Sequence record: LC739535.1
DNA from: Escherichia phage phiWec186
Length of the DNA stretch: 64,000 nt
Strand: one strand, 5' to 3'
Shown here: positions 1 through 64,000 of the stretch, piece by piece
How positions within the stretch are numbered: position 1 is the first letter of the stretch
Layout of the letters: the number at the start of each line of letters is the position of its first letter
Program-made: the position numbers and the translations under genes
Notes under the pieces: generated by a model
Seen by the model: only the letters and a program-made list of their open reading frames with translations
What the model was told of the DNA's origin: nothing
Database searches by the model: none

Positions 1-680
1 ATTTAAGTGTCGCAGGGTACAGCATAGTTTCTATTGGTGCTTGGGAGTGTTCTAAGACGAGAATAGAGTTTAGTTGTGAGAATGGACACACGAAGAACAG
101 AACCCTGGCTCAAGCAAAGGTAGTAGAACCTTGTAAACAGTGTCTTGAAGAAGGCTGTACAAAACACAAACAAGATGAGGCAGAGGCAAAAATTATGAAG
201 ATAATAGAAGATAAATGTTTACCTTATGTATTTGTAGGGTGGGATACTTCTTACAAGAATGTAACTTCAAAATTCAACCTCATCTGTTCGGATCACGGTT
301 TAAAAACAATAAGATACGCTTGTTTCCTAAATGGTCATTTTTGTAACGAGTGTTCTGGTAGAAATTGCCTAAGTCTTTATTTATTAGGAGTTTATGATAG
401 AGACTTGTTGGTAGGTTTAAAATTTGGCATCTCTCAGAGTCCAGTAAGAAGGGTTCAACAGTTAAATAAAAGGAACTTATTTAAATGTAAAATACTACAG
501 ATTTGGACTTTTACATCACATGATCAAGCTGTACGGATGGAAACATTATTAAAGAACACATTGCGAACTGGAATATTTACTAAAAGAGAGATGAAAGATG
601 GTCATACAGAAACCACAGAAGTTACTAATTTAGAAACCATAATGGACCTTATGACCTCATCTCATGGATTGGTTAGTTAA
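1..680 (+). CDS. T5orf172-domain protein (GIY-YIG superfamily-like), 5' partial
   Basis: Frame is open from window start into ORF 195..680. Cys-rich N-terminal repeats and C-terminal KFGI...DGHTETT block shared with the paralog at 55452..56465. Confidence 0.55.
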   Translation, partial: LSVAGYSIVSIGAWECSKTRIEFSCENGHTKNRTLAQAKVVEPCKQCLEEGCTKHKQDEAEAKIMKIIEDKCLPYVFVGWDTSYKNVTSKFNLICSDHGLKTIRYACFLNGHFCNECSGRNCLSLYLLGVYDRDLLVGLKFGISQSPVRRVQQLNKRNLFKCKILQIWTFTSHDQAVRMETLLKNTLRTGIFTKREMKDGHTETTEVTNLETIMDLMTSSHGLVS

Positions 681-975
681 CAAAAACCTTAACATTTCCG
701 ATGTTCTTGCTGACTTCTTGTGAGAACATTGAAAGTACCTTGTCAAGCAGTTTTACTAATTCATTTGTAATTTGTTCCTCTGAACGAGAAGAAGTAAGTA
801 CCTTACTCTCACCAACGATGTGCATCACCTTGATAGGAGCATTCAGGATAACATTGTGCTTTTCATCTTCTTCGAAAGATGCTAACCACTTCTCATTATT
901 CCCGTGCAAAGCCACGATAACACCAAAACCGTTAATAGTTTGTGAAATGTTCTTAGTTGCTAATGTAATGTTCAT
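673..975 (-). CDS. hypothetical protein
   Basis: 100 aa ORF with SD-like GAGGTGA 4 nt before the ATG on the minus strand; convergent with the upstream gene. Confidence 0.45.
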   Translation of the reverse strand: MNITLATKNISQTINGFGVIVALHGNNEKWLASFEEDEKHNVILNAPIKVMHIVGESKVLTSSRSEEQITNELVKLLDKVLSMFSQEVSKNIGNVKVFVN

Positions 976-1034
976 TGTTCACCTCTCTTAATAATGTAGG
1001 GCTATTGTACACTAAAAATATTTCAGGTCAAGTG

Positions 1035-1062
1035 TTGACAAGCTTTTTGGTTCTGTTATGAT
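1035..1062 (+). promoter_or_regulatory. sigma70-like promoter TTGACA-N16-TATGAT
   Basis: TTGACA at 1035-1040 and TATGAT at 1057-1062, about 30 nt upstream of the 1093 start. Confidence 0.55.
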
Positions 1063-1092
1063 TAGCTCATACTAAATGAGAGGAGAAAACAA

Positions 1093-1530
1093 ATGCAAAA
1101 CATCAAACTGACTTGGACCGAAGCTAAAGAAGCAATGAAGGAAGGTAGACGTGTTAAACACGAGTATTTCTGTGGTGGGGAATGGTTTGAGATGCAATAT
1201 GGTGTTATTCTGGACGAACATGGTTATAATATGACTGATTGGTATCGTGACGAAGCTTGGCAGGATGATGGTTGGTCTGTGGTTGAGAAAGAAGGTAATG
1301 AGGAAGAAGGACTGTTGTCTAATGTAGAGCGCGAAATGCGGGAAACAAAGGTGCCCGAACTGGACTACCATCACCTGGAACTTCTTGTGGCAGCATCTTT
1401 CGCTACTGGAGATACAATGTGGCAAACTCCGGTGTCCCGTGTCGATAACCAAAATAAACCGTCTGCCCGTAATCACAAGCTTTACAAAGGTAAAGGTCAT
1501 AACAAACTGAAGAAAGGAAAGAAGAAATGA
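1093..1530 (+). CDS. DUF2829-like protein (possible Tad2-like)
   Basis: SD GAGAGGAG upstream. N-terminus LTWTEAKEAMKEGRRVKHEYF fits the DUF2829 pattern as I recall it; Lys-rich C-terminal tail. Confidence 0.4.
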   Translation: MQNIKLTWTEAKEAMKEGRRVKHEYFCGGEWFEMQYGVILDEHGYNMTDWYRDEAWQDDGWSVVEKEGNEEEGLLSNVEREMRETKVPELDYHHLELLVAASFATGDTMWQTPVSRVDNQNKPSARNHKLYKGKGHNKLKKGKKK

Positions 1531-1673
1531 TCTACAAAAACAAGTTCACTGGTTGTCTACGTAAGTTTGTCGATAAAAAAGGTTATGTTTCGCTTGACAA
1601 CGGGACTACATGGGTGCAGAATGGGACTTCAGAACAATTGATCAAGGCTCTGCCTTACTACGAGGAGGTTTAA
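1527..1673 (+). CDS. hypothetical small protein
   Basis: 48-codon ORF, ATGA start/stop overlap with upstream gene, SD AGGAAAG; fills the gap before 1674. Confidence 0.4.
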   Translation: MIYKNKFTGCLRKFVDKKGYVSLDNGTTWVQNGTSEQLIKALPYYEEV

Positions 1674-1997
1674 ATGTCCAACAATCTGTTTAGCGTGTCA
1701 ATCGCACCGCGTGTTAATATTCGCTGTCAGTTTGTTACCTTGCCAGGCGTGACACACATTACTTTAGAGTATGATCCTCGTTCACGAGAGAACCCAATTA
1801 CAGGCAAGATTGATTCAGCCTACGGCGACTTCCTAATGGATCACCAAGCGATCTTATGTTGTGTGCAACGCTTACAGGCAGGGTCTTTATACATCTTTAA
1901 GAAGTCTGTGTTCCAAGAGATTGCTCAAGCAGTTGAAAGCGGTATGGAGACTCTTAACGCTATGATTGAAGCAGCCAACAAGAAGGAGGTTTTATGA
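1674..1997 (+). CDS. hypothetical protein
   Basis: ORF with SD GAGGAGG upstream. Confidence 0.6.
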   Translation: MSNNLFSVSIAPRVNIRCQFVTLPGVTHITLEYDPRSRENPITGKIDSAYGDFLMDHQAILCCVQRLQAGSLYIFKKSVFQEIAQAVESGMETLNAMIEAANKKEVL

Positions 1998-2251
1998 CAC
2001 TCTATCACGTAACCACTGAAGGCGATACCGAAGGTCGTACTACAAAAGACTTAGGGTATGTTGAAGCAGATTCGCCTGAACATGCAATCAAGTATCTGCA
2101 CTCTATAGGGAAGTATGCAGGGTATAAATATGACATTCAAGAAGTTGAAGTCAACCCTGTACAAGTGGCAACACCTATGGTAGAGTTGCAGTATCTTAAA
2201 GCCAAGGTTACACCTGGGCCTTTGGGCGGTTATAAGGGAGAGGTAAAATGA
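1994..2251 (+). CDS. hypothetical protein
   Basis: ATGA overlap with upstream gene, same strand. Confidence 0.55.
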   Translation: MTLYHVTTEGDTEGRTTKDLGYVEADSPEHAIKYLHSIGKYAGYKYDIQEVEVNPVQVATPMVELQYLKAKVTPGPLGGYKGEVK

Positions 2252-2457
2252 GCGGTTGGATTAAGGTATCTGGCACCGAAGATGTTCCTGTAGGAGAGTG
2301 GCTTGTCATCATGGCAGACGGCAAGAAGGGCTTCTGTGAGGTGCACAAAGCCGCAAAAGGGACAATAGCAGTCATTAACCGTTTATTTTACTTTGACTGT
2401 GAACCTGTAATAGCGTATCATGCATTACCAACTTATGAAGAGGAGACTAACAAATGA
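2248..2457 (+). CDS. DUF551-like small protein
   Basis: MSGWIKVS...VIAYHALP pattern resembles DUF551 phage proteins; translationally coupled. Confidence 0.45.
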   Translation: MSGWIKVSGTEDVPVGEWLVIMADGKKGFCEVHKAAKGTIAVINRLFYFDCEPVIAYHALPTYEEETNK

Positions 2458-2750
2458 GCCTTACCACTATGCACAAAACACTGCTCAAACTATTTAACAA
2501 TCAACGTAATCTTTTGATCGAAGATTTCCGTAGCTTTAAACGTAACAAGGTCAATCGTGCCTACATGCCTCATTCAGCCTTTGATGCCACGTTAAAAGAG
2601 TTTCGTAACCGTATCTCTGAAATGGATGCTTACATCCGTGGCACAAAGCTTGCACGCACAGTAACTATCCAAACAGGATTGTTGCACTTTTATGATGGAA
2701 CTACCGGATCGATCTACAATCCAGACAGCATAGAGAATTATTTAAAATAG
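2454..2750 (+). CDS. hypothetical protein
   Basis: Coupled ORF, same strand. Confidence 0.5.
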   Translation: MSLTTMHKTLLKLFNNQRNLLIEDFRSFKRNKVNRAYMPHSAFDATLKEFRNRISEMDAYIRGTKLARTVTIQTGLLHFYDGTTGSIYNPDSIENYLK

Positions 2751-2952
2751 TTGTTGACTTTGATATACGAAGTATGCTACCCTACCCACGAAGTGCCGAG
2801 CGGGAGCGAGGTATAAGTGTTACCCTCCCGTTAGGGTAGAGGGTAGTAATTATAGTTTCTATCGTTAGATTGTTCGAAGAACAGAAACTTAGATCTTGTT
2901 CTTATCGTTAGATGATCGTAAGATCAAGAACATAATATAGAGGAGATAAAGA
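2751..2952. promoter_or_regulatory. structured intergenic region with inverted and direct repeats
   Basis: ctaccctaccc ... gggtagagggtag inverted repeat; tatcgttagat present twice; gttcgaagaac palindrome; TTGACT at 2755-2760. Confidence 0.4.
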
Positions 2953-3489
2953 ATGAAATTGTTAGACTATGCGATGGTTATGGATCTTAGTGTGCTTCGT
3001 GACGATGCTCAATACATGACACAGAACCAGGATGGCACCTTAAACCTGTATTCTGCCTATCCACGTAATCATGGTCCAGTTACAACTTACGGTTGGGGTG
3101 ATAGCAACTTCCTGGATTACTACCCAGCACCACGTAGCCTGGAAACTGCTGAAGATTGGTTCCACTCTATTATCAACTTGCAAGCAATCCGTGACTACCA
3201 AGAGAGTGGGTCAGATAGCAACCTGGCAAATACATTGGGAACGTTGAATACCATCTCTTACAAAGAGAAGCCGCCTAAGCTTTACTTCCTGCGGGATATT
3301 CCAGAAGGCACTTTCTTTGTCTATGGCGGTGCTGACGCTTCTGGTGAGCCTCCTATCTGGCAGAAAGTAGATGGCGGTTTAGCAGTTATGTTTGATACAG
3401 GGATCACTTCTCCGCAAGATACTTTCTCTCAAGATCGTGTGTGGAAAATCTTGAAAGCGCATCTGACTGTTAGCCCAATCCGAGAATAA
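2953..3489 (+). CDS. hypothetical protein
   Basis: 178 aa ORF, SD AGAGGAG upstream. Confidence 0.6.
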   Translation: MKLLDYAMVMDLSVLRDDAQYMTQNQDGTLNLYSAYPRNHGPVTTYGWGDSNFLDYYPAPRSLETAEDWFHSIINLQAIRDYQESGSDSNLANTLGTLNTISYKEKPPKLYFLRDIPEGTFFVYGGADASGEPPIWQKVDGGLAVMFDTGITSPQDTFSQDRVWKILKAHLTVSPIRE

Positions 3490-3509
3490 TCTTAATCTGC
3501 AAATAAGTC

Positions 3510-3538
3510 TTGATCACAAGGTTGTATTCTGATAGAAT
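3510..3538 (+). promoter_or_regulatory. sigma70-like promoter TTGATC-N17-TAGAAT
   Basis: Hexamers at 3510-3515 and 3533-3538 in the intergenic gap before 3568. Confidence 0.5.
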
Positions 3539-3567
3539 GCAATCTCACTAAACAAAAGGAGATTTAA

Positions 3568-3765
3568 ATGGCTACGAAGAAACAAAAAATGAAATGTCTG
3601 TCACTAACTCAACTGGGACACAGTGCAGGTTGTGTGACGATCGGTAAAACCTACTCCACCACTTTGAATAAAGAGAACAACAGCTTTACATTCAAAGATG
3701 ACAATGGTAACATGCAGGTGGGGATTTACCCTGAGTGTGCATTCGGTACTTGGGAAAAAGTTTAA
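3568..3765 (+). CDS. hypothetical protein
   Basis: SD AAAGGAG upstream. Confidence 0.55.
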   Translation: MATKKQKMKCLSLTQLGHSAGCVTIGKTYSTTLNKENNSFTFKDDNGNMQVGIYPECAFGTWEKV

Positions 3766-3784
3766 TTAACTGATCGGAGGGAGT

Positions 3785-3958
3785 ATGCAAGACAAGAAAA
3801 ACAATGTTCGTTATGCTTTGTACGGACGTATGGGCGTAGACTGCGAATGGAGACTTCTGTTACAGCGTATTCCCTCTTATCAAGAAGCTATGACGAAGCG
3901 AGAACATTATAAGAAGACGTGGAGACACGTTGTTTGCAAACATTACGAGGAGGCATAA
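3785..3958 (+). CDS. hypothetical small protein
   Basis: 57 aa ORF not in the track; SD GGAGGGAG; stop overlaps the next start. Confidence 0.45.
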   Translation: MQDKKNNVRYALYGRMGVDCEWRLLLQRIPSYQEAMTKREHYKKTWRHVVCKHYEEA

Positions 3959-4266
3959 TGAGCACATTATCAACAGCAGTCAAGTTCCACCAGGATTATG
4001 AAGAAGCTGTCAAAGATGCTGACAATCCTTCCTCGTTAGTGTTTGAGGATCGTACAGGTTTGAAGTGGGTTAAATCTTTCGATGAGATCTATTTCTGGTA
4101 TCCGCAGGGAGCCACAAGCAATAGTTCTCTGTATAGCTACGAACTGGAATACCGTGGCCCTGTAGATGAAGATGAAAACTTTATCATGTATTTCGTAAAT
4201 AATGGTTGCGGTGAAACGTTTAATGTTGTATTCTCTAAAGCAGATGAGTCTGACGAGGAGGTGTAA
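3958..4266 (+). CDS. hypothetical protein, tandem paralog A
   Basis: Start moved to the ATG at 3958 (SD GAGGAGG). Homologous to the next gene (ELEYRGP..FIMYFVNNGCGE vs ELEHRAP..FIMFCVSDGYGE). Confidence 0.55.
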   Translation: MSTLSTAVKFHQDYEEAVKDADNPSSLVFEDRTGLKWVKSFDEIYFWYPQGATSNSSLYSYELEYRGPVDEDENFIMYFVNNGCGETFNVVFSKADESDEEV

Positions 4267-4571
4267 TGCAGTACAATACGACTTTAAGTTTGGCAGTTGC
4301 AGCCCACATGCTGTACAATGATTCTGTGAAGGATGAGTTGTCGCCTGTGAGTTTAGCTTTCTATCTGATAGAAAGGGATTGGATGTTCTCTGGTGAGGAC
4401 GAAATCTACTACGTAAATTCGCGCGGTTTTATTGAAAGTTTTGAACTTGAACATCGCGCACCAACAGCAGAAGATGATCGTTTTATTATGTTCTGTGTAA
4501 GTGATGGTTACGGAGAGGTATATGATGTAGTATTCTTCAAAAACCGACAGAAGATTGAAGAGGAATTCTAA
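4266..4571 (+). CDS. hypothetical protein, tandem paralog B
   Basis: SD GAGGAGG; sequence similarity to 3958..4266. Confidence 0.55.
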   Translation: MQYNTTLSLAVAAHMLYNDSVKDELSPVSLAFYLIERDWMFSGEDEIYYVNSRGFIESFELEHRAPTAEDDRFIMFCVSDGYGEVYDVVFFKNRQKIEEEF

Positions 4572-4934
4572 ATGAAAAAGCTACTTTGTGTCCTGATGTT
4601 GATGATTGCCACCAATGCTACAGCCGCCCGTGACGGTTTCAAGATTGGGGTGGAAGGTAGCCAATTCTTCACTTGGTACGGTGGTGAAGCTGTCTACCAG
4701 GTGGATGATAAAAAGTATAACTGTAAGTTTGATCGTATAGATCGTGGAGTAGATAATTGGGGCGACGCTTATAAAGCAACAGGTTTTTATTGCACCAAAG
4801 AAATCTACATTACGGTCAAAGAACCACAAGACAACAGAAAGGTGTTGTTTATTGTGATAAACCCTGCTAAATTTGAAGAACGTAAAGCTTACTATGCAGA
4901 TATGTTCATTGAATACAAAAAGGAGGAAAAATGA
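4572..4934 (+). CDS. secreted protein with N-terminal signal peptide
   Basis: MKKLLCVLMLMIATNATA-ARD signal-peptide-like N-terminus; SD GAGGA. Confidence 0.55.
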   Translation: MKKLLCVLMLMIATNATAARDGFKIGVEGSQFFTWYGGEAVYQVDDKKYNCKFDRIDRGVDNWGDAYKATGFYCTKEIYITVKEPQDNRKVLFIVINPAKFEERKAYYADMFIEYKKEEK

Positions 4935-5293
4935 GAGAAACAATCGTAGATGTTGTTATTAATGGACAACGTTATGTACCTGTTATAGAGAAAGCTGAAC
5001 CAGACGCTTTAGATGTTGTCTTTGAAGATGATGATCTTGGCACTGTTACTGTACGTGAATATTTCAGACGACTACTCTCTACACTTTGGGAAGAAGAAGA
5101 CAGTTTTAGTGGAAAACGACCTTTTGGTAACTCTTGCTGGCAGTTCGATTTGATTATCGGTTTGATCGATGCTGGCTACCTGGAGGGTAAAGTTTATCGT
5201 GACGAAGATGGAGGTATAGAAGATACCGACTATGATCGTGAAGAAGCAGATAAACTCATTCAAGGTCTAATTTCACGTATGTGTTTGGGGTAA
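4931..5293 (+). CDS. hypothetical protein
   Basis: SD AAGGAGGA; coupled. Confidence 0.55.
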   Translation: MRETIVDVVINGQRYVPVIEKAEPDALDVVFEDDDLGTVTVREYFRRLLSTLWEEEDSFSGKRPFGNSCWQFDLIIGLIDAGYLEGKVYRDEDGGIEDTDYDREEADKLIQGLISRMCLG

Positions 5294-5294
5294 T

Positions 5295-5663
5295 ATGAAA
5301 GTCTTGAACTTCTACCATTTAGGTAAAGTTGTTCCCGACACTGCAATATACATTGGACGCGCGATGCCCCACTTCGGGTTGAAAGCGTCAAAGTTTGCCA
5401 ACCCGTTCAAACTGAAAGAGGATGAACCAAGAGGTGCTACCATTCAAAGATACAAAGAGTGGTTGTGGGATCAGATCCGTTCTGGTAAGATAACTCTTGA
5501 AGATTTGTTGGAGTTGGAAGGTAAAGATGTAGTCTGCTTTTGCTCGCCCCAGAAATGTCATGGAGATGTGCTCGTTGCAGCCGTGGCATGGGCGCGAAGG
5601 GAATACGATAGACGTAATCCACCGTTTACGGATGGGTATTGGAACTGGGAGGAAAATCTATGA
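5295..5663 (+). CDS. conserved phage protein (DUF4326-like motif)
   Basis: AIYIGR...ANPF...VVCFCSPQKCHGDVL pattern. Confidence 0.4.
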   Translation: MKVLNFYHLGKVVPDTAIYIGRAMPHFGLKASKFANPFKLKEDEPRGATIQRYKEWLWDQIRSGKITLEDLLELEGKDVVCFCSPQKCHGDVLVAAVAWARREYDRRNPPFTDGYWNWEENL

Positions 5664-6013
5664 AGAATATTATTGCGGTGGATGTATTTGGTGCAAGCGT
5701 CTTGCAAGACAAGCAAGCTATGCTGTACCACTATGAAGAAGATAAGCTTACGTACATTTATGTCGGGTCAGAAAAGTATCGTATCTTTGATTTGGCTTTG
5801 TTGAAAGAGGGTGATCTCCCTTTAACAGAGAAGCTATATGGCTTCAAATTCAGACGAGATGTAAAGCTTGATGGGAAGATTGCAGTGATTCAAGTTGACG
5901 CGTATTATATCATTACCTTTGTCACCCCTGTGTTCAGCGATCTGAACGGAGAAGGTGCTATTAATGATGTGATCGTCCTGAAAGTAGGTAATGCATTGCA
6001 CGATGTGAAATAA
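5660..6013 (+). CDS. hypothetical protein
   Basis: ATGA overlap, SD GGGAGGAA; start moved from 5639. Confidence 0.5.
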   Translation: MKNIIAVDVFGASVLQDKQAMLYHYEEDKLTYIYVGSEKYRIFDLALLKEGDLPLTEKLYGFKFRRDVKLDGKIAVIQVDAYYIITFVTPVFSDLNGEGAINDVIVLKVGNALHDVK

Positions 6014-6024
6014 CAGGAGGTAGT

Positions 6025-6534
6025 ATGTTCTTTGACGTAGATTCCTTATTCGTTGCCACTGCTGGACAATCTGCGGTTAACGCAGAGTTTGAAGAAAGGG
6101 AGGCGTGGATTGATGCTCATAACTATGATCCTACAAACCTAAACTGGTGCTGTATGGATATCAAAGGTATGAGCAGGGATAGTGCGTTTAGGGCATACTA
6201 CGCTGTATATACTCTTGACAATCTTTATCAGTATTTTGTATTCCGTAATATGATTGTCAACCTTAATCTTGCTGGGAGACTAAAGAACAAAAAAGAGTTT
6301 ACTTTAGGGCACTACATACCGTTCAAAAAAGGTGGTGAACATTTTCCTTCCAACTGGACAGTGCAAATAAGAGTTGAAAATAACAACGCAGGTGATACAA
6401 TACCAAAAGTCAAAACAAAATGGTCATGGGAGAAACAGGAACGTTATATACGTTCCCATCTCCCACCAAACCTGAGAGAGCCGTATGCGAGTCGGGCCTT
6501 TCATTTAATGAATATTGTCAAGAGTTTTTACTAA
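6025..6534 (+). CDS. hypothetical protein
   Basis: SD AGGAGG upstream. Confidence 0.55.
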   Translation: MFFDVDSLFVATAGQSAVNAEFEEREAWIDAHNYDPTNLNWCCMDIKGMSRDSAFRAYYAVYTLDNLYQYFVFRNMIVNLNLAGRLKNKKEFTLGHYIPFKKGGEHFPSNWTVQIRVENNNAGDTIPKVKTKWSWEKQERYIRSHLPPNLREPYASRAFHLMNIVKSFY

Positions 6535-6544
6535 GGAGGATTTA

Positions 6545-8146
6545 GTGTCTAATACTTTGAGTTTCACTCCAACCGAAGAGCAATTTGCTATTGAGCGTGC
6601 TTTCGGGGAAAACCGTTTTGTAACTATTCAAGCAAAATCTGGTTCGGGGAAAACATCTACTCTATACATGTTGGCAAATGGCACAGACAAGAGCATCCTG
6701 TACCTGGCATTCAATAAGAGCATGGCGGAAGAGGCGCGTCGCAAGATGCCGCACAATGTAGAGTGTCGAACTCTGCACTCAATCTGCTATCAGAAGCTTC
6801 CACAAAACTTACGTCACAAACTCTCGCGTCCTGAAGGGAAGTATGTGAATGTGGCGGGAACAGGTAGCGAAATTGCCAAGAAGTTTAAGATCCAAAACCT
6901 TATTGATAAAAACGGAAAGACTTTGGTCACTCGTGCTATGATCGGTTTAATGGTTAAACAAACTTTGGCTAAATATGAGTTTTCAGATGATGAGCATATC
7001 TCTTTGAAACACTTCCCTAAAATGCACATCTCTGATCTGAAACGTAAGAATGTGAATGAGAATAAGCTGATCGCAGAAGTCGTTAAATATGCAAAACAAT
7101 TGTGGCGTGAGCGTATTGATCCTAACTCGGAAACGATCATGACTCATGACACCTATGTGAAACTGTTCGAACTATCGGGCGAAGATTTAGGGTATGATAT
7201 CATCTTTGGTGATGAGTTCCAGGATGTTAACCCTGCATTCCTGTCTATCCTACGTAACGCAGAAAAGGCCAGTCGTATTGTGGTTGTAGGCGATGAGTTC
7301 CAGAGTATTTATCAGTTCCGAGGTAGTCAGAACATGATGAAAGAGACGGCTCAATATGGTGTAGAATTACCATTGACAGCATGTTTCCGTTTTGGTCCTA
7401 AAGTGGCAGACATTGCTAATGCGATCCTTAGCGATAAAACTCCACTGGCCCATCCACTGGTAGGGAAAGGGTATAACACGGTGACAGGTAGCTTCCACTC
7501 GGATATAGTGGACTTCTCCAAACCGTACACAATCATCTTCCGTAAAAACCTGACGTTGCTTATGGATGCAATGGATCGTATTGCGAACGGAGAAGATATC
7601 AATATTAACGTTGACACCAAAGATTTTATTGCTATGGTGGACAGTGTGAATGCGTTGCGTCGAGGAGATATTGACAAAGTGAAGCATGAAACCGTTCTAC
7701 CGTATGCAGACTGGCAGGAGTTTGTGGATTGTGCGGAATCAGATCCAGACGCTAAACGTCTACTGAATATTGTTGTTTCAGGTAAGGCTAACAACATTGC
7801 GTACACACTCCGTATGCACCGTAACTCACCTACAGCAAAGGTGACACTGACCACAGCACACAAATCGAAAGGTTTGGAATGGGACCAAGTTATTGTTGCA
7901 AATGACTTCCCTTCGAACTATGATAAGAAGACACGCGAGTGGGTAGGGCTGGAAGAATCTGAACGTAACCTTCTATATGTTGCTCACACACGTTGTATTA
8001 AATGTTTGCAGTGGAATGAGACAGTGCATGAGATCTTAACCATGCAGCAATTAGGAGGAGACACATCTCCTAAAATGACGGAAGAAGATGAGATGGTTGC
8101 AGCATTGGCTCGTAAGATCAAGCAGATTCGATGCGAGGAGTATTAA
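6545..8146 (+). CDS. UvrD/Rep-family (SF1) DNA helicase
   Basis: Walker A AKSGSGKTST, motif II FGDEFQD, motif III VVVGDEFQSIYQFRGS. GTG start at 6545 after AGGAGG preferred over the track TTG. Confidence 0.8.
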   Translation: MSNTLSFTPTEEQFAIERAFGENRFVTIQAKSGSGKTSTLYMLANGTDKSILYLAFNKSMAEEARRKMPHNVECRTLHSICYQKLPQNLRHKLSRPEGKYVNVAGTGSEIAKKFKIQNLIDKNGKTLVTRAMIGLMVKQTLAKYEFSDDEHISLKHFPKMHISDLKRKNVNENKLIAEVVKYAKQLWRERIDPNSETIMTHDTYVKLFELSGEDLGYDIIFGDEFQDVNPAFLSILRNAEKASRIVVVGDEFQSIYQFRGSQNMMKETAQYGVELPLTACFRFGPKVADIANAILSDKTPLAHPLVGKGYNTVTGSFHSDIVDFSKPYTIIFRKNLTLLMDAMDRIANGEDININVDTKDFIAMVDSVNALRRGDIDKVKHETVLPYADWQEFVDCAESDPDAKRLLNIVVSGKANNIAYTLRMHRNSPTAKVTLTTAHKSKGLEWDQVIVANDFPSNYDKKTREWVGLEESERNLLYVAHTRCIKCLQWNETVHEILTMQQLGGDTSPKMTEEDEMVAALARKIKQIRCEEY

Positions 8147-8147
8147 T

Positions 8148-8399
8148 ATGGCGGGTTATCATTTAATAGATATTGAGAAACAACCTTACGGCAGTATTGA
8201 AAAGATTCAGGAAGAAGTTTATGAACTTTTTGATGCTGTCGAACAGGATTGCAAAGTTATGCAATTGGTTGAATTGTCTGATATTGTGGGTGCTGTTGAA
8301 GGTGTGCTGGAGACACAGTTTCCTGGGATGACGTTGCAAGATTTGATCACCATGTCAGACATTACCAAACGTGCTTTCCGCACAGGAGGAAGATCATGA
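8148..8399 (+). CDS. MazG/HisE-like nucleotide pyrophosphohydrolase (putative)
   Basis: Small all-alpha protein with EEVYELFDAVEQD...ELSDIVGAVEGVL pattern; ATG at 8148. Confidence 0.4.
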   Translation: MAGYHLIDIEKQPYGSIEKIQEEVYELFDAVEQDCKVMQLVELSDIVGAVEGVLETQFPGMTLQDLITMSDITKRAFRTGGRS

Positions 8400-8959
8400 A
8401 TGGGGAAGTCATTGCCAATGCGATCCACTATTACGGACGCTATGCACAAATGATTCAAGTACCTTACCTGGTAGATGCAGATATTCTTGCATACACACTA
8501 CCAGAAGGTAAAGAGGATCGCCCTTTGGGGCATCCTAATGGGAGATTCTATGTTGCCAGCGCAGAACAATCCTTCCTCCAGATGGAGAAAGATGGTTTTG
8601 AGTTTGTAGCAGAGCATCCTTATATGGCATTGACACCATGTTACCGCACAGAAGATGTTCTTGATGAAAGTCATTTTAACATCTTTCTGAAACTGGAACT
8701 AATTGAGTTTTATCCGAAACATGGGCCTATAGCATATGCAAAGGATATGTGTAATTTTCTTTGGACCTATTATAGTCTGGAAACACGTATAGTAAAAACT
8801 GAAATAGGGTTTGACGTGGAAGACAAATATGGGTTAGAATTAGGATCATTCGGGATGAAGAATTCTCCGAAAGGTCATCCGTACATGTATGCCACAGGCA
8901 TAGCAGAACCACGAGCATCTATTGCTCTTAACCACAGAGAGGGGTTTATTTATGAATAA
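8396..8959 (+). CDS. hypothetical protein
   Basis: 187 aa coupled ORF; weak class-II-ligase-like YRTED motif only. Confidence 0.5.
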   Translation: MNGEVIANAIHYYGRYAQMIQVPYLVDADILAYTLPEGKEDRPLGHPNGRFYVASAEQSFLQMEKDGFEFVAEHPYMALTPCYRTEDVLDESHFNIFLKLELIEFYPKHGPIAYAKDMCNFLWTYYSLETRIVKTEIGFDVEDKYGLELGSFGMKNSPKGHPYMYATGIAEPRASIALNHREGFIYE

Positions 8960-10451
8960 GTCGATGGAAGAATTAGTTAAATATTATGTCCACACAGAAG
9001 ACCTGACAGACGCAGAGTTTACCAAGATTTATGATCTGTGCGAACAGCTTCAACCTGGCCCGTGGAACAGTGAAGAAGACTTCCGTGCCGATGTTAATCA
9101 AGATACAGGGTTTTTGTTCTTCGATCCTGCTAATGGCATTGATGCCGTACACAACGAAGATTATATCCCAGCAGGTCTTTCTGTTACCACTACAGAGCAT
9201 TTCGTTGATCTGCTTTTGGAGACAGCTTGGTGTGATTCCAAACCAATCTACTACTGCATGAAGGATACGCTACGTATGGCAGCAAGTCGCCTGTATGACG
9301 GGAACTCTCGCTTATATACGGCTGTAGCCGAGCTTTATGGTAATGGTTGGACTGCCGATCAACTCCAAAAAGCTTGGGAAGAAGGGCGTGGTGGGCGTGA
9401 CGTTGTTATTTTCTCTGAAGTTTTAGGGGTGGATTCTATCGCTTATGAAAATATTCCACGCTTAGGGACAAAACCAGAAATCATTGATGGAGAAGAAATG
9501 TTAGATCTTATTTTAGCTAAAGTGGCAGGGCGATCTATTCACGAAGTGTGCGTATCTACCAGAAAGATCTCCACAAGTCAAATGGAATCTCTTTTAAAGA
9601 TTTTCACCCTGGTGACTGGTGAAGGGTATTGGAAAGATGCTGAACATTTTCTGATGTATAGTCGTGGTCTGTCTGAACACTACTCTTTCTATAGTTCTAA
9701 GTCGGGGATTGATGGTCACAACAGTCCACAAGGATTAGAAATAGGTGTTGACGAATTTATCAAACTGTTTTTGAAGCATTTAGGTATTGACAATACCGAG
9801 AAATCATTGGAAGATATCCTTGCTGACTTAACAAAAGAAGGAGAAGAAGTGGAAGAGAATACTTTTGAAGTTGAAGAATATGTGGAAGAATACCTTCCGA
9901 ACCCTGGGTTCCCTCCAGAGGGTAATCCTTATGTGAAGATCGTCTGCCGTAACGGGCAAACTTTCACAGGTCCAGCCGACGATATGGGTTGGAGGGTCGA
10001 TGAGAACCATCCCCATGATCTGGATATGGTGAAATATATGATTGTTCCGCGTGTAGCCAAAGTGGAGGCTGCTCCAGATGAGGTAGTTGCTCCGGTATAT
10101 GCACCGAAGCCACGTTATCGTAAGACGCGCCAAAAGCCTCCTGTAGGTAAGAAGCCAGTTGTGCGTATTCTCTACACTACACAACAAACGTACATGTTTA
10201 AGAATGTGGACAGTGTGCAGGTTACAGGTGAGAAAGTGTATATCCAGTATGCTCGTAATATTGCAGAAGGTATTGTTGAGTCTGTTGTTTCCGAGATCGA
10301 CAGCAATCTGCTTCTCGCAGTGGTGATTGAAGAGAATGGACACCGTGATAATTTCTTAGCTAACATCGACGGTTCTTGGGATTACCAAGGGCATGATGGT
10401 ACTGCCGTTAAAGGTGGTAAGCTGATGGGACGACAGTTCCTTTCTAAATAA
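8952..10451 (+). CDS. hypothetical protein
   Basis: About 500 aa ORF; ATG at 8952 after GAGAGGGG. Confidence 0.55.
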   Translation: MNKSMEELVKYYVHTEDLTDAEFTKIYDLCEQLQPGPWNSEEDFRADVNQDTGFLFFDPANGIDAVHNEDYIPAGLSVTTTEHFVDLLLETAWCDSKPIYYCMKDTLRMAASRLYDGNSRLYTAVAELYGNGWTADQLQKAWEEGRGGRDVVIFSEVLGVDSIAYENIPRLGTKPEIIDGEEMLDLILAKVAGRSIHEVCVSTRKISTSQMESLLKIFTLVTGEGYWKDAEHFLMYSRGLSEHYSFYSSKSGIDGHNSPQGLEIGVDEFIKLFLKHLGIDNTEKSLEDILADLTKEGEEVEENTFEVEEYVEEYLPNPGFPPEGNPYVKIVCRNGQTFTGPADDMGWRVDENHPHDLDMVKYMIVPRVAKVEAAPDEVVAPVYAPKPRYRKTRQKPPVGKKPVVRILYTTQQTYMFKNVDSVQVTGEKVYIQYARNIAEGIVESVVSEIDSNLLLAVVIEENGHRDNFLANIDGSWDYQGHDGTAVKGGKLMGRQFLSK

Positions 10452-10458
10452 TAAATAA

Positions 10459-10483
10459 GAAGGCGCTAAGTGCGCCTTTTTTG
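10459..10483 (+). terminator. rho-independent terminator
   Basis: gaaggcgc-taagt-gcgcctt hairpin followed by a T-run. Confidence 0.65.
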
Positions 10484-10496
10484 ATCCTGAACAAAG

Positions 10497-10521
10497 TCTT
10501 TCGATGGATAAATGGTAAAAT
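10497..10521 (+). promoter_or_regulatory. candidate extended -10 promoter upstream of nrdD
   Basis: TGgTAAAAT at 10513-10521; no good -35. Confidence 0.3.
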
Positions 10522-10552
10522 AGAATCTCAATCTATTAAATAAGGAACCCAC

Positions 10553-12367
10553 ATGCATAATTTATATCAGGACGTATTTTCTTTTTTGGATAAAACTTGT
10601 GACACATATACACGAGAGAACGCAAACAAACCCTCTCACCTCGTTAACACACATAGGGACTTACTGGCGGGGATTTTAAGTAAGCACATGGCAATGACTC
10701 AGATATTACCAAAGAACCTCGCAGAATGGCATACAGAAGGTTTTGGACATATCCATGATCTTGATTATCTGTTGTCTCCTCTTACGAATTGTTGTCTGGT
10801 AAACTACCAAGATATGCTGGAGAATGGCTTTAAAATCGGTGCTGCATATATTGAGAAACCTAAGTCCATTGGTGTAGCCACCACAGTGTTGACGCAAATC
10901 ATCCAGGCTGTTGCTTCAAGCCAGTATGGGGGACAAACTTGTGCTCATATTGATCAGGGGTTAAGTCAGTATGTTGAAGCTACCTACCTTAAGAATTTGA
11001 GAGAAACAGAACTACGTTACGGATACCCAGCCTGTAACGAAGCTTTAGCAGCAACAGATAAGGCTGTATATGATGCTATGCAGACATTGCTGTACCAGGT
11101 GAATACACTGATGAGCGTCAATGGACAATCTCCTTTCATCACTATCAGTATGGGATTAGATACAACAGTTTTTGGGAGAATGATCACTAAGAACTATCTT
11201 AAGGTACACAGTGAAGGGTTAGGGAAAGATCATGTCACACCTGTGTTCCCTAAAGTTGTGTTCTTCCTGGAGGAAGGTGTTAACATGGCAACTGAAGATC
11301 CTAATTACGATCTGAAAAAACAAGCTTTAGAGTGTTGTGCAGATCGAATCTATCCTGACTTCATTTCTGTGCCTCTTAACAAGGAAGTGACAGGCTCTAC
11401 GAAAGGAAATGTTACCAGTATGGGGTGCCGTTCGTTCCTGTCTTACTACACTACAGAACAGGGAGAGAAGTATGATGGACGTTTTAATTTAGGAGTTGTG
11501 TCAATAAACTTACCATTAATTGCAGCTAAAGCAAAAACAGAAGGATATTGTTTCTCTGACCTACTTGATGAACATATGCGTCTGGCTTACGATGCTCATA
11601 TGCTTCGGGTGGAACGCCTACGTCATACACGCGCATCAGAGAACCCTATCCTGTTTATGGAAGGGGCTTTAGCACGTCTCAATGCTGACGATGAGATTGG
11701 AGTTTTGTTTGAGGGTGGGTATGCTTCAATCAGTATTGGGTATGTAGGATTGTCCGAAGCTTTGGAGATCTTATACTCTGAAGAAGCGGATAAGAAAGAG
11801 ATGGGCAAAGCTATTCTGCAATACATGAAAGACACTTGTGCAGAGTTTAAAGAGTTGTCTAATCTGCCTTTCAGTTTGTATGGCACTCCTGCGGAATCCT
11901 TGTGCTACAAGTTTGCCACAGCTTTAAATAAAAATTATCCTAATCTGCATGTACGGGATTACCTGACCAACTCGTTCCATCAACCTGTTTGGGAGGTTAC
12001 AAATCCTTTTGAGAAGTGGGACTACGAAACAGGTTTTGCTCAAATCAGTAATGGCGGGAATATTAGTTATGTAGAAACTCCCAACCTGAAGAACAACTTG
12101 GAAGCTTTAGAAGCTTTGGTCGATTATGCTTATGAGCGCATCCATTACTTTGGCATCAATCAACCAGTGGATCAATGTTTCAAATGCAACTTTCATGGGG
12201 AGTTTAAAGCTACAGCAAAAGGTTTTGAATGCCCTTCGTGCGGGAATAATGAAGAAGAAACTATCTCCGTTATTCGTCGTGTTTCCGGTTATCTGTCTGC
12301 CCCTAACTCGCGCCCTTACAACAAAGGGAAAATGCAGGAAGTGTTACAAAGGGAGAAACATCTTTGA
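10553..12367 (+). CDS. nrdD: anaerobic ribonucleoside-triphosphate reductase (class III)
   Basis: C-terminal glycyl-radical motif RRVSGYLS and Zn-ribbon CFKCNF...CPSCGN; about 600 aa like phage NrdD lacking the ATP cone. Confidence 0.85.
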   Translation: MHNLYQDVFSFLDKTCDTYTRENANKPSHLVNTHRDLLAGILSKHMAMTQILPKNLAEWHTEGFGHIHDLDYLLSPLTNCCLVNYQDMLENGFKIGAAYIEKPKSIGVATTVLTQIIQAVASSQYGGQTCAHIDQGLSQYVEATYLKNLRETELRYGYPACNEALAATDKAVYDAMQTLLYQVNTLMSVNGQSPFITISMGLDTTVFGRMITKNYLKVHSEGLGKDHVTPVFPKVVFFLEEGVNMATEDPNYDLKKQALECCADRIYPDFISVPLNKEVTGSTKGNVTSMGCRSFLSYYTTEQGEKYDGRFNLGVVSINLPLIAAKAKTEGYCFSDLLDEHMRLAYDAHMLRVERLRHTRASENPILFMEGALARLNADDEIGVLFEGGYASISIGYVGLSEALEILYSEEADKKEMGKAILQYMKDTCAEFKELSNLPFSLYGTPAESLCYKFATALNKNYPNLHVRDYLTNSFHQPVWEVTNPFEKWDYETGFAQISNGGNISYVETPNLKNNLEALEALVDYAYERIHYFGINQPVDQCFKCNFHGEFKATAKGFECPSCGNNEEETISVIRRVSGYLSAPNSRPYNKGKMQEVLQREKHL

Positions 12368-12834
12368 ATTGTTCAGGCTATGAAGCAACAGACATGCTTA
12401 ACGGAGAAGGGGTGAGATGCTCTCTATGGGTCAGTGGATGTAGCCACGGATGCAGAGGATGTTTCAATCAGAAAGCCTGGTCATACTCTTACGGCGCAGC
12501 TTTCACAGAAGCAGATGTAGAACGTGTGTTAGCAGATTTGGCACGACCTTTCATTAAAGGTGTAACAATCTTAGGGGGAGAACCTTTAGACCCACAGAAT
12601 ATTGATGAAGTTTATAAGTTGATACTCCGAATCAAGGAAGTGTACGGGGAAGATAAGGATGTGATGGTGTATACAGGATATTTGTTTGAAGACATTCCTT
12701 CCCACATCAAGAATGTTGTGGATACAATCATGGATGGTAAATATGATTTAAATCAACCAACAGCAAAGCCATTCAGAGGTTCTGATAATCAGAGATTATG
12801 GAACAAGAAGAATGGTATTTGGCAAGCAGATTAA
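12364..12834 (+). CDS. nrdG: anaerobic RNR activating enzyme (radical SAM)
   Basis: NGEGVRCSLWVSGCSHGCRGC (CxxxCxxC); N-terminus aligns with E. coli NrdG if the TTG at 12364 is used. Confidence 0.8.
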   Translation: MNCSGYEATDMLNGEGVRCSLWVSGCSHGCRGCFNQKAWSYSYGAAFTEADVERVLADLARPFIKGVTILGGEPLDPQNIDEVYKLILRIKEVYGEDKDVMVYTGYLFEDIPSHIKNVVDTIMDGKYDLNQPTAKPFRGSDNQRLWNKKNGIWQAD

Positions 12835-12847
12835 TACAGGAGATAAT

Positions 12848-13039
12848 ATGGTTACGTATTTTGCAGTTAAAAACGAAGTAGGGACGGCTGGGAAGCTGAT
12901 TCTGGACAGCGATCGAGATACCCGTGAGGTTATTTGTACCCTGATTGATATTTTACAAAGAAAAGAGTTGCTTTCTGATCGGGACATTGCTAATCTATTG
13001 GATATCGGCGGTGACGAACTCGAACGACTGCCATTCTAA
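12848..13039 (+). CDS. hypothetical protein
   Basis: ATG at 12848 after AGGAGA. Confidence 0.45.
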   Translation: MVTYFAVKNEVGTAGKLILDSDRDTREVICTLIDILQRKELLSDRDIANLLDIGGDELERLPF

Positions 13040-13051
13040 AGGAGACTAACA

Positions 13052-13654
13052 ATGCAACAACTGATCGTTAATATGCCTCGCACTGGTAATGAAGTTTTTG
13101 GCTCACCAGTAGACAAAGTTTGGAAAGCACACTTTCATCTGACCTTAGCCGAGGTAAGTAGTAAAGAGCTTATGCGAGCAGCAAAGATTATCGGTGCAAA
13201 ATGCACAACTATCGATCTACATCGGGACACGCAATCACAGCGCGATCGTATGTTAACTAAGTATCAGGGTGGCATTGACACAGGCTTAATGTTGGAATGT
13301 GTGGCAAAGTTAAAAGCGGCTGGCTTCAAAGTGTTACGCTATAAACTGGAACAAATGTTCAAGGACGTAGAACACGTAATGCAGATGAACCTAAGCAAAG
13401 AACATTACGGAGAAGTACACATCAAGACTCCTGCCTCTATGCCGGAGATTGATACTGGCTTCTTCCGTATCTCTTCTAATGCCGAAGAGGTGGATTATCG
13501 TTTCTATAATGCCCGTCTGTATACCGAAGAAGATAAGTTGCAGTTCAAGAAAGCTTATGATATGCTTCTGGCAAATGATGTTGAAATAAAGGGCTACCAT
13601 GTAGAACAAGTGGTAGTAGACAGTAATCTTAACTTAGACGCATGGTGGGCTTAA
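13052..13654 (+). CDS. hypothetical protein
   Basis: SD AAGGAG upstream. Confidence 0.55.
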   Translation: MQQLIVNMPRTGNEVFGSPVDKVWKAHFHLTLAEVSSKELMRAAKIIGAKCTTIDLHRDTQSQRDRMLTKYQGGIDTGLMLECVAKLKAAGFKVLRYKLEQMFKDVEHVMQMNLSKEHYGEVHIKTPASMPEIDTGFFRISSNAEEVDYRFYNARLYTEEDKLQFKKAYDMLLANDVEIKGYHVEQVVVDSNLNLDAWWA

Positions 13655-13655
13655 T

Positions 13656-14312
13656 ATGACTATTAAACATATCTCTTTTGATGTATGGAACACACTGATC
13701 ACAGCAAACCCCAATTACGCAGATATGCGAGCGTGGACTATCGCAAAATACGGGGATATTACGGAAGTAGAAGCAAGAGCAGCTTACAAGAAGATCAAAA
13801 AGGAACTGGACAATGCCGCACTTCAGGGAACAGCCGAGTGTGCAGCATATGCCTGGGAAAGACTTGGTTACGAACTTGGGATAACACCTTTGAAGTCTGC
13901 AAAGCTTCGTTTCGAGTGTGAACAGTGGTTCCTTAAGTTTCCACCGCATGTGGCTGTGGATTTACCGATGCACTTGCTGTATCTTTCGGGGCGTTATGAT
14001 TTGAGCATCAAGAGTAATACCAACTTCATATCAGGAGATATCTTGCGACGTGCCTGTAAGTTTGAAGGTTGGAATTGTTTTGAGTTCACACATTTCTCGG
14101 ATGAAGCTTTACTTTGTAAACCAGATCCGCGATTCTTTGCTCGCACGATCACTTATTCTCCAATCCCTCTGGTAGGGCAGGAAGTGTTGCACGTAGGTGA
14201 TAGTGAAGAATATGATGGAAAATGTGTTGACGTAGGATTTAACTTCTGTCATATTAAGAACCCTAACGACTTGTTAGATAAACTTGCTAAAGGAGAACTT
14301 GTTAATGCGTAA
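13656..14312 (+). CDS. HAD-superfamily hydrolase (putative phosphatase)
   Basis: Motif I-like ISFDVWNTL and motif IV-like HVGDSEEYD. Confidence 0.5.
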   Translation: MTIKHISFDVWNTLITANPNYADMRAWTIAKYGDITEVEARAAYKKIKKELDNAALQGTAECAAYAWERLGYELGITPLKSAKLRFECEQWFLKFPPHVAVDLPMHLLYLSGRYDLSIKSNTNFISGDILRRACKFEGWNCFEFTHFSDEALLCKPDPRFFARTITYSPIPLVGQEVLHVGDSEEYDGKCVDVGFNFCHIKNPNDLLDKLAKGELVNA

Positions 14313-15132
14313 TCAAACTCAAATCTTTGCTCACAAATTCGATAGTCTGGAAACTGCTCGCTTTGATATTCGTGACTATTCCAAACTGAAGTTTGGCAGC
14401 AACCAGGCGGCTCGCCGTATGGGGCGAACGCTGGCAGTCTCTTTCTATGACTTGGTAGTCAAGAATATGCCGGAAGAAGAATTTGTGGTGATTCCTTCAC
14501 CTTACAACCATGTGCATAACGCAGCAACCATGATGACCAATCAGTTCATCAACTTCCTGAACCTGTTGCTGTTGAATCACAAGGGTAGCCGTGCAGTAGA
14601 ATTGGATACGATCCACCGCAAGGTGAGTTACATTAACGATTATGGTTTCCTGGACAAAGCGAGCCGTAAGAAACTGATTGATGGTGACACCTTCTATTGC
14701 AACAAAGATTTTTGGGGCAACAAGAAGCTGATCTTCATTGATGATGTGAACATCACGGGAACTCATGAAGACAAACTGATTGAGATCCTGGATGAAAATA
14801 AAGTTACGAATGATGTTTACTTCCTGTATTTTGCGAAGTATACTGGTAATCAAGCAGACACAGAGGCTAAACTGAACTTCAACCATATTAACACGACAGA
14901 TGCTTTTGTTAAGATGATCAATGAAGAATGTGATGCGCAGTGTCTTGTTCGTCCTATCAAGTATTTGATGGGACAAACACCGGAAGAGTTTAAAATCATT
15001 CTTTCCCGTTTGCCGCACCAATACGTAGAAGCACTGTTCTTTGGGTGTCTTGGGGAAGGTTATGATAAGATCGAGAAGTATTCTGAAAACTTCGTCTTCC
15101 TGAACCGTTACTTTAACCAGCATATCCTGTAA
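14305..15132 (+). CDS. phosphoribosyltransferase (PRT fold)
   Basis: PRPP-binding signature KKLIFIDDVNITGT; ATG at 14305 after AAGGAG. Confidence 0.55.
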   Translation: MRNQTQIFAHKFDSLETARFDIRDYSKLKFGSNQAARRMGRTLAVSFYDLVVKNMPEEEFVVIPSPYNHVHNAATMMTNQFINFLNLLLLNHKGSRAVELDTIHRKVSYINDYGFLDKASRKKLIDGDTFYCNKDFWGNKKLIFIDDVNITGTHEDKLIEILDENKVTNDVYFLYFAKYTGNQADTEAKLNFNHINTTDAFVKMINEECDAQCLVRPIKYLMGQTPEEFKIILSRLPHQYVEALFFGCLGEGYDKIEKYSENFVFLNRYFNQHIL

Positions 15133-15141
15133 GGAGGGAAA

Positions 15142-15624
15142 ATGTTGAAGGTTGTTACTGGGAATCTGATCGATGCCGCCAAGAATGGGAAAGTGAACGT
15201 TATAGCCCACTGTTGTAACTGTATGTGTAATATGGGTGCAGGGATTGCTCCGCAAATTAAACGAGCATTTCCTTATGCATATGCAGCCGACTTGGATACA
15301 GCGGCAGGTGATCAAAGCAAACTGGGTTCTTTTAGTTTAGGGGTGCCGGAGGAAGTGTCTGACCCACTGGTTTATAACCTGTACGGACAGTACCGTTACG
15401 GGTATAACGGTAAAGGTCGTCAGTTGGACTATGATGCCCTGTACGATGCTCTTGAGGCTATGGCAAAGGATCTCCACAAATGGGTGAACACATCTGCCAA
15501 ACATAAGATTGGTCTACCTATGATCGGAGCAGGGTTGGCAGGAGGTAATTGGGCTATCATTGAAGTGATGATTGAAGAAACTTTAGTAAAAACAGGTCAC
15601 GATGTGACTATTTATAAACTTTAA
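15142..15624 (+). CDS. macro-domain protein (ADP-ribose binding/processing)
   Basis: GNLIDAAKNGKVNVIAHCCNC..GAGIA and IGLPMIGAGLAGG resemble macro-domain motifs. Confidence 0.55.
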   Translation: MLKVVTGNLIDAAKNGKVNVIAHCCNCMCNMGAGIAPQIKRAFPYAYAADLDTAAGDQSKLGSFSLGVPEEVSDPLVYNLYGQYRYGYNGKGRQLDYDALYDALEAMAKDLHKWVNTSAKHKIGLPMIGAGLAGGNWAIIEVMIEETLVKTGHDVTIYKL

Positions 15625-15637
15625 GAGGAGAAATAAT

Positions 15638-15859
15638 ATGGGTGTTGTTGCAGGTGTTCTGGCAGTAGTTATCGTGTTTGTTCTGGCTTTCCTGATTAGT
15701 ATGATTCCAGCATGGCTTCTGCTGCTGGCTTATAACTACGTTGTTGAAATGATGGGTCACACAGATATCACTGTTCCTATCACCTTCTGGACTGTGGTGT
15801 GTGTGGCATTTATCATGGCTGTACTACGTGGGATCTTTTCCTCAAGTTCTTCAAAATAA
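15638..15859 (+). CDS. small membrane protein
   Basis: Two hydrophobic helices; SD AGAGGAG. Confidence 0.5.
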   Translation: MGVVAGVLAVVIVFVLAFLISMIPAWLLLLAYNYVVEMMGHTDITVPITFWTVVCVAFIMAVLRGIFSSSSSK

Positions 15860-15862
15860 GTG

Positions 15863-15890
15863 TTGACAAGGTTTTAGAATAGAGTAAGAT
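15863..15890 (+). promoter_or_regulatory. sigma70-like promoter TTGACA-N16-TAAGAT
   Basis: gtgTTGACAag context as at 1035 and 20909; followed by a gcgggga/tccccgc hairpin in the 5' UTR of the TerC gene. Confidence 0.5.
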
Positions 15891-15940
15891 GTATCACATG
15901 AGGCGGGGAGTGGTTCCCCGCAAAGAGAAAGGAGAAAATA

Positions 15941-16915
15941 ATGCAACTTGGTTTTCCAATCATTGATGTAGTGGTGTTGGTAGGTATTCTTGTTCTGTCG
16001 ATCTGTGTTGACTTTTTTGGTCATCGTGAAAACAAGGAGATCTCTTTCAAATCCGCTGTGGCTTGGTCAGTATTCTGGATTGGTGTGTCTTTAGCCTACT
16101 ACGGTTTTGTATACTTCCAGCACGGCGCAGCTTTTGCAAACTTATTCTTGAGTGGATATGTGTTAGAGAAGTCGCTCTCGGTAGATAACTTGGTAGTGTT
16201 TGTAGCAGTGTTCTCCAGTTTCGGGATTAAGAGCACACACTTACAACACAAAATTCTACTCTGGGGTATTGCAGGTGCGATTGTCTTCCGAGGTGTGTTT
16301 GTAGCAGCAGGGACTTATCTGCTAAGTTTGGGTTGGTTTGTTAATATCATCTTCGGTGCTGTTATCCTGTTCTGTGCTTTTAAAATGGTAATGGCTGGCG
16401 GTGATGATGAAGAAGTGGATTACTCTAAACATTGGGCGACACGCTTTGTACGTAAACTATTCCCAGTATCGGATCAGATGGATGGCGAGAAGTTCTTCAC
16501 AATTAAGAATGGTGTTCGTGTAGCAACTCCGGCTCTGGTTTGTGTGTTCGTGATGGAAATGGTGGATGTGATCTTTGCAGTAGACTCGGTTCCGGCTGTA
16601 ATTGCAGTGACACAAGAACCACTGCTTGTATTCTCTTCGATGCTCTGTGCAATCTTAGGCTTACGTGCTCTGTTCTTTGTTCTTAGTGTGGCCCTGAAGT
16701 ATCTGGTTCACCTGGAAAAAGCAGTTATCGCAGTCCTGGTGTTTGTTGGTGTGAAACTGATGTATCACCCGTTTGCAGAAACGCTGCACGCAAAAGTGAG
16801 CTTCCTGCCAGCGCATATTGACCCGACGATCAGCATGTATATCGTGCTTGGTACTCTGACCCTGGGCGTGATTGCAAGTTTCATCTTCCCTGAAAAAGAA
16901 GAAGCTACCGCTTAA
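15941..16915 (+). CDS. TerC-family integral membrane protein
   Basis: Multiple TM helices and the TerC-type signature GYVLEKSLSVDNLVVF. Confidence 0.75.
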   Translation: MQLGFPIIDVVVLVGILVLSICVDFFGHRENKEISFKSAVAWSVFWIGVSLAYYGFVYFQHGAAFANLFLSGYVLEKSLSVDNLVVFVAVFSSFGIKSTHLQHKILLWGIAGAIVFRGVFVAAGTYLLSLGWFVNIIFGAVILFCAFKMVMAGGDDEEVDYSKHWATRFVRKLFPVSDQMDGEKFFTIKNGVRVATPALVCVFVMEMVDVIFAVDSVPAVIAVTQEPLLVFSSMLCAILGLRALFFVLSVALKYLVHLEKAVIAVLVFVGVKLMYHPFAETLHAKVSFLPAHIDPTISMYIVLGTLTLGVIASFIFPEKEEATA

Positions 16916-16922
16916 TACCAAT

Positions 16923-16947
16923 GAACCTCCTTCGGGAGGTTTCTTAC
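16923..16947 (+). terminator. hairpin, possible weak terminator
   Basis: gaacctcc-ttcg-ggaggttc stem-loop, weak U-tract. Confidence 0.35.
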
Positions 16948-16963
16948 TAACATAGGAGGAATT

Positions 16964-17314
16964 ATGTCTGTATATTTTGACGATGTTCAGGAATATGTTT
17001 GGTGTCTTTCTGGCACAATCTCGGAAGTAGAAGCTGCGATTCAAGAGGTTTTTCCTTACGCTTATGTAGAAGTTAAACAGGCACCTCCTATGGATCTTCC
17101 CCCTAATGTGGAAGCTTGTTGTGGTTCCGGCGAGGGTACAGTCATCCCAGTTCTGCGTTACGAACTACAAGCAGCAAGTGCAAATGTCGATGATATTATT
17201 ACAGAAATTAAGGCGTATGGTTTCTGGACCTCTCCTTACGCTAAATGGGATAACTCTGACACTTGGGATTTATTCTTCTGGGATAATGAGACAGATGACG
17301 AGGTATTTCTGTAA
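16964..17314 (+). CDS. hypothetical protein
   Basis: SD AGGAGGA. Confidence 0.55.
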   Translation: MSVYFDDVQEYVWCLSGTISEVEAAIQEVFPYAYVEVKQAPPMDLPPNVEACCGSGEGTVIPVLRYELQAASANVDDIITEIKAYGFWTSPYAKWDNSDTWDLFFWDNETDDEVFL

Positions 17315-17556
17315 TGAAAGTTGTTTGGGTTGTGTTTGAAAATATTTGTTTTGCAATAGGTTTGTTCGTCATACTTTTTGTGTTGACAAACGTGATCAAT
17401 GGTAGTAAAGTATCCCTATACAAAGACGGGGAGCAGATTTACTGCTTCTCTGGAGATTTCAAACACACCTGTGTTAATATGCAGAAAGAAGAAACTCCAC
17501 ACCAGAAGTCAAGAGAAGATTTTGATTGGTGGTCACTACTTAATAACTTAAGATGA
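17314..17556 (+). CDS. small membrane protein
   Basis: TAATG overlap; one TM helix. Confidence 0.45.
   Translation: MKVVWVVFENICFAIGLFVILFVLTNVINGSKVSLYKDGEQIYCFSGDFKHTCVNMQKEETPHQKSREDFDWWSLLNNLR
17383..17411 (+). promoter_or_regulatory. candidate internal promoter TTGACA-N17-TAAAGT
   Basis: tgtgTTGACAaa context inside the 17314 ORF. Confidence 0.3.
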
Positions 17557-17565
17557 GGAGAAAAT

Positions 17566-18435
17566 ATGAAAAATATTCAGCCATTACCTGTAGTTGGGGA
17601 TTTGTATTTCTTATCTGGTACGGGTTATTCCCCAGAAGCATTAGAAGTTAACAAGAACGTCTTCCGAGTGAAAGAAATAAGAGAAGAATGTAATGAAATT
17701 GTTTTCGAAGGTATTACTAATGGAGTTCTTCAGTATGCAGAGATGCGTAGCTGCTTCCAGCAACCTTTCCGCCCGTTGGCAGACGAGTATAAGATTGCGG
17801 TAAATATTGATGATCTTAAAAAAGAACCAGGGTTCGAAGCGTTCTCTACTTTTATGGAAGATACGTATGTGGATGTAAAGAGATCTAACCTTTTCGCGGG
17901 GGATAATTTCCCTCACTTTGTGTCAGAGAAAAGTGATGGTTTTTCCGACTACGTGGATGCTGTAAACTATGATGTTTCTGAATTGACAGGAGAGCAGGAT
18001 TATCTTCTGCTGTCTCCTAAAGATTTCATGCGCGTAATGTATGCCGTAGCCGAACAGAAAAAGAAGAAAGAAAAGCTTGTAGCCAAAAAAGTTAAAAAGG
18101 TTAAAGGTAAACGTGCCAAAGGTGTTCCAGAACGTAAGCGCACCGTAAATAAGGCGACAGTCTTCTTTACCAGCGGTGAGCAATATACGATCAAAGGTTT
18201 TAAAGAAGTGGGTTACACTGCTGGCGGAAACCTTCTGTTCTTCACAGTTGCAGAAGAAGGAGAAACTTTTATCCGTTTTTCCAATATGTGGGAAATGTCT
18301 GTAGAAGATATTAAAAGTGTTGTTGTTTTAGGTGTACATAAGAGTTTCATTATTAATCAAATCTCTGATTTCAGTGCACACTTGACAGCACCAGATTTCG
18401 AAACTACCACAACAAGCTTTAACTTCAAGGTGTAA
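17566..18435 (+). CDS. hypothetical protein with Lys-rich segment
   Basis: SD GAGGAGAA; internal KKKKEKLVAKKVKKVKGKRAK stretch. Confidence 0.55.
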   Translation: MKNIQPLPVVGDLYFLSGTGYSPEALEVNKNVFRVKEIREECNEIVFEGITNGVLQYAEMRSCFQQPFRPLADEYKIAVNIDDLKKEPGFEAFSTFMEDTYVDVKRSNLFAGDNFPHFVSEKSDGFSDYVDAVNYDVSELTGEQDYLLLSPKDFMRVMYAVAEQKKKKEKLVAKKVKKVKGKRAKGVPERKRTVNKATVFFTSGEQYTIKGFKEVGYTAGGNLLFFTVAEEGETFIRFSNMWEMSVEDIKSVVVLGVHKSFIINQISDFSAHLTAPDFETTTTSFNFKV

Positions 18436-18438
18436 TGC

Positions 18439-19029
18439 ATGAATACCGAGAGAGATTTAAAACTCTTGTGGTGGGAAGTGATGCAGGAGATCAAGGAGGA
18501 TTTCCCTGTTTACTACAACATGCTACGTGAAGCTGGATATACGGCTTGCGTTAGGAACAAAGTGAATAACTCTTTCGGTTGGTGCAACTACCGAGAAAAG
18601 ATTGTTGTTGTGAATTGGCACTTGCATAAAAACTCCACAAGGGATATGATAGTGGACACAATGAAGCATGAGATTGCTCATGCGATCGACGGTTGTATGG
18701 GTAAGTTCAGTCGTCATGGACCACACTGGCAAAAGCTGGCAGCAGAGTTGGGAGCCAATCCTAAAGCTACTTCCAAAGAACCGTTAAACCATGAGTACAA
18801 ATATGTTCTTGTTTTGGTGGACAGATTTGCCACAAGATGTGTTAGAGGGTATAATCGTAAACCTAACCGTATGACTCCAGGGAAACAACCACATATTTGG
18901 TTGAAGAGTGATAAAGAGGGGACAGAAGGAAAAATATGGTTGTATAAATGGGAAGATTGGGTTAAAGTAGCTAAAGAATATGGTGTTTCACCTTACACAA
19001 GAGAAATAGAAGAGGAGAATGAAGAATGA
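18439..19029 (+). CDS. SprT-like zinc metallopeptidase (putative)
   Basis: HExxH motif MKHEIAHAIDG. Confidence 0.45.
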   Translation: MNTERDLKLLWWEVMQEIKEDFPVYYNMLREAGYTACVRNKVNNSFGWCNYREKIVVVNWHLHKNSTRDMIVDTMKHEIAHAIDGCMGKFSRHGPHWQKLAAELGANPKATSKEPLNHEYKYVLVLVDRFATRCVRGYNRKPNRMTPGKQPHIWLKSDKEGTEGKIWLYKWEDWVKVAKEYGVSPYTREIEEENEE

Positions 19030-20138
19030 CAAGTCCATTTTTGAAAGCGGCAACTGGTGGTCAAAAGAAATCTGAAACGAGTGTACTGACTGCTACTACA
19101 GATGCAAGCAAGTCCGTGTTCGCTCCGAGTGTCCTGGATGCAAGTCCAGTGTATGCTCCAGCAGCGCCAAAAGCTGTGCCTACCTTGCCAACAATGTCTC
19201 GTAAAGAGATTGAAGAAGTGGGTGCAGAAGCAGGTTTAACTCTCCGCACGCTGAATGCCGAAGTGTTAAAGCACCAACGTAGCAATCAAGGCGATGAAAT
19301 GAGCCAACGCCTTACCGCGCTGATTAAACAAGCCAAACAGCTTGATCCTGCTTCTATCAAGCAGAGCAAAGGTGTAGGCAAACTTATCAAGAAACTGATG
19401 GGTATGAAGGAAGATCTGTTCGGGGAATTCGATAATGTGAACAACCGTATCGAAGAACTCGTTAAGAATCTTCAGATGGATATTCGTAAAGAAGAAGATT
19501 CTCTGGTGTACCTGGAGAAGCTGCACCAGGCGATCGGACAGTACGCCGCAAGCCTGAATCGTGATATGGAATTACTCACAGCAGCTTATGAGCAAGAACT
19601 GGCTAACTTTGAAGCTACGCCAGAAGATGACGTAGAAGCCCGTCAACGCGTCCGTGACACGCTTGATCTTCTGGAGATACGTATTGCTGACTTGAAGGCA
19701 TTACGCTTGCTGTGCGTGCAAATGGGGCCGCGTGTATTGGGTATGCAGAAAGTATCTGCCAGCCTCATGCGTTCTGCTCGTAATATTGTGAACAATGTGA
19801 TTCCTGCTTACTCGGCAAACTTCTCGATGTATATTGAAAGTCTGCGCCAGAAGAAAGCAGCAGAAACACAGAACAACGTTCTGGACGAGTTCAACCTGGC
19901 AATCAAACTGGGTAGCGATCTTGCCACACAGAACCAGATCGAAGCAGCAGCACTGGCTAACCGCCAAGTGTTGGATATCGAAACTCTGCGTCACGATCAG
20001 GAGAACTTGGTTAAGATGTTGGAAGAAACTAACCGCATCAATACGGAAGCCCGTGCTGCCCGTGTTGATTACATCAATGAAGTTCAATCTCTCGAAGATG
20101 GGATGGTTGACGCTGTTAAGAAGGGGTTGGGTAAATGA
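19026..20138 (+). CDS. TelA-like (toxic anion resistance family) protein
   Basis: About 370 aa helical protein; segments resemble TelA/KlaB as I recall them; SD GAGGAG. Confidence 0.5.
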   Translation: MTSPFLKAATGGQKKSETSVLTATTDASKSVFAPSVLDASPVYAPAAPKAVPTLPTMSRKEIEEVGAEAGLTLRTLNAEVLKHQRSNQGDEMSQRLTALIKQAKQLDPASIKQSKGVGKLIKKLMGMKEDLFGEFDNVNNRIEELVKNLQMDIRKEEDSLVYLEKLHQAIGQYAASLNRDMELLTAAYEQELANFEATPEDDVEARQRVRDTLDLLEIRIADLKALRLLCVQMGPRVLGMQKVSASLMRSARNIVNNVIPAYSANFSMYIESLRQKKAAETQNNVLDEFNLAIKLGSDLATQNQIEAAALANRQVLDIETLRHDQENLVKMLEETNRINTEARAARVDYINEVQSLEDGMVDAVKKGLGK

Positions 20139-20341
20139 GAATCCGTGTATACATGCTTGACGAACAAGCTGGAGAAATAGGTGTTCGTTATGATGAAGAG
20201 AAACGCTTTGCCCCAATGACCCAGCTACAAACTCCAGATATTTTTGCAGCTTGTCGTGACGGATATATCTATGAAGGTTGTCGCAACTTTGGCAGATTTA
20301 AAGTTATTTCTGATGTGGAATTTAACGAGGAGGAAGAATGA
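20135..20341 (+). CDS. hypothetical protein
   Basis: ATGA-coupled. Confidence 0.5.
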   Translation: MRIRVYMLDEQAGEIGVRYDEEKRFAPMTQLQTPDIFAACRDGYIYEGCRNFGRFKVISDVEFNEEEE

Positions 20342-20508
20342 AAACATTGCGTGTGAACATCGAAACTACCTGGCGAGATTTCGAGGTTGTTGATATTGAG
20401 ATTGAAGACGATATGTCTCAAGAAGATATCGAAGATCTTGCAAAAGAAACATTTCAGGACTATTGTAATTACGGGTTCCATATTTTAGGGGAGGAAGAAG
20501 ATGTTTAA
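20338..20508 (+). CDS. hypothetical small acidic protein
   Basis: 56 aa ORF not in the track; SD GAGGAGGAAGA. Confidence 0.45.
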   Translation: MKTLRVNIETTWRDFEVVDIEIEDDMSQEDIEDLAKETFQDYCNYGFHILGEEEDV

Positions 20509-20899
20509 ACACACAAACGTAAACTTGAAATTAACAGTAACAGATCCGACTCTTTTCATCAATCTTACAAGCGGGGAAGTTTATGAAGTTATCACAGACG
20601 AGGATGGTTCTTGCTTCCTTAAAGGTTATTATCTCTGTGAATCTGATGAGTTGGTATCTATTATCACCTTGGGAGAATACGAAGAACCAGGCTTCCGTGT
20701 GGAGGTTGTTAAGAATCCCGATATTATCCAGTTGACTCGCCAAGAACTGATCACAATCATGGAAGACGCTTTTATTGATGGATGGAAGACTCAAAACTAT
20801 GATTGGAGTGGCCCAGAAGACTTCCTGCGTCTTCATAAAGAGTATGACGATTCCAGCGAAACTACTATTGCCATTGATAGTATTAAGGCTGGTGTGTAA
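20501..20899 (+). CDS. hypothetical protein
   Basis: SD GGGGAGGAAGA. Confidence 0.55.
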   Translation: MFKHTNVNLKLTVTDPTLFINLTSGEVYEVITDEDGSCFLKGYYLCESDELVSIITLGEYEEPGFRVEVVKNPDIIQLTRQELITIMEDAFIDGWKTQNYDWSGPEDFLRLHKEYDDSSETTIAIDSIKAGV

Positions 20900-20908
20900 T
20901 GAAAAGTG

Positions 20909-20937
20909 TTGACAACAATCTCCATAAGATGGATAAT
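20909..20937 (+). promoter_or_regulatory. sigma70-like promoter TTGACA-N17-GATAAT
   Basis: gtgTTGACAac context in the intergenic gap. Confidence 0.55.
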
Positions 20938-20968
20938 ACCTCCATCGAAAAAACGGGAGGAGATAAGA

Positions 20969-21241
20969 ATGTTTGATTTTAAAATAAAGGATTCAAAACC
21001 CCAAGATGTAGCAGTTCGTTTCGAAGAGTTGGGGATTGGTGAAACTTTCATGTATTATTCAGCATATGAAGAAAATGGTTTGGATACATTTGCAAACTTA
21101 GTATTCCTTAAAAGCGGCGGCGCGACTGCTGTTTGTTTGAATAGTTCATCAAGAGGGAGTGTCCATACCGTATCCCCAGATGTGCCGATGGTTGCAGTTC
21201 GTTTAGTAGTTACTGATATTACACTTACAGAGGAGAAATAA
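20969..21241 (+). CDS. hypothetical protein (paralog of 22263..22544)
   Basis: ATG at 20969 after GGGAGGAG; homologous to the 22263 product. Confidence 0.55.
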   Translation: MFDFKIKDSKPQDVAVRFEELGIGETFMYYSAYEENGLDTFANLVFLKSGGATAVCLNSSSRGSVHTVSPDVPMVAVRLVVTDITLTEEK

Positions 21242-21242
21242 T

Positions 21243-22043
21243 ATGTCCAATAAAATTAGCCTGAAGAAACGCCAAGACACCCTGACCATTTCACTGAAGA
21301 AAAAGAAAATTGTCAACGAAGATCAAAAGATCGTTCTGCGTGTTGCAAGCGCACTGGATATCTCCGGCAGCATGTCCAGCCTGTATCGTAACGGTACTGT
21401 AAGTGAGTTTGTTGGTAAGCTGCTTCCGTTTGGTATGCTGTTCGATGATAACGCGCAGATCGATATGTGGGCTTTCAACAATAGCTCTCGTGAAATCACT
21501 CCAGCAACTGCTGATGTGTATGATGATTACGTTGGTAAATGCATTAATGGTCGTGTAACAGTCCAGGGTGGCACAAGCTATGCACCTGTTATGCAGGATA
21601 TTTACGATTCCTACTTCGGTAGCACCACTAAATATGAAACTGTAGAAACCCCTGTAACCAAAGAAGTTCCTAAGAAAGGTTTCTTCAACCGTTTACTGGG
21701 TAAAACCGAAACTGTAGAAGCTATTGTAGAAAAAACTGTAGCCGTTGCTGTGCCTGGTGTAGACGTTACTCCGGCAGTTGTGTTCTTCCAGACAGATGGA
21801 GAGAACGATGATCCGAGCCGTGTACTCTCCGTACTGGAAAAGAACAAGGGTAAACCTATTTACTGGTTCATGGTGGGTGTTGGTAGTGCTCGTTTCTCTT
21901 TCCTGAAAGATTTGGCTGAAGCTTACGACAACGTAGCATTCATTGGTCTGAACGATCTTTCCTTGACAGACGAGCAGCTTTACGATAAACTCTTGTCTGA
22001 AGAGTTCGGTGAGTGGGTTGAAAAGGTTGGTGCTAAGAAATGA
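21243..22043 (+). CDS. von Willebrand factor A (vWA) domain protein, TerY-like
   Basis: MIDAS motif LDISGSM, then GGTSYAPV and VFFQTDGENDD; N-terminus shares the SxKISLKK...ISLKK start with the TerD gene. Confidence 0.65.
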   Translation: MSNKISLKKRQDTLTISLKKKKIVNEDQKIVLRVASALDISGSMSSLYRNGTVSEFVGKLLPFGMLFDDNAQIDMWAFNNSSREITPATADVYDDYVGKCINGRVTVQGGTSYAPVMQDIYDSYFGSTTKYETVETPVTKEVPKKGFFNRLLGKTETVEAIVEKTVAVAVPGVDVTPAVVFFQTDGENDDPSRVLSVLEKNKGKPIYWFMVGVGSARFSFLKDLAEAYDNVAFIGLNDLSLTDEQLYDKLLSEEFGEWVEKVGAKK

Positions 22044-22282
22044 TCGACACGCTGATCTCTCAAACGGTGTTGCAAGTGATGCGTGAGAGAGAAGCTTTCA
22101 TCATGAAGGGTCTTAAAGATTATTTTGGGACTCTTTCTTTGGAAGAACTCAAACTACGCGTTGAGATCCATGCGTATCCTTCTTATGAAGAATGGATTGA
22201 CAAAGCAAATAAAGCTGTTATAATGCGTATCAACAAACCAGAAATCACGACAGGAGGACAAGATGTTAAATTTCGCCATTAA
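22040..22282 (+). CDS. hypothetical protein
   Basis: ATGA-coupled ORF; weak SD. Confidence 0.4.
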   Translation: MIDTLISQTVLQVMREREAFIMKGLKDYFGTLSLEELKLRVEIHAYPSYEEWIDKANKAVIMRINKPEITTGGQDVKFRH

Positions 22283-22544
22283 GAAAGATAGCAAACCAAA
22301 GATTCAGACTTGTCGCATTGCAAATCTTACACATGGTGATTTGTTTGTTCTGAAAAGTGCCTACGACGAAGACGGTCTTGATCCAGAAGCAGTCGTCGTT
22401 TATATGGTGTTGCGGCGAGATGAAGACACCAAGCACCCATACAATGCGGTAGAGATGAATTACAATGCAATGTTGTGCTCAATACACTATACGGCAGAGT
22501 TGGTGCAGGTAGAGTTAACAGTTAACGAAATTAAACTTAAATAA
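22263..22544 (+). CDS. hypothetical protein (paralog of 20969..21241)
   Basis: SD AGGAGGA; sequence similarity to 20969..21241. Confidence 0.55.
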   Translation: MLNFAIKKDSKPKIQTCRIANLTHGDLFVLKSAYDEDGLDPEAVVVYMVLRRDEDTKHPYNAVEMNYNAMLCSIHYTAELVQVELTVNEIKLK

Positions 22545-22559
22545 TAGAGGAGACACATA

Positions 22560-23162
22560 ATGAGCGATAAAATTTCCCTGAAAAAAGGTTCCACCGAGAA
22601 GATTTCCCTGAAGAAAGTTGCTCCGGCACTGAAAGAACTGCGTCTGGAGTTCTCCTGGAAATCAAACTCTAAACTGGATCTGGATGTAAGCGCACTTGTA
22701 TGCCGACACAACGCCTCTGGCAACCCTGAAATGCTGTCTGCACGTCATCTGGTTTGTTATGCTAACAAGTTTGATCCAGAACGTTCTGTATTCGCAGGTG
22801 ATGATGTTCGTGACGGTACTGGTCAAATGGAACAAATCGATGTAACCTTGGCTAAGATCTCCGATAAAGCCGAAGAGATTGCTTTTGTCCTAACTATTGA
22901 TGATGAAACGGGTCAGAAACGTCTGGGTCACGCTACTGAAGGTATGCTGAAGATCTTTGATGCCGAGCGTAACGTTGAGATCCTGGACTTCGACTTCTTG
23001 GCTCCTGAAGTGGCTGGTAATACCATCTGCCACGTAGCTTCCCTGGTTCGTGAAGACGGTGAATGGAAACTGAAAGCTTACGGTGTTGGTAAAGCAGGTA
23101 TGGATATCTGTGATGTGGTTATGGCCTTCGGTGGTCAGAAAGAATGGTACGATTGCCCGTAA
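22560..23162 (+). CDS. TerD-domain protein
   Basis: TerD-like layout: N-terminal ISLKKG..ISLKK, DLDVSALV, GDDVRDGTG, FDFLAPE, C-terminal WKLKAYG. Confidence 0.7.
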   Translation: MSDKISLKKGSTEKISLKKVAPALKELRLEFSWKSNSKLDLDVSALVCRHNASGNPEMLSARHLVCYANKFDPERSVFAGDDVRDGTGQMEQIDVTLAKISDKAEEIAFVLTIDDETGQKRLGHATEGMLKIFDAERNVEILDFDFLAPEVAGNTICHVASLVREDGEWKLKAYGVGKAGMDICDVVMAFGGQKEWYDCP

Positions 23163-23199
23163 GATTTAACTGAAATGTTGTTGGGGGAGAAATCCCCCA

Positions 23200-23228
23200 T
23201 TGCAAAAACGCCTCTCATGTGTTATACT
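23200..23228 (+). promoter_or_regulatory. sigma70-like promoter TTGCAA-N17-TATACT
   Basis: Preceded by a ggggga-gaaa-tccccc hairpin. Confidence 0.5.
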
Positions 23229-23259
23229 GGTAGTTCATTCACCCAAAAGGAGGCAAAAT

Positions 23260-23781
23260 TTGCTGATAAAAAACTTTGTAACAGTTGCGTTACTATCCTT
23301 AACTGCTTTTACATTTACACCTGTCACGGCAACCGCCGAAGCTGCAAACGTAAAGACTGCTAAAGTAGTTCACAAATGTGCAAAGCAAGATACTAAAGAA
23401 AATCTCTTGGCTTGTGCAATTTACGCTGAAAGTCGTAATCAGGGTAAACGTGGGATGTATGCTGTAGGTAATGTAGTATTGAACAGGAAAGGTGATGATT
23501 ACTTCCCTGATAATATTAAAGATATTCTCTTCCAACGAGGACAATTCTCTTACAGGAAGAAGTTTAACGTTACCGAAGCAGAGCGATGGAAAGAAGCTAA
23601 AGCTATCGCAAAACGACTTATATACCTGGATACACACTTCCCTACACTTAGAGAAGCCCAGGACATGACAAAAGGTGCGACATTTTTTAAGAAAGTAAAA
23701 ACCCGTGCACACTGGACAAAAGATATGGTCTTAGTGTATCGTTATAAAGAACATCAGTTCTACCTACCGACAAGGAGCTAA
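23260..23781 (+). CDS. SleB/CwlJ-family cell-wall hydrolase with signal peptide (candidate endolysin)
   Basis: LACAIYAESRNQGKRGMYAVGNVVLNRKGDDYFPDNIKDILFQRGQFSY matches the cell-wall hydrolase family. TTG start at 23260 after AAGGAGG gives a signal peptide LIKNFVTVALLSLTAFTFTPVTATAEA. Confidence 0.6.
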   Translation: MLIKNFVTVALLSLTAFTFTPVTATAEAANVKTAKVVHKCAKQDTKENLLACAIYAESRNQGKRGMYAVGNVVLNRKGDDYFPDNIKDILFQRGQFSYRKKFNVTEAERWKEAKAIAKRLIYLDTHFPTLREAQDMTKGATFFKKVKTRAHWTKDMVLVYRYKEHQFYLPTRS

Positions 23782-23782
23782 T

Positions 23783-24067
23783 ATGCGAGAAGATAATACT
23801 GTTGTTGTTGCGAGCTATCTCGTTATCGGTTTAACCGAAGAAGATGTGTACTACATTCGTAAAGGTTTGGAAGCTTACGCTACCCTCTTCATGGAAGACG
23901 AAAGCGATGTTGATAAATATTCCGTGGAGTTGATCAACGACAGTATTTATCCTTGCATAGCTCTTAAAGTAGATGCTGTTCTGTGGGAGCGTTTTGCAAG
24001 AAGTCACGATGCTATTGAATCTTCAATGGTTATGACACAAAACAACATTTTGGGGGTGATTCACTAA
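23783..24067 (+). CDS. hypothetical protein
   Basis: SD AAGGAG. Confidence 0.55.
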   Translation: MREDNTVVVASYLVIGLTEEDVYYIRKGLEAYATLFMEDESDVDKYSVELINDSIYPCIALKVDAVLWERFARSHDAIESSMVMTQNNILGVIH

Positions 24068-24297
24068 TGGCAGATATCATTGAGGTAAACTTCCGTACTC
24101 GGAAGAAAGTAGAGAAATATACAATATTGAAAAGTGTTTGCGTTGTTTGTTTCAATAGTGTAATCTACGATTCAAGAAAGGGCGAAGACGGTAATGAGCC
24201 GTATATCGAACTGTCAAAGGGCAACGGTAGTTGCATTTGTAAAGCTTGTGCTGTTCAGATTAAGGGGGTTGTTGATGAAAACGAATGGGATAAATAA
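24067..24297 (+). CDS. hypothetical Cys-rich small protein
   Basis: CVVCF...CICKAC zinc-ribbon-like. Confidence 0.45.
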   Translation: MADIIEVNFRTRKKVEKYTILKSVCVVCFNSVIYDSRKGEDGNEPYIELSKGNGSCICKACAVQIKGVVDENEWDK

Positions 24298-24469
24298 TAC
24301 AGGGGAACTTTCTCTTGAGAACGTAACAAACGACAAACTGATTAAAATGCGAGATGTAGCTTTGGATCATCTCCAAGACTCCTTCAAGGAATATATGGAA
24401 GCACGGGATCGTGTGCTTGAGATTCGTCAAGCAATGGTTAAACGCGGAATGGTGGTGGATTCTAAATAA
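24275..24469 (+). CDS. hypothetical protein
   Basis: ATG at 24275 after AAGGGGG. Confidence 0.4.
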   Translation: MKTNGINNTGELSLENVTNDKLIKMRDVALDHLQDSFKEYMEARDRVLEIRQAMVKRGMVVDSK

Positions 24470-24478
24470 GGGGTCAGT

Positions 24479-25042
24479 ATGATTTATTATATTACCCCCT
24501 ATCTAAGTGGAGATATCGGCAAAGCAATTAACGATGCTATTGCCGTTCTTCACGAAGATAGTTGGGTCTGTTTACGTGATATCGATACCATGTTCTTACT
24601 GCCAGACCAACCTTCTATGTTGGAAGATTTGGTAGCAACCAATCCACCGTTTGATGTGATCGGTGCGTCTTGTAATCGTTTAGGTAGTGGTTATCAACTT
24701 CTCGGTGGAAAGATTGATGATGATCCTAACATTCTGAACCATATTTCTCATGCCAAAGTTGCTCGTGATTACTATGGTGATGAAATTGAAGAAGTCCCAC
24801 AAGGCACTCCCTTAGCAGGTTTCTTTCTATTGTTCAGGAAATCATTATGGAAGGAGATCCCTTTTGAAGAACGTACCATCCAGTTCGATATAATCTTCTC
24901 AAACACTTTACATGAACGAGGAAAAAGGTTAGGATTGATGCGTGGGATGTATCTCTTCCATATTTACCGTTTAGGTCAAAAAGATCCTCAACGGGCAATA
25001 TCACACCTTATGCATTGTCATGATCACCGGAAAACTATTTAG
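24479..25042 (+). CDS. putative glycosyltransferase (GT-A-like)
   Basis: N-terminal YYITPY...CLRDIDTMF arrangement; weak. Confidence 0.35.
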   Translation: MIYYITPYLSGDIGKAINDAIAVLHEDSWVCLRDIDTMFLLPDQPSMLEDLVATNPPFDVIGASCNRLGSGYQLLGGKIDDDPNILNHISHAKVARDYYGDEIEEVPQGTPLAGFFLLFRKSLWKEIPFEERTIQFDIIFSNTLHERGKRLGLMRGMYLFHIYRLGQKDPQRAISHLMHCHDHRKTI

Positions 25043-25050
25043 GGGGAAAG

Positions 25051-25734
25051 ATGGAAAATATTAAAATTGGGGTTGGCGTTATCACTGTAGGTGTTCGTCC
25101 ACTTAAAGATTACATGGTTGCACCTGGTGTAGACTTCAAAGTGTTTCACGATCCCGATCGTAAAGGTGTAGCTTATGCTCGCAACCAATTAATGAAACAG
25201 TTCTACGATGAAGGTTTTGACTACTGGTTCATTTTTGACGATGATTGCTATCCGGTTAAACGTGGCTGGGAAGAATACTTCGTTAACCAGGCTGTCGAGA
25301 ATGGTTGGGACTTCTTCGGTATGCCAGAATACTTCAAAGATACTGTGATAGGTTGTTCTGGAGAAGTAGTCTTCTGGGAATTGGCTATGTGTCAGTTTGC
25401 AATGTATTCTCGTGCAACTGTTGAGACGATGGGTTATTTCCGTCCTTATACACACGGATATGGTTTCGAAGATGCAGAATGGACTAATCGTCTGAAAGCT
25501 TCAGGTTTGAATAAAGGACTCCAGGGCGTACCTTGTCCGATGCGCATTATGGCGTACATTCACCCCGACGATGTTTTCGGTGATAACCCTTTACCTTTTG
25601 CTAATCTGACAAAAGAAGAGAAAGAATCAGCAATCGGGATCAATTGGGAAGAATACAAACTGTCTTTGGAGGATATTAATAATGGCAAAACACACATCTC
25701 TTTTGAAGAGGCTGAAGGATATGGCGTTAAATAA
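25051..25734 (+). CDS. putative glycosyltransferase (GT-A fold)
   Basis: WFIFDDDCYP acidic motif after a beta-strand-rich N-terminus. Confidence 0.45.
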   Translation: MENIKIGVGVITVGVRPLKDYMVAPGVDFKVFHDPDRKGVAYARNQLMKQFYDEGFDYWFIFDDDCYPVKRGWEEYFVNQAVENGWDFFGMPEYFKDTVIGCSGEVVFWELAMCQFAMYSRATVETMGYFRPYTHGYGFEDAEWTNRLKASGLNKGLQGVPCPMRIMAYIHPDDVFGDNPLPFANLTKEEKESAIGINWEEYKLSLEDINNGKTHISFEEAEGYGVK

Positions 25735-26668
25735 GAAACCAACCCTACTGTGTGACAACAAATTCAACAGTGGTTGTGATTACCATCGCATTGTCATGCC
25801 ATTTTCTAACACAGAGATCAAGCCACGTACTGATGTACTGGTCTTTAACCGCATCTTCTCGAAGGGTGCTGATGAAGTAGCCAAACTTAAGCGCCAAGGT
25901 GTTAAGATTGTTGTAGATTTGGATGATTTCTATCAATTGAATCCAGAACACTACCTGGCGCATCTGTACGCGCCAAACACCCGCACAATCGTGGAAATGG
26001 TTAAAATAGCAGATATTGTCATTGTCACAACCGAATACCTGGCGTACAAAGTTCGTCACTTAAACTCTAACGTTGTTGTGATCCGAAATGCTCTACCGTT
26101 TGATGATGGTCAATTCACTCTCTCGAATGATCGTACTTCGGGTACGCCTATCATTTGGGCTGGAGGTGCGAGTCATGAACCGGATTTACGTTTGCTTTCA
26201 AACACTTTTGATGATAGTTTATTGTCTATCGCAGGGTATGAAGCGAGCAGCACAGTGACAGGGCAAGAGTGGGTTAAGATCCGCCGTAGTTTGCCTAATG
26301 CGCAGTATAAACCTGCTGTAGATTCTTTGAATCATTATATGTCTGCATACGATGGTCATGCTATGGCTGTAGCTCCGTTAGTAGATAACGACTTCAACCA
26401 TTGCAAGAGCAACCTGAAAGTATTAGAAGCTGGTGCTAAAGGCATTCCAATCGTTTGTTCTAAGGTATTACCTTACTACAACCCGATCGATGCCCGTGCA
26501 GTAACCTTCGCAGATAGCAAAGCAGAGTGGCACTATGAAGTTGTAAAACTACTTCGTAATCCAAACTACCGCGAAGATCGTGGACTGTTCTTGGCTGAAC
26601 ATGTTCGTACTCACTACAACTTGAAGGATGCAAACGAATTGCGTCGTCAAGTGATCGAAAGTCTGTAG
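25721..26668 (+). CDS. putative glycosyltransferase (GT-B-like), tandem paralog 1
   Basis: Homologous to the next gene (CDYHR..., IWAGGASHEPDL, KSNLKVLEAGAKGIPIVCS); start could also be the ATG at 25682. Confidence 0.5.
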   Translation: MALNKKPTLLCDNKFNSGCDYHRIVMPFSNTEIKPRTDVLVFNRIFSKGADEVAKLKRQGVKIVVDLDDFYQLNPEHYLAHLYAPNTRTIVEMVKIADIVIVTTEYLAYKVRHLNSNVVVIRNALPFDDGQFTLSNDRTSGTPIIWAGGASHEPDLRLLSNTFDDSLLSIAGYEASSTVTGQEWVKIRRSLPNAQYKPAVDSLNHYMSAYDGHAMAVAPLVDNDFNHCKSNLKVLEAGAKGIPIVCSKVLPYYNPIDARAVTFADSKAEWHYEVVKLLRNPNYREDRGLFLAEHVRTHYNLKDANELRRQVIESL

Positions 26669-26674
26669 GTGTTT

Positions 26675-27619
26675 ATGGGACAAATTATTCTTGACAATCG
26701 TGGTGGAAAAGAATATAGTGTCTGTGATTATCACCGAGTAATGCTGCCTTACACAAGGCAGTTCTCGGCCCAACCGTCACAGAACGTATATGTCTTTAAC
26801 GGTGTCCCTACGAAAGGGAAACAAGGCTTCATAGCCCTTAAGAGCATGGGCTTTAAGATGGTAATGGATTTGGATGACTCTTTAAACATTCCCCAAGGCC
26901 ATATGCTGGAAGACATTTTTGATGCAGGTATTCGAGAAGACTTGCAATGGTTCCTCGAACGCAGTGATCTTGTAACGACAACAACCCCTGCTCTCCAGGT
27001 GGAATTGTCCCAGTACAATCCTAACGTGCATATTATCCCAAATGGTTTACCGTTTGACGAGGATCAGTTTACGTTAACTCGTGATCGCTACTCCAAGTCC
27101 CCTGTAGTTTGGGCTGGAAGTGAAACACACAAGCAAGACCTGGCTCTACTACCGAACTTCGGGAGTGACTTAACGATTTGCGGATTCCGCAGAGATAGTG
27201 AAGTGTTAAGTAGTCAGCAATGGACCGATATACGTGAAAAGGTGGCTCCAAGCTGCAAATATGAGGCTGTTAGACCATATGAGAGCTATATGGAATCTTA
27301 CGACGGTCATCAGATAATGCTTGCACCTCTAACAGATAACATGTTTAATAACGCTAAGAGTAACCTGAAGATTCTGGAAGCAGGTGCCAAGGGTTTACCT
27401 TTAGTGTGTTCTCCCCGTGAAAACTACTTCACCGAAGAGTTTAAAGATTTGTTGTTCTTTGCAGAAACAAAAAGCGAGTGGGAAGATATTGTTAATTACC
27501 TGATCCAGTGTCCTGATGTGGGTATTGAAAAGGGATTAGCTTTAGCTAAGTATGTTCGTAAGCATTACCATATTGATGTGCTGAATGAACGCCGTAGATT
27601 ATTATTTGAGGAGTTATAA
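26675..27619 (+). CDS. putative glycosyltransferase (GT-B-like), tandem paralog 2
   Basis: VCDYHR..., VWAGSETHKQDL, KSNLKILEAGAKGLPLVCS; GTG at 26669 is an alternative start. Confidence 0.5.
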   Translation: MGQIILDNRGGKEYSVCDYHRVMLPYTRQFSAQPSQNVYVFNGVPTKGKQGFIALKSMGFKMVMDLDDSLNIPQGHMLEDIFDAGIREDLQWFLERSDLVTTTTPALQVELSQYNPNVHIIPNGLPFDEDQFTLTRDRYSKSPVVWAGSETHKQDLALLPNFGSDLTICGFRRDSEVLSSQQWTDIREKVAPSCKYEAVRPYESYMESYDGHQIMLAPLTDNMFNNAKSNLKILEAGAKGLPLVCSPRENYFTEEFKDLLFFAETKSEWEDIVNYLIQCPDVGIEKGLALAKYVRKHYHIDVLNERRRLLFEEL

Positions 27620-27897
27620 TGCTGAATACTTTTGATTTTGAATACACTACGAAAAGTGGTTTTAATGTTGTGGTGGAGGTTGACTATTACTACGAAGAGC
27701 CTGATCCACACTCACGGGAAAGTGATTGGGATTACCACGGCGGGTTACTGATCGACGGTATCCGTTTCTATGCGGGTCTGGAACAGATTAATGCGGAAGA
27801 CATTAACGTCACCGTAACAGAAATCGCATACCAATTCAAAAAACATATGGAGGCATTAGAAGCCGAGTACATGATGGAAACTAACGAATCATTTTAA
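27619..27897 (+). CDS. hypothetical acidic protein
   Basis: SD GAGGAG. Confidence 0.5.
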   Translation: MLNTFDFEYTTKSGFNVVVEVDYYYEEPDPHSRESDWDYHGGLLIDGIRFYAGLEQINAEDINVTVTEIAYQFKKHMEALEAEYMMETNESF

Positions 27898-27906
27898 CAG
27901 GAGAGG

Positions 27907-28551
27907 ATGACCATGAGGTTAGTACAAGGTTGGGGGATTAATGATATAGGTAGTATCCCTAAAACAGGTTTTATCCGAGTAGCTTACAGGTGTTGGTCAA
28001 GAGTTTTAGAAAGATCTCACAGTAAAGCTTGGAAGAATAAGTATCCTACATACAAGGATGTAACATGTTGCGAAGACTGGAAATATTTTTCAGTATTCAT
28101 GGACTGGATGGAGACACAACCTTGGGAAGGAAACGATTTGGATAAGGATTTGTTAGGAGATGGTAGCTTATACTCCCCTCAAACTTGTGTTTTTATACCT
28201 CCTGAAATAAATAAAGCTTTAGCTGCAAATAAAAAACAAGGAGAATTCTTATCTGGAGTCTGGTTTCAAACAAAGTCTAAAACTATGGTTAATAGTTTAA
28301 AACGTCCTTGGGCTGTTAAAGCCCATAGACAGGGTAGTAAAAAACCTGTATATTTAGGAAACTATTATTCAGAACAAGAAGCCCATAATGTGTGGTTGAC
28401 TACACGCGCAGAGGATATGTTATGGTGGTGCGACCAATGGGAAAACAACGAGAAGTATAATAAATCTTGGAAACCTGTGTTTAAAGAAGCTTTTAATAAG
28501 AAAGCTGAAGCTTATAGAGGGAGGATAAAAAATGTCATACATTGTCACTAA
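27907..28551 (+). CDS. AP2-domain homing-endonuclease-like protein, paralog 1
   Basis: Conserved N-terminal block (RCWS...CCEDWKYF...LDKDLLGDGSLYSPQTCVF) plus C-terminal AP2-like GVWFQ...LGNYYSEQEAHNVW; paralog at 33022. Confidence 0.45.
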   Translation: MTMRLVQGWGINDIGSIPKTGFIRVAYRCWSRVLERSHSKAWKNKYPTYKDVTCCEDWKYFSVFMDWMETQPWEGNDLDKDLLGDGSLYSPQTCVFIPPEINKALAANKKQGEFLSGVWFQTKSKTMVNSLKRPWAVKAHRQGSKKPVYLGNYYSEQEAHNVWLTTRAEDMLWWCDQWENNEKYNKSWKPVFKEAFNKKAEAYRGRIKNVIHCH

Positions 28552-30313
28552 GTATGGTTTTGATGTAGATTTAAGCAAAGAGGGGCACACAGGGTGTCCC
28601 CGTTGTATGAAGAACGGAAAAGATAGATCGAAGAATAACTTGATGTGTTATGGGTTGGATTCTAACGATGAGCATAAAGGAGCAAAATGCTTCGCGTGTG
28701 AGTACACAATCCCCAGCGTTGAATGGTTACGAGAGAATGGTGAAGTTTTAGAAGAAGAGGAGGATATTGTGGGTTCGGAATTTAATAAAGAGATTCATCG
28801 TAAGATTGTAGAAGAAACAGGCACTAACCCACGAGGCTACCGTGGGATCAAGGAAGAATATTCTAAATTCTACGGTGTACGTTACCAGTACAAACAAGAA
28901 GAATCTGGTGTTGTTGTGGAACATACTTTGTATCCAACAACTATCGGTAAAGAACTGGTAGGTTTTAAGCGTCGTATCCACCCTAAAGACTTCTCCAAGC
29001 CCATTGGTCAAGTAGGTAAAGATGTAGATTTGTTTGGACAAGTTCGTTTCCTTGAGCGTTCCCACACCGTAATCATTACTGGTGGTGAACATGATGCCTT
29101 GGCAGCATATCAAATGTTGGCAGAAGGTCTTGACAGGAAATATGAATTACCAGCAGTAGTTAGTGGCACAACTGGTGAAACCAGTATGTACAAACAGGTA
29201 CAGGCACAGTACCCTTTCTTTGAGAAGTTCAAGAAGATCATCGTCTGCATGGATAATGATAAGGCAGGTAAAGAAGCTTTTGAGAACATTGTGAAGGTGT
29301 TGCCTCGTAATAAAGTTTACCTGATGAAGATGGAACTGAAAGATGCTAATGAATACCTGGTGCAAGATAAAGCAAAAGATTTTGTGAAAGCTTATTGGGG
29401 TGCAAAACTTTATACCCCAGCGGGTGTTTATGCTTCGAACGAACTTTATGAAGCTGCAATGGACTGTCTGGATGCACAAGTGATCACCCTCCCTCCGTTC
29501 ATGCGTACTGCTGCGAACATGTTGGGTGGTGGTCTGGTAGAAGAAGAGATCACAGTTATTCTGGCTAAAACGAGTATCGGTAAGACGTTGATGGTCAATG
29601 AGATCACCAAACACATTATCGTGGCTCATCCAGAACATGTGCTGGGTATTCTGTCTCTGGAGGCAACGTATAAGAAATACTCCCGTAACCTTCTTTCTTC
29701 GTTCCTGCATATTCCTTTGCATCGTAAGACTAAGGAAGAAAAGGCTGCGATCCTGGAAGAGAACAAGGAAGCTATCAATAACTTCTACGTTCGTGAAGAT
29801 GGTTCTCCTCGCTTCTTTGTTTGTGATGATCGTGGTGCAGACATTGATTCAATCAAGGAGAAAGTGCTGGAGATGATCATCTACTTCGGCATTACCATCC
29901 TGGTAATTGACCCATACTCGGATCTGTTGTCGGGGATGAGTGTTCAGGAACAAGAAGAGTTGGCAACGTGGTTGAAGCGCATCATGAAAGAATACGGCAT
30001 CACGATCATTGTAATCTCGCACGTTAAGAAAGCTGCCAACAATGGTAACGAACACTTAACAGAAGATGATGCAATGGGTAGTAGCTTCTTGGCTAAAGGC
30101 GCAGGTATTACACTGGCACTGGAACGAGATAAGGCTAACGATGACCCCGTACTTAGAAACACAACTTTTTGTTATATTCTCAAAAACCGAGAGTTTTCAG
30201 AAACTGGTCCGGCTGGGGAGTTTTATTACGATATTAAAACTGCCACGCTACACGACAAAGCACAGTATTTTGCTAACCCTGATAATGCAGGTGGTGCAGA
30301 AGGCGCGTATTGA
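28532..30313 (+). CDS. DNA primase/helicase (T7 gp4-like)
   Basis: N-terminal Zn finger CPRCM...CFACEY, TOPRIM-like IIVCMDNDKAGKEA, DnaB-type Walker A AKTSIGKT. Confidence 0.8.
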   Translation: MSYIVTKYGFDVDLSKEGHTGCPRCMKNGKDRSKNNLMCYGLDSNDEHKGAKCFACEYTIPSVEWLRENGEVLEEEEDIVGSEFNKEIHRKIVEETGTNPRGYRGIKEEYSKFYGVRYQYKQEESGVVVEHTLYPTTIGKELVGFKRRIHPKDFSKPIGQVGKDVDLFGQVRFLERSHTVIITGGEHDALAAYQMLAEGLDRKYELPAVVSGTTGETSMYKQVQAQYPFFEKFKKIIVCMDNDKAGKEAFENIVKVLPRNKVYLMKMELKDANEYLVQDKAKDFVKAYWGAKLYTPAGVYASNELYEAAMDCLDAQVITLPPFMRTAANMLGGGLVEEEITVILAKTSIGKTLMVNEITKHIIVAHPEHVLGILSLEATYKKYSRNLLSSFLHIPLHRKTKEEKAAILEENKEAINNFYVREDGSPRFFVCDDRGADIDSIKEKVLEMIIYFGITILVIDPYSDLLSGMSVQEQEELATWLKRIMKEYGITIIVISHVKKAANNGNEHLTEDDAMGSSFLAKGAGITLALERDKANDDPVLRNTTFCYILKNREFSETGPAGEFYYDIKTATLHDKAQYFANPDNAGGAEGAY

Positions 30314-30321
30314 TTCAGAAG

Positions 30322-30345
30322 GGGCGCAAGCCCCTCTTGACTTTT
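30322..30345 (+). terminator. hairpin, possible terminator
   Basis: aggggc-gcaa-gcccct then T-rich; overlaps a TTGACT. Confidence 0.35.
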
Positions 30346-30396
30346 GATTGAGGAATGTGATACCCTTCAGGTTGAGTTACATAATATGGAGGACTA

Positions 30397-32994
30397 ATGA
30401 GTAAGTTTACATGGGATATTGAAGCAACCGCATTACTGAACAATGACACAATTGATTACCTGGCAAGCCCTTATCGATTGAAAGACACTTTTGGTATGCA
30501 TTGTATTTGTCTGGAAAACCACGAAACAGGAGAGATCATTGCTTTTCACGATGGTCCTAAGTACATTTTCGATGGTCGTCCTTATGAAGAGTCTGACGGT
30601 AAGTACACTTATGTACTGAAGGAGTATGTGGCACAAGAATACACACACTTTCCTCTGTCAGATTTTCCAGATTTTGTCAACCATACAGGCAAGTTCGCAG
30701 ATAAGCCTGAATACCTCGTAGAAATGGCTGTAGCCCACAACGGCATCAACTATGACCACTTGGCAGTTAAGCTTTACTACGGGCTGAATTACAGCGTTAA
30801 ATACAATACTTGGGGTGATTCGAAAGTTAAGATTATTGATACCCTGATCCTTAGTAAAGTATTGAACCCTGATCGCAAGGTTGATGGTAAACCTGGGCAC
30901 AACTTGAATGCTCTTTCTAAAAAAGCTGGCGGTGATGTTAAGATTGATTTCCGTAAAGAGCTTCCAGAAGGAGAACGATTCAAGACTTTCGCAGCAGATA
31001 TGTTGTACTACTGTATCTACGACAACAAGGCAACTACAGCAGTATATTATTACCTCATGGAAGAATGGGGCGATTATAAGAAGTGGCAAGAGCCGTTCGA
31101 CTTGGAGCAACGTATTGCGGATATCATCACCCGTCAAGAACACCGTGGCTTTAAGTTCAACATGCAACAAGCTGAACAGAACCTGGAATTCTTGGACAAA
31201 GAAATGGAACGTCTACGTTTGTTGGTAGAGCCTATTCTTCCACCTAAGCCAGCGACTAAAGGTTATCTGAAAGATTTTATTCCGCCGAAACTTCAAATCA
31301 AGAAGAACGGTGAGCCAACAAACCATATCATCAGGTTTGCGGAGAAACATGGCGGTAGCCTTGAAGAACGTGAAGGTGATTGGTGGCTGCTTGTTTTAGA
31401 TAAAGAGTTTAAGTTACCGATCTCAAGTGAAGAACCTATTTGTGAACCTACCATTCCGTCTACGCTGAATGATACGACACACATTAAAAACTGGCTTGTA
31501 GGTTTAGGTTGGGTTCCGTCTGAATATAAAGACAAGGATTTGACGCTTAAATCTGGTTCGAAGATCAAGAAAGATCCTGACGACTTAGAGAAAGGTATTC
31601 TGTCTTATGTCAAACAGACCTTGGAAAGCAATTTCTGTAATGACCGTTGCGAACACTTACAAGCCGATGCTGAAACACTGGAGCTTAGAATCCGTGAACG
31701 TCTGGCTAAAGGGAAAGGTCGTGGTCTTAAAGTGCTGACCAACCCATGCTTCACGAAGGGGCAGGAGAAAGAGATTTGTCCTAATCTTGAAGCACTGGGC
31801 GAGAAGTTCCCGTATGCCACACAGATTGTGCAGTACCTGACGTACAAACATCGTCGAAACTCTATTTTGGGCGGTGGTGCAGATTGGGAAGACGATGAGG
31901 AAGATCAAGAATACGACAAAGGTTTCTTGGCAGCAGTTCGTGCCGATGGTCGTATAGCGACTCCAGCGGCTACATGTGACGCTGCAACATCTCGTATGAA
32001 GCATCGCTCTGTTGCTAACGTTCCTCGCGTTACATCGTTGTTTGGGTACGAAATGCGTAACTTGTTTGGGGTAGAAACACCGCGTTACTTCCAGATCGGT
32101 TATGACTTTGACTCCTTGGAAGCAAAGATTGAGTCGCATTATTGTTGGCGCTACGAACCGGAGCCTCATGAATACTGTAACGCTCTCTTGTTGGAGAAGC
32201 CTAACGATGTTCATACCATGATGGCAAGACGTATCACAGAAACTATTGGACGTAAGTTTGAACGTAGTCCAGCTAAATCTGTTAAATACGGGATTACATA
32301 TGGAGCACAGGCAGACAAAGTTGCTAAGACAATTGGTAGTGATAAGTACACAGGACAACTGGTATTTGATGCGTTCTGGGAAGCAGCTTTCCCGTTAGCA
32401 CAACTGAAAGAGAAGTTGAATGCTTTCTGGGTTAACACTGGCAAGCAGTATGTTCTCGGTATTGATGGACGTAAAGTTCCAACACGATCTGCACATGCAA
32501 TCTTAAACTCCTTGTTCCAAAGTGGCGGGGTTATCTGTGCCAAGCGTGCAATGGTAATCTATGACGATATGATTGAAGAGGAAGGTTTAGCTGTTGACTT
32601 CTTCGTAGATGACTGGAAGAATAAAGAGTTCGTTCAGCAAATGATTGCTTACCACGATGAAGCGCAGCTTGAAGTATCTCGTAACTTGGTGGAATTTAAA
32701 TGGTTCTCCAAAGAGTCTTTAGGTTGGGTTAAAGTGGATGACGAGAAAGAGCAGAAGAAAATAGATGCGGAATGTCTTGCAAAAGCTAATGAATGGAAGC
32801 ATAATAAAGAGAAAGAGACAGGGCAGATTTGGGCTAACGTTCACGAATCACCTAAAGGTGGTTGGTTTACCGCTTATAGTCGTGCCGGAGAACTTGCTTC
32901 TCTTGCTGTTATCAAAGCTGGGGAATATTACAAACTAAACGTTCAGCTTACCGCTGGATACGATGTTGGTAGTTCCTGGGCCAGTTGTCATTGA
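30397..32994 (+). CDS. DNA polymerase, family A (T7-type)
   Basis: Exo I WDIEATAL near the N-terminus, motif B RSPAKSVKYGITYGA, motif C IAYHDEAQ. Confidence 0.85.
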   Translation: MSKFTWDIEATALLNNDTIDYLASPYRLKDTFGMHCICLENHETGEIIAFHDGPKYIFDGRPYEESDGKYTYVLKEYVAQEYTHFPLSDFPDFVNHTGKFADKPEYLVEMAVAHNGINYDHLAVKLYYGLNYSVKYNTWGDSKVKIIDTLILSKVLNPDRKVDGKPGHNLNALSKKAGGDVKIDFRKELPEGERFKTFAADMLYYCIYDNKATTAVYYYLMEEWGDYKKWQEPFDLEQRIADIITRQEHRGFKFNMQQAEQNLEFLDKEMERLRLLVEPILPPKPATKGYLKDFIPPKLQIKKNGEPTNHIIRFAEKHGGSLEEREGDWWLLVLDKEFKLPISSEEPICEPTIPSTLNDTTHIKNWLVGLGWVPSEYKDKDLTLKSGSKIKKDPDDLEKGILSYVKQTLESNFCNDRCEHLQADAETLELRIRERLAKGKGRGLKVLTNPCFTKGQEKEICPNLEALGEKFPYATQIVQYLTYKHRRNSILGGGADWEDDEEDQEYDKGFLAAVRADGRIATPAATCDAATSRMKHRSVANVPRVTSLFGYEMRNLFGVETPRYFQIGYDFDSLEAKIESHYCWRYEPEPHEYCNALLLEKPNDVHTMMARRITETIGRKFERSPAKSVKYGITYGAQADKVAKTIGSDKYTGQLVFDAFWEAAFPLAQLKEKLNAFWVNTGKQYVLGIDGRKVPTRSAHAILNSLFQSGGVICAKRAMVIYDDMIEEEGLAVDFFVDDWKNKEFVQQMIAYHDEAQLEVSRNLVEFKWFSKESLGWVKVDDEKEQKKIDAECLAKANEWKHNKEKETGQIWANVHESPKGGWFTAYSRAGELASLAVIKAGEYYKLNVQLTAGYDVGSSWASCH

Positions 32995-33021
32995 CATTTA
33001 CTTGATTTTAAAGGAGTTTTT

Positions 33022-33618
33022 ATGCTTACTGTATATGGTGAAGGTATTAATGATCTGGAGGGTGAGAGCACTCTACCTGGTAGTAAGAAACTGACTCCTC
33101 ATTATATGAAATGGATGGCTATGTTGGGGAGGTGTTACTCCCCTTGCCAACAAGAACGTGATCCTTGTTATCATGGGGTGCTGGTCTGTGAAGAATGGAA
33201 GCTGTTTTCCAACTTCTATGCTTGGTTAAAAACTTGGGAAGAGTGGGAGAAATTAGAATTAGACAAGGATATTATTGGAGGGGGAGTTTACTCCCCTAAC
33301 ACCTGCCTTTTAGTAACAGGAGATCTTAACAAGTTCTTAGCTTATAGAGTGAGTAAAAGATCTCATGGAACTATGGTAGGTTTACATTACGAAAAAGATC
33401 GTAAGAAGTATAAAGCCAATATTAAAACAGGCTCACGCATGGTAACACTTGGACGTTTTGATACTGAACTTGAGGCGCATCTTTGTTGGTTGAAAGCTAA
33501 AGCAGAACAACTTACAAAGTTTTTTGAAACAGAAGACAAAAGAGTTGTTCCACATCTTAAAGCATTGTATAATGATATGCTTGAACATATTGAACAACGT
33601 AAGGAGTGGACACGATAG
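33022..33618 (+). CDS. AP2-domain homing-endonuclease-like protein, paralog 2
   Basis: LGRCYS...VCEEWKLF...LDKDIIGGGVYSPNTCLLV plus AP2-like GLHYEK...LGRFDTELEAHLCW. Confidence 0.45.
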   Translation: MLTVYGEGINDLEGESTLPGSKKLTPHYMKWMAMLGRCYSPCQQERDPCYHGVLVCEEWKLFSNFYAWLKTWEEWEKLELDKDIIGGGVYSPNTCLLVTGDLNKFLAYRVSKRSHGTMVGLHYEKDRKKYKANIKTGSRMVTLGRFDTELEAHLCWLKAKAEQLTKFFETEDKRVVPHLKALYNDMLEHIEQRKEWTR

Positions 33619-33626
33619 GAGGGTAT

Positions 33627-33821
33627 ATGCGTTACGATTTAGATTACTTTGGTATGCCTTACCTACCCGATGAGTTCGCAGATGAGGCGGAAGATCGTGA
33701 GTGGGATGATGGGGATATCCGTTGTTGGTCTTGTGGTAAAGACATGTCTTACGAACAACACATGCACAACGATGGCTTCTGTCCGCACTGTCAGAATGAA
33801 ATAGATTTAGAGGAGGACTAA
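33627..33821 (+). CDS. small zinc-ribbon protein
   Basis: CWSCG...CPHCQ; ATG at 33627 after AGGAGGG. Confidence 0.45.
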   Translation: MRYDLDYFGMPYLPDEFADEAEDREWDDGDIRCWSCGKDMSYEQHMHNDGFCPHCQNEIDLEED

Positions 33822-33823
33822 TA

Positions 33824-33991
33824 ATGACTTCCGGTATTATGATCTGTTATAAGATCGTTCGTATTGTTGGGGATGAAGTTACTACTCGCCACTTTATGAT
33901 TGAAAATCATGCTGATGAGGTGTATAATGATTGGCTGGAACAAGGCGGATACGACTTCGTATCTAAAGAAACTTTCCACTTAGAAGTATAA
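33824..33991 (+). CDS. hypothetical small protein
   Basis: 55 aa ORF not in the track; SD GAGGAGGA. Confidence 0.4.
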   Translation: MTSGIMICYKIVRIVGDEVTTRHFMIENHADEVYNDWLEQGGYDFVSKETFHLEV

Positions 33992-34000
33992 GGAGAAGAA

Positions 34001-34219
34001 ATGCGTAAATTAGTGAGTTTTAATGTTTCAATTCTGATTGATGAACAAAATGAAGATGTTATTAAAGGTCTTGCAAATAAGATTGAAGGTGGAATGACGG
34101 AAGCAGAAGTATGGGAAGAATGTGCTCGACTTTATGAAGCAGGTGTTCTTGAAGTCTTGGAAGATGAGATTAATATGGATGATGTTGTTAAAGTAACTGT
34201 GGAGCGTATCAATGACTAA
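34001..34219 (+). CDS. hypothetical protein
   Basis: SD AAGGAGAAG. Confidence 0.5.
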   Translation: MRKLVSFNVSILIDEQNEDVIKGLANKIEGGMTEAEVWEECARLYEAGVLEVLEDEINMDDVVKVTVERIND

Positions 34220-34817
34220 ATCAAGCCAGATTACCCTTGCCCGTGAGATCCTTACTGTTCTTAAGATTGCTGATCCTCGTTCAATCCTGGCAGGTGGCGC
34301 GGTCCGTGATTGGTACATGCTGGACATTGCAGGGCGAGATCTGGACTTCTATACATCATTCCAGCCACACCGAAACATAGATCAGGTGATTACGTTTATC
34401 AAAGAGAATCTTAAAGGCACCAATGTAACCGTGTTAGGTCAGGAGGAAATGGGTGACAACTATGAGTCTATGATCGGACTGAAACATGTGTTTGAGTTTA
34501 TCCGTGATGATCAGGTTTGCAATCTCATGATCATGGAACCATGCTACATGAGCAACATCCTGAAAAACTTTGATCTTTCTGTTTGCAAAGCTTCGTTTGA
34601 TGGTGTAGAATATTACTTCGATCCTGACTTCCTGGTAACAGATGCAACAAATATTTGCTTCGTGCATAAGGATGTTAAAGTGGATGCGAAACACGTCCGT
34701 AAGATCGCGGATCGCTTCCCGCACATGCGTTTTGTACGTGACTTGGATGTGCAGCGTCGCACGCAAGATAAGGCTCTACCAAAGTTCGAAGATACTGATG
34801 AAGATATTCCTTGGTAA
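34212..34817 (+). CDS. Pol-beta-superfamily nucleotidyltransferase (CCA-adding / poly(A) polymerase head-domain-like)
   Basis: GGAVRD and RDLDFY motifs (LAGGAVRDWYMLDIAGRDLDFY). Confidence 0.6.
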   Translation: MTKSSQITLAREILTVLKIADPRSILAGGAVRDWYMLDIAGRDLDFYTSFQPHRNIDQVITFIKENLKGTNVTVLGQEEMGDNYESMIGLKHVFEFIRDDQVCNLMIMEPCYMSNILKNFDLSVCKASFDGVEYYFDPDFLVTDATNICFVHKDVKVDAKHVRKIADRFPHMRFVRDLDVQRRTQDKALPKFEDTDEDIPW

Positions 34818-34861
34818 TAAAGCTTGACTTTCACTAATCTTTTATGATAGGATGACAATCA

Positions 34862-35257
34862 ATGACTGAACGTTCAAAAGTAAGTGTTGAAACTGAATAC
34901 AGCGAATACCTGAACAGTTTGATACTTGTTGAAAAAGATGTAATAGGTCTGGATAACTCGTTCTTCTTTCAAATCCTGATAGGTAAGGGTGGACACCGAA
35001 AGTTATTCTCTCGCGTGGAAGACTCTGACCTATCCGAAACTGAAATAACGGTTAAAGAACTTATTAGCCTACAGGATAACATCCGAAAAGTTATTGACAC
35101 AGCCGGGAACGCTGTTACAATAAAACTCGACATGCATTCTGTGCAATTTGTTCATTTTCCGAATGGAGAAATTGGAGTTGGAATAGGTAAAGGTAAGTAC
35201 CTTTTAGAAAAAGAAAACGCAGAGCTTCTTCGTGAGTTCTGTGCAAAAACAATGTGA
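34862..35257 (+). CDS. hypothetical protein
   Basis: 131 aa ORF; weak SD. Confidence 0.45.
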   Translation: MTERSKVSVETEYSEYLNSLILVEKDVIGLDNSFFFQILIGKGGHRKLFSRVEDSDLSETEITVKELISLQDNIRKVIDTAGNAVTIKLDMHSVQFVHFPNGEIGVGIGKGKYLLEKENAELLREFCAKTM

Positions 35258-35274
35258 ATATAGAGGAGATAATA

Positions 35275-36183
35275 ATGTCCGTAATTAATACTGAAACTGA
35301 TCGTAAAGGCAAAACTGTAACTTATGCAACTGGTGTTGTAGACTACGTTAAACTGGATAAATTCGCAGAGCCTAAAACCTTCCAATGGGATGGTAAGTCG
35401 ATTGTTTCTACTCACCGTGCTTCACTCGTTCTGAAAGAAAAGGGTGCCAAGCAGGATGCAAAAGGGACGTGGATTAGCCTGGGTGATATTGAACTGAAAG
35501 AAGGTTACGAAAATCTTCAGGTTAAAGATGGTGATACTTGGATCACTATCGAAAAAGGTGTTGAAGTTAGTATTGATATCGACAAAGTTGATACCAAAGG
35601 CGACAAAACTTACTACAATACCAAGAAATCTCGTATCACTGTTCTTTCTACTGAAGGTGTTCAGAAGAAAGAAAATAAATCTGGTGGGACTGGCGTTTCA
35701 GGTAATACTGGAAACAAACAATCCTTCAAAAAACGTGATACCGTAGGTCTTGAGACTGGTCATGCAGTTAACGGAGCTTTGGAACTGATTCGTAATGGTG
35801 TGAAAGGTGAAGCGTTTGATATTGCAGGTGTGGTTCAGTCTGCTACTGTGACTCTGAAAGCTGAAGTGGCTAAAGAGCGTGGCGTAGATATCAGTGATTA
35901 TGATCTGGGGGCTTCTGTTGGTCACGCTGTTCTGAATGCCTGTAAAGATCATTCCGGTAAGACTGTTTCGGTAGAAGATTTGATTGAAACTGCTCGTGAA
36001 GTTCTGGCACTTTCTGACAAGGTAGCTAATGCCATTCGTGGCGCAGCAGAACAACCTAAGAAAGAAGAAGCCAAGAAAGAGCCTAAGAAGGAAGAACCGA
36101 AGCAGGAGCCTAAACAAGAACCTGCTCCTCAACAAAATCCAGAAGAACCTCCAATGGACTTCGATGATGATATTCCATTCTGA
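35275..36183 (+). CDS. ssDNA-binding-like protein with E. coli SSB-type C-terminal tip
   Basis: Ends in PPMDFDDDIPF after a Pro/Glu/Lys-rich linker; ATG at 35275 after AGAGGAG. Confidence 0.55.
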   Translation: MSVINTETDRKGKTVTYATGVVDYVKLDKFAEPKTFQWDGKSIVSTHRASLVLKEKGAKQDAKGTWISLGDIELKEGYENLQVKDGDTWITIEKGVEVSIDIDKVDTKGDKTYYNTKKSRITVLSTEGVQKKENKSGGTGVSGNTGNKQSFKKRDTVGLETGHAVNGALELIRNGVKGEAFDIAGVVQSATVTLKAEVAKERGVDISDYDLGASVGHAVLNACKDHSGKTVSVEDLIETAREVLALSDKVANAIRGAAEQPKKEEAKKEPKKEEPKQEPKQEPAPQQNPEEPPMDFDDDIPF

Positions 36184-36211
36184 TCTTATTGATTTATAAA
36201 GAGTTTTTATA

Positions 36212-36247
36212 AAAGAAAAGGGAACCTTTGCGGGTTCCCTTTTTTAT
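36212..36247. terminator. bidirectional rho-independent terminator at the strand switch
   Basis: A-run, gggaacc/ggttccc hairpin, T-run; lies between convergent genes. Confidence 0.7.
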
Positions 36248-38922
36248 TAGTCGTAATATTTCAAACCTGTAATAAACTTCGATCCCCAATCCGCACTTGC
36301 GGCGGTGAACGTCAACATCCAAGTTGTAGCTGTACCAGTGAAGACCTCTCGTTGCACAGTACCATCAGTGTGGTAAATGTCCACGCCAGTATGTCCATTC
36401 TTAGGAATAGTGAAGGTAACAGCACTGGTAGTGTCTCGTGCATAAGAACAAACAAATGGTGTCCCCGCCCAGACTGGATTTGTCAAATCACCCATCTCAA
36501 GTTGTGGAACCCAAGCAATAAGACCTGCCGTACCATCTCCTGCGAAAGTGTCTGATCCACTTGCATTCAAAGCTATAATCTCATAGGTTATAGATGCTTG
36601 TTTGGCAACTGTCACTTTGTGTAGAATTACACGATACCAACCATTCCCCATATCGATTATGTTTGCATCTGCACCTGTAAATGTTCCAGCTACAAGATCA
36701 TAAGTCCCTTCGTTAATCTCATCTCCTGAAGTCAATTTGAGTTTCACTTTAGTGATCCCGTCTGGCTTCAAGAATACGGATGCCGCCCAGTGCTTACCTG
36801 CTGTAATATCAGAAGCTGTATTCACTGCTGATAAAATATGTTGTCCTGAAGTTGTAGAAGGTGTTAACTTGTAAGTGTTAGCCGTAGTTCCAATCGGAGA
36901 GTTGATTGTTGATGCTGTGACTGTCAAGTTCGTCTTCAACCACGGGGAAGCTGTTGTCAAGTTATTGTTGATAAAGATATGTGTACGGTTGGCTGCTACA
37001 ACACGTCTACCTTGTGGAGTTGTACCAACATATTCTAAAGGTGCTACGGGAGCAGAACTCTCTGTAGGTACAAGGATATCTCCAGAAGTCCTGGCATAAC
37101 GGTTACTCCTGTTGACCTTTACATCCACCGGAATAGTTTCTTGCGTCAAATCATAGTCCATCACAATCACCACAGCATTCACTGCGAGATAAGAACTATC
37201 TTCGGCAGTTACCACGCCTTGATAAGTTGCTCTACAACCAATACGACAATCTCCATCAGTAACCGCTGTAATAACGCCTGTAACGGGGTCAACTGTTGCT
37301 ACTGTAGGGTCGTTAGAGAAATACTCAACAACCATACCAGGGAGGTTTTCTGCCCCTGCTGGGGTTATTTCTGCCACCAATGTTTGCGTTGTCCCTTCAT
37401 CCATAGCTGAAAGACTTGGAGTATACACTTCCAACGTTGAAGCATAACCTCCAGAGCTATCTGATAAAGTTGTTCCTGCTGCATTCAGTGCTGTCATCCC
37501 CGCATCAAAACCACCTTCAGCCACAAACGTCATCAAACCAGAAGCAGATATTGTCATGTACGCTGGGGCAGATGTTGTGTAAGCTTCATTGAAGATTTTG
37601 GCTCCTGAAGGACTTACTGAATAGGTTAACTGTTTGCTCCCACCAACAATACAAATACCTAAAGAATCTGTAGTTAAACTGGTAGCCAACTCTGATCCTA
37701 AGATCGAATCTTGTGAAATAGGTGCGAACTTGTTAGAATTCAACGTCCCATTAAACAGAGGATTGGTCTTACCATCAACAGTAACACCAGAGTAAAACAG
37801 ATTACCATCGTAGACAAAGAAAGTTGCATGGTAGCCTAACTGGTTAGTCACATCCAGATTCTGACTGTGGACACTTGTTAGTTTGCTCATGTCCCAACTC
37901 GGAACACCTTCGGGCTTAAGAGGCTTCTCAACAACCAAAGGATCTGTTGCCAGAGATGCGTAACCAACACCTAAGTTTCCTGTGTAGTTTTTACCTACAG
38001 CCCACAAACTGTTATTAATACTTAAGAAGAAAGCGTGGCGACTCATTGGGAAACTCCATGCAGAGAAACCGCCAGAGAAGTTGCTTACTTTCGTATAAGT
38101 TGTCGCAGTGTTAGAACGTGCATACAAATAATTCGTTGTTCCAGTACCGCCAGAGGTATCTCCAATTACCAATGTCTGGGAAACTGTGTTAACGTAATCT
38201 TTCACATAAACTGTTTCGGTAGAAGATATAGTCGCAGTAACGAAAGCTGTTGTTGTACTGTTGTTACCTGCCATACCTTTGCTTGCACCGCAAACACGTA
38301 ATGAACCAACGTTGTTAAGGTAAGAACATTGGTTGTATCCTGCATCAAATGCTAAAGCAACAGAAGTTATTTGACGTGGACTTGGGATTTGGTTAGTATT
38401 ACTTGAACCAAGGCTCCCCACTGTGTTTTGTCCTGAACCATAAAGCACTCCATTGTTCATGAGCCACAAGGTATTATTATAACCCCCTTTAACCTCTTTC
38501 AGGTTGGCTAAGGTTATGATTGAGGTAATAGACGATGGGAAGCTGGTCCACGTAGTCATGCAAACATCAGCGCCGCCAGCGGCTGTAGATCCAACAAGAC
38601 CTGCTAACAAGCCAGCATACTGCCAACCACCACTTTGAAGCTTGATAACGAAGCAACGATCTGCCGGAAATATATCTTCTGCTGTTGTTGATGCCAAATG
38701 GAAGGTAGAGTATTTTGCTGTACGTGTGCCGTCAGCAATCTCTCCGAACACATTATCCCCTTGAGTGAATAAACGCCCATCGTTCAAGAGGAGAGCTAAA
38801 CTGGTTTTAGAGTTGCCAGAAGCGTCTGGGTAATCTAAAGTTATTACTTTCTTGATTATTCCTGCTGGAAGTGGAACTACACCTGTGCTGGTCATAATCA
38901 TCATTACTGGAATTGGAAACAT
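36247..38922 (-). CDS. tail fiber / adhesin-like protein
   Basis: 891 aa Ser/Thr/Gly-rich beta protein with an Ig-like segment; SD GGAGGA; location in the fiber cluster. Confidence 0.5.
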   Translation of the reverse strand: MFPIPVMMIMTSTGVVPLPAGIIKKVITLDYPDASGNSKTSLALLLNDGRLFTQGDNVFGEIADGTRTAKYSTFHLASTTAEDIFPADRCFVIKLQSGGWQYAGLLAGLVGSTAAGGADVCMTTWTSFPSSITSIITLANLKEVKGGYNNTLWLMNNGVLYGSGQNTVGSLGSSNTNQIPSPRQITSVALAFDAGYNQCSYLNNVGSLRVCGASKGMAGNNSTTTAFVTATISSTETVYVKDYVNTVSQTLVIGDTSGGTGTTNYLYARSNTATTYTKVSNFSGGFSAWSFPMSRHAFFLSINNSLWAVGKNYTGNLGVGYASLATDPLVVEKPLKPEGVPSWDMSKLTSVHSQNLDVTNQLGYHATFFVYDGNLFYSGVTVDGKTNPLFNGTLNSNKFAPISQDSILGSELATSLTTDSLGICIVGGSKQLTYSVSPSGAKIFNEAYTTSAPAYMTISASGLMTFVAEGGFDAGMTALNAAGTTLSDSSGGYASTLEVYTPSLSAMDEGTTQTLVAEITPAGAENLPGMVVEYFSNDPTVATVDPVTGVITAVTDGDCRIGCRATYQGVVTAEDSSYLAVNAVVIVMDYDLTQETIPVDVKVNRSNRYARTSGDILVPTESSAPVAPLEYVGTTPQGRRVVAANRTHIFINNNLTTASPWLKTNLTVTASTINSPIGTTANTYKLTPSTTSGQHILSAVNTASDITAGKHWAASVFLKPDGITKVKLKLTSGDEINEGTYDLVAGTFTGADANIIDMGNGWYRVILHKVTVAKQASITYEIIALNASGSDTFAGDGTAGLIAWVPQLEMGDLTNPVWAGTPFVCSYARDTTSAVTFTIPKNGHTGVDIYHTDGTVQREVFTGTATTWMLTFTAASADWGSKFITGLKYYD

Positions 38923-38936
38923 TTTTATCCTCCATA

Positions 38937-38960
38937 AAAGAAAAGCCCCTTGCGGGGCTT
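38937..38960 (-). terminator. rho-independent terminator (minus strand)
   Basis: gcccc-ttgc-ggggc hairpin with T-run on the minus strand. Confidence 0.6.
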
Positions 38961-38963
38961 CTA

Positions 38964-41009
38964 TTATCGTGTTACAACAACCATGTCCACGATATTACCC
39001 GCACCTGGATACGTCAACTGTAGAATTGTCACAGCACTTGCTGCTGTTGCTACATCCGTATCGTTCAGTGCTCCGTAAGACGCATCCAGCGTCACGGTGT
39101 GTCCCGTTGTATCTTGCAGAAGGTAAATCATTGCAGAGAAAGCTTTCGGTTTTGTAGCTCCTGTAACTCCAGGCCATGCCCCGATCGTCAATGCATCTGT
39201 AACGTTGACCACGTACATATTGGTCGCCCCAGAAGGAGTCCAAGAAGTACCTGAACTTGCTACGGTAGTAGTTTCAAGTTCAAGATAACCTGCTGTTACT
39301 TTTGTAGGCGTTATTGCCTCTGTAGGATCGCCAGCCGAGATTTCAATCCAATCACCATCAGAACGCCCGTAGGTCAAACCATCTTCAGGAGCTTCAGGAA
39401 TGCTTGGAAGTGTACCAACTTGCGTCCAAACAGTAGCAGCGGTTTTCTTAAAGACAGCCCCTGTTGCAGTGTTGAAAGCGTAGTCGTTAATAACACCTTC
39501 GGCATTGGTTGGGTTGGTTGCAGCTACAAACCATTGCGCCCCGTCCTTACCATCTGTTCCATTAGTCCCTGGTGTACCGTTAGTTCCGTTTGTCCCGTTA
39601 GTACCTGCTGGACCTGGATCACCCTTATCCCCTTTGTCACCTTTATCGCCTTTTATGCTACCCATGTCAACAAAAGAGGCGGTGTTCGTATCTTTGTCGT
39701 AAGTGTAAATATAAAGGTTACTGGTGTCTTCTGTCAGATAAGCATCGCCATAGTTGTTGTACGTTGGCAGCGCAGAACCGTTTGGTACATGACCTTTGGC
39801 AGTGATAGATGTTCCACCAAGGCTTCCTACGTTCATCCAGTCTGTAGCGCCTTCTACCCAAACATACAAGTTGTTGTTGATAATATATGCATCACCAACT
39901 TCCCCTGTTGCTGGGAGTTCAGATTCATTAGAGAGAACGTCTAAGATTTCCAAGCCAGAGCCTGTTGCCCCAACTGGACCTTGCGGACCTATTTCACCCT
40001 GATCGCCCTGTTCACCTTGAATCCCTTGGTCGCCTTTCTCACCTTTGATCGCTGCGATAAAATCTACTTCCGTCCCTGTGTTACCAATATCTAACCAAGA
40101 TTGGTAAGCTGACTTCCCTTCGTCACCATCTGTCCCATCAAGACCATCAGTACCTGCTTCACCCTGCGGACCTTGTGGGCCTACAATGTTACCCATGTTA
40201 ACCCAGTCTTCACCATTGGAGACATAAAGATATCCACCAATAGAGTAAGCTTGGCTTACGTTATTTGGGTTAGCTGCTGGTAGGTTAGCAGTAGAGTCAA
40301 GATCCCCACGGTAATCAAAACCGTTCGCATTAAGACCTGCTGCCCCTTGTGGACCTTGAGGACCAACGTCTCCTCGATCTCCTTTCAGAGATGCCAAGTA
40401 GTCGTAAATTGTACCAGTATTACCTACTGACAACCACACTTGGTACGCTGACTTCCCTTCTGGACCCAAAGAAGAAATCATTTTCCAAGTTGCGCCGTCC
40501 CAAGCGTAAATGGCATCTCCGACAATCCAACCGTCCCCTAAAGCATTACCTGTTGTAGGTAATTGGTTGATGTTGTTCAAAGATCCTTTGATATTTAATT
40601 GTGCGCCAGTGTCACCTTTAAGAGACGCTAACCATTGTTGTTCTGTGCCTACGAAACCATTATCCAGAGCAATCTGGTAGGCTGATTTCCCAGCTTCAGG
40701 GATTTGAGTAGAGATGTTATTGATCTCTTGCTGCATTATTGCAAAACGGGCATTAATTACTGCGATATCATCAGCAGTACCTACGCTCTCCCATCCAGTG
40801 GAGTTAATACCACCTGTGCTTGCCGGAGTAGAGTTCTCAGGAACAACTTTCGGAAAAGCACCTTTCCATTTATAATAGTTACCGTCATCATCTAAAAGCA
40901 GAACTTCACGGGCATTACGTAAAGTAAATCCCGCTGCAAAGCTTCGACGTTTACGGTACGTAGCTTCGACCATATCTGCAATCGAGCTATTCGGTCTTGT
41001 TAAAAGCAT
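38964..41009 (-). CDS. collagen-like repeat tail fiber protein
   Basis: Several G-X-Y triplet runs (GDKGDKGDKGDPGPAGTNGTNGTNGTPG, GPQGPQGEAGTDGLDGTDG, GEKGDQGIQGEQGDQGEIGPQGPVG). Confidence 0.65.
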   Translation of the reverse strand: MLLTRPNSSIADMVEATYRKRRSFAAGFTLRNAREVLLLDDDGNYYKWKGAFPKVVPENSTPASTGGINSTGWESVGTADDIAVINARFAIMQQEINNISTQIPEAGKSAYQIALDNGFVGTEQQWLASLKGDTGAQLNIKGSLNNINQLPTTGNALGDGWIVGDAIYAWDGATWKMISSLGPEGKSAYQVWLSVGNTGTIYDYLASLKGDRGDVGPQGPQGAAGLNANGFDYRGDLDSTANLPAANPNNVSQAYSIGGYLYVSNGEDWVNMGNIVGPQGPQGEAGTDGLDGTDGDEGKSAYQSWLDIGNTGTEVDFIAAIKGEKGDQGIQGEQGDQGEIGPQGPVGATGSGLEILDVLSNESELPATGEVGDAYIINNNLYVWVEGATDWMNVGSLGGTSITAKGHVPNGSALPTYNNYGDAYLTEDTSNLYIYTYDKDTNTASFVDMGSIKGDKGDKGDKGDPGPAGTNGTNGTNGTPGTNGTDGKDGAQWFVAATNPTNAEGVINDYAFNTATGAVFKKTAATVWTQVGTLPSIPEAPEDGLTYGRSDGDWIEISAGDPTEAITPTKVTAGYLELETTTVASSGTSWTPSGATNMYVVNVTDALTIGAWPGVTGATKPKAFSAMIYLLQDTTGHTVTLDASYGALNDTDVATAASAVTILQLTYPGAGNIVDMVVVTR

Positions 41010-41049
41010 TTATTTACTCCTGATTAATCATTCGTTTATCGTTGGGAGT

Positions 41050-41073
41050 TAAAAAGGGGGACAAGCCCCCTTT
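41050..41073 (-). terminator. rho-independent terminator (minus strand)
   Basis: ggggg-acaag-ccccc hairpin flanked by an A-run on the plus strand. Confidence 0.55.
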
Positions 41074-41076
41074 CAC

Positions 41077-44000
41077 TTATGTCGTCGGAGTATCAATCAC
41101 CGGAGTAGGACGAATTACCGCAGTGTTACCAACCGCAACGTTGCTTGCGCTATTAGGAATAGTTGTGATACGTACTCCTGCTGCTGTCGCTGTTTGGATA
41201 GGATCTGCGATATCCACCTTCACTGGGTTGGTCCAAGTATCGTTATCCTGATAAGGGGCACGAGTGATTACTGTGTCCAAATCAGATCCACCTGGACCTG
41301 CACCTGCGATACGGATACGTGTACCTGCTGACAGTGGGTAATGATATAACCAAGAAGCATTTGTCGCTGTACCGTTAGGTGTCAGGTTCTGCACAATCGA
41401 TTTATCACCAACATTTGTCGCTCGGATACCGAAGGCTGGAATGTCTGGAATGTACGCACCACTTGTTGTTACAAGGAAGAACGTATTGTCTGCTTTAACG
41501 ATAATATCCCCTTTATCGAATTCTTTCCCAGTTGGGAAGTGCATCCCGTCAATGTTGCGACCTGGGATTGCTTCGATGTAGTAAGATTTACCAGTAGAGC
41601 CTACCAGAGCACCAATACCACCTGCGATGTTCGTATACATGTTCGCTTCAACGTTACAGTTGATACGATGAATATCCGAGTAACGGCAACGACTCCATTG
41701 AGGACGTCCAGTTACCATTGTGTTTCCATTCGGATAGCAGTTTACGTTCACCATTTCCAGAACTGACTTCTCTCTACGGAAGAATCCATCGTAGAAAGTA
41801 CCTGGACCAGATTCCGGTTGACCTACACACTCGAAAGAGTTACAAGTGATGTTAGCCATTGACAACCAAGAAGCGATACCAAACAATTGCAGAGCGTTAC
41901 AACGGATGTTATCGAAGCTAACGCGGTTCTCAAAACCTGGACCCGCTGATACACCTGCGAAGACACGTCCTGTAGCTGTATGTACGTTACGTACCGAGTA
42001 ATTGAAGCAAGGGTTTGATGGGCGACCCTGTGCAGGAACAACAGGTTTACCATCCTCGCCTAAAACTGCGTTCGTACCCCATTCCAGATAGATCATACGG
42101 ATTGCACTTGGCAACGTATTGTCGTCTGTAATAGGCTCACCATAAACACCATCGATCGTGAAATCTTTACAGCCGTACATTACAACAGCGCCTGTTGCAA
42201 GCCCTGTACCAACAGAAACTGTCTGGTCAGGATCACCGTGGATGTTCTGGATAGAAATGTTACGACCAACTTCTACGTGAACAATCTGGCGGCAACGTTT
42301 CGCAAATACGTTACGGATTGTAATGTTCTTACAATACTGCGTATCTGGAATGTCATAACCGTATGGACCTTTACCTGCTACACCGATACCGATACCCCAG
42401 TTAGAAAGAGGAATTGGTGCGTTCGTTCCGTCGATGTGAGACAAGTAGATGTTCTCAATAACACAACCTTCATCGTAGTGCTTGTTGATTACGTTCAGTT
42501 CGATTGCATCGCCCTGCATATCCATAAACGTCAAGTTACGGAAGACACCGCGACTAACTGGTTCGCCAGTACCTTGTTGAAGGATACCGTAAAGTCCGTT
42601 TTTAAATGTACAGTTGTCAATCTCAAAAGTACCTGGAATTGGGTTGCCCTGGAATACCAAGCTACCAACCTGTCCTGGACGAGGTGCACCATCCCACAAG
42701 CAGTCATAGATACGCACATCGCCACCCCAATACATTACACGGGAGTTGCGGAAAGTCGTACCTTCCACTTTACAGTTCTGTAGACGGTAGTCACGTTGTC
42801 CACGGAAGACACCACCAAGGAGGGTGATCCCAGTAATATCAAAAGAACTTGTAGTGAAGGTCATATCACAACCATAAGCATTCAGGATCTTGCTCTTGGT
42901 TGCTGCTGTTGCCACGAGAGCCGCTTGGAAAGCTGCTTCTTGAGTAGCGTACACTGCACTGTTTGCAAACTCGGACAGGTAAACAACATCAAACAGATCG
43001 TCAAACTTACCACCGTGTGGAGTTAACAGACCTTCTGTGTTTGTCAGTACCCAAGCATTTGGACCTACGCCACCAGAGGAGGCAAGGGTGTCACTCGCAG
43101 AGAGAGTTTTTGGCAAAGTGCCAGCCCAACGGTAACGACCTGCACCCATACCAATAGTCTGGTGTTTAAGGGTCAGGGTAATTTCATTACCGAAACTGGT
43201 AGGCAGATGTACATATTGCTGACGTTCAACTGCTAATGCTGCCAAGTCAACAGTACCAGAAGAGTGGGTAAGAACACCAGTATCTGATAAGCTAACAAAT
43301 GTCCCAGTTAAACCAGGTGGCAGGGTGTAAGCTATTTGGTTAGTGGCATCATACAGGGCTTTCAGACCTATTAAAGCTTGTCCTGATTTTGCGTAAGCCA
43401 CTTCATAATTCAGGAAACCATATTTACGAGCGATTGTCTGAAGAGGAACAGCGTTCATATCTTCGGTCAATGTTTCAGTAGTTGTTTCCAGGTTAGAAAT
43501 TCGGTTTTCGAGGTTAGGATCGTTTTCTGCGCTTGCTACAATCTTACCGATGTAAGCAAACAACTGATTAGGTAATCCGGTTGCAGGATCATGTCCAAGT
43601 GGTTCGGACAAGATGATCTGACTGTTCTCAATACGGAATGCATCACCCACAATCTGGATAACGCCGTTGATAGTCACAATAGCACTATCGAACACGTAAG
43701 GAGGACTGATTACTTTTTCATAACCTGTTGCAGAGGTATACAACCAAGGAATAACTTCACTTGGGAGTTGTTCAGTCTGCATTCCCCACAGCACCCAGTT
43801 ATTGTCCCCGACTGGAGTCCCTTGCATTGGGATAGGGTTCACCAGTGTTGCTGCTGGAGCGTAGTAGTATCCACTCAAGATTCCGTTCTGATAAAAACGG
43901 AGTTGGTTGAATACTGTTTCATTAGTCCCTTGCGCCCAGGCAATAGGACTTTTGAAGTAAAAGTTATCAACCAAAGCCTTACGTAAAGTCGGAATCAATC

Positions 44001-44127
44001 CTGATTCCGTATCAATACTTTCTGTTGCGCTTCCGTTGATGATATCGTGTATCTGGTTAGAAGAAAAGATTACCAGATCTACGCCCTGTTCCAGGGACGT
44101 AGCGGGATATGTTGGGAATAGTGTCAT
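41077..44127 (-). CDS. tail spike protein with beta-helix (pectate-lyase-like) domain, candidate depolymerase
   Basis: 1016 aa; periodic beta-helix-type repeats rich in N/G/V/I (NCTFKNGLYGI..., NITIRNVFAK..., NISIQNIHGD...). Confidence 0.55.
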   Translation of the reverse strand: MTLFPTYPATSLEQGVDLVIFSSNQIHDIINGSATESIDTESGLIPTLRKALVDNFYFKSPIAWAQGTNETVFNQLRFYQNGILSGYYYAPAATLVNPIPMQGTPVGDNNWVLWGMQTEQLPSEVIPWLYTSATGYEKVISPPYVFDSAIVTINGVIQIVGDAFRIENSQIILSEPLGHDPATGLPNQLFAYIGKIVASAENDPNLENRISNLETTTETLTEDMNAVPLQTIARKYGFLNYEVAYAKSGQALIGLKALYDATNQIAYTLPPGLTGTFVSLSDTGVLTHSSGTVDLAALAVERQQYVHLPTSFGNEITLTLKHQTIGMGAGRYRWAGTLPKTLSASDTLASSGGVGPNAWVLTNTEGLLTPHGGKFDDLFDVVYLSEFANSAVYATQEAAFQAALVATAATKSKILNAYGCDMTFTTSSFDITGITLLGGVFRGQRDYRLQNCKVEGTTFRNSRVMYWGGDVRIYDCLWDGAPRPGQVGSLVFQGNPIPGTFEIDNCTFKNGLYGILQQGTGEPVSRGVFRNLTFMDMQGDAIELNVINKHYDEGCVIENIYLSHIDGTNAPIPLSNWGIGIGVAGKGPYGYDIPDTQYCKNITIRNVFAKRCRQIVHVEVGRNISIQNIHGDPDQTVSVGTGLATGAVVMYGCKDFTIDGVYGEPITDDNTLPSAIRMIYLEWGTNAVLGEDGKPVVPAQGRPSNPCFNYSVRNVHTATGRVFAGVSAGPGFENRVSFDNIRCNALQLFGIASWLSMANITCNSFECVGQPESGPGTFYDGFFRREKSVLEMVNVNCYPNGNTMVTGRPQWSRCRYSDIHRINCNVEANMYTNIAGGIGALVGSTGKSYYIEAIPGRNIDGMHFPTGKEFDKGDIIVKADNTFFLVTTSGAYIPDIPAFGIRATNVGDKSIVQNLTPNGTATNASWLYHYPLSAGTRIRIAGAGPGGSDLDTVITRAPYQDNDTWTNPVKVDIADPIQTATAAGVRITTIPNSASNVAVGNTAVIRPTPVIDTPTT

Positions 44128-44133
44128 TTATAA

Positions 44134-44469
44134 TTAACCCTTACTCTGTGTACGTTTAGTAATATCCTCTAACATCATCTGGATCGTTGCATTCTTGAGG
44201 TCCATGATTTTTTCAATCTTCTGCTCAAGAGTAGTATTGTTCGCCAGTAATGTAGAGTTAATCTGATTCAGCATTTGAGTAAGTTCAGCTTTCGTTGCGT
44301 AAGTGGATTCGACGAAAACAAGTTTCTTTTCCAACTCACGGGCCTTGTCTTCGACCTTCTCCAAATCAACACCAAACTTATCTATTTTTTGTTTAAACAG
44401 GAACCAGATTAAACCGATTAGAGGGATGATTGCGTCCTTAGCAAGACCCCAGACTTCTTGAAATTCCAT
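44134..44469 (-). CDS. membrane-anchored coiled-coil protein
   Basis: N-terminal TM helix IIPLIGLIWFLF followed by a charged helical region. Confidence 0.45.
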   Translation of the reverse strand: MEFQEVWGLAKDAIIPLIGLIWFLFKQKIDKFGVDLEKVEDKARELEKKLVFVESTYATKAELTQMLNQINSTLLANNTTLEQKIEKIMDLKNATIQMMLEDITKRTQSKG

Positions 44470-44480
44470 ATTTGCATCCC

Positions 44481-45026
44481 TTATTTTGTTGGTAAGGTAG
44501 GCCAGTTAACCTCGTAAGGATATCCCTCTTGAACAGGAACACGGTTCAATTCCACAACATAAACCTGGAGTTGCTTCAGTTCCGCAAGTTCTTCGGGTGT
44601 CGCTATCTCAAGGTCTTTTGCATATTGCAAAGGAGTGATAAGGGCAACGGCTGCTTCTTGCTTATTCTTTATTTCAGCAGAAACCTTGACAATCATTTGT
44701 TCACGACTGTACTCTTTATCTTTCAGTGTAAGAGTTTCTAAGTCTAAAACCTTGTCACGGATATCTTCGAAACTTGTAATCTCAAAATCAACTTGTGCAA
44801 GAGACATGTTTTCGGGACACAACAGAGTAGGATCTGTGTTCCAAAAAACTATACGGTTCTGATCGTCAAACACAACTTTCATTTTGTCGTTTTTTAACAG
44901 ACCATCGCGTAATTCATACCAATCAAAACCCTGGTCGCAAAGTAGGAACAAAATGTTCTCTACTTCTACGAGTTCTCTTAGGGCGGGATCTTCTGGGATA
45001 TACTTCTTAAAATTAGTGTAGAGCAT
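44481..45026 (-). CDS. tail fiber assembly protein (Tfa-like)
   Basis: C-terminal ATPEELAELKQLQVYVVELNRVPVQEGYPYEVNWPTLP resembles Tfa chaperones; sits immediately after the fiber gene. Confidence 0.65.
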   Translation of the reverse strand: MLYTNFKKYIPEDPALRELVEVENILFLLCDQGFDWYELRDGLLKNDKMKVVFDDQNRIVFWNTDPTLLCPENMSLAQVDFEITSFEDIRDKVLDLETLTLKDKEYSREQMIVKVSAEIKNKQEAAVALITPLQYAKDLEIATPEELAELKQLQVYVVELNRVPVQEGYPYEVNWPTLPTK

Positions 45027-46088
45027 TTAGCCTCCAATATCGTACCAGTTTCCGTTCACGTTTCGCTGGAGACGTTTGAAGTAAACACCACCAATGTTAT
45101 CCGCAGAACTACGGCCTGTTTCCTGAACAATAATACCAGAAAGAACATAGCCGGAAGAACAAACGTATGTCCAAGACACTTCGTTACCTGGTGGGTAATA
45201 TACGCCTTGGCTGGTATAACGTATGTCACGAACAAAGTTACCATTCGCATAGTTATAGTTGTTACTGATCTGGTTTTGCAAGTTACTGTTCACGCTGTCA
45301 ATACGTGAGTTTAAGTTGTTGTTAACGTTGTTCAGGTTGTTTTGAACAGAGTTAATATTCGTTTGCAAGGTGTTCTGTAAAGAGCTTAAACGCGAGTTCA
45401 AGTAATCTAAACGAACCAGAGCATTGCCGTTCCCAGTATCTTGTCCACTATTAGATCGTGGATTATCAATCAGAACATAACCGCCATCATACAAACGTAC
45501 TGCACAGGATACGTTACCATTGGTAGGGTTCCTGCGATATATGTAAAGGTGTCCTCCGTTATTATATTCGGAAGAGATTTCACCGTTAGTTTGACCTGCA
45601 AAGTTTTTAAAGAAGATAGTAGCAGGATCTGAAGTAGATGTACCATTTACATAAATATCTCCACCATAGATAGCACCGCCGCCATCGCGTTTAACCAACA
45701 CGTTAGGGGTTACTGTCGTGCTTGTTGCATCTGTGATGTTTGAAGATAAGTGGTTGTGGCTATTATCTACAACTTGAATAGAAAGTGTTACTGCTGCATT
45801 CCCGTTCCAGGTTACTTCACCTGTTGCATCCCCTGACATTGTTATTTTAGTACCAACCAGAGGAAGATACGTATTTGGTAATGTTGGAAGAAACTCGTCA
45901 ACCAGATAACGAATCCATAATCCGTTATTGTTGAGTACCCAATTCATTTCTTCACAGGTCATGATTTGACCGTAATCCATACCCACGGTACGAATAATTT
46001 CTTTAGGTCGAATCTTGTTTAAGTTTTGTGTTCCTGGGAGGGTAACTGTTTCTACAGCCCAATCAGGATAGTATATTGGCTTCGCCAT
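45027..46088 (-). CDS. tail fiber protein
   Basis: 353 aa; N/S/Q-rich repeats, Gly-rich beta region; followed by Tfa. Confidence 0.55.
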   Translation of the reverse strand: MAKPIYYPDWAVETVTLPGTQNLNKIRPKEIIRTVGMDYGQIMTCEEMNWVLNNNGLWIRYLVDEFLPTLPNTYLPLVGTKITMSGDATGEVTWNGNAAVTLSIQVVDNSHNHLSSNITDATSTTVTPNVLVKRDGGGAIYGGDIYVNGTSTSDPATIFFKNFAGQTNGEISSEYNNGGHLYIYRRNPTNGNVSCAVRLYDGGYVLIDNPRSNSGQDTGNGNALVRLDYLNSRLSSLQNTLQTNINSVQNNLNNVNNNLNSRIDSVNSNLQNQISNNYNYANGNFVRDIRYTSQGVYYPPGNEVSWTYVCSSGYVLSGIIVQETGRSSADNIGGVYFKRLQRNVNGNWYDIGG

Positions 46089-46097
46089 TGGAACTCC

Positions 46098-46727
46098 TTA
46101 ATCGATTTGTTTCAGAAGCATACACATGCGTCCAGTTTCATCCCCTGTGGATTCCAAGTACAAGGAACCCAAACCACCAATACCATGAGGATCTTTGGTA
46201 GCGTAATAAGAGGTGAATCCAAAAGCTGATCCGGCTTTAGCTCCCAGTCGGTAGTTGCTTATAATTGGGAACACACTTAAAAGTTGCTCAAGAGCTTGAT
46301 CAGACTGAAGACACAAGTTATAAAAGAACACATCAAAGGATTTATTCAATCCCACATATGTGTTAATTGTATCTCGTTTTGTACCTGTGAAACGGGCGAA
46401 GATATCAATAATGTCCCCACGAGTCCCCGAAGAGGCAACACGATAAGCCCTGATTTTTAAAATTGTGCGGTACTCTTCATCATCAGAACCATTTCGTTCA
46501 ATACCCATCTCTTCACCAAGGAGATCAAGATAATCTCCCGTGGCTGTAGATATTAAACGGTGTTTAGCAAGATAGATCATTGCCTGATCTATCTTTTGCT
46601 TTTCACTTGATACGATGTAGAGGAGCTTGACAATGTTAGGGGAAGATTTAAAATCTTCAATCAACAGATCTTTAACGTCTTCATTGATATTCTCCCAAGT
46701 CGTTACATGGTCAACACTCACTGCCAT
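46098..46727 (-). CDS. baseplate protein (gpI-like position)
   Basis: Position between the J-like gene and the fiber, as in P2/Mu baseplate operons. Confidence 0.4.
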   Translation of the reverse strand: MAVSVDHVTTWENINEDVKDLLIEDFKSSPNIVKLLYIVSSEKQKIDQAMIYLAKHRLISTATGDYLDLLGEEMGIERNGSDDEEYRTILKIRAYRVASSGTRGDIIDIFARFTGTKRDTINTYVGLNKSFDVFFYNLCLQSDQALEQLLSVFPIISNYRLGAKAGSAFGFTSYYATKDPHGIGGLGSLYLESTGDETGRMCMLLKQID

Positions 46728-46729
46728 TT

Positions 46730-48217
46730 TTAGACTCCATACTCGTAGGAAATGTTATCAAGGTCGAAAGACGGGACAATATTGTAGGCAGGAACAATGT
46801 TCCCTTCTGTATATTTACTGTCGTCTTCATTATTAAGTTTAACATAAACACGGAGAGAAGTCAAGCGCCCAAAAGCAAGTGCTGCATAAATAACGCCTTT
46901 AATCTGGTCGTTAGTTACAGAAGAACCCAATTCGAAGTAGGCTTGCAGGTTATCCAGTGCTTTAACAATGTTTTCTTTCTCTGTTCCACTTAACGTTGTA
47001 CCATTGATTGTCTGGTATACAAGTTTCAAGGAGTACGTTGCAGTAGCACCAGGAGAGAAGCGGATAATCTCTTGTCCACCGTCTTCCGTCATGACAGTAA
47101 TGTTAGTTGTGCCATACGTCAAGGTATTGATTGGTTTAGTGTCGTAAATCACTTTAGCGACTTCTTCGGCACTCCCACCGTACACGATTGTCTGGAAACT
47201 CATTGCAGGTGCATGTTCCTGATCGTGGATTGTCGGGTTGTCGTAAATCTTAACCTTAGTTACGCCATCAGTTTGCAACAAGGCTTTAACGATAGCTGCG
47301 CGTGTACCTGCGTTTGCTTCATCAAGGTTATCGTTGAAACGTGAGCGGAACTCTGCGTCTGTCTCTACATCTCGTCCTGAAGAGAAAGCATAGAAGTTAC
47401 CAGAATCAAGGTAGCCTGTGAAGGTTGAAGAGATTCCCGAAATGGATTCCACACCTACCGGATTGTACCCTGCTTCCGCCCCTACCACCGGAATTTCACT
47501 CCACTTCATCCCAACAGGGACAGAAGCGTAGAATTTTATTGGTGTTACCAAACCAACAGGTTCTGCATCTCCCGCTGCTGCGAAGCCAACATAAACGTTA
47601 CTTGCGTCTGTGTGGATTAAACCCTGATCCGTAGTGGAGAGGTTGTCTCGAATAAAGTTTGCAAGATCTGTAATGAATGTCGAAGACGCTGGAGAGAGTA
47701 CACGACTGTTCAGACCACCATCATTTGCACTTTGTGCGTAGAAAGTTATGTTAGCCACACCTGTAGCTGTTGCATTCGCACGCGAGATTTGATATGCTGC
47801 GATCTTAGCATTCAACATGGTAGGTGCGCTGACATAATAGTTCATGTCGTTGTCTGCATTAAAATACGTATCTGTACCAAGTTCAAAAGTCCAAGGGGCT
47901 TTGTTGTTGCTTTTCACATAAGCAAAACCTGAACCAGGTGCAGCGGCTGAACGGTAGAAACCACGTTTGGAGAAGATCTCATCAAGGTAGATACCTTCGG
48001 CACCATCCAGTGTCTGGGTATTATAAACCCCTTGCATTCCTTCCCATAAGGTGTAGTCGGTATAAGCAATAATACGGAACAACTGCCCGAAGACAGTATC
48101 CTCCGAAGTCGCTGCATCAGCACCAAAGGTGTTCTTAAGTGCAGTCATGTAGTTGTTAAGTACATCGTCGAATGTCGGGATTACAAATCCCGCATCGGTT
48201 AAACCATATTCATCCAT
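46730..48217 (-). CDS. baseplate J-like protein
   Basis: 495 aa; C-terminal ETDAEFRSRF...GTRAAIVKALLQTDGVTKVKI resembles the baseplate J family; gene order. Confidence 0.5.
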   Translation of the reverse strand: MDEYGLTDAGFVIPTFDDVLNNYMTALKNTFGADAATSEDTVFGQLFRIIAYTDYTLWEGMQGVYNTQTLDGAEGIYLDEIFSKRGFYRSAAAPGSGFAYVKSNNKAPWTFELGTDTYFNADNDMNYYVSAPTMLNAKIAAYQISRANATATGVANITFYAQSANDGGLNSRVLSPASSTFITDLANFIRDNLSTTDQGLIHTDASNVYVGFAAAGDAEPVGLVTPIKFYASVPVGMKWSEIPVVGAEAGYNPVGVESISGISSTFTGYLDSGNFYAFSSGRDVETDAEFRSRFNDNLDEANAGTRAAIVKALLQTDGVTKVKIYDNPTIHDQEHAPAMSFQTIVYGGSAEEVAKVIYDTKPINTLTYGTTNITVMTEDGGQEIIRFSPGATATYSLKLVYQTINGTTLSGTEKENIVKALDNLQAYFELGSSVTNDQIKGVIYAALAFGRLTSLRVYVKLNNEDDSKYTEGNIVPAYNIVPSFDLDNISYEYGV

Positions 48218-48474
48218 TACTCATCCTCTTTGTTGTGTTCAGGGGTGGAAGACCTACCCCAACGCAGGTCTATTAGATTTTTCATTAGTCGTGAGGGAGT
48301 GACCATAAAAACAAAAGCCCAGCCCATCCATTCAGGAATTTCTTTTTCTATTCCTAAAAAGATGAACATGCCTGTCATTGTCATCATACCTACGGCGTTC
48401 CATACTTTAGTGGAACTTACCCCGTTCCCAGGGTAAGTGCAGAACATGCCACGTAAAAATTTTTTAATGCTCAT
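48217..48474 (-). CDS. hypothetical small hydrophobic protein
   Basis: 85 aa with a hydrophobic core. Confidence 0.4.
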   Translation of the reverse strand: MSIKKFLRGMFCTYPGNGVSSTKVWNAVGMMTMTGMFIFLGIEKEIPEWMGWAFVFMVTPSRLMKNLIDLRWGRSSTPEHNKEDE

Positions 48475-48475
48475 A

Positions 48476-51307
48476 TTATGGCCTCAAATCAATACCGATG
48501 TTTGGTAAGCTGGATTGTGCATTGCTTCGACGATACAAAGCGTACAGACCAAAGCCACGGAGGATTTCTCCAGAGTGGAAACCAAACGCCGGAGCGTTAT
48601 CATTTGCAGAATCAGGGTTAGAACTCCAAGAACCGTTCATTACATGGTTAGGACCAGCAACAACATAATTCTCTTGCAGGAGGTCAAAGCAACGATCCGC
48701 TACGATGGAAATATTAGGGATCTGGTTTTCCAGATTAGCCAACCCGATATAACAACAACCTGCCAAGAACAACGCAGACATGTGTGATGTAAAGTCCCAC
48801 GTAGGAGCCGAGACTGTGCCATCAGGCATGAAGATTGTAGGGGTACGCCCTTCGTTGTTGTCTTGGAACCACTTCAGATAGTTCACCCAGTTCTTAGTTA
48901 CTGTCATGAGTTTGGCTGGAATAGGTTCACCACGAGCTTGCAGTTCATGCAAACAACGAGCACCACAATAGAATGCACGAGCTTCATATCCGTCCCAAGC
49001 TTTTTCATTCCAGTGTTTCATTGTGAACTGGTTCTTTTCCCCGTACTTCAATGCATCCCAACGATCCCATACAAAGGCTTGAGCCATTGGTCCAGGCATA
49101 ACCGGATCAAATGTTTCATAGAACCACATTTGAGAGTCATAAAGGAAGTTGATACTTTCTGTTAAGCGTGTATACTCAATATTCTCACCAGCAAAGCAAT
49201 ACAATACTGGGTACTGATATCCAGGGTAGGGCAGTCCACGCCAACCATCAAAGAGCGCCGTATTAGGATCGCTAATGTTGGAGAATGGAATAATACCTGG
49301 TGTGTAATGGAGGCTATTCAGTTTGTAGTCAACAATTACGCAGTCGCCAAGTTTCGCGCTGTATGGATTTTGTGCTTGCAAAGAGATGCGGAAATACATT
49401 GTGTAATCATCACCATTTGCAGAAGAATACCGAGTAGGCACTTCATTCACACAATACCAATCAAACTGTGCGTTAACACCATTAACAGGATCAGTGTCCA
49501 GCCCAATGTTGATTTGGTCGAGAGCACTAATGTCGATAGTTGCAGGTTTAGGATCTGTTTCTGGGTGATTCGGTTGCCAAGAGCTTAACTGGAAACTTGC
49601 CGCAGTTATTGTCTTAGTTACCCAAGTCCCACCAGTTTTCTCCAACATAGCCCACCATCTCCATCCGTCTTTATCCGTCAATGTGATATTGAAATCATCA
49701 TTGTAAGTACGGTAAGATAAAGATTGGAGTGGTGCTACTTCTTCATCCAGTAGCCAGAAGCCAATAGAGATTCCACCGTCAGTATCCATAACCGCAGTGC
49801 AAATCTGATCGCTAATGTTGGCAGGTAAAATATTCGTCGTATACTGGAAGTTTACCACAGTATTGTCACCCCAGTCAATAACATTTCGCGGATCAGCAAC
49901 AATATACTGTCCACCGCCTGGAGGTGTCGAACGAATAAAACTGGATAATGGAATATCCATTGATTGGATAGAGGTTGTCGCTGTCGGAATACCGCAACGA
50001 TAATCTACCAAATCGTCATTCGTTTTTGTCTTACTCAAAGACAATTCAGGACGGAAGATAACAGGGACACCCGCATCATCCACACCTGCAAACTCTACAC
50101 GCAATTTGGAATTATTATCCACACGGAACCAAATAGCTTGTTGCTCCATTGTCGTCTGTGCAGCCACCTTCTGACGAATGGTAATGTACCCTTGAGCATC
50201 ACGACCAAAATCAGCCGTAGATCCTGATGGATAGTAATAATCATAACTAATACCATCTGTGAACGGAATACTTGCCAATGTGGATTTACGGAAGAACTTG
50301 TCGAAACGGTCGATATCAGAGTAATCAATACAAACCATCAAAGAAGACTTCCACGCCAGACGATACTTTTCTTCTCCGGTGATCTTGTACATCATGTAAC
50401 AAGCATCGCACCACCAAGTTTCAGCATCGGAAGCATTATCTGCAAACGAAATATCAATCGGAACGTTTACAGGGCGGTTATGCCACATTTCGTTACGTCC
50501 GATCAGATAACCACCTTTGTCTACAGGGTTGCATGTTGCGTAGTTGAACTTATAGTTTCCAGTGACTGTCTTATTTTTCAGTTGAACCGTACCATACTCG
50601 GAAAGAGAGTGTCCAGTAGAAAGAATGTTTCCGTCCCAGTCTACTTTACGTCCCAGACGATCAATAATCCAATCCACATCCCACTGACTGCCCTTAACAT
50701 CCCAATCTGTTGATCCGTCTGCTTTGGTGCCATACACTGTAGCGTTTACAGAGTTCCATCCCAGATTACCGTTGAAAGCAAACCAAGCTTTATCCAGGTA
50801 TTCTCCCCAATGCGGAGCGCCTTTAGGAATCACTGTACGTCCGTTGGTCCAAGTCATCACGCTTCCTTTAAAGCCGCCGTGAGTTGGATACCCATCGTCT
50901 GTCAGAGGGTAGTGAGCCAAACGAGGCTCCTTTCCGTTGATGATCCAGTTAGGACGATATTTTGCCGGAGGATTAGGGATTGGCTGACCACCAAAAAAGT
51001 GGTCAATGTAAGCTTGCCAGTAAGTTTTAGCCAGGTCAAGATACTTAACATCGCCAGTCCCCAAATAAGCATAAGCACACCCCAGAACTAAAACAGATTG
51101 ACCTTCTGTGGTCGCATCTCCGTTGGGCTGTCCTTCCTGTCCAGTCCAGTTGATGAAGTGTCGGTTGTTTGCAAGAACATGCTCTGGGTTGATAAGGTAG
51201 TGCTGTACCGTTGGATCGATTGTCAAACCTGTGCTTCTTTCCATGAACTGGACATGACCATCAATCAGTTGGAAAGCATTATCAATATTGTGCTTAATTT
51301 GAGACAT
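48476..51307 (-). CDS. large baseplate/tail-associated structural protein
   Basis: 943 aa, Trp/Tyr-rich, inside the baseplate gene block. Confidence 0.45.
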   Translation of the reverse strand: MSQIKHNIDNAFQLIDGHVQFMERSTGLTIDPTVQHYLINPEHVLANNRHFINWTGQEGQPNGDATTEGQSVLVLGCAYAYLGTGDVKYLDLAKTYWQAYIDHFFGGQPIPNPPAKYRPNWIINGKEPRLAHYPLTDDGYPTHGGFKGSVMTWTNGRTVIPKGAPHWGEYLDKAWFAFNGNLGWNSVNATVYGTKADGSTDWDVKGSQWDVDWIIDRLGRKVDWDGNILSTGHSLSEYGTVQLKNKTVTGNYKFNYATCNPVDKGGYLIGRNEMWHNRPVNVPIDISFADNASDAETWWCDACYMMYKITGEEKYRLAWKSSLMVCIDYSDIDRFDKFFRKSTLASIPFTDGISYDYYYPSGSTADFGRDAQGYITIRQKVAAQTTMEQQAIWFRVDNNSKLRVEFAGVDDAGVPVIFRPELSLSKTKTNDDLVDYRCGIPTATTSIQSMDIPLSSFIRSTPPGGGQYIVADPRNVIDWGDNTVVNFQYTTNILPANISDQICTAVMDTDGGISIGFWLLDEEVAPLQSLSYRTYNDDFNITLTDKDGWRWWAMLEKTGGTWVTKTITAASFQLSSWQPNHPETDPKPATIDISALDQINIGLDTDPVNGVNAQFDWYCVNEVPTRYSSANGDDYTMYFRISLQAQNPYSAKLGDCVIVDYKLNSLHYTPGIIPFSNISDPNTALFDGWRGLPYPGYQYPVLYCFAGENIEYTRLTESINFLYDSQMWFYETFDPVMPGPMAQAFVWDRWDALKYGEKNQFTMKHWNEKAWDGYEARAFYCGARCLHELQARGEPIPAKLMTVTKNWVNYLKWFQDNNEGRTPTIFMPDGTVSAPTWDFTSHMSALFLAGCCYIGLANLENQIPNISIVADRCFDLLQENYVVAGPNHVMNGSWSSNPDSANDNAPAFGFHSGEILRGFGLYALYRRSNAQSSLPNIGIDLRP

Positions 51308-51780
51308 TAGATCACTCCCGCCATCACCATACTTCCAATCCAGGAAGCACCGTTGTCTAAACTGATAAATTCAAAAGTATCGATCGCACCTTGACGATAA
51401 CTCAAAACAGGTGCACGCCCAAAACTCCACTTAACCGACGCTGGCCATACCACTTTATTCGCCCCACTACCCTGACGCAAAGCCAGACTAAAGTTTAAAA
51501 CTGTTGCTGTGGTAACGGGAATGTTTGTAAAGCTGATCGTACAAGTAGCAGAAGAGAGGGTAGCATAAAAATACTCTGCTGATCCCACATCTAAAGCTAA
51601 GGTACTGGTGGCGGTGCCACGGGTACTTAAACGGTTACGAGTAACCCCAGCACCATTCAAAAGAACACGAAGGGACGTTTTCTTAGTTATCCCTGCCTGA
51701 TCCGTTACAAAGAAATCTGTATCTGAAACAGACGTGGTTTGAACCAAATCTGTAACTTTGATAGTTGTTAAATCTGCCAT
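51307..51780 (-). CDS. hypothetical structural protein
   Basis: 157 aa; coupled within the baseplate block. Confidence 0.4.
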   Translation of the reverse strand: MADLTTIKVTDLVQTTSVSDTDFFVTDQAGITKKTSLRVLLNGAGVTRNRLSTRGTATSTLALDVGSAEYFYATLSSATCTISFTNIPVTTATVLNFSLALRQGSGANKVVWPASVKWSFGRAPVLSYRQGAIDTFEFISLDNGASWIGSMVMAGVI

Positions 51781-51781
51781 C

Positions 51782-52402
51782 TTATACTCCTGTCATAGCC
51801 GTAAGGCCGAAGTTATTACTTGTTGAAAGAACTGAACCAGAATCGCTAACCATCATGCGTTCAACAGCAGTTTCCGTCGCCCACTCATTCCACCAAGTAG
51901 AATATGTATTTTCAGGCAGACCAACAAAGTTAATGAAGCGGTACAGACGGTTAGAAGATTCAACAATGGTATATGCTTCACAAGTGATTGCTGCATTATC
52001 ATCGCCAGCTTCTGGGTAAATAAATTCTTCAGAAGGTTGGGTGTTGAAACTTGTTGTTACTGTGTCTGCGCCTACTGTGACAACAACATCCATATTATAA
52101 TAGCGTTGGTCACGATCGTAATAAGATTTGTAAGAATTGATTGTGTCAATATAAATGTTCTTGGCAATCTCTGCCAGGAAGATTCGGTCCACAATATCTT
52201 TCTTTCGTGCTACACCGATAATCTCTTGCAGGTAAGGAACACCGAACGTGGTGTTAAGGAACCATTCCCCACGATATGTTTTGAGGGTGATCCCTAATGT
52301 CTGCGCTGCAATCTCGGTACGAGTGGTTGTCAAAACAAGATCCCCATCATCCATGATGAGGTCGTTGTCTGATCCCAATTTTAAATCATATGGGATACCC
52401 AT
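51782..52402 (-). CDS. baseplate wedge protein (gpW/gp25-like, putative)
   Basis: Segment TRTEIAAQTLGITLKTYRGEWFLNTTFGVPYL resembles the GPW/gp25 family; follows the spike gene. Confidence 0.4.
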   Translation of the reverse strand: MGIPYDLKLGSDNDLIMDDGDLVLTTTRTEIAAQTLGITLKTYRGEWFLNTTFGVPYLQEIIGVARKKDIVDRIFLAEIAKNIYIDTINSYKSYYDRDQRYYNMDVVVTVGADTVTTSFNTQPSEEFIYPEAGDDNAAITCEAYTIVESSNRLYRFINFVGLPENTYSTWWNEWATETAVERMMVSDSGSVLSTSNNFGLTAMTGV

Positions 52403-52404
52403 TA

Positions 52405-53139
52405 TTATGCTCCTGAAGGTTTCAAGGATTCCGCACTTGAGCTTCCGCTCTGAATGTTGCGAACCGTATGGGTGTGGGTATGGAAGCCAATACCATTACC
52501 GTCTGTCATCAATCCGTTCTGATCAATCTGTAGTCCGTTAATGTTTGCAGACGTGCCTTTGAAAGTCATGACACCACCTGTCAAATCCAGGGTGCCGGAA
52601 CCGTCTGTCATTGTTATTCCAGAAGGAGTAATATCAATCTTCATTCCTTGACTATTCCATATCGATATAGTGCCAGAAGGATCGAAAGATGCATACGTGT
52701 TTTTGTTATTTGAAATAACTACCTTCTCGGAATCTACTGCTTCTGTTGAATCGGTGCCTGTGGAAATCTTAGGAATAAAGCAAATCGGATATAAACCGCA
52801 AGGCTGCATTAATGTAGTCGTTGTGGCTGCTTCTCCAGAAGTTTGCATTGCATTCGAAGGATCTCGTTCAGAGAAAATAACAACACCAATATCACCGGAT
52901 TTAATAGGGAAGGAGATACGCCCTGTACCTCCTCCATTAACCATAAAAGGAACATCGTGGAAGGTTGGATAGTCGATAGAATCTTCTTCTGATCGCGTAT
53001 TCTTCACAATGGATTCCAGTGTCAGTGTTTTTGCACCGTAATTAACACCTGTAACTCGCACTGGTAATGAGGTATGCACCTCTGCCAGTTGTTCTGTCAT
53101 CATGCCACGCATTGCTGTGACAAAGTTCAAAGCATCCAT
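52405..53139 (-). CDS. baseplate central spike protein (gpV/gp5-like)
   Basis: Gly-rich beta-helical C-terminus ending in GFHTHTHTV (His-x-His apex-type motif); position before the wedge gene. Confidence 0.5.
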   Translation of the reverse strand: MDALNFVTAMRGMMTEQLAEVHTSLPVRVTGVNYGAKTLTLESIVKNTRSEEDSIDYPTFHDVPFMVNGGGTGRISFPIKSGDIGVVIFSERDPSNAMQTSGEAATTTTLMQPCGLYPICFIPKISTGTDSTEAVDSEKVVISNNKNTYASFDPSGTISIWNSQGMKIDITPSGITMTDGSGTLDLTGGVMTFKGTSANINGLQIDQNGLMTDGNGIGFHTHTHTVRNIQSGSSSAESLKPSGA

Positions 53140-54152
53140 TATTTACCTTCCTTCGTCATGATCGCAGATACAGATACGCACTCAACCTCGGTAATCCACT
53201 CACTACCTTCCTTGTCTCCATGATGCGATACCGACACCACTTTAAATGGTCCATCGTAATCACGACTCTTCAGCCAGATAGTTTTTTCAGGTAAGATTGC
53301 ACCATTCATTTGACATTTGAACTTCACACCGTCTGTAGGTTTCTTGGCTTTCTTAGAAGCTTTAGTCACCTTCTTGGCAGGTTTGATATCGTTGTGGAAT
53401 GGTTCTGGGCTTCCTATCAACCCTGTTTCAGGACTGATGTAGGCGCTTCTTGCGTTGGACATTTGTGAACGAGGTGTAACATAAACAGACCCATCTTGAA
53501 TAGACACGTTATGATCAATACTCTTACAAATGTGTTCCAGGTAGTGTGAAGTATTTCCACACATCGCTGTCGCAGAAGAAAGGGTCTGATCATTGTCGAT
53601 ATGAATGTTACCTTCTGTTGTCCCAAGATCCTTAACAAGATCTGCAACAACACGTCTTACTTTCGTCCCTTTAGGGTAGCTACGACTGGTACGGGCTTCA
53701 GAGATGTTGATACCTCCGTCCAGACAATGGAGAACAGTTTTACGATCGACACTATCGAACGTATCACTTACCCACTGAATTGTACCCTTGAAAATCATAA
53801 CCAATTCTTGCCCTTCGTATCCAACTGCTAAAGCTACTGCCAGGTTGTTACGAATGCCTCGGTTGATGTAGTTTACTGTGTCATCCGACAGGTTGTAAAC
53901 AGTAATCTCCGCTTGGTTAGGATCTTTGTTATTATCTTTCTTGATATTGAAAGTAATTTGATGATGTTCAAGTAGATACAAATTAGAAGAAGATTTTGTA
54001 GTGCTTCCCAATTTAGTATCCAAATCTACTGTTGATTTAAAGGATGAGTTGCTTGTCCTTTTCTGCACGGTATTCGTTGCCGTACCAATCAACAGTTTAT
54101 ATGCCCTGTTCAGATTGGGAACAGGGGCTTTTGTATATTCTCTTTCTGCCAT
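53139..54152 (-). CDS. baseplate hub-like protein (putative)
   Basis: 337 aa between tape measure and spike; SD AAGGGGAG. Confidence 0.35.
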   Translation of the reverse strand: MAEREYTKAPVPNLNRAYKLLIGTATNTVQKRTSNSSFKSTVDLDTKLGSTTKSSSNLYLLEHHQITFNIKKDNNKDPNQAEITVYNLSDDTVNYINRGIRNNLAVALAVGYEGQELVMIFKGTIQWVSDTFDSVDRKTVLHCLDGGINISEARTSRSYPKGTKVRRVVADLVKDLGTTEGNIHIDNDQTLSSATAMCGNTSHYLEHICKSIDHNVSIQDGSVYVTPRSQMSNARSAYISPETGLIGSPEPFHNDIKPAKKVTKASKKAKKPTDGVKFKCQMNGAILPEKTIWLKSRDYDGPFKVVSVSHHGDKEGSEWITEVECVSVSAIMTKEGK

Positions 54153-54170
54153 ACAATCTCCCCTTAACTA

Positions 54171-54584
54171 TTAAGCTTGGTTCGATAGATTATCTATGTA
54201 AACCAAAACAAAACGTTTTTCAATTCCTGTAGTTGTGTAACCAGGACGACCGTTAATCTTTACCGTATCGATCATGTAAAGCTGTCCATCGGGAACACCT
54301 TCGAGATACTTGTACGGCTTCAGCAGGTCAAGTCCGTTGGTTATCTTAAACGTTACGCTCGGTTCGTCTCCTGATAAACCTATAAGGCACTGCCAAGCTT
54401 CATCACGAGTGTTCCAACGTAAACGTATATCGTAATCTACACCATCCAATGTTACAGTGTAGGTTTGGTCTGGATATTCTTCTGTCTTCAAATACCAGGC
54501 AAAGTAATCAGAACGGTCTTCCAAGAAGACAGCCTTATATCCAGAGTTTGTTGTGCTTCGTGTTGCTTTAGAATAAGTTGCCAC
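54171..54584 (-). CDS. tail protein (hypothetical)
   Basis: GTG start after GGAGGG. Confidence 0.4.
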   Translation of the reverse strand: MATYSKATRSTTNSGYKAVFLEDRSDYFAWYLKTEEYPDQTYTVTLDGVDYDIRLRWNTRDEAWQCLIGLSGDEPSVTFKITNGLDLLKPYKYLEGVPDGQLYMIDTVKINGRPGYTTTGIEKRFVLVYIDNLSNQA

Positions 54585-54586
54585 GA

Positions 54587-55294
54587 TTACCCTCCGTTAT
54601 TCGACGGTGTATTAGTATCTCTTGCAGCATTTTGGTTAATTGGGTTAGTGACTTTAGCACCACCAGTTGGAGCCTTGCTCTTAACCTCGCCACCAGTAGA
54701 TTTGTTCGGGGCAGTCTTCACAGCTATCGCGTTAGTTGTTGCAGTGCTGACCAAACGAATCTGCTCCAATTCCAGGTTGAACTGCATAGCGAATTCTGAA
54801 CGATATTCGTAAGTGTAACCTTTCAGGATCACGTTCTCGAAAGTACGGTGTTCTGTTAATAGAACTATCGGTTGACGAGCATCAAAAATCTGATCAAGGT
54901 ACTCGATTGCTTGGGAAATACGTGTTCCATTAACCCCTGCACTGTAAAGCTGATCACGCATCAAACGTACAGGCGTTTCTGTAATAACACCTGTCAATTT
55001 AAAAGTGTTGTTGTTTATTTTGACGTTATCACTCACTGTACTGCCGGATTCAACAGGGAAGCTTGTGATATCTGCTGAACGAGTTACTCCAACTTCCGGT
55101 GCGGAGTCGAAAGTAATCGCCATAAAGTTTTGTATGTATTGATCACTTGAGCTATTGTAAACACTGGCTAAGATACAAAAACCGTTATCACCTTTCACCG
55201 TGGAGGCGGAGTTATTCGTATTTTGTGTTGAGTTCACCTCTTGCTCGGATTTGTAGACGGCTCTTACCGACTGTTGTGGAGTCATTGCTGCCAT
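54587..55294 (-). CDS. tail protein (hypothetical)
   Basis: ATG at 55294 after GAGG; the track start at 55321 is TTG. Confidence 0.4.
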   Translation of the reverse strand: MAAMTPQQSVRAVYKSEQEVNSTQNTNNSASTVKGDNGFCILASVYNSSSDQYIQNFMAITFDSAPEVGVTRSADITSFPVESGSTVSDNVKINNNTFKLTGVITETPVRLMRDQLYSAGVNGTRISQAIEYLDQIFDARQPIVLLTEHRTFENVILKGYTYEYRSEFAMQFNLELEQIRLVSTATTNAIAVKTAPNKSTGGEVKSKAPTGGAKVTNPINQNAARDTNTPSNNGG

Positions 55295-55397
55295 GATAAC
55301 CTCATAGTAATGGTAATGCAAAGAGGAAGATGCAAGATCTTCCCATATTGATTATGATACCACAAATGTCGTCGTTATGTCAATGTAAAAATAATTC

Positions 55398-55426
55398 TTG
55401 ACTACCATGATCCGCCTTGCTACACT
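55398..55426 (+). promoter_or_regulatory. sigma70-like promoter TTGACT-N17-TACACT
   Basis: Immediately upstream of the + strand T5orf172 gene inside the minus-strand tail module. Confidence 0.45.
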
Positions 55427-55451
55427 GTATTTATTAACTAAGGAGGAAATT

Positions 55452-56465
55452 ATGGGCGTGATTAAAGGTTGGGACATTCAGAAGAAAGAATGTGAAGAAG
55501 TGGCAAGACCAGGTATTACTGTTCTTGGATTTGTTGAACCGTGGAATGGTGCACATACCAAACTGATGCTGAAATGTGAGAAGCATGGGGAATGGAATAC
55601 AACCTCCATCAACAACTTCAAAAAGAATGGTTCTGGTTGTAATGGTTGTAGAGCGGATATATGTGGTGCAAGAGCAGAAGGGAATAGCTTTGCAAGTAAA
55701 AATGCTATCTCAGATGAGCAACACATTAAGGATTTCTTGGCTACCGGATTGTTTGCAGAGGGGACAACCTTCGTCAATACAGGTGTGAAAACAAAAGGTA
55801 ATCACAACTGCGTGTGGAAAGTAAGTTGCCCTGTTTGTGCTGTGGATGTATATTCTCAAGCTGGTTTATGTGATGGTAGTTTTGAAGGTCTGACTACACA
55901 CCTTAAGGCTGGAAAGGTTCCTTGTCGTTGCTCTCCACGTCATTGCTATTCTAAAGACCAATGGTTGTTTAGATTTCAGTTAATGTGTGAAGAAAAAGGT
56001 TATACTTTCATCAAGGCCATCTACGAAGGGGAAGCATACTCTCATGGAGATGTTGAGTATGCTTGTCCAGAACACGGCTCACAACGCATGACTGTGAAGA
56101 ACCTCATGTCAGGTAAAGGTTGTCCAGAGTGTGCCAATAAAACACAACAGTTCTGTTATATCAATGAAGTGTATGATGAAGATAATAATCTCTGCGCTCT
56201 TAAATTTGGAATTGCCAATGATGCTGAACGTAGGATCAAAGGTCAGAACTCGAAGAATGCTTTCACAATGCAACAGAAAGCTGTCTACTTCTTTGATGAT
56301 ATCAAGTCGTGTCGAGCAGCAGAAAGGAAGTGTTTGAAGATGTTGAAGTGCGGTGTTGTGAATAAATTTCAATTGCAGGATGGACACACAGAAACAACCC
56401 ATCTGGACAATTACGAAATTATTGAGGCTATTTACGAAAGTTTTGGAGGGGTGTTACAGAAATGA
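55452..56465 (+). CDS. T5orf172-domain protein (homing-endonuclease-like)
   Basis: Cys-rich N-terminal repeats and C-terminal LKFGIANDAERRIKGQ...DGHTETT block, paralogous to 1..680; SD AAGGAGGAA. Confidence 0.6.
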   Translation: MGVIKGWDIQKKECEEVARPGITVLGFVEPWNGAHTKLMLKCEKHGEWNTTSINNFKKNGSGCNGCRADICGARAEGNSFASKNAISDEQHIKDFLATGLFAEGTTFVNTGVKTKGNHNCVWKVSCPVCAVDVYSQAGLCDGSFEGLTTHLKAGKVPCRCSPRHCYSKDQWLFRFQLMCEEKGYTFIKAIYEGEAYSHGDVEYACPEHGSQRMTVKNLMSGKGCPECANKTQQFCYINEVYDEDNNLCALKFGIANDAERRIKGQNSKNAFTMQQKAVYFFDDIKSCRAAERKCLKMLKCGVVNKFQLQDGHTETTHLDNYEIIEAIYESFGGVLQK

Positions 56466-56467
56466 AA

Positions 56468-56490
56468 AAAGGGGCCGAAGCCCCTTTCTT
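56468..56490. terminator. bidirectional terminator
   Basis: aaaaaggggc-cgaa-gccccttt hairpin flanked by A- and T-runs between convergent genes. Confidence 0.6.
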
Positions 56491-58444
56491 AGTTACCACC
56501 AGATTGTCCACTTAAAGTAGCTAAAGTTAAACGGTTGAAAACATTGTTACCACTGTTCTGAATACGAGCATCCAACATATTACCAAACTCCGAAGACGGG
56601 TTGATTGTTACGTTGATCAGATCACTCGGAATAGCAATCGTGTTTTCTACAATAGGTTGGTTACGAGCCAGATTAACGTTTGGCGTATAAGCTGTTTCAC
56701 GCAAATTCTCTAAAGGATTCCCGAAACCGAAAGCATGTGTTCGAGTTTCTTCTCCTCGGAACATTCTTCCAACGTCTTGAGTATCAATTCCAGTCCACTT
56801 ATAAAGGAAGTCGGCTACTGGGTTGGTATCTCCTGATTGTGTTGCGGCGTACAATTTGTCCGGTATAGTTTTATTAGGATCAGAATCCGGTCCGAAGATA
56901 GATGGTAAGTTTGTCACTAACCATTTATTAATATCTTCCGTGATACCGATAATCTCTGTACCAAACTTAGCAACATTCAGTGTGGCATTTGCAAACTCCA
57001 CCCCAAGATTCTTGGCAAAATTGTCCAAAGATTTAACGTTATCTAACCAAGATTCGTCTTTAGGTATTGCACTCATAAATCCTTCCAGGAAATAGTTCTG
57101 CATCCCTTGACCAACCAAACCTATTGTTGCAGTTAAACGTGTGTACTGTTTAGAAGCTTCCATTTGCTCATTAGTCAATGCAGCACCAGTACGTTGAAGC
57201 ATACGGAGGGTTTCTTGGAAGCCTTCTCCGTTCTTGCTAAACATACGTTGGTAATGCATGAGGTCATCTCCAAGGTTCTCAAGAAGACGACCAATCTGTG
57301 CCGAGTTCATGCCGCGACGCTCACCTTCATTCACAGTTGCCTGGATGAAAGCTAACGGATCGTTCTGCATGTGCTTAATTTGCGAAGGGTTCCAGCCGAA
57401 CATGTTCATGATATCGTTGATACCGTTGTCCCCGCCACGCCATTTTCCTTTCTTCTCGTCCCATTCAGAAGCCATCATCGAGTTACCTAAACGTTCACGA
57501 ACGTCTTTAAGGTTATCGATTGACTTGATAATGTTTGCCGAGTCAACACCGTTCTGTTCACCCCAAGCAGTCATTGTCATAATGGCGTTGGCGTTTGCCT
57601 GAACGTTCTCTGCACCACGACCTACAAACTTGATACGATCATTAGCATTTTGCAAAGTGTTCCCTACAACAGAGCCACCTGCAAATAACCCTGCACCGAT
57701 CATAGAAGAAACCATCATACGAGGGTTAAGACCTAAAGCACCATCTCGCATTTGGGAATACTTACGTTCCTTATCTCGACGTTGTTGTGCCAATTCTCGT
57801 TTATGGTTACGTTCAATATCGCGCAACTCTTTATCACGCATACGTTGACGTTGCTTGGCTTCTGCTTCCAGTTCTCGACGAATCCTACGGCGACCACGAA
57901 CCTCATCCTCAATATCTTTCGTTTTTTCTCTGTGGGATTTACGAAGGTTATCAAGCTGATGGGCCAGAGTTTGGTTCATACGTTGAAGAGTGATATCTCC
58001 ACGTTTGTATGATTCTACAGAGGCATCCATGATTTGTTTTGCTTGGCGTTGTGCATCTATGGAAGCTTTGGTATATTGCATACCACGCTTCTCAAAATTC
58101 TCCATGCGGAGGTTGCCTAAATCGTTACGACGAGCTTGGAGTTCTGCTGCGCGTTCTTCTGGTGTTTTCTTACCTGGTTTCGTTGGACGACCAGGACCGG
58201 AGGTAGTTCCACCACCTTTTGGAGCAGAAGGGGGAGCAGGGCGAGCAGGGAAAGTCTGCGCTTTACGCATTTCTCTTTCGATCTCTTTCATCTGCTGCCT
58301 AAATTTACTCATGTTTAAGGTAGGTTGGATTTTTTCAGCGAACCTTTTAATACTTTCGACAGAATCTTTGGCCTCTTTGAGACTGTTCTTGTCCACCTTA
58401 AATGTGACTACGTTACTGATTTTTGAGGCATTAATATCTAACAA
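56489..58444 (-). CDS. tail tape measure protein
   Basis: 651 aa, long charged coiled-coil regions plus Gly-rich hydrophobic segment MIGAGLFAGGSVVG; sits between chaperones and baseplate genes. Confidence 0.6.
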   Translation of the reverse strand: MLDINASKISNVVTFKVDKNSLKEAKDSVESIKRFAEKIQPTLNMSKFRQQMKEIEREMRKAQTFPARPAPPSAPKGGGTTSGPGRPTKPGKKTPEERAAELQARRNDLGNLRMENFEKRGMQYTKASIDAQRQAKQIMDASVESYKRGDITLQRMNQTLAHQLDNLRKSHREKTKDIEDEVRGRRRIRRELEAEAKQRQRMRDKELRDIERNHKRELAQQRRDKERKYSQMRDGALGLNPRMMVSSMIGAGLFAGGSVVGNTLQNANDRIKFVGRGAENVQANANAIMTMTAWGEQNGVDSANIIKSIDNLKDVRERLGNSMMASEWDEKKGKWRGGDNGINDIMNMFGWNPSQIKHMQNDPLAFIQATVNEGERRGMNSAQIGRLLENLGDDLMHYQRMFSKNGEGFQETLRMLQRTGAALTNEQMEASKQYTRLTATIGLVGQGMQNYFLEGFMSAIPKDESWLDNVKSLDNFAKNLGVEFANATLNVAKFGTEIIGITEDINKWLVTNLPSIFGPDSDPNKTIPDKLYAATQSGDTNPVADFLYKWTGIDTQDVGRMFRGEETRTHAFGFGNPLENLRETAYTPNVNLARNQPIVENTIAIPSDLINVTINPSSEFGNMLDARIQNSGNNVFNRLTLATLSGQSGGN

Positions 58445-58458
58445 AGTATTTCCTCCTG

Positions 58459-58707
58459 TTAGTGTATCATTTTCTTAAACATGTCTTGCATTTGAGAAGC
58501 GTTCTCTTGTTGCTTTCTCTTTATTGAAGTGTCTTTGCTGTACAGAGCTTCGATATAATCCTCATAGGTGAGGTACTCGTACATTCCTAACAGATAATCC
58601 ACCCCGTATTGATCCAGGGTGGAGCGTGTTTCCGAGGTATTCTTCACAACCTTGCAGAGAATGATCTCATACCACTTCAACGTAAGAGTCTTCTCTGCGG
58701 TTTCCAT
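58459..58707 (-). CDS. tail assembly chaperone, frameshift-extension ORF
   Basis: No SD before its ATG; lies in the -1 frame relative to the upstream chaperone. Confidence 0.45.
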   Translation of the reverse strand: METAEKTLTLKWYEIILCKVVKNTSETRSTLDQYGVDYLLGMYEYLTYEDYIEALYSKDTSIKRKQQENASQMQDMFKKMIH

Positions 58708-58727
58708 CGCGTGACGAATGGCTGGAC

Positions 58728-59210
58728 TTAGTTCGTTGCCAGATCCTGAACCGCTTGGAACTGGGTCAACAGTTTTCCGAAACCTCGTTTGAAAAAAGGG
58801 CCATAGTTCACCTCAAGAACTTTTGCTGTCAAGTCGAGGACAAGTTCTGGGTGAGCAAAGAAGAGTTCATCGAAGTTATCAGATACATTATGTCCTGCTT
58901 CGGTATATACTTCGTCTAAGATCTTACGGAGGAACACGGTAAGGTTCTTCTCTTCAAGACCAGAGAACAATTGAATAAGTGCCATTGCAATACGAGATTC
59001 CAGATCTTCATCAGCCGACATAAGGGCGGTATTGTACATGGTCATAGGTACAGCTAAAACGCTACCGAGTTCTGGAATACGTTCGAAGACCTTTGAAGGA
59101 CTCCACTTCAGAATACGGAAGGTTACGAAACGGGTTTCATCCAAGTAAATTTTTACGATTTCTTCTGGACGTGCATATTGTTTGATAGTATCGTCTTGTT
59201 GTTCTGACAT
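58728..59210 (-). CDS. tail assembly chaperone
   Basis: 160 aa acidic protein between tube and tape measure; SD AGAGAGGA; slippery T_TTT_TTC near its 3' end. Confidence 0.55.
   Translation of the reverse strand: MSEQQDDTIKQYARPEEIVKIYLDETRFVTFRILKWSPSKVFERIPELGSVLAVPMTMYNTALMSADEDLESRIAMALIQLFSGLEEKNLTVFLRKILDEVYTEAGHNVSDNFDELFFAHPELVLDLTAKVLEVNYGPFFKRGFGKLLTQFQAVQDLATN
58791..58797 (-). promoter_or_regulatory. candidate -1 programmed ribosomal frameshift site (T_TTT_TTC)
   Basis: Minus-strand heptamer TTTTTTC in the zero frame of the chaperone gene; the -1 frame is open into ORF 58459..58707. Confidence 0.45.
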
Positions 59211-59230
59211 AGTTTCCTCTCTTTTTAGTT

Positions 59231-59256
59231 AAATAAAAAGGGCATTTCTGCCCTTT
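59231..59256 (-). terminator. rho-independent terminator (minus strand)
   Basis: agggca-tttc-tgccct hairpin with T-run on the minus strand after the tube gene. Confidence 0.55.
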
Positions 59257-59261
59257 CGTTA

Positions 59262-59741
59262 TTATTGAATGGTCAGTGCAGAGATAGAGTTAAGAACACT
59301 CATACCTACACCAACTTCATTACGTAACAGGCTTGCATCTTTCAGACCGATAACCCATTGGTTCTCTGTAATCATTTCGCCCATGGTGTCTTCAGGTTGA
59401 GACTGAATCCAACCAATGGTGCTAATGTAATAGCCACGAGGATCTTCCAGATAAACGCTGAATGCTACTTGACGAGTAGAATACATTGTTTGAGCATAAG
59501 TTGCAAGAACTTCGTTCGCTGGAGATGTACGTTGCAGAGAAATAGTCATGGTGCCGAGACGGTTGCGGCTAAGAGCCAGAGAAACATCGCCATCAGTACC
59601 AGCATATGGGTTAATAATATCGTTGGCTTTTGCGATTACAATTTTAGTGTCGGTTGCAAAACCCCACGGCTCCCATCCACCCAGGGACAGAACGATTTGG
59701 GAAGGATCATAGGCCATTACGCCAGTAAGCATTTTATCCAA
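59262..59741 (-). CDS. tail tube protein
   Basis: 159 aa directly after the sheath gene; TTG start with SD AGGAG. Confidence 0.55.
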   Translation of the reverse strand: MDKMLTGVMAYDPSQIVLSLGGWEPWGFATDTKIVIAKANDIINPYAGTDGDVSLALSRNRLGTMTISLQRTSPANEVLATYAQTMYSTRQVAFSVYLEDPRGYYISTIGWIQSQPEDTMGEMITENQWVIGLKDASLLRNEVGVGMSVLNSISALTIQ

Positions 59742-59787
59742 TTTGGATCTCCTTTAGGGATAAGGCGAGGTTGCCCCCGCCAAATTA

Positions 59788-61161
59788 TTAGTTTGCAGTA
59801 CGGTTGGTCAGGACGTGAACCTGAACCTTAACGTAATGGAAGAATCCTGCGTAAACGTATTCAATCTTCATGCCGTCAACCAGACGCTGATTAATCTGCG
59901 AATCAGTCATGTCAGCACGAGAAGGAAGGTAAACGATAGGCTTCAGGTCAACACGCAGTCCAGTTTCTTCTGAAACAACCACTTCGTTAGAAATAGAACC
60001 GTTCAGAATACCAACTTGGATCGGGTTAGCCAGAACCGCTTGTTTAATCAGAGCCAGACCATTGGAAGTAGCACGAACACCACCACCCAACATTGACTGC
60101 TGTTTGAACAGAGTGAACAGAGATTCTTCGGTACGAGCTTTGAACCACAGAGCGTGAACTACGTAGTCAGCAAAGAAACCGTTAACCATCAGACCATCGC
60201 GGTAGAACAGAGTTGCGTGTTCTTTACGGTAGATGTTACCATTCTGTTGAACAATGTTATTTTCCGCAGTCTGACCAAGCTTCTCGATTTCAACTCCAAC
60301 CAGAGTTTTACCGTGTAGAGTGGTAGTACCAGGCTGTGCAGAGCAGATAGAACCAACTACGGCAGCTTCTGGGAATACAGAGTCCGCGTCGCTCATCCAC
60401 AAGGCGAAACAGGTGTTGACGTAACCGAGGTCATTCAAACGCTCAAGAACGTTGTCTTCGGCTTTAGTAGTGATACCAACGTCTGAACTGGAGAAGAAGT
60501 ATACTTTATCATTCTCTTCTACCCAAGCAGCTACATCAAGAATATCTTCAACAGCGTGGGAGTCAGACAGAACCCAGAACCAGCTACTATCGATATCGTG
60601 CAGAGCGGCGATATCTTCGGTAATGCCGTTAGCGTAGACGGTTTCTTTAGCGAAGCCGTTTGCATCCAGAGAAGCGTATTTGCCTACAACTGGAGAAACA
60701 GTGATCACAGCACCATCGTTAGCAACGGTAAACAGACCACCATAAACTACGTCTGCATTGATCATTTCTGTCAGACCAACAACGATTTCTTGTGCTGTTG
60801 CAGTGTCGTCAGCAATGAATTTGAAATCTTTCTTGTTCTTGCCTTCTTTGATAGTGACAACATATGTTGCACTGTCTTCAACTGCTGGGGTCAGGGTAAA
60901 GTTTGTTACTTCACGCTTACCAACAATCACTTGACTTGGTGCGAATAATCCGTTAAACAGTTTAACTGCCATGATATAGGCTGGATCATTAACACCGTAA
61001 CCCGCTTCCAGAAGTGCGTCAGAAGAGGTGTAATATTCAATCGCGTTACCAGTGACAGTCTGACCAGTAAGGATCAGGGGAATGTCAAACTGGGTTTCAC
61101 GGATTGATGTAGCTCCGTACAGTAAAGTTACGGTTGCTACCTTTTCACGAAAAGTTGCCAT
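59788..61161 (-). CDS. tail sheath protein
   Basis: 457 aa, directly before the tube gene; SD AGGAG. Confidence 0.6.
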   Translation of the reverse strand: MATFREKVATVTLLYGATSIRETQFDIPLILTGQTVTGNAIEYYTSSDALLEAGYGVNDPAYIMAVKLFNGLFAPSQVIVGKREVTNFTLTPAVEDSATYVVTIKEGKNKKDFKFIADDTATAQEIVVGLTEMINADVVYGGLFTVANDGAVITVSPVVGKYASLDANGFAKETVYANGITEDIAALHDIDSSWFWVLSDSHAVEDILDVAAWVEENDKVYFFSSSDVGITTKAEDNVLERLNDLGYVNTCFALWMSDADSVFPEAAVVGSICSAQPGTTTLHGKTLVGVEIEKLGQTAENNIVQQNGNIYRKEHATLFYRDGLMVNGFFADYVVHALWFKARTEESLFTLFKQQSMLGGGVRATSNGLALIKQAVLANPIQVGILNGSISNEVVVSEETGLRVDLKPIVYLPSRADMTDSQINQRLVDGMKIEYVYAGFFHYVKVQVHVLTNRTAN

Positions 61162-61194
61162 TTATGCTCCTGTTAGAAACTTATTCCAATGAAT

Positions 61195-61893
61195 TTATTC
61201 GTTGGGGTTGTTAAATAATGATCCATCATCAGTTACTGGTGAGTATTCGCCATTAACCTCATGAACTACGTAAATTCTATCCAGAGTTAAATCCAGAGGT
61301 GTGGGATCATTGTAGCTATCTCTGAATGATCGAATATGCATGTTGACAGCCTCTATAGGGGTTGTCATAATATCCTCAATACTCATACGAGTGTTGAAGG
61401 TCATAATCATACGCGCTCTAACTTCAGTCTTATCTCCATCCAGAACTGTGTTTGCCTGTGTGATATTTGTTGCTGACAGGAAACCCATCCCTTTGGAATA
61501 GAGATGCTTGTATTTTAATTCCTCTGCACCACGTAGAGCAGCCAGAACATAGCTCAACAGAGTAGTAGGTCTTCCACGGAAAGCCATGAGTTCAATCTCA
61601 TAGGTATTGTCCATCTCGTAGGAAAACATGTCTTGCTCTATTTTGCCTCGGTAAGACCACCCACCAGAATCACTGGAGGTGATAATACGTAGTGCCAGGT
61701 ATGGATTGGTAGGTTGGACGAACGGTTTGTCCATCACGTAAATTGGCAATCCAGTTAATTCTTGAAGGAAACTACCTATATTAAGATAGATAGCGTTCTC
61801 ATACGCTTCGATTTGTTCGTAGATATTAGCCAAAGTTTCCTCCCTCTTGATCGTAATCCCATGTATTGTTTTGATCGTCCAATATGGCGACAC
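61195..61893 (-). CDS. virion protein (neck/tail completion, hypothetical)
   Basis: 232 aa; start uncertain (GTG at 61893, no clear SD). Confidence 0.4.
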   Translation of the reverse strand: MSPYWTIKTIHGITIKREETLANIYEQIEAYENAIYLNIGSFLQELTGLPIYVMDKPFVQPTNPYLALRIITSSDSGGWSYRGKIEQDMFSYEMDNTYEIELMAFRGRPTTLLSYVLAALRGAEELKYKHLYSKGMGFLSATNITQANTVLDGDKTEVRARMIMTFNTRMSIEDIMTTPIEAVNMHIRSFRDSYNDPTPLDLTLDRIYVVHEVNGEYSPVTDDGSLFNNPNE

Positions 61894-62275
61894 AATGATG
61901 ATGGGTTAGGAAAGTAGTTCGAGTCCAATCTTTAAGGGAGTACACAGAATACCACTGACCATCAATCAAGATTTGGTCGGATAGTTGAGAGGTTCCTTGT
62001 TGGATGCCTCGCATTTCTGTTTTAGTCCAGAAACTATATTGCGCCTTTGATCTGTACCCTTCAGGCAGTGCTTTTAGAGTTTTTCCAGAGATTGGTTGCA
62101 GACTTGCAGCCGCTATCTCAAACTCTTCATATTCTACGGTACTACCCATATTGGCGATAACAGAACCTACAGCTTCTTTGTAGACACGTCTACGCCCTTG
62201 ATATGAGGTAAGATCAAGGAGAGTGAATTGATCAAGTAACACCTGTATCTCCTTTTTAGTATACATCAAAAACAA
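61826..62275 (-). CDS. virion protein (hypothetical)
   Basis: 149 aa in the head-tail joining region. Confidence 0.4.
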   Translation of the reverse strand: MFLMYTKKEIQVLLDQFTLLDLTSYQGRRRVYKEAVGSVIANMGSTVEYEEFEIAAASLQPISGKTLKALPEGYRSKAQYSFWTKTEMRGIQQGTSQLSDQILIDGQWYSVYSLKDWTRTTFLTHHHCVAILDDQNNTWDYDQEGGNFG

Positions 62276-62287
62276 AATTTATGCAAG

Positions 62288-62776
62288 TTATTTTTTAGAC
62301 TTGCCTTTTGTGATCTTCGAGTCTATCTCGTTAATCATGTGCCCTGTGTCAATCAACGTGTGTGTAGAATAATTCCCTCTATCACGACGAATCTTAATTG
62401 TCACCGGAGAAAGTGCTCTATATCGTTGGGAAGCTATTGCTCTTGCTATTCCTTCACGAGAAGCTTTCGCTATCGGCTCAAAAACTCCGAGTCCTTTATT
62501 TCGCATCAAGTATTGAACAAAAACATTCGGTAATAGCTTGGCTATCTCTTTACTGGAAATCACAGCACCGTCAGTCATAAACGGACGGGCTGGAATATTA
62601 TTTGTTTCGTTACCATATTGCTGGATAGCAGCTATCGCCGGAATAGTGAGATCTGATTCAGGGTGTCTCTTGTTTTCAAGGAAACCAGCTTCAATTTCCA
62701 CATTCTCTAATACCATCATCTTTTTAATGATTGTATCCCAGTCTGTGTCTGTGCCTGGCAAGATCTCACTTTTCAT
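62288..62776 (-). CDS. head-tail joining / tail completion protein (HK97 gp10-like or virion morphogenesis family, putative)
   Basis: NNIPARPFMTDGA motif resembles phage virion morphogenesis proteins. Confidence 0.4.
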   Translation of the reverse strand: MKSEILPGTDTDWDTIIKKMMVLENVEIEAGFLENKRHPESDLTIPAIAAIQQYGNETNNIPARPFMTDGAVISSKEIAKLLPNVFVQYLMRNKGLGVFEPIAKASREGIARAIASQRYRALSPVTIKIRRDRGNYSTHTLIDTGHMINEIDSKITKGKSKK

Positions 62777-63324
62777 TATTTGTCCCTACGATAATATGAT
62801 ACAGGTCCGTAGTTTCGCAGATAGTTTACGTTACGTGTTTTACGATCTACACTGGCAACATTACCTAAACCATTCACAGAGTTAGGATCGCTGTTGACAC
62901 GATCGATTTCACGAGCATCTACACCACCAATCAGAACACGACTTGTTGCACCACGTCCAGCGGTACATCCTGGAATAACCATTAAGCCGTTCAGGTAGTT
63001 GTTGTAGATATCTTCCCAAGGAGATTTGTATTCTACTTGACCGTTACTAAACTTAACTTCTACTTCCACTTCGCCCATCTTTTCACGGCGGGACATTGCA
63101 CCACCACTTTGACTGTTGTTATTTAAAACATCAGTGTTCCACAGGTATTCAAGAACAGAAATTAAACTGTTCCACAGAACAGCACACTTATTAGAGTCGG
63201 CGTTACCAATAATATCGATCCACGTCTGGATAATCTGAATCAACACTGCGTCTGGCAAAGTTTCTTGAGACGGATTATAAACAAGGATTCGAACCATTGG
63301 TGCCAATTCAGTAGCAATCAGCAT
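62776..63324 (-). CDS. head-tail connector-region protein (hypothetical)
   Basis: 182 aa coupled ORF. Confidence 0.4.
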   Translation of the reverse strand: MLIATELAPMVRILVYNPSQETLPDAVLIQIIQTWIDIIGNADSNKCAVLWNSLISVLEYLWNTDVLNNNSQSGGAMSRREKMGEVEVEVKFSNGQVEYKSPWEDIYNNYLNGLMVIPGCTAGRGATSRVLIGGVDAREIDRVNSDPNSVNGLGNVASVDRKTRNVNYLRNYGPVSYYRRDK

Positions 63325-63333
63325 AACTTCTCC

Positions 63334-63678
63334 TTACTTTTTACGGAGTGATCGTTTCTTGGCTGGTGAATCTACTGCTTCAACTTTCAGAACTTCCTGC
63401 TCAACTTCAATCTCTTTGTAGTCTTCGAAGCTGACAAGGAAATACCCCATATGCTCTTCACTACTAAACGGATGAACCAACAGACCAGTTTCTTCACGCA
63501 GACGTTGTAAGAAATGAATAAAATTACCACCTAAAGCAACACGACCATCTTTCAGATAGAAAGACATTGGAGGTGCTTGGGTGAGAGTCTTCTCTGCATC
63601 CAGATTGCTCACGAGCTTAGAGAAGTCCTGAATCATTTCGTGGTAGCTGAAGTAACGTTTTAATTGTGGGTTTGACAT
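63334..63678 (-). CDS. hypothetical virion protein
   Basis: SD GAGGAG before the ATG. Confidence 0.45.
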   Translation of the reverse strand: MSNPQLKRYFSYHEMIQDFSKLVSNLDAEKTLTQAPPMSFYLKDGRVALGGNFIHFLQRLREETGLLVHPFSSEEHMGYFLVSFEDYKEIEVEQEVLKVEAVDSPAKKRSLRKK

Positions 63679-63711
63679 AATAATCTCCTCGGTATATAGT
63701 GTTCATATAAC

Positions 63712-63748
63712 AAAAAAGGCTCGCCCATCACGGACGAGCCTCTTTTAG
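63712..63748 (-). terminator. rho-independent terminator (minus strand)
   Basis: aggctcg...cgagcct hairpin with T-run on the minus strand, just after the partial upstream gene. Confidence 0.55.
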
Positions 63749-63760
63749 AACAGAGTTCTA

Positions 63761-64000
63761 TTAAGCAGTGGTCAGACGAACGATCAGTTCTGGGCGAACG
63801 TTAACTGCCAGAAGAGAGAATTCAGACTGAAGACTTACAGTACGGTGCTCACTGATCATGAACGTGTACAGTTCACGAGCAACAGTGTTAGCCAGTTCTG
63901 GAGTATCAGCAGGAGCGTAGTGCGCCTGGAACATATCCGCGATACCCATAGGCAGAACATATGCTTCACCAGCAGGGATGTTACCGTGAATATCTTCGAT
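63761..64000 (-). CDS. head/capsid-like protein, C-terminal fragment (5' end outside window)
   Basis: Frame is open to the window edge; strong terminator follows; position upstream of the neck genes. Confidence 0.35.
   Translation of the reverse strand: MEDIHGNIPAGEAYVLPMGIADMFQAHYAPADTPELANTVARELYTFMISEHRTVSLQSEFSLLAVNVRPELIVRLTTA

Follow-up and report, generated by a model that had tools for sequence, protein, structure and literature searches.

A putative tailspike-borne collagen-like fibre among four host-surface proteins of Escherichia phages phiWec179 and phiWec181

The region at positions 36247-46088 of the window (the whole 64,000-nucleotide stretch of DNA analysed) makes up the distal portion of the operon that specifies the baseplate and tail fibres of Escherichia phages phiWec179 and phiWec181 (LC739533 and LC739534, both 100% identical to the window), and it encodes four different host-surface proteins. 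The best overall explanation, to which we give a probability of roughly 60%, is a wedge-anchored short fibre, a colanidase tailspike bearing a collagen-like fibre, and a bead-like 891-aa adhesin.

Gene order and relation to known phages

Six open reading frames in the window (891, 681, 1016, 111, 181 and 353 aa) are the coding sequences deposited for phiWec179, which together with phiWec181 has been placed in the Stephanstirmvirinae as the proposed "Wecvirus". In the paper describing the phage, the 891-, 681- and 353-aa proteins are called TfpM1, TfpM2 and TfpS1 (PMC12695924). The cluster consists of already published host-attachment genes and is ordinary for its phage group; a multi-fibre apparatus is a known hallmark of Stephanstirmvirinae. 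A sequence-only reading had described four distinct fibre or spike genes of 891, 681, 1016 and 353 aa, and the list of open reading frames returns all four on the minus strand, just as described there. Their distinctness was borne out by all-against-all BLASTP, which revealed no redundant paralogs and a single shared motif of 28 residues, common to the 1016- and 681-aa proteins only (E 0.004). The fibre label did not survive for the 891-aa protein, whose fold is without fibre character.

The features of the locus are collected in Table 1. Judging from gene order, the 495- and 209-aa genes would be the counterparts of phi92 gp145 and gp146, the baseplate wedge proteins to which the phi92 fibres attach (PMC13450770). 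TfpL lies outside the region, yet is part of the same adsorption apparatus; it gave neither a Pfam match nor a PDB sequence match, and is 73% identical to its phiWec188 equivalent. At the position matching the hairpin between the 681- and 891-aa genes, phAPEC8 has an annotated terminator.

Table 1. Features of the distal tail operon and its flanks (window coordinates)
Feature	Coordinates	Strand	Match or remark
Terminator-like hairpin, 11 pairs	36216..36243	-	After 891-aa gene, at convergence with plus-strand replication genes
Multidomain adhesin, TfpM1, 891 aa, whole gene	36247..38922	-	
Adhesin aa 586-891, exchangeable C-terminal cassette	36250..37167	-	With lectin-like, gene-transfer-agent head-spike-fibre-type domain
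Adhesin aa 410-585, two Ig-like domains	37168..37695	-	Big_2; conserved family core
Adhesin aa ~20-400, seven-bladed beta-propeller	37723..38865	-	RCC1-like
Terminator-like hairpin, 9 pairs + T run	38941..38962	-	Between 681- and 891-aa genes
Collagen-like fibre, TfpM2, 681 aa, whole gene	38964..41009	-	phi92 gp151 type
Fibre aa 569-681, distal tip domain	38967..39305	-	phiTE gp241 C-terminus type
Fibre aa 104-560, shaft	39330..40700	-	Three GKSAYQ modules, four G-X-Y runs, four foldon-like hairpins
Fibre aa 11-77, tailspike head	40779..40979	-	Tail_spike_N / TD-type; proposed plug for tailspike XD3-like domain
Small hairpin, 5 pairs	41057..41070	-	Between 1016- and 681-aa genes
Colanidase-type tailspike, 1016 aa, whole gene	41077..44127	-	
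Tailspike aa 424-999, right-handed beta-helix catalytic domain	41131..42858	-	WcaM-like
Tailspike aa 230-369, tandem D1-D2 head domains	43021..43440	-	
Tailspike aa 124-200, XD3-like small beta domain	43528..43758	-	T4 gp10-like; proposed docking platform for 681-aa fibre
Tailspike aa 1-115, baseplate anchor	43783..44127	-	phiTE gp241 long-tail-fibre N-terminus type
Small protein, 111 aa	44134..44469	-	Between chaperone and 1016-aa gene
Tfa tail fibre assembly chaperone, 181 aa	44481..45026	-	Caudo_TAP, PHROG 136
Short tail fibre, TfpS1, 353 aa	45027..46088	-	phi92 gp147 'fiber III' / phiTE short-fibre counterpart
Baseplate wedge genes, 495 and 209 aa	46098..48217	-	Baseplate_J (495 aa); DUF2612 / Phage_Wedge1 (209 aa); Pfam
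TfpL, 943 aa	48476..51307	-	phAPEC8 gp097 homolog; PHROG 2871 tail protein

Tailspike and collagen-like fibre

The 1016-aa tailspike and the 681-aa fibre probably form one branched fibre, a new proposal, because an anchor and a tip that belong together elsewhere are divided between them, the colanidase carries an XD3-like docking domain, and the 681-aa fibre starts with a head domain. Tailspike residues 11-114 match aa 14-120 of phiTE gp241 (PDB 9cuy_g, E 2e-18), the anchor is likewise matched by Murica gp027 aa 6-112 (46% identity, E 9e-25), and close homologs contain Pfam PF26208 (Phage_phiTE_241_N). Structural modelling has placed the N-terminal part of phiTE gp241 on the wedge of the baseplate and on the sheath initiator (PMC11972413), and the tailspike would use its anchor of this type in the same place. 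The other end of gp241 (aa 683-790) corresponds to aa 569-678 of the collagen-like fibre (9cuy_g, E 3e-11), in which no baseplate anchor of its own is recognisable. Murica gp027 is divided in the same manner, its aa 458-581 matching the fibre tip with 44% identity (E 2e-26), and PF26209 (Phage_phiTE_241_C) is present in a 56%-identical homolog of the fibre. The long tail fibre that is a single protein in phiTE and rV5-like phages thus appears to be split here, with the anchor on the colanidase and the C-terminal tip on the collagen-like protein, and the branched organelle would be its two-gene version.

The proposed joint lies behind the anchor. Tailspike aa 126-360 align with CBA120 TSP4 265-477 across XD3, D1 and D2 (BLASTP, 34% identity, E 5e-29), the XD3 of TSP4 being located between about residues 253 and 335 (PMC8825819). 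The XD3-like domain is the only XD-like domain detectable in the tailspike, is predicted to consist of beta strands (pLDDT 72-85), and weakly matches the tail adaptor 7y22_e and the N-terminal region of CBA120 TSP2 (6w4q aa 18-70), with E-values from 1e-3 to 3e-2. The D1-D2 head resembles the tandem heads of CBA120 TSP1, TSP3 and TSP4 and of G7C gp63.1 (PDB 4oj5, 5w6f, 5w6h and 4qnl, E 1e-25 to 6e-29; Pfam Tail_spike_N at aa 299-361). The head at the start of the collagen-like fibre (PF18668, Tail_spike_N, E 1e-18; PDB 9vvr, 9d84, 4oj5, 5w6h and 4qnl) would most likely dock on the XD3-like domain, in the way that CBA120 TSP1 docks on TSP4 and G7C gp63.1 on gp66. The net charges, -4 for the XD3-like domain and +4 for the first 35 residues of the fibre, have the same polarity as in CBA120.

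Gene context points in the same direction. A gene of 622-786 aa, in which the N-terminus is conserved and the rest varies, follows all eight homologs that have both the anchor and the XD3-like module (aa 1-200), and such a gene is missing downstream of four of the five anchor-only homologs (aa 1-115), although the survey took in related phages and these counts represent non-independent events. In half of the downstream genes, another conserved N-terminus replaces Tail_spike_N. As for phi92, AlphaFold3 models of the single proteins gp150 and gp151 were poor fits to the fiber II density (PMC13450770).

The multiple G-X-Y runs reported in the earlier reading are confirmed in the 681-aa protein. 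The four runs (aa 210-227, 277-300, 323-352 and 454-492) contain 37 triplets; 2000 shuffles averaged 4.8 and reached 22 at most. Pfam Collagen is matched with E 3e-14. Matches to T4 fibritin and its foldon were found at aa 473-558 and 536-558, and homologs contain Pfam Fibritin_C.

It is possible, if clearly less probable, that each protein instead sits on the baseplate separately, the arrangement usually depicted for phi92, and binds its own receptor, with the collagen-like fibre attached to the wedge or to TfpL and its head serving as a structural neck. A review describes the receptor-binding proteins of Stephanstirmvirinae (phi92) as each protruding from the baseplate, and phi92 displays three fibre densities per wedge (PMC13450770). 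The tailspike's own D1-D2 head indicates that a head of this kind is not necessarily a plug for docking, and the single head domain of the fibre is closer to D2 of CBA120 than to D1, which is the domain contacting XD3. Separate attachment, however, fits less well with the anchorless 681-aa fibre, with the distribution of one phiTE or Murica protein over two adjoining genes, and with the joint occurrence of the XD3-like module and the downstream gene; once TfpL and the short fibre are counted, the candidate proteins also outnumber the three densities. Four independent fibres are therefore improbable, and the tailspike and collagen-like fibre are likely to be one branched unit.

The 891-aa adhesin

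By Pfam, NCBIfam, AlphaFold2 and Foldseek, the supposed 891-aa fibre is an RCC1-like propeller followed by two Ig-like domains and a domain of the gene-transfer-agent (GTA) spike type. It would resemble beads on a string, in which a short conserved N-terminal peptide precedes the propeller, the Ig-like pair and a lectin-like domain. The propeller scores above the cutoffs of Pfam RCC1 and RCC1_2, has pLDDT mostly >85, and matches UVR8 and the HERC2 RCC1-like domain in Foldseek (E 1e-15, target-normalised TM-score about 0.68). The Ig-like pair (Big_2, E 8e-11, high pLDDT) is 62% identical to that of a Justusliebigvirus 939-aa protein. The C-terminal cassette matches NCBIfam NF048003 GTA_spike_fiber (72.8 bits, cutoff 36) and Rcc01080 (PDB 6tb9, E 3e-14); the model of the C-terminal domain is unreliable, with pLDDT <50 at aa 585-695. 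The cassette is 98-100% identical to that of phAPEC8 and 20-28% identical to that of phiWec188, suggesting a recent exchange. Residues M1, P3 and P5 hardly vary across the family, and the homologous RcGTA spike fibre, which binds capsular polysaccharide, is anchored by residues 2-10 only.

This kinship raises the question of location. The protein could be a decoration of the head, neck or whiskers, a Hoc-like or GTA-spike-like polysaccharide binder that raises the rate of encounter with cells or mucus, and Rcc01080, the RcGTA head spike fibre and the only relative whose location is known, resides at capsid vertices and binds capsule. The Big_2 domains also match PHROG 215, a 'structural protein with Ig domain' of the head and packaging category, the predicted propeller is not accompanied by a fibre-like N-terminal domain that would suggest trimeric insertion into the baseplate, and the gene comes after a terminator-like hairpin, at the extreme end of the operon. 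A position off the tail is nevertheless doubtful. The gene closes the tail-fibre block in every relative, the family combines a conserved N-terminal part with a swappable C-terminal part as receptor-binding proteins do, and the cryo-EM model of the phi92 head contains gp123 and gp124 only (PMC13450770), although phi92 itself may lack the 891-aa gene.

Colanic acid, LPS and host range

The earlier proposal of a beta-helix protein and candidate polysaccharide depolymerase holds up well and can be narrowed to a putative colanic-acid-degrading tailspike. Over nearly the whole domain, aa 424-999 match the phi92 gp150 colanidase (PDB 6e0v, E 1e-78). The match retains the GDAIELN, NWGIGIG and HVEVG motifs, and neither D540 nor E619 varies among 17 homologs. 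AlphaFold2 predicted a beta-helix fold for the 1016-aa protein, with 6e0v as the top PDB match in Foldseek (E 3e-34; 30% identity in the structure-based alignment); next in rank come the tailspikes of CBA120, Sf6, HK620 and P22, and PL6 lyases. NCBIfam WcaM is matched at aa 498-661 (E 6e-27), with a score far short of the equivalog cutoff. Podophage J8-65 has this domain as its catalytic tailspike, and so do Justusliebigviruses, in which it carries a colanidase annotation; the colanidases of the latter are 73-76% identical to the tailspike over the first 200 aa and 27-34% over the catalytic part. The phi92 enzyme cleaves colanic acid hydrolytically at the beta-1,4 Glc-Fuc linkage (Xu 2025, cited in PMC13450770). 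The modest catalytic-part identities would suit an enzymatically dead spike that binds without cutting, as hub and adhesin only, but the near domain-wide 6e0v match, the retained motifs and invariant residues, and the catalytic use of the domain in other phages make this very improbable. By homology with the biochemically characterised gp150, the WcaM-like beta-helix would cut colanic acid and clear the slime layer. Colanic acid is produced across Enterobacteriaceae, and for this reason removal of a barrier is a likelier role for the colanidase than discrimination between strains.

The 353-aa protein, described earlier as a fibre with a Tfa chaperone, is indeed of this kind. It comprises a wedge-attachment domain (aa 4-71), an Asn-rich coiled coil (aa ~230-275) and a tip (aa 286-353), and the two ends match aa 7-72 and 484-554, respectively, of the phiTE short tail fibre (PDB 9cuy_c, E 1e-23); PHROG 4465 (tail fiber) is also matched. 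The chaperone gene directly abuts it, starting one base after its stop, and the product matches Caudo_TAP (E 1e-10) and PHROG 136 'tail fiber assembly protein' (E 1e-34). The phiTE short fibre has its N-terminus modelled on wedge 1, and the protein studied here would be a trimer that folds with the help of Tfa and plugs its first ~70 residues into the baseplate wedge. Fiber III of phi92 has been identified as gp147, with an AlphaFold3 model compared to phiTE gp236 (PMC13450770), and the gene order shared with a Justusliebigvirus, together with Maffei 2021, suggests that the 353-aa fibre is its equivalent. A relation of the short fibres to Mu GpS/GpU has been stated (PMC8594841). Analogy to phi92 gp147, the phiTE short fibre and Mu GpS makes the protein a likely LPS-core binder for irreversible adsorption.

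The suggestion that such an array implies broad receptor recognition is contradicted for this phage by the narrow published host range and the dependence on waaT and flhD. The phage has an infectivity of about 13% and an apparatus called less extensive than the phi92 one (PMC12695924), and genetic analysis revealed dependence on waaT (R1 LPS core) and flhD (PMC12548472). phAPEC8 has two receptor-binding genes that phiWec179 lacks. Host range is likewise narrow (3-9%) in Justusliebigviruses with gp141/142/150/151 but without the endosialidase (PMC10269720). The 891-aa protein and TfpL are candidate determinants of the flhD-dependent step separating the phage from phiWec188.

The 111-aa gene did not appear in the earlier account. 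Its product has an N-terminal hydrophobic helix and is otherwise coiled-coil-like; it matches PHROG 15210 'lipoprotein' (E 3e-66), a label also given to relatives, and contains zero Cys. All 11 metagenomic loci examined have a gene of 108-116 aa at this position, flanked by the short-fibre and chaperone genes on one side and by the anchor-bearing gene on the other.

Organization and relatives of the fibre locus

The region 36247-46088 is identical over its full length (100%) to the corresponding DNA of phiWec179 (LC739533) and phiWec181 (LC739534), shares ~92% identity over 91% of its length with phiWec188/190, and is matched at ~78% DNA identity by phAPEC8 and some fifty other Phapecoctavirus genomes. 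The subfamily of these phages is Stephanstirmvirinae, and the genus "Wecvirus" has been proposed for the phiWec179 group (PMC12695924). Every gene is designated 'hypothetical protein' in the GenBank record, and the same genes in phAPEC8 are labelled tail protein, tail fiber protein, colanic acid degradation, lipoprotein, tail fiber assembly protein and tail fiber protein. Gene content and order are those of phAPEC8 gp086-gp091, with protein identities of 76-88%. This locus has been described before and is representative of the subfamily, and phi92, phAPEC8 and rV5 relatives are textbook examples of a multi-fibre "Swiss army knife" apparatus. The phage having been published, the locus itself adds nothing new, although a reading at the level of domains may still be useful: what the present analysis contributes is a domain map, a correction of the 891-aa "fiber" and a testable hypothesis of a split fibre and branched complex.

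The four large open reading frames of the sequence-only reading were recovered at exactly the same coordinates, all on the minus strand. Redundancy among their products, which would have undercut that reading, is ruled out because an all-against-all BLASTP of the four proteins returned a single common motif of 28 residues and they are otherwise unrelated.

Open reading frames of the fibre locus
Product	Coordinates	Strand	Basis or remark
891 aa (TfpM1, "adhesin")	36247-38922	-	ORF list
681 aa (TfpM2, collagen-like fibre)	38964-41009	-	ORF list
1016 aa (colanidase-type tailspike)	41077-44127	-	ORF list
111 aa (small ORF)	44134-44469	-	ORF absent from the sequence-only reading
181 aa (Caudo_TAP / Tfa chaperone)	44481-45026	-	start directly after the 353-aa stop
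353 aa (TfpS1, short tail fibre)	45027-46088	-	ORF list

From the short fibre to the tailspike the genes are tightly packed, with 0-11 bases between neighbours. Three genes are followed by a terminator-like hairpin: that of the tailspike (a weak hairpin), that of the collagen fibre (9 pairs and a T run) and that of the 891-aa protein (11 pairs, 36216-36243). The last of these hairpins is the only one in 36183-36247, where the replication block on the plus strand runs towards the fibre block on the minus strand, and could act as a bidirectional transcription terminator. Promoter-like sites were no more frequent than in shuffled sequence, and a tRNA scan of the whole window found none. The G+C content at 38001-44000, which holds the collagen-fibre and tailspike genes, is 0.453-0.458 compared with 0.39-0.44 elsewhere in the window, and may reflect Gly/Pro-rich coding or a foreign origin of the modules.

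Domain architecture of the encoded proteins

The 1016-aa tailspike is a mosaic of four modules. Residues 11-114 match the N-terminus of gp241, the long tail fibre of phage phiTE (PDB 9cuy_g, E 2e-18). Residues 126-360 align with CBA120 TSP4 265-477 (34% identity, E 5e-29), a span that includes both XD3, the gp10-like docking domain of TSP4, and the D1-D2 head domains, with the CBA120 domain limits taken from PMC8825819. The XD3-like part (aa 126-180 against TSP4 265-324) lies inside this alignment and gives a weak signal when taken alone; the D1-D2 part also matches TSP1, TSP3, TSP4 and G7C gp63.1. Residues 424-999 are homologous to aa 95-623 of 6e0v, the "colanidase tailspike" gp150 of phi92 (phmmer, E 1e-78), and the protein matches PHROG 6117, 'colanic acid degradation', at E 3e-265. 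An AlphaFold2 model from 26 sequences (mean pLDDT 72; block means mostly 75-95 at aa 380-770) displays short strands repeated over aa 414-800, and its best fold match in the PDB is again 6e0v (Foldseek, E 3e-34), followed by the CBA120, Sf6, HK620 and P22 tailspikes, AlgE epimerases and PL6 lyases. Each of these is a right-handed beta-helix, and the catalytic part of the tailspike is accordingly modelled as a right-handed parallel beta-helix.

D540 (GDAIELN) and E619 (HVEVG) do not vary among 17 homologs, whose identity goes as low as 27%, and both are aligned in 6e0v. A match to the NCBIfam model of WcaM, a host protein of the colanic-acid cluster, is confined to aa 498-661 (E 6e-27) and, at 94 bits, falls far under the equivalog cutoff of 808, indicating a homologous domain rather than an ortholog of WcaM. 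According to Xu 2025, as cited in PMC13450770, phi92 gp150 cuts the beta-1,4 glucose-fucose bond of colanic acid. The suggestion that the 1016-aa protein is a candidate depolymerase is thus well supported by the homology to gp150 and the beta-helix model, and by analogy with gp150 colanic acid can be named as its candidate substrate.

The 681-aa fibre begins with a Tail_spike_N head domain (aa 11-77; PF18668, E 1e-18, 67 bits against a cutoff of 25) that is nearer to D2 than to D1. In its shaft, three GKSAYQ modules alternate with four collagen runs and with four foldon-kind hairpins, the latter recognized by four LP...GDAY...W motifs. The multiple G-X-Y runs noticed in the sequence-only reading were borne out: the four runs total 37 triplets, above all shuffles (mean 4.8, maximum 22), and the Pfam Collagen model scores 52.9 bits (cutoff 27.2). 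A direct match to the T4 fibritin foldon was obtained for the last hairpin (aa 536-558; E 0.002-0.008), and a homolog of the fibre in a related locus, L007, exceeds the Fibritin_C cutoff (E 6e-11). The tip, aa 569-678, matches the C-terminus of phiTE gp241 (aa 683-790, E 3e-11).

The 353-aa protein matches the phiTE short tail fibre at aa 4-71 and at its tip, aa 286-353 (E 1e-23); aa 4-71 correspond to phiTE aa 7-72, which form part of the segment placed on wedge 1 in the 9cuy model. Directly 3' of its gene lies that of a Caudo_TAP chaperone (Pfam, 42 bits against a cutoff of 22), and together these results uphold its description as a fibre with a Tfa chaperone. Phi92-like phages and Phapecoctavirus have a single short fibre, a close relative of Vequintavirus short fibres, and fibre and chaperone are related to Mu GpS/GpU (Maffei 2021, PMC8594841). 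Because the gene order is shared with a Justusliebigvirus (vB-Eco-KMB37, below KMB37), the 353-aa protein is taken to be the presumptive counterpart of phi92 gp147, i.e. fiber III, the proposed mediator of irreversible adsorption (PMC13450770). In 11/11 metagenomic loci examined, a gene comparable in length to the 111-aa ORF (108-116 aa) separates the short-fibre/chaperone genes from the anchor-bearing gene. The 'lipoprotein' label that the 111-aa ORF bears in relatives and in PHROG 15210 is ruled out, since the protein contains no cysteine and cannot carry a lipobox; its sequence suggests a membrane protein with a single pass or a coiled-coil protein.

The 891-aa protein was also called a fiber in the sequence-only reading, and here structure prediction led to a different assignment. 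AlphaFold2 (33 sequences) gave a confident seven-bladed RCC1-like propeller at aa ~20-400 and two confident Ig-like domains at aa 410-582; the model of the last 300 residues was too poor for interpretation. In Foldseek the propeller matches UVR8 and the RCC1-like domain of HERC2 (E 1e-15; target-normalised TM-score 0.62-0.69, about 0.68), and the Pfam models RCC1 (24.4 bits, cutoff 21.7) and RCC1_2 (24.6, cutoff 22) are exceeded, with the whole-domain model PF25390 remaining below its cutoff (45.6 against 150). A classical trimeric fibre is ruled out by this predicted fold. The C-terminus matches the head spike fibre of the gene transfer agent RcGTA (PDB 6tb9, E 3e-14; NCBIfam NF048003 GTA_spike_fiber at aa 644-813, 72.8 bits against a cutoff of 36), a protein that binds capsular polysaccharide and whose attachment to the particle depends on residues 2-10 only (PMC10218006). 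This RcGTA protein, Rcc01080 (ghsB), has 325 aa and is located on capsid vertices, whereas here the domain, as read from the sequence, terminates an 891-aa propeller-Ig-Ig protein of a tail-fibre operon. The rV5 proteomics paper gave no information on a homolog, and nothing relevant to RCC1 propellers in phage fibres was found in the literature.

Comparison of homologs indicates that the family is modular at both ends, the constant parts being an M-x-P-x-P leader and the Ig pair. Many homologs have the N-terminal two thirds in common and differ in their C-termini, as with the DUF285 of phiWec188. The C-terminal cassette (aa ~590-891) has been exchanged recently, with a sliding identity of 98-100% to phAPEC8 compared with 20-28% to the sister species phiWec188. 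TfpM1 of the RCC1 type has been reported absent from Justusliebigviruses (PMC12695924). The TfpM1 position in KMB37 is nonetheless occupied by an Ig-pair relative with a GTA-like C-terminal domain, a 939-aa "carbohydrate esterase" (locus L005, 15459-18278) that resembles the 891-aa protein in its leader, Ig pair (62%) and C-terminal domain (63%) and has an unrelated middle region of ~445 aa in place of the propeller. Among BFVD matches to the 891-aa model are many phage propeller proteins named 'DNA condensation protein' or 'regulator of chromosome condensation', for example those of Cronobacter phages CR9 and GAP32, of Erwinia phages and of PBECO4; the same fold is annotated as a tail fibre in Pseudomonas phages Littlefix and PollyC. 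The chromatin-related names were probably carried over from the eukaryotic family.

A proposed split long fibre and candidate branched complex

The matches to the N- and C-termini of gp241 trace the tailspike anchor and the collagen-fibre tip to a single phiTE protein. The same relation is found with Murica gp027 (Vequintavirus, 581 aa), of which aa 6-112 correspond to tailspike aa 10-114 (E 9e-25) and aa 458-581 to fibre aa 556-681 (E 2e-26). In phiTE gp241 and Murica gp027, baseplate anchor and tip reside on one polypeptide, whereas in the present locus they are divided between neighbouring genes, the first of which has an enzyme in addition and the second a collagen shaft. The comparisons made revealed no XD3-like or head domain in gp241 or gp027. 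The collagen-like fibre is without an anchor of its own.

In CBA120 and G7C, an XD3 domain paired with a head domain of the kind seen in the fibre forms the joint of a branched complex (PMC8825819 for the CBA120 domains). The hub in CBA120 TSP1-TSP4 and G7C gp66-gp63.1 comprises baseplate anchor, gp10-like XD3, D1-D2 head and then beta-helix, and the partner begins with a Tail_spike_N head domain; the 1016-aa tailspike and the 681-aa fibre have these same respective architectures. The two systems also differ. The anchor is of the phiTE gp241 type here and of the TSP4 AD type in CBA120, and the partner, seen here at the level of sequence, is a collagen-like fibre instead of the second beta-helix spike of CBA120/G7C. 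A single XD-like domain is present in the tailspike, with no second one (XD1 or XD2) detected, and there is one candidate partner only, unlike the XD2-XD2 pairing and four spikes of CBA120.

Gene context points in the same direction. All eight loci encoding homologs of tailspike aa 1-200 (anchor and XD3-like part) have a gene for a 622-786-aa protein next in line, conserved at the N-terminus and variable in the remainder, and no such downstream gene occurs in 4/5 loci whose homologs cover aa 1-115 only. Since the loci belong to related phages, the survey is supportive and not statistical proof. The downstream genes fall into two kinds, half (4/8) encoding Tail_spike_N and collagen and half another conserved N-terminus of ~85 aa. 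In four metagenomic loci (L008, L010, L015 and L016), a gene for 735-786 aa stands 3' of the anchor and XD3-like protein, with its first ~85 residues conserved (MVQLTQPKGMVSKETNKEAIARVFG...) and the rest divergent. By its sequence, this N-terminus would represent another type of adaptor, not described before, that lets a receptor-binding protein ride piggy-back.

Given the split-fibre matches, the anchorless fibre, the XD3-like/head pair and the CBA120/G7C joint, the most economical reading would be that the collagen fibre rides on the tailspike. We put at roughly even odds (about 0.5) the fuller proposal that tailspike and fibre are halves of one ancestral long fibre, rejoined via the XD3-like/head joint, and that gp150-gp151 corresponds to 'fiber II' of phi92 (gp151 being the collagen-like type). 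The cryo-EM study of phi92 left "fiber II" unassigned and reported a poor fit for gp150 alone and for gp151 alone (PMC13450770); as an alternative, a gp150-gp151 heterocomplex may occupy this density, which, if true, would explain the poor fit of each component. Specialists acknowledge that the assignment of genes to individual fibres is unclear in this group (Maffei 2021, PMC8594841), and the split-fibre homology and XD3/head pairing provide a concrete assignment that is cheap to test.

The order wedge, short fibre, Tfa, small protein, colanidase and collagen-like fibre is common to this phage and KMB37, a member of the genus of phi92. The multivalent adsorption apparatus of phi92 consists of gp141, gp142, gp143, gp147, gp150 and gp151, of which gp150 (6e0v) is homologous to the catalytic domain of the tailspike. 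The Justusliebigvirus colanidases examined (803-806 aa) are without the D1-D2 head insert of the 1016-aa protein, and the endosialidase gp143 of phi92 and the deacetylase-type fibre of Justusliebigviruses (annotated in KMB37) are both missing here.

Host range and candidate receptor determinants

The sequence-only reading took the multi-fibre arsenal to imply multivalent or broad recognition. In contrast to the broad host range of phi92, that of this phage is narrow, at about 13%, and its apparatus is less extensive than the one in phi92 (PMC12695924). Justusliebigviruses with gp141/142/150/151 and without endosialidase are also narrow, at 3-9% (PMC10269720), so a large number of fibres does not by itself confer a broad host range, and the locus cleanly contradicts the rule that host range widens with the number of fibres. 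The earlier interpretation is upheld in part: the depolymerase candidate is retained, whereas the 891-aa "fiber" is set aside by its fold and broad recognition by the host range.

Genetics with complementation has established that phiWec179/181/186 require waaT (R1 outer core) and flhD and that phiWec188/190 require waaT and yhaH, and waaG is also required by this phage (PMC12548472). Between the two groups the tailspike (99.3% identity), collagen fibre (95%), short fibre (98%) and Tfa (97%) are nearly unchanged; the differences lie in the 891-aa C-terminal cassette, TfpL (943 aa, 73% identity) and an extra 688-aa gene in phiWec188. These three are candidates for the flhD/yhaH difference, as comparison of sequences suggests, since the adsorption proteins are otherwise near-identical. 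The short-fibre tip was considered as an flhD determinant because of its homology to flagellotropic phiTE, and is unlikely in this role, the flhD-independent phiWec188 having a tip that is 98-100% identical. For engineering of host range, the anchor and XD3 would be kept constant, with the catalytic domain, the fibre tip and the adhesin cassette as modules to swap.

TfpL (48476-51307, minus strand) is, adhesin cassette aside, the most divergent adsorption protein relative to phiWec188, with identity lowest at aa 350-650 and 850-943. It has no Pfam match, and neither TfpL nor a 157-aa protein has a PDB sequence match. Within the baseplate/fibre module, 48217-48476 (minus strand) encodes an 85-aa hydrophobic protein (PHROG 1322, 'membrane protein') that, from its sequence, looks like a two-helix membrane protein. 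Beside this gene phiWec179 is without gp095 (endosialidase-like) and gp096, which in phAPEC8 both lie between the small membrane protein and TfpL, and without the 688-aa gene of phiWec188, which encodes Calx-beta, NCTSP_N and TIM-barrel_NCTSP domains. The junction at the 85-aa gene appears to be a variable slot for receptor-binding genes.

Follow-up and report, generated by a model that had tools for sequence, protein, structure and literature searches.

In the 64,000-nt stretch of Escherichia phage phiWec186 DNA analysed here (LC739535.1; hereafter the window), one gene on the plus strand lies amid a long run of minus-strand genes. Between positions 36247 and 63324, it is the sole exception among non-shadow open reading frames (ORFs) of at least 130 aa, all others being on the minus strand. 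Its flanks are a Dit-like tail gene (54587-55294, minus strand; Pfam Dit_like, 1.9e-24) and the tape-measure gene (56489-58444, minus strand; 651 aa), so that the initial annotation of this DNA was right to describe a plus-strand gene among minus-strand genes, placed between the tape-measure and baseplate genes. The 6-kb stretch around the gene is 100% identical to Escherichia phage phiWec181 (LC739534.1; window position 53000 corresponds to position 111520 of that record), a ~154-kb myovirus of the Stephanstirmvirinae that GenBank assigns to the genus Phapecoctavirus and for which the genus 'Wecvirus' has been proposed (PMC12695924). In phiWec181 the gene is annotated as 'hypothetical protein', and the paper describing the phage (PMC12695924) makes no mention of endonucleases.

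The ORF listing places the gene at 55398..56465 on the plus strand with a TTG start. We rejected TTG 55398 as the start codon, as this position is the first base of a promoter -35 box. Because a ribosome-binding site (RBS; AAGGAGG, 55440-55446) lies upstream of ATG 55452, and because an orthologous locus (L004) has a GTG exactly where the window gene has this ATG, we set the coding sequence at 55452..56465 (plus strand), which encodes a protein of 337 aa. The interval that varies among relatives was defined as the bases from TGTCAA, the -35 box of the Dit promoter in plus-strand reading, to the tape-measure stop codon. In the window this interval, the whole variable cassette, covers 1105 nt (55384..56488, plus strand) and opens with an A-rich left border identified by comparison of loci (55384..55397, plus strand; TGTAAAAATAATTC). 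Base composition gave no anomaly that would indicate a foreign origin (GC 41.0% vs 42.6%).

Expression signals of the cassette

Upstream of the gene is a sigma-70-type promoter (55398..55426, plus strand) composed of TTGACT (55398-55403), a 17-nt spacer and TG-n-TACACT (55421-55426), a sequence found once in the window. A consensus scan alone does no better than chance (5 sites vs 8.0 expected in shuffles), and the support for this promoter is instead its conservation across seven loci, namely the window and six further loci with the gene at the same site (see below). A 22-nt block spanning the -10 box and 5'UTR (GCTACACTGTATTTATTAACTA), which together with the ensuing RBS AAGGAGG occupies 55419..55446 (plus strand), is 100% identical in 7/7 loci, where the ORFs themselves share 59-84% nucleotide identity. 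The -35 core TTGAC is common to 7/7 loci, the 17-nt spacer varies between lineages, and the RBS is retained in all seven with one substitution in L013. At the left border, TGTAAAAATAAT is identical in 7/7 gene-carrying loci, and an 18-nt stretch made up of the Dit -35 box and the cassette left border is likewise invariant.

At the other end of the cassette, folding identified a convergent terminator hairpin shared by both strands (56465..56490; GGGGC-CGAA-GCCCC with A and T tracts), which overlaps the tape-measure stop codon at 56489-56491. The predicted energies are -12.8 kcal/mol on the plus strand and -16.7 kcal/mol on the minus strand (z ~ -2.9 each), and the U-tract, too, favours tape-measure transcription, with six U against UUUCUU for the plus-strand gene. 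The ORF end and the terminator stem are common to the seven loci, the stem being conserved apart from a loop/stem variant (GGGGCGTAAGCCCC) in L005 and L012. Conserved elements next to a diverged spacer are the evidence that the cassette promoter and terminator are probably functional. Both the private sigma70-like promoter and the bidirectional terminator of the initial annotation are thus retained, the former on the strength of conservation and the latter as a hairpin that folds on both strands and is stronger in the tape-measure direction.

Adjoining the cassette in back-to-back orientation is a divergent sigma-70-type promoter for the Dit and baseplate genes (55354..55383, minus strand; TTGACA, 18 nt, TATCAT, with 11/12 consensus matches and a TG), and 14 nt separate the two -35 boxes. 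Its TGTCAA box is conserved in every relative, whether the gene is present or absent.

Domains and paralogues of the putative nuclease

The Pfam model CapR matches the protein in three stretches (3.6e-27; 94.8 bits vs a 24.2-bit cut-off), and the zinc-finger models DUF723 and DUF4379 match near threshold. T5orf172 (PF10544) matches residues 235-327 at 18.2 bits (E=0.0037), which is below the 20-bit cut-off, and PHROG 681 'endonuclease' matches at 4e-56. Among 37 homologues, CapR was found in 37/37 and T5orf172 in 12/37 at E<=0.01 (best 6.3e-5), suggesting that the nuclease family is a divergent branch of T5orf172 in which the window protein, taken alone, fails the Pfam cut-off. The T5orf172 identity given in the initial annotation therefore holds by fold and homologues and falls short by the Pfam score of the protein itself. 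As DNA-binding domains, the Pfam search revealed only CapR/DUF723 fingers and no RepA_N or other satellite-matching domain. NCBIfam yielded no useful match for the protein, 0 families matched among the PADLOC models at E<=0.1, and in the PDB neither the protein sequence nor a profile of its C-terminal part detected a GIY-YIG sequence.

Three zinc-finger modules can be recognized, the first with C42xxH...C63xxC, the middle or CapR module with C126xxC...C158xC and the third with C205xxH...C224xxC, and all of these zinc ligands are invariant in the 37 homologues. The CxxC...CxC pattern of the middle module is the published CapR signature (PMC8096241, PMC10448857). Residues ~229-337 form a GIY-YIG/T5orf172-like nuclease domain with Y236, K251, G253, R261, E291 and E314. 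The same 37 sequences all have G253, R261 and E314, and nearly all of them have Y236, K251 and E291. An AlphaFold model built on the 37-homologue alignment has a mean pLDDT of 88, and the C-terminal 109 residues modelled alone reach 96.9 with a GIY-YIG alpha/beta fold. By fold position, G253, R261 and E314 would correspond to the GIY-YIG second-strand Gly, the catalytic Arg and the metal-binding Glu, respectively. In place of the canonical GIY and YIG tripeptides, the protein has CYI and KFG.

The zinc fingers and the promoter arrangement together raise the question of whether the protein could be a domesticated CapR-like DNA-binding regulator that tunes the tail genes through the Dit/baseplate promoter or its own, with the nuclease inactive or secondary. 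CapR represses the ICP1 capsid operon by binding at a -35 box (PMC8096241), the cassette lies directly beside the Dit promoter's -35 box at the short distance noted above, and all alleles have the same 18-nt left border and the same 22-nt -10/5'UTR block. However, CapR has no nuclease domain, whereas the window protein has one with a confidently modelled GIY-YIG fold, an Arg and a Glu invariant in 37 homologues, and a C-terminal dN/dS of 0.047; the tail genes, moreover, work without the nuclease gene in most relatives. We regard a regulatory role of this kind as quite improbable.

The phiWec181 genome contains three paralogues. The 3' part of one of them, a CapR plus GIY-YIG-like gene, occupies the left edge of the window (1..680, plus strand), where bases 3 to 680 are open in frame 3; the gene begins 274 nt to the left of the window. 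The full gene encodes BDU12440.1 (317 aa; Pfam CapR 1.5e-20, MUG113 0.0016) and has its own promoter, TTGACA-17-TAAATT. The left-edge sequence is 31% identical to the C-terminal 131 aa of the nuclease (tblastn E=1e-15), which confirms the paralogy that had been proposed between the two genes. The third paralogue, BDU12430.1 (337 aa), is 33% identical over its full length and is located ~4 kb further left than BDU12440.1. The cassette promoter/5'UTR motif was found neither at any other position of the window nor in front of the paralogues, and no terminator is shared, so the paralogues do not have the same cassette. The C-terminal FGGVLQK is also present in paralogues at other loci, and these residues therefore belong to the gene family.

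Presence, absence and exchange among relatives

The gene is absent from Pseudomonas phage PsgM04F (96% identity) and from phiWec188/190 (94%), whose matches fall ~1.04 kb short of the query. A protein >60% identical is encoded by only two of 50,697 phage records, phiWec179 and phiWec181. In ~125 phAPEC8-type relatives in GenBank, homologues of ~44% identity are found at other loci, and the matches over the cassette interval are ~1.05 kb shorter than the query. Alignment with relatives thus finds the gene missing from the closest of them as well as from these more distant ones, as would be expected if, as the initial annotation proposed, it were not a fixed and immobile component of the locus shared by all relatives.

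The interval from the Dit -35 box to the tape-measure stop codon is 1105 nt long in the window and 1067-1107 nt in six orthologous loci, but 66 nt in PsgM04F, 70 nt in phiWec188 and 37 nt in phAPEC8. The 37-nt interval, which is all that the ~125 GenBank relatives have at this position, consists of a different terminator hairpin with no trace of the gene, and such clean sites occur only in phAPEC8-type backbones, which are ~73-77% identical; no near-identical genome pair shows a filled site beside a pristine empty one. The 66-70 nt versions retain the left border (TGTAAAAATA), which is missing from phAPEC8-type genomes, as well as the terminator hairpin and 16-19 nt of homology into the ORF end. 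Some of this homology, namely AGAAATGAAAAAA preceding the hairpin, is similar to the A-tract in the terminator of phAPEC8, which is unrelated (GAAACGAAAAAA). The evidence for a remnant is therefore restricted to the left border, the hairpin and another 7-13 nt. On this evidence the short intervals in PsgM04F and phiWec188 look like deletion scars. If they are read in this way, it follows that phiWec181 is probably an old carrier, not a recent recipient, and that its nearest relatives would have lost the gene. A simple deletion by microhomology between two copies of GGAGG, one at the RBS and the other at the end of the ORF, was also considered and rejected, as the promoter is missing from the scars too. 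Both scars share TATAG where carriers have TACAG or TGCAG.

Six further alleles with protein identities of 87, 80, 72, 65, 64 and 53% were identified in a large protein database, where they derive from metagenomic relatives. All of these extra alleles came from protein database look-ups; a search of IMG/VR for close protein relatives and for the 22-nt conserved block found none, and a JGI metagenome scan for the 22-nt block returned nothing. At each of the six loci the gene runs opposite to its neighbours, a Dit-like gene on one side and a tape-measure gene on the other. The seven alleles share identical cassette borders and are all intact, none being frameshifted. One site is occupied wherever the same-site gene occurs (seven alleles, 53-100% amino acid identity), and the next homologue, P0010 (47%), is at a different locus.

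Synonymous divergence of the ORF was compared with that of its surroundings in four backbone pairs. Between the window and L003, dS is 0.99 for the ORF, 0.07-0.32 for the neighbouring tail genes and 0.69 for the tape-measure gene. The corresponding ORF value is 1.31 for L004 and L011 (tape-measure gene 0.165, chaperone gene 0.019), 0.72 for L005 and L012 (tape-measure exon 0.11, partial Dit gene 0.36) and 2.8 for L013 and L003 (Dit gene 0.085). An ORF so much more diverged than its flanks leads us to conclude that the coding part moves independently of the backbone. The dN/dS of the ORF is 0.08-0.15 in the four pairs, and sliding-window identity drops at the ORF start in 4/4 and recovers at the ORF end in 2/4. 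L013 and L003 have Dit genes that are 97.9% identical and ORFs that are only 62.9% identical. The L013 ORF is the most divergent (59-66% nucleotide identity), being equally far from the same-site alleles and from homologues at other loci, and it looks like a replacement by another lineage of the nuclease family. The alleles are thus old and functional and have been swapped between near-identical genomes, apparently via the conserved cassette ends. As far as these sequence comparisons go, what moves is the ORF, which is replaced within a promoter-terminator cassette that stays in place; no insertion into an empty site was seen.

These data also bear on whether the gene might be an ordinary 'moron', i.e., an accessory gene between tail genes whose function, for instance degradation of host DNA, is unrelated to its own spread. 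A unit of promoter, ORF and terminator between late genes of the opposite strand, with presence that varies among relatives, fits that description. However, the fusion of several sequence-reading fingers to a GIY-YIG nuclease points to a long and specific target, the seven alleles are all at one exact site, and ORF-only replacement between near-identical backbones is unexpected for a passive cargo gene. Taken together, this makes a moron in the usual sense most improbable.

The CapR/T5orf172 class and the tape-measure 3' end

Based on these observations, we consider it likely that the gene is of the free-standing homing endonuclease type, belongs to the CapR-zinc-finger/T5orf172 (GIY-YIG) class and forms, with its expression signals, a self-contained cassette that separates two transcription units of tail genes. 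Host RNA polymerase would transcribe it from its own sigma-70 promoter, probably early, against the late tail genes, and the shared hairpin would stop antisense transcription from running into the tape-measure gene while also terminating the tape-measure transcript. The three zinc-finger modules together may read a long DNA site, which the C-terminal GIY-YIG domain would cut in a co-infecting relative without the same allele. Repair of the cut genome by recombination with the carrier could then give it a copy of the gene, at times along with the neighbouring tape-measure 3' end. Candidate targets are the 37-nt phAPEC8-type interval, in whose place the cassette stands, and the variable 3' region of the tape-measure gene. 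The initial annotation had seen in this locus the signature of a mobile, selfish insertion. Patchy presence, a fixed site and the conflict between ORF and flanks support that reading, with the qualifications that the absence from the nearest relatives looks like secondary deletion, that ORFs are swapped rather than inserted into empty sites, and that homing, together with the nuclease activity of the window protein, is what we infer.

At the population level, the compared sequences display a fixed site, patchy presence with remnants, and ORF alleles that are much older than their backbones yet under purifying selection. Seven intact alleles under purifying selection would also fit a gene that is useful to the phage, such as a competition or defence nuclease that cuts co-infecting relatives or a satellite, with gene conversion as a by-product. 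The seven alleles have remained intact at the dN/dS given above over dS >0.7, the promoter, 5'UTR and terminator are strictly conserved, and the class includes Odn, with which ICP1 cuts PLE, as well as candidate coliphage equivalents (PMC10448857). However, the protein carries no DNA-binding domain that matches a satellite and its fingers are typical of the putative homing class, no PADLOC model matches, the gene is dispensable in that close relatives do without it, and a fixed insertion site combined with patchy presence is the homing pattern. A beneficial nuclease of this kind seems unlikely to us, although it overlaps mechanistically with the homing endonuclease reading and is the hardest rival to exclude, since purifying selection is compatible with either.

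Phage T4 Seg proteins are free-standing GIY-YIG homing endonucleases, and I-TevI is an intron-encoded one whose catalytic domain is available as 1LN0. The window protein differs from both in that its nuclease is C-terminal rather than N-terminal; its DNA-binding modules are also different and there is no detectable sequence similarity. With CapR, the capsid-operon repressor encoded by the V. cholerae satellite PLE, it shares the CxxC...CxC zinc-finger DNA-binding domain (Pfam CapR), but the satellite-encoded repressor lacks the conserved nuclease domain that the window protein keeps. The closest counterparts are the T5orf172 genes of ICP1 and other phages, which carry at least one CapR/DUF723-type zinc finger at the opposite terminus (Netter et al. 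2021, PMC8096241; Barth, Dunham and Seed 2023, PMC10448857). These genes are free-standing and variable between isolates, occur as several paralogues and often lie beside essential genes, including the tape-measure gene (PMC8096241, PMC10448857). One T5orf172 protein has been shown to act as a nuclease in a glutamate-dependent manner (PMC10448857), and homing has not been verified experimentally for any member of the class (Barth 2023, PMC10448857).

The window gene resembles this class in its N-terminal CapR/DUF723 modules, its C-terminal T5orf172-type GIY-YIG domain and its free-standing nature, and also in having several paralogues, a variable presence between close isolates, a position beside essential structural genes and an association with exchange boundaries. 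It differs in that it occurs in another host lineage (Stephanstirmvirinae), in a T5orf172 match below the Pfam cut-off, in that none of its seven alleles is frameshifted, and in the exchange of the ORF inside an invariant promoter-terminator cassette, a description of which we did not find for the class. The gene thus adds a member to a class already known, without amounting to a system of a new kind, and is an expected element in a large lytic phage. What is added here are the exact boundaries, the loss of the gene by the nearest relatives as read from the putative scars, and the exchange of alleles by ORF only in an invariant cassette. The gene accounts for the 1.04-kb length difference between phages that are otherwise 94-100% identical. 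It also draws attention to a hotspot of recombination within the tail module, in a group of phages now being gathered for use in biocontrol. With its seven same-site alleles, two genomes with putative scars and numerous clean sites, the locus would offer a convenient natural system in which to study T5orf172-class homing.

The variability extends into the 3' part of the tape-measure gene (56489..57050, minus strand; ~last 185 codons), which is hypervariable and partly linked to the nuclease allele. Up to ~57000, the window cannot be aligned with phiWec188 or L004, and the last ~500 nt of the gene fall into four mutually unalignable types. The combination of ORF exchange and tape-measure 3' types fits the published location of nuclease genes at genetic exchange boundaries. 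We propose, as a tentative and rather doubtful extension, that nuclease allele and tape-measure 3' end form co-evolving haplotypes of cutter plus resistant target, in which each allele would cleave the variants linked to other alleles. If so, old alleles would be maintained and repeatedly swapped via the invariant promoter and terminator arms, and a selfish gene would drive diversification of the tape-measure C-terminus, with some lineages retaining a nearby group I intron.

Such an intron is found in the tape-measure gene of L012 and L005, ~0.8 kb from the same-site allele. This is reminiscent of 'collaborative homing', in which a free-standing endonuclease gene adjoins an intron-containing gene (cited in PMC10448857). 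The window differs, however, in that an Rfam search of positions 54000-59000 found no RNA family and its tape-measure gene is therefore without an intron. We rejected the L012 intron insertion site (window ~57284/57285) as the nuclease target, since phiWec181 and the gene-less phiWec188 are identical there, and the group I intron site is unlikely to be the target of the phiWec181 allele. As for the two genomes with putative scars, PsgM04F has the tape-measure 3' type of the window (99.6%) and phiWec188 that of L013 (97.1%), so that their tape-measure flanks match different carrier types.

Tape-measure gene and a group I intron in relatives

In the metagenomic relative L012, the tape-measure gene was found to be interrupted by a 348-nt group I intron without an ORF (L012:5836-6183, minus strand; Rfam RF00028, 91 bits, E = 6e-23). 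Judging from gene layout, the tape-measure gene is also split in a second metagenomic relative, L005, and in a second ENA contig. The intron-bearing relatives are the carriers of the nuclease alleles with 64-65% amino acid identity. The intron lies where the tape-measure gene is most conserved, approximately 0.8 kb from the nuclease gene, and the equivalent insertion site in the window falls at about 57284/57285. The tape-measure gene of the window itself has no intron, and a Pfam search of its protein found no domain. Further, phages with 91-100% identity in their remaining tail genes differ in the final ~185 codons of this gene (window 56489-57050, minus strand), which fall into four sequence types that cannot be aligned with one another.

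Start and leader of the Dit-like gene

The mechanically called ORF of the Dit-like tail gene spans 54587-55321 of the window and begins at a TTG codon at 55321, giving 244 aa. Because the Dit-like products of relatives are annotated at 233-236 aa and a GAGGT ribosome site precedes the ATG at 55294, this ATG is likely the true start. The leader that separates this codon from the Dit promoter (−10 at 55354-55359) contains a perfect 7-bp hairpin, GGAAGAT GCAAG ATCTTCC (55325-55343), which is kept in all relatives examined, whether the nuclease gene is present or absent.

Strand layout and nuclease paralogues

The + strand block (1-36183) meets the minus-strand structural block (36247-64000) at a convergent strand switch at about 36183-36247. 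E. coli phage phiWec181, identical to the window across the 6 kb around the nuclease cassette, encodes two additional paralogues, each with CapR and GIY-YIG-like parts. One (window 1-680) sits at a strand switch at the left window edge with its own sigma-70-like promoter, and the other (L009:45143-46156, left of the window) lies in a minus-strand early operon immediately after a terminator hairpin. Neither harbors the promoter or the terminator of the cassette.

Host labels of matching records

Three records with non-Escherichia labels match this E. coli phage group, and their host labels may call for caution. Pseudomonas phage PsgM04F (OR584014.1), a close relative without the nuclease gene, shows 96% identity across the 6-kb tail region. 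Campylobacter phage B15 shows about 76% identity in this region, similar to Escherichia phapecoctaviruses, and the sole link to Acinetobacter phage ABPW7 is a homologous endonuclease (about 42% identity).

What the first reader, a model, noticed from the sequence alone, without database searches (positions are those of the whole stretch)
58459..59210. Candidate -1 programmed frameshift joining two tail assembly chaperone ORFs
The 160-aa chaperone ORF contains the slippery heptamer T_TTT_TTC in its zero frame, about 20 codons before its stop (plus-strand 58791-58797). The -1 frame is open from there into the downstream 82-aa ORF, which has no Shine-Dalgarno site of its own. This matches the conserved chaperone frameshift found between the tail tube and tape measure genes of tailed phages.
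Basis: partly seen in the sequence, partly recalled or inferred. Interest (0 to 1): 0.55.

Follow-up and report, generated by a model that had tools for sequence, protein, structure and literature searches.

The report
Tail chaperone -1 frameshift, unannotated
This is the usual programmed -1 ribosomal frameshift that lets a tailed phage make a short and a long tail-assembly chaperone from one gene; it is real and strongly conserved, is missing from every database record I inspected for this phage group, and is otherwise an ordinary example of a well-known mechanism.

Summary
The window is 100% identical over the 4.8-kb tail-gene region queried to Escherichia phage phiWec179/181 (Phapecoctavirus). 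On the minus strand the gene order is sheath, tube, 160-aa chaperone (Pfam Phage_TAC_15), 82-aa ORF, tape measure. T_TTT_TTC (58797-58791) is in zero-frame register, 20 codons before the chaperone stop. The -1 frame is open from there to the stop at 58459, which predicts a 250-aa fusion.

Comparison supplies the strong evidence:
- All 37 related loci (Stephanstirmvirinae and Vequintavirinae, chaperone identity down to 27-29%) keep TTTTTTC in the same register and an 80-92-codon -1 extension.
- The codon before the heptamer encodes Pro, Cys or Ser but always ends in T.
- A more distant homologue (Rheinheimera phage Barba8A) has lambda's G_GGA_AAG near the same place instead.
- The ATG of the 82-aa ORF has no Shine-Dalgarno site and is not conserved, and conserved residues lie upstream of it.
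- Synonymous-codon conservation peaks at the heptamer.

No downstream RNA structure was found. An SD-like GAGGTG lies 11 nt upstream. None of 23 public records inspected annotates the fusion. A 2025 paper proposes the same frameshift in sister families. Verdict: a new, unannotated member of a known kind, of low to moderate interest.

The parts
58728..59210 (-). TAC-N: the 160-aa tail assembly chaperone ORF, i.e. the zero-frame product that terminates at TAA 58728-58730
   Evidence: ORF list. Pfam PF21822 Phage_TAC_15, E=9e-23, 81.6 bits. phrog_3840 'tail assembly chaperone', E=1.6e-51. Its own SD-like site AGAGAGGA pairs at -7.8 kcal/mol.
58791..58797 (-). Slippery heptamer T_TTT_TTC in zero-frame register (codons TTT TTC = F139 F140), 20 codons before the stop
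   Evidence: Sequence. Invariant in register in all 37 Stephanstirmvirinae and Vequintavirinae loci. U_UU.U_UU.C belongs to the H_HH.U_UU.Y class, which is among the most efficient heptamers in E. coli (PMC4066793).
58794..58800 (-). Overlapping second in-register heptamer C_CCT_TTT. A slip here gives the same product. Present only in the Stephanstirmvirinae lineage.
   Evidence: C_CC.U_UU.U is also in the efficient H_HH.U_UU.Y class. It is absent where the preceding codon is TGT or AGT.
58809..58814 (-). Internal Shine-Dalgarno-like GAGGTG, 11 nt upstream of T_TTT_TTC; a candidate upstream stimulator
   Evidence: Duplex with the 16S 3' tail is -9.9 kcal/mol, in the top 0.4% of 16-nt windows on this strand. 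Present in most Stephanstirmvirinae and in rV5-like phages, but weak or absent in Certrevirus, KP13-16 and others. Its function is inferred, not shown.
58459..58791 (-). TAC-C: the 110 codons read in the -1 frame after the slip (QTRFRK...KKMIH, stop TAA 58459-58461). The predicted fusion TAC-NC is join(59210..58791, 58791..58459), 250 aa.
   Evidence: Translation. A single uninterrupted tblastn piece covers at least 80% of it in 239 of 326 matching phage records, and starts at residue 1 in the closer records listed. The alignment shows a G/S-rich variable linker followed by a conserved helical domain.
58728..58790 (-). Dual-coding overlap: the zero-frame tail KRGFGKLLTQFQAVQDLATN* and the -1-frame linker QTRFRKTVDPVPSGSGSGNEL
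   Evidence: Both frames are conserved at the amino-acid level among relatives. The fraction of identical synonymous codons rises to 0.77-0.86 around the heptamer, against 0.4-0.55 elsewhere in the gene.
58780..58784 (-). GGTTT, invariant in 19 aligned relatives, 6-9 nt downstream of the heptamer. It encodes G-F in frame 0 and R-F in frame -1.
   Evidence: Alignment A1. Dual-coding constraint most simply explains it. A role as a stimulator was not tested.
58459..58707 (-). The 82-aa ORF as called and annotated (BDU12003.1, hypothetical protein). Reinterpreted here as the C-terminal three quarters of TAC-C, not an independent gene.
   Evidence: No SD (+0.7 kcal/mol). The ATG is not conserved, and relatives have their first start codon at codons 29-84 of the extension. 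Database ORF calls start at six different alignment positions and are 67-85 aa long. phrog_16039, function unknown.
56489..58444 (-). Tape measure protein gene, immediately downstream (context)
   Evidence: phrog_16051 'tail length tape measure protein', E=1e-296.
59262..59741 (-). Tail tube gene, immediately upstream (context)
   Evidence: Pfam PF11681 and phrog_280. Annotated as tail tube protein in BASEL phage records.

Best explanation
A programmed -1 ribosomal frameshift in the tail assembly chaperone gene.

Most ribosomes translate 59210->58728 and release the 160-aa TAC-N. A minority slip back one base when the two tRNA-Phe occupy the P and A sites on U_UUU_UUC (or tRNA-Pro and tRNA-Phe on the overlapping C_CCU_UUU). 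They then read CAA ACG... in the -1 frame, pass the zero-frame stop, and terminate at 58459. The result is a 250-aa TAC-NC: 140 aa shared with TAC-N, a roughly 22-residue G/S-rich linker, and a helical C-domain.

By analogy with lambda gpG/gpGT, the shared N part would coat the tape measure protein and the C-domain would recruit the tail tube protein. The slip frequency would fix the ratio of the two forms.

What is shown here: the signal, its register, the open frame, their conservation, and the absence of an independent start. What is inferred: that the slip happens, how efficient it is, that the SD-like GAGGTG 11 nt upstream stimulates it, and what the two domains bind.
For: 1. Anatomy: the heptamer is in register, 20 codons before the stop, and the -1 frame is open for 110 codons.
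2. Context: the site lies between the tube and tape measure genes, and the upstream ORF is a Pfam TAC family member.
3. Conservation: 37 of 37 related loci (21 unique contexts in the first set of 30 loci plus the window) keep TTTTTTC in register with an 80-92-codon -1 extension. The +1 frame closes within 2-20 codons of the chaperone stop.
4. Preceding codon: it is CCT (Pro), TGT (Cys) or AGT (Ser), so the amino acid changes while the third-position T is kept.
5. Outgroup: Rheinheimera phage Barba8A (TAC 27% identical to the intermediate locus L019, itself 31% to the window; homologous TAC-C) has G_GGA_AAG in register 18 codons before its stop, with the -1 frame open 74 codons past it. The event is kept while the heptamer has been swapped for a different canonical one.
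6. No independent start: there is no SD, the ATG is not conserved, and conserved residues (SPAI..A.E) lie upstream of any start. Gene callers pick six different alignment positions as the start.
7. Synonymous-codon conservation peaks at the site.
8. tblastn gives one uninterrupted piece covering at least 80% of the 110-aa -1-frame product in 239 records, starting at the first post-slip residue in the closer ones listed.
9. Both heptamers are in the class that is most efficient in E. coli (PMC4066793).
10. The same arrangement is proposed for the sister families Vandenendeviridae and Andersonviridae (PMC12846349). Lambda G/GT frameshifting is widely conserved (PMC5009743).
Against: - There is no experimental evidence for the fusion protein in this phage or its relatives, and I found no paper reporting it for Stephanstirmvirinae or Vequintavirinae.
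- No stable or conserved downstream RNA structure exists: z = +0.61, and RNAalifold predicts 0 pairs or none with covariation. Efficiency may therefore be low. Lambda G/GT is itself low-level, about 30:1 (PMC5009743).
- The SD-like element is not conserved in all lineages.
- No natural in-frame fusion of the two parts was found among database proteins.
- The related loci are not phylogenetically independent.
Confidence: 0.85

Rival explanations
1. Transcriptional slippage. RNA polymerase adds one extra U on the T6 run, and ordinary translation of that minority mRNA gives the same P-F-F-Q fusion.
For: The site is a homopolymeric T6 run. Adding one nucleotide would put downstream codons in the -1 frame and give an identical protein, so proteomics could not tell the two mechanisms apart. 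No run longer than 6 occurs anywhere in the 64-kb window, which is consistent with selection against slippage-prone runs generally. Transcriptional slippage is an established route to such fusions (PMC5009743).
Against: - The run is only 6 nt and never lengthens to 7-9 in 37 loci. From my own knowledge, not tested here, functional bacterial slippage sites usually have longer runs.
- The run always sits in exact X_XXY_YYZ register and Z is always C.
- The homologous site in phage Barba8A is G_GGA_AAG, a classical ribosomal heptamer that is not a homopolymer.
Confidence: 0.07
2. Two independent genes. The 82-aa ORF is translated on its own from ATG 58707, for example by termination-reinitiation 20 nt after the chaperone stop, and the heptamer is coincidental.
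For: An ATG exists in this phage 20 nt after the TAC-N stop. All 23 public records inspected annotate separate ORFs or nothing. No fused protein is in the database.
Against: - There is no SD (+0.7 kcal/mol).
- The ATG is Ile, Leu or Ser in most relatives. In nine of the aligned relatives the first in-frame start codon lies at codons 59-84, inside the conserved domain.
- Amino-acid conservation extends upstream of the ATG and across the 'intergenic' gap.
- The heptamer is invariant in register across subfamilies.
Confidence: 0.04
3. Artefact. A sequencing indel in a homopolymer split what is really a single ORF.
For: Homopolymer runs are prone to indel errors on some sequencing platforms.
Against: The identical arrangement appears in dozens of independently sequenced genomes and metagenomic contigs. 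The zero-frame tail after the heptamer and its stop are themselves conserved.
Confidence: 0.01

Closest known systems
Phage lambda gpG/gpGT tail assembly chaperone -1 frameshift, and the conserved 'G-T' frameshift of long-tailed dsDNA phages (Levin 1993 and Xu, Hendrix & Duda 2004, as reviewed in PMC5009743)
   Same: Two overlapping ORFs sit directly upstream of the tape measure gene. [quoted passage not shown] The second ORF has no start signals of its own. No downstream structure is evident. The outgroup phage Barba8A even uses lambda's G_GGA_AAG.
   Different: This is a myovirus, with a sheath gene upstream. The heptamer is T_TTT_TTC, plus an overlapping C_CCT_TTT. The proteins have no detectable sequence similarity to gpG or gpT: TAC-N falls in Pfam Phage_TAC_15 and TAC-C matches no Pfam family. 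An SD-like element lies upstream. Efficiency and binding partners are untested.
TAC-N/TAC-NC -1 frameshift proposed for Vandenendeviridae (Pakpunavirus, phage Adele) and Andersonviridae, with an invariant GTTTTT motif (PMC12846349, Dec 2025)
   Same: These are related myovirus lineages with the same module order. The downstream ORF is routinely annotated as 'hypothetical protein'. There is a poly-T slippery motif near the 3' end of TAC-N, and the -1 frame is uninterrupted in every genome. The Vequintavirinae relatives examined here read TGT TTT TTC, which contains GTTTTT.
   Different: That paper does not report the site for Stephanstirmvirinae or Vequintavirinae. In the window's lineage the base before the run is C (CCC TTT TTT C), not G, and this creates a second heptamer. 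I did not align these TACs to those families, because tblastn did not reach them.
Phage P2 E/E+E' frameshift in the FETUD tail operon (Christie et al. 2002; cited from my own knowledge and mentioned in PMC5009743)
   Same: A contractile-tail phage with the order sheath, tube, chaperone pair, tape measure, and a T-rich slippery run.
   Different: No sequence relationship was tested. The review states that P2 efficiency is 2-3-fold higher than lambda's. Efficiency here is unknown.
E. coli dnaX and IS911-type -1 frameshifts stimulated by an upstream Shine-Dalgarno-like sequence (Larsen 1994, cited in PMC4066793)
   Same: An SD-like GAGGTG (-9.9 kcal/mol) lies 11 nt 5' of the heptamer.
   Different: dnaX also has a strong downstream hairpin, which is absent here. 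The SD-like element is not conserved in every lineage that keeps the heptamer.

Membership tests
G/GT-type tail assembly chaperone -1 programmed frameshift | Two consecutive ORFs located between the major tail (tube) gene and the tape measure gene | tested here: met
   Tube 59262-59741, TAC 58728-59210, small ORF 58459-58707, TMP 56489-58444, all on the minus strand.
G/GT-type tail assembly chaperone -1 programmed frameshift | The upstream ORF belongs to a tail assembly chaperone family | tested here: met
   Pfam PF21822 Phage_TAC_15, 81.6 bits against a cut-off of 22. phrog_3840, E=1.6e-51.
G/GT-type tail assembly chaperone -1 programmed frameshift | [quoted passage not shown] | tested here: met
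   T_TTT_TTC at 58797-58791, 20 codons before the stop, plus the overlapping C_CCT_TTT.
G/GT-type tail assembly chaperone -1 programmed frameshift | The shifted frame is open from the heptamer through the whole downstream ORF | tested here: met
   110 codons with no stop. The +1 frame closes 20 codons after the stop.
G/GT-type tail assembly chaperone -1 programmed frameshift | The arrangement and slip site are conserved in diverged homologues | tested here: met
   37 of 37 loci keep the heptamer and register. Barba8A has G_GGA_AAG instead. 239 records have an uninterrupted -1 product. There is a synonymous-site conservation peak.
G/GT-type tail assembly chaperone -1 programmed frameshift | The downstream ORF lacks its own conserved translation start | tested here: met
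   Anti-SD pairing is +0.7 kcal/mol. The ATG is not conserved and start positions vary.
G/GT-type tail assembly chaperone -1 programmed frameshift | Both a short and a frameshift-extended protein are made, in a fixed ratio, and both are required for tail assembly | not testable with these tools
   This needs proteomics or genetics. No report was found for this phage group.
Structure-stimulated -1 PRF (downstream hairpin or pseudoknot) | A stable and/or covarying RNA structure 5-9 nt downstream of the heptamer | tested here: not met
   MFE z-score +0.61. RNAalifold predicts 0 pairs across 19 sequences. Within subfamilies there are no compensatory changes, and the only 'helix' pairs the U-run itself.
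SD-stimulated -1 PRF (dnaX/IS type) | An internal SD-like sequence about 10-14 nt upstream of the heptamer | tested here: inconclusive
   GAGGTG is present 11 nt upstream at -9.9 kcal/mol, in the top 0.4% of windows. It is weak or absent in 7 of 21 unique contexts that keep the heptamer. Its functional effect is untested.
Programmed transcriptional slippage | A long homopolymeric run (typically 7 or more) whose length, rather than its codon register, is what is conserved | tested here: not met
   The run is exactly T6 in all 37 loci and always in X_XXY_YYZ register. The homologous site in Barba8A is the heteropolymeric GGGAAAG. The length threshold comes from my own knowledge.

The most novel reading that the evidence does not exclude
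The frameshift signal may be stimulated without any RNA structure, by two flanking sequence elements. One is the internal SD-like GAGGTG 11 nt upstream. The other is the invariant GGUUU(C) 6-9 nt downstream, which would act as a stimulator in its own right (for example through contact with the ribosome's mRNA entry channel or rRNA) rather than being a by-product of dual coding. The lineage-specific doubling of the slip site (C_CCU_UUU_UUC) would tune the TAC-N:TAC-NC ratio.
Probability: 0.1. Interest if true: 0.45.

Novelty: new member of a known kind. Interest (0 to 1): 0.25.

Why it matters
The main consequence is for annotation. In every one of the 23 GenBank/RefSeq records I inspected for Stephanstirmvirinae, Vequintavirinae and Barbavirus, the long chaperone isoform is missing. 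These include reference phages phAPEC8 and phi92, rV5-like phages and BASEL collection members. Its C-domain is either called a 'hypothetical protein' with an arbitrary start or left as an unannotated 290-315 bp gap. These phages are widely used in therapy and biocontrol collections.

Adding join(59210..58791, 58791..58459) corrects a structural-module gene. It also extends the conserved TAC frameshift, proposed in 2025 for two sister families, to two further subfamilies and a separate genus.

The natural swap between T_TTT_TTC and G_GGA_AAG at nearly the same place in homologous genes is a neat argument for ribosomal slippage over polymerase slippage. It could serve as a comparative system for studying how the isoform ratio is set. 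It does not change what is known about the mechanism.

Tried and rejected
- Downstream stimulatory structure. A single-sequence fold of 151 nt is no more stable than shuffles (z +0.61). RNAalifold on 19 diverse sequences predicts no pairs. Subfamily subsets give no covariation, and the only predicted helix pairs the U-run with a downstream A-run at -1.4 kcal/mol. Rejected.
- Natural in-frame fusions of TAC-N and TAC-C. Searches with the 250-aa fusion and with the 110-aa C part returned only separate proteins, about 160 aa and 67-85 aa respectively. None found.
- Identifying the TAC-C fold. There is no Pfam family and no PDB sequence match. The AlphaFold model is of moderate confidence (pLDDT 69: disordered linker, then four helices). 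The BFVD Foldseek search found only one unnamed 73-aa homologue. Uninformative.
- Literature for a direct report in phAPEC8-, phi92- or rV5-like phages. None was found in the held library. The Virology 2022 paper on T4-like TACs is not held.
- A second candidate from my background scan, T_TTG_GGG at 24049-24055, whose -1 frame is open for 80 codons. This is simply the next gene starting with an ATGA stop/start overlap. Rejected as a frameshift site.
- Reaching Andersonviridae or Vandenendeviridae TACs by tblastn for a direct alignment. They were not hit, even with a divergent query at E<=1.

Full report
**Identity of the window.** The 4.8-kb stretch around the finding is 100% identical to Escherichia phages phiWec179 and phiWec181. 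These are classified as Phapecoctavirus, Stephanstirmvirinae, and are myoviruses of about 154 kb. The stretch is 79-80% identical, over about 61% of its length, to phAPEC8-like phages. In the phiWec179 record every gene in the region is annotated 'hypothetical protein'.

**Checking the observation.** All genes here are on the minus strand.
- The order is tail sheath 59788-61161 (phrog_205), tail tube 59262-59741 (PF11681, phrog_280), a 160-aa ORF 58728-59210, an 82-aa ORF 58459-58707, and the tape measure gene 56489-58444 (phrog_16051, E=1e-296).
- The 160-aa ORF is a bona fide tail assembly chaperone: Pfam PF21822 Phage_TAC_15 at 81.6 bits against a gathering score of 22, and phrog_3840 at E=1.6e-51.
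- The minus-strand sequence reads ...GTG AAC TAT GGC CCT TTT TTC AAA CGA GGT TTC GGA.... TTTTTTC therefore occupies 58797-58791 in the register T_TTT_TTC, with 20 sense codons before the TAA stop.
- Re-reading from the C at 58791 in the -1 frame gives 110 codons without a stop (QTRFRKTVDPVPSGSGSGNELSPAIRHA-METAEK...KKMIH). These run straight into and through the 82-aa ORF. The predicted fusion is 140 + 110 = 250 aa.
- The 20 nt before the ATG at 58707 have no anti-SD complementarity (+0.7 kcal/mol, against -6.6 to -10.3 for the four neighbouring genes).

Every statement in the finding is therefore correct.

**Is it more than chance?** Within the window alone the case is only suggestive. A greedy set of 86 ORFs (about 20,600 codons) contains 56 in-register X_XXY_YYZ heptamers, roughly 1 per 370 codons. 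This site has the longest open -1 frame of them all. The next-best site (24049-24055) is merely a following gene with an ATGA overlap.

**Comparative evidence.** I collected 38 further loci from GenBank phages and IMG/VR contigs. Thirty-seven are Stephanstirmvirinae, Vequintavirinae or unclassified relatives (Phapecoctavirus, Justusliebigvirus phi92, KP13-16, rV5-like Vequintavirus, Mydovirus, Certrevirus, Seunavirus, Henunavirus, Avunavirus, Acinetobacter phage ABPH49 and others). Their chaperone identity to the window goes down to 27-29%.
- All 37 have TTTTTTC in the same zero-frame register, 20-34 codons before the stop. In all of them the -1 frame is open from there for 80-92 codons past the stop, ending just before the tape measure gene. 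The +1 frame closes within 2-20 codons.
- The codon that supplies the first T is CCT (Pro) in Stephanstirmvirinae, TGT (Cys) in the Vequintavirinae loci examined and AGT (Ser) in ABPH49. The amino acid changes while the T is kept.
- The first Phe codon is always TTT and the second always TTC.
- The 38th locus, Rheinheimera phage Barba8A (Barbavirus), was found with the intermediate locus L019 as query. Its TAC is 27% identical to L019, which is itself 31% identical to the window's TAC. Its -1-frame product is clearly homologous (SSLDFIDYMFF...LNYLVKLNEWLDIQSY). It has no T-run. Instead it carries G_GGA_AAG, the lambda heptamer, in register 18 codons before its stop, a few codons from the equivalent position, with the -1 frame open for 74 further codons.
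- A frameshift that is retained while one canonical ribosomal heptamer is exchanged for another is hard to explain other than by selection for ribosomal -1 slippage.

**The downstream ORF is not an independent gene.**
- In the alignment of -1-frame products, the residue aligned with the window's Met is Ile, Leu or Ser in most relatives. In nine of the aligned loci the first ATG, GTG or TTG in frame lies at codon 59-84 of the extension, inside the conserved domain.
- The motif (S/T/N)P(A/T/S)(I/V)..A(I/M/L)(E/D) is conserved upstream of any start, across what the records treat as intergenic DNA.
- Ten database ORF calls for this region are 67-85 aa long and begin at six different alignment positions.
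- A tblastn search with the 110-aa -1 product matches 326 phage records. In 239 of them a single uninterrupted piece covers at least 80% of the query. In the closer records listed it starts at residue 1, the first codon after the slip.
- In the nine-sequence Stephanstirmvirinae codon alignment of TAC-N, the fraction of same-amino-acid pairs that use the identical codon is 0.4-0.55 along the gene. It rises to 0.77-0.86 in the windows covering EVNYGPFFKRGFGKL, which is the signature of an overlapping functional element and dual coding.
- The zero-frame tail after the heptamer is also conserved, so both products appear to be under selection.

**Stimulatory elements.** There is no evidence for a downstream hairpin or pseudoknot.
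- The 151-nt region folds no better than shuffles (z +0.61).
- RNAalifold predicts no pairs across 19 diverse sequences and nothing with covariation within either subfamily.
- The only invariant downstream bases are GGTTT, 6-9 nt after the heptamer. They encode G-F in frame 0 and R-F in frame -1, so dual coding is the simplest explanation.
- Upstream, GAGGTG (58814-58809) pairs with the 16S 3' tail at -9.9 kcal/mol. That places it in the top 0.4% of 16-nt windows on this strand and makes it as strong as real ribosome-binding sites. It lies 11 nt before T_TTT_TTC. SD-like stimulators at this kind of spacing are documented for prokaryotic -1 frameshifting (PMC4066793).
- The element is strong in 11 of 21 unique contexts, intermediate in 3, and weak or absent in 7. 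It may be a lineage-specific enhancer, but its function is an inference.
- Sharma et al. place H_HH.U_UU.Y heptamers among the most efficient in E. coli. That class covers both U_UUU_UUC and C_CCU_UUU. They list U_UU.U_UU.C as giving more than 0.1% frameshifting without stimulators and as being used by IS elements.

**Mechanism and function.** The best-supported model is tandem -1 slippage of P- and A-site tRNAs on U_UUU_UUC, with the upstream C_CCU_UUU as an alternative or additional site. It produces mostly the 160-aa TAC-N and a minority of the 250-aa TAC-NC.

TAC-C is modelled, at moderate confidence (pLDDT 69), as a disordered G/S-rich linker of about 22 residues followed by four helices. 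It matches no Pfam family, PDB sequence or informative BFVD structure.

By analogy with lambda, the shared N part would bind the tape measure protein and the C-domain would recruit the tube protein, with neither in the finished virion (PMC5009743). This is inference. A terminator-like hairpin between the tube and TAC genes (59237-59256) may further lower expression of the chaperones and tape measure relative to sheath and tube. A terminator is annotated at the same place in phAPEC8.

**Rivals.**
- Transcriptional slippage on T6 would give an identical protein and cannot be formally excluded. Against it are the short, never-lengthened run, the strict register, and the heteropolymeric G_GGA_AAG in the Barba homologue.
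- Independent initiation of the 82-aa ORF is contradicted by the missing SD, the non-conserved ATG and the conservation upstream of it.
- A sequencing artefact is excluded by dozens of independent genomes.

**Comparison with what is known.** This is the conserved 'G-T' tail chaperone frameshift (Xu, Hendrix & Duda 2004; reviewed in PMC5009743) in its myovirus form, like P2 E/E+E'.

A December 2025 paper (PMC12846349) argues, with the same kind of comparative evidence, for a -1 frameshift at an invariant GTTTTT motif in the TAC genes of Vandenendeviridae and Andersonviridae. It identifies those families as relatives of Vequintavirinae and Stephanstirmvirinae but does not report the site in the latter two.

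None of the 23 database records I inspected carries a joined CDS, and three leave the TAC-C region with no annotated gene. I found no paper reporting it for phAPEC8-, phi92- or rV5-like phages.

**Verdict.** This is a new, unannotated member of a well-known kind. Confidence that a -1 fusion product is made is about 0.9, and that the slip is ribosomal about 0.85. A specialist would not be surprised. The value lies in correcting annotation across a widely used phage group and in the neat heptamer-swap evidence. Interest is 0.25.

Noticed in passing
window 55398-56465 (+): A 355-aa ORF lies on the opposite strand, wedged between the Dit-like tail gene (54587-55321, PF21821) and the tape measure gene. 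It has three CapR-homology domains (PF21817, E=4.6e-27), treble-clef zinc-finger-like hits and a weak T5orf172 (GIY-YIG-related) hit. At this position neither phAPEC8 nor PsgM04F has an ORF annotated. It therefore looks like a lineage-specific insertion, possibly a homing-endonuclease-like mobile gene.
   Followed up: partly
window 59237-59256 (hairpin; functional on the minus strand): A terminator-like GC hairpin followed by a T-run (AAAGGGCAGAAATGCCCTTTTTATTT on the minus strand) lies between the tail tube stop and the chaperone start. The phAPEC8 RefSeq record annotates a terminator at the same place. It may attenuate chaperone and tape measure expression relative to sheath and tube. A second, stronger terminator follows the tape measure gene (56465-56490).
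   Followed up: partly
window 24049-24055 (+): An in-register T_TTG_GGG sits 3 codons before the stop of a 94-aa ORF, with 80 open -1 codons. On inspection, the -1 ORF is simply the next gene (24067-24297), which starts with an ATGA stop/start overlap. This is ordinary translational coupling, not a frameshift candidate.
   Followed up: yes
whole window: No A or T homopolymer longer than 6 occurs anywhere in the 64 kb. There are 14 T6 and 22 A6 runs on the plus strand and none of 7 or more. This suggests avoidance of slippage-prone runs.
   Followed up: no
L037 (Rheinheimera phage Barba8A, MK719713.1) 1324-1330: The homologous chaperone gene of this 80-kb Barbavirus uses G_GGA_AAG instead of T_TTT_TTC. 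The -1 extension (74 codons beyond the stop) is annotated only as a 53-aa hypothetical protein. About 115 Barba-type records probably share the unannotated frameshift. The gene after the extension is an opposite-strand 'putative DNA binding protein', not the tape measure gene.
   Followed up: partly
and one search hit lists: The host labels look doubtful. 'Pseudomonas phage PsgM04F' is 96.7% identical to this coliphage region. More than 20 'Campylobacter phage' records (MG0656xx) carry chaperones typical of coliphage Phapecoctavirus and Vequintavirus genomes (82% and about 29% identical to the window's). These may be coliphage contaminants or mis-assigned hosts.
   Followed up: no
L020 (phi92, NC_023693.1) 464-556: The phi92 RefSeq record annotates a 'hypothetical tRNA' inside the tail sheath coding sequence. 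This is probably a spurious prediction.
   Followed up: no
L023 (Raoultella phage Ro1) 902-1374: The tail tube gene of phage Ro1 is annotated as two short CDSs (195 and 240 nt), where relatives have one gene of about 474 nt. This could be a frameshift sequencing error or a real disruption in that record.
   Followed up: no
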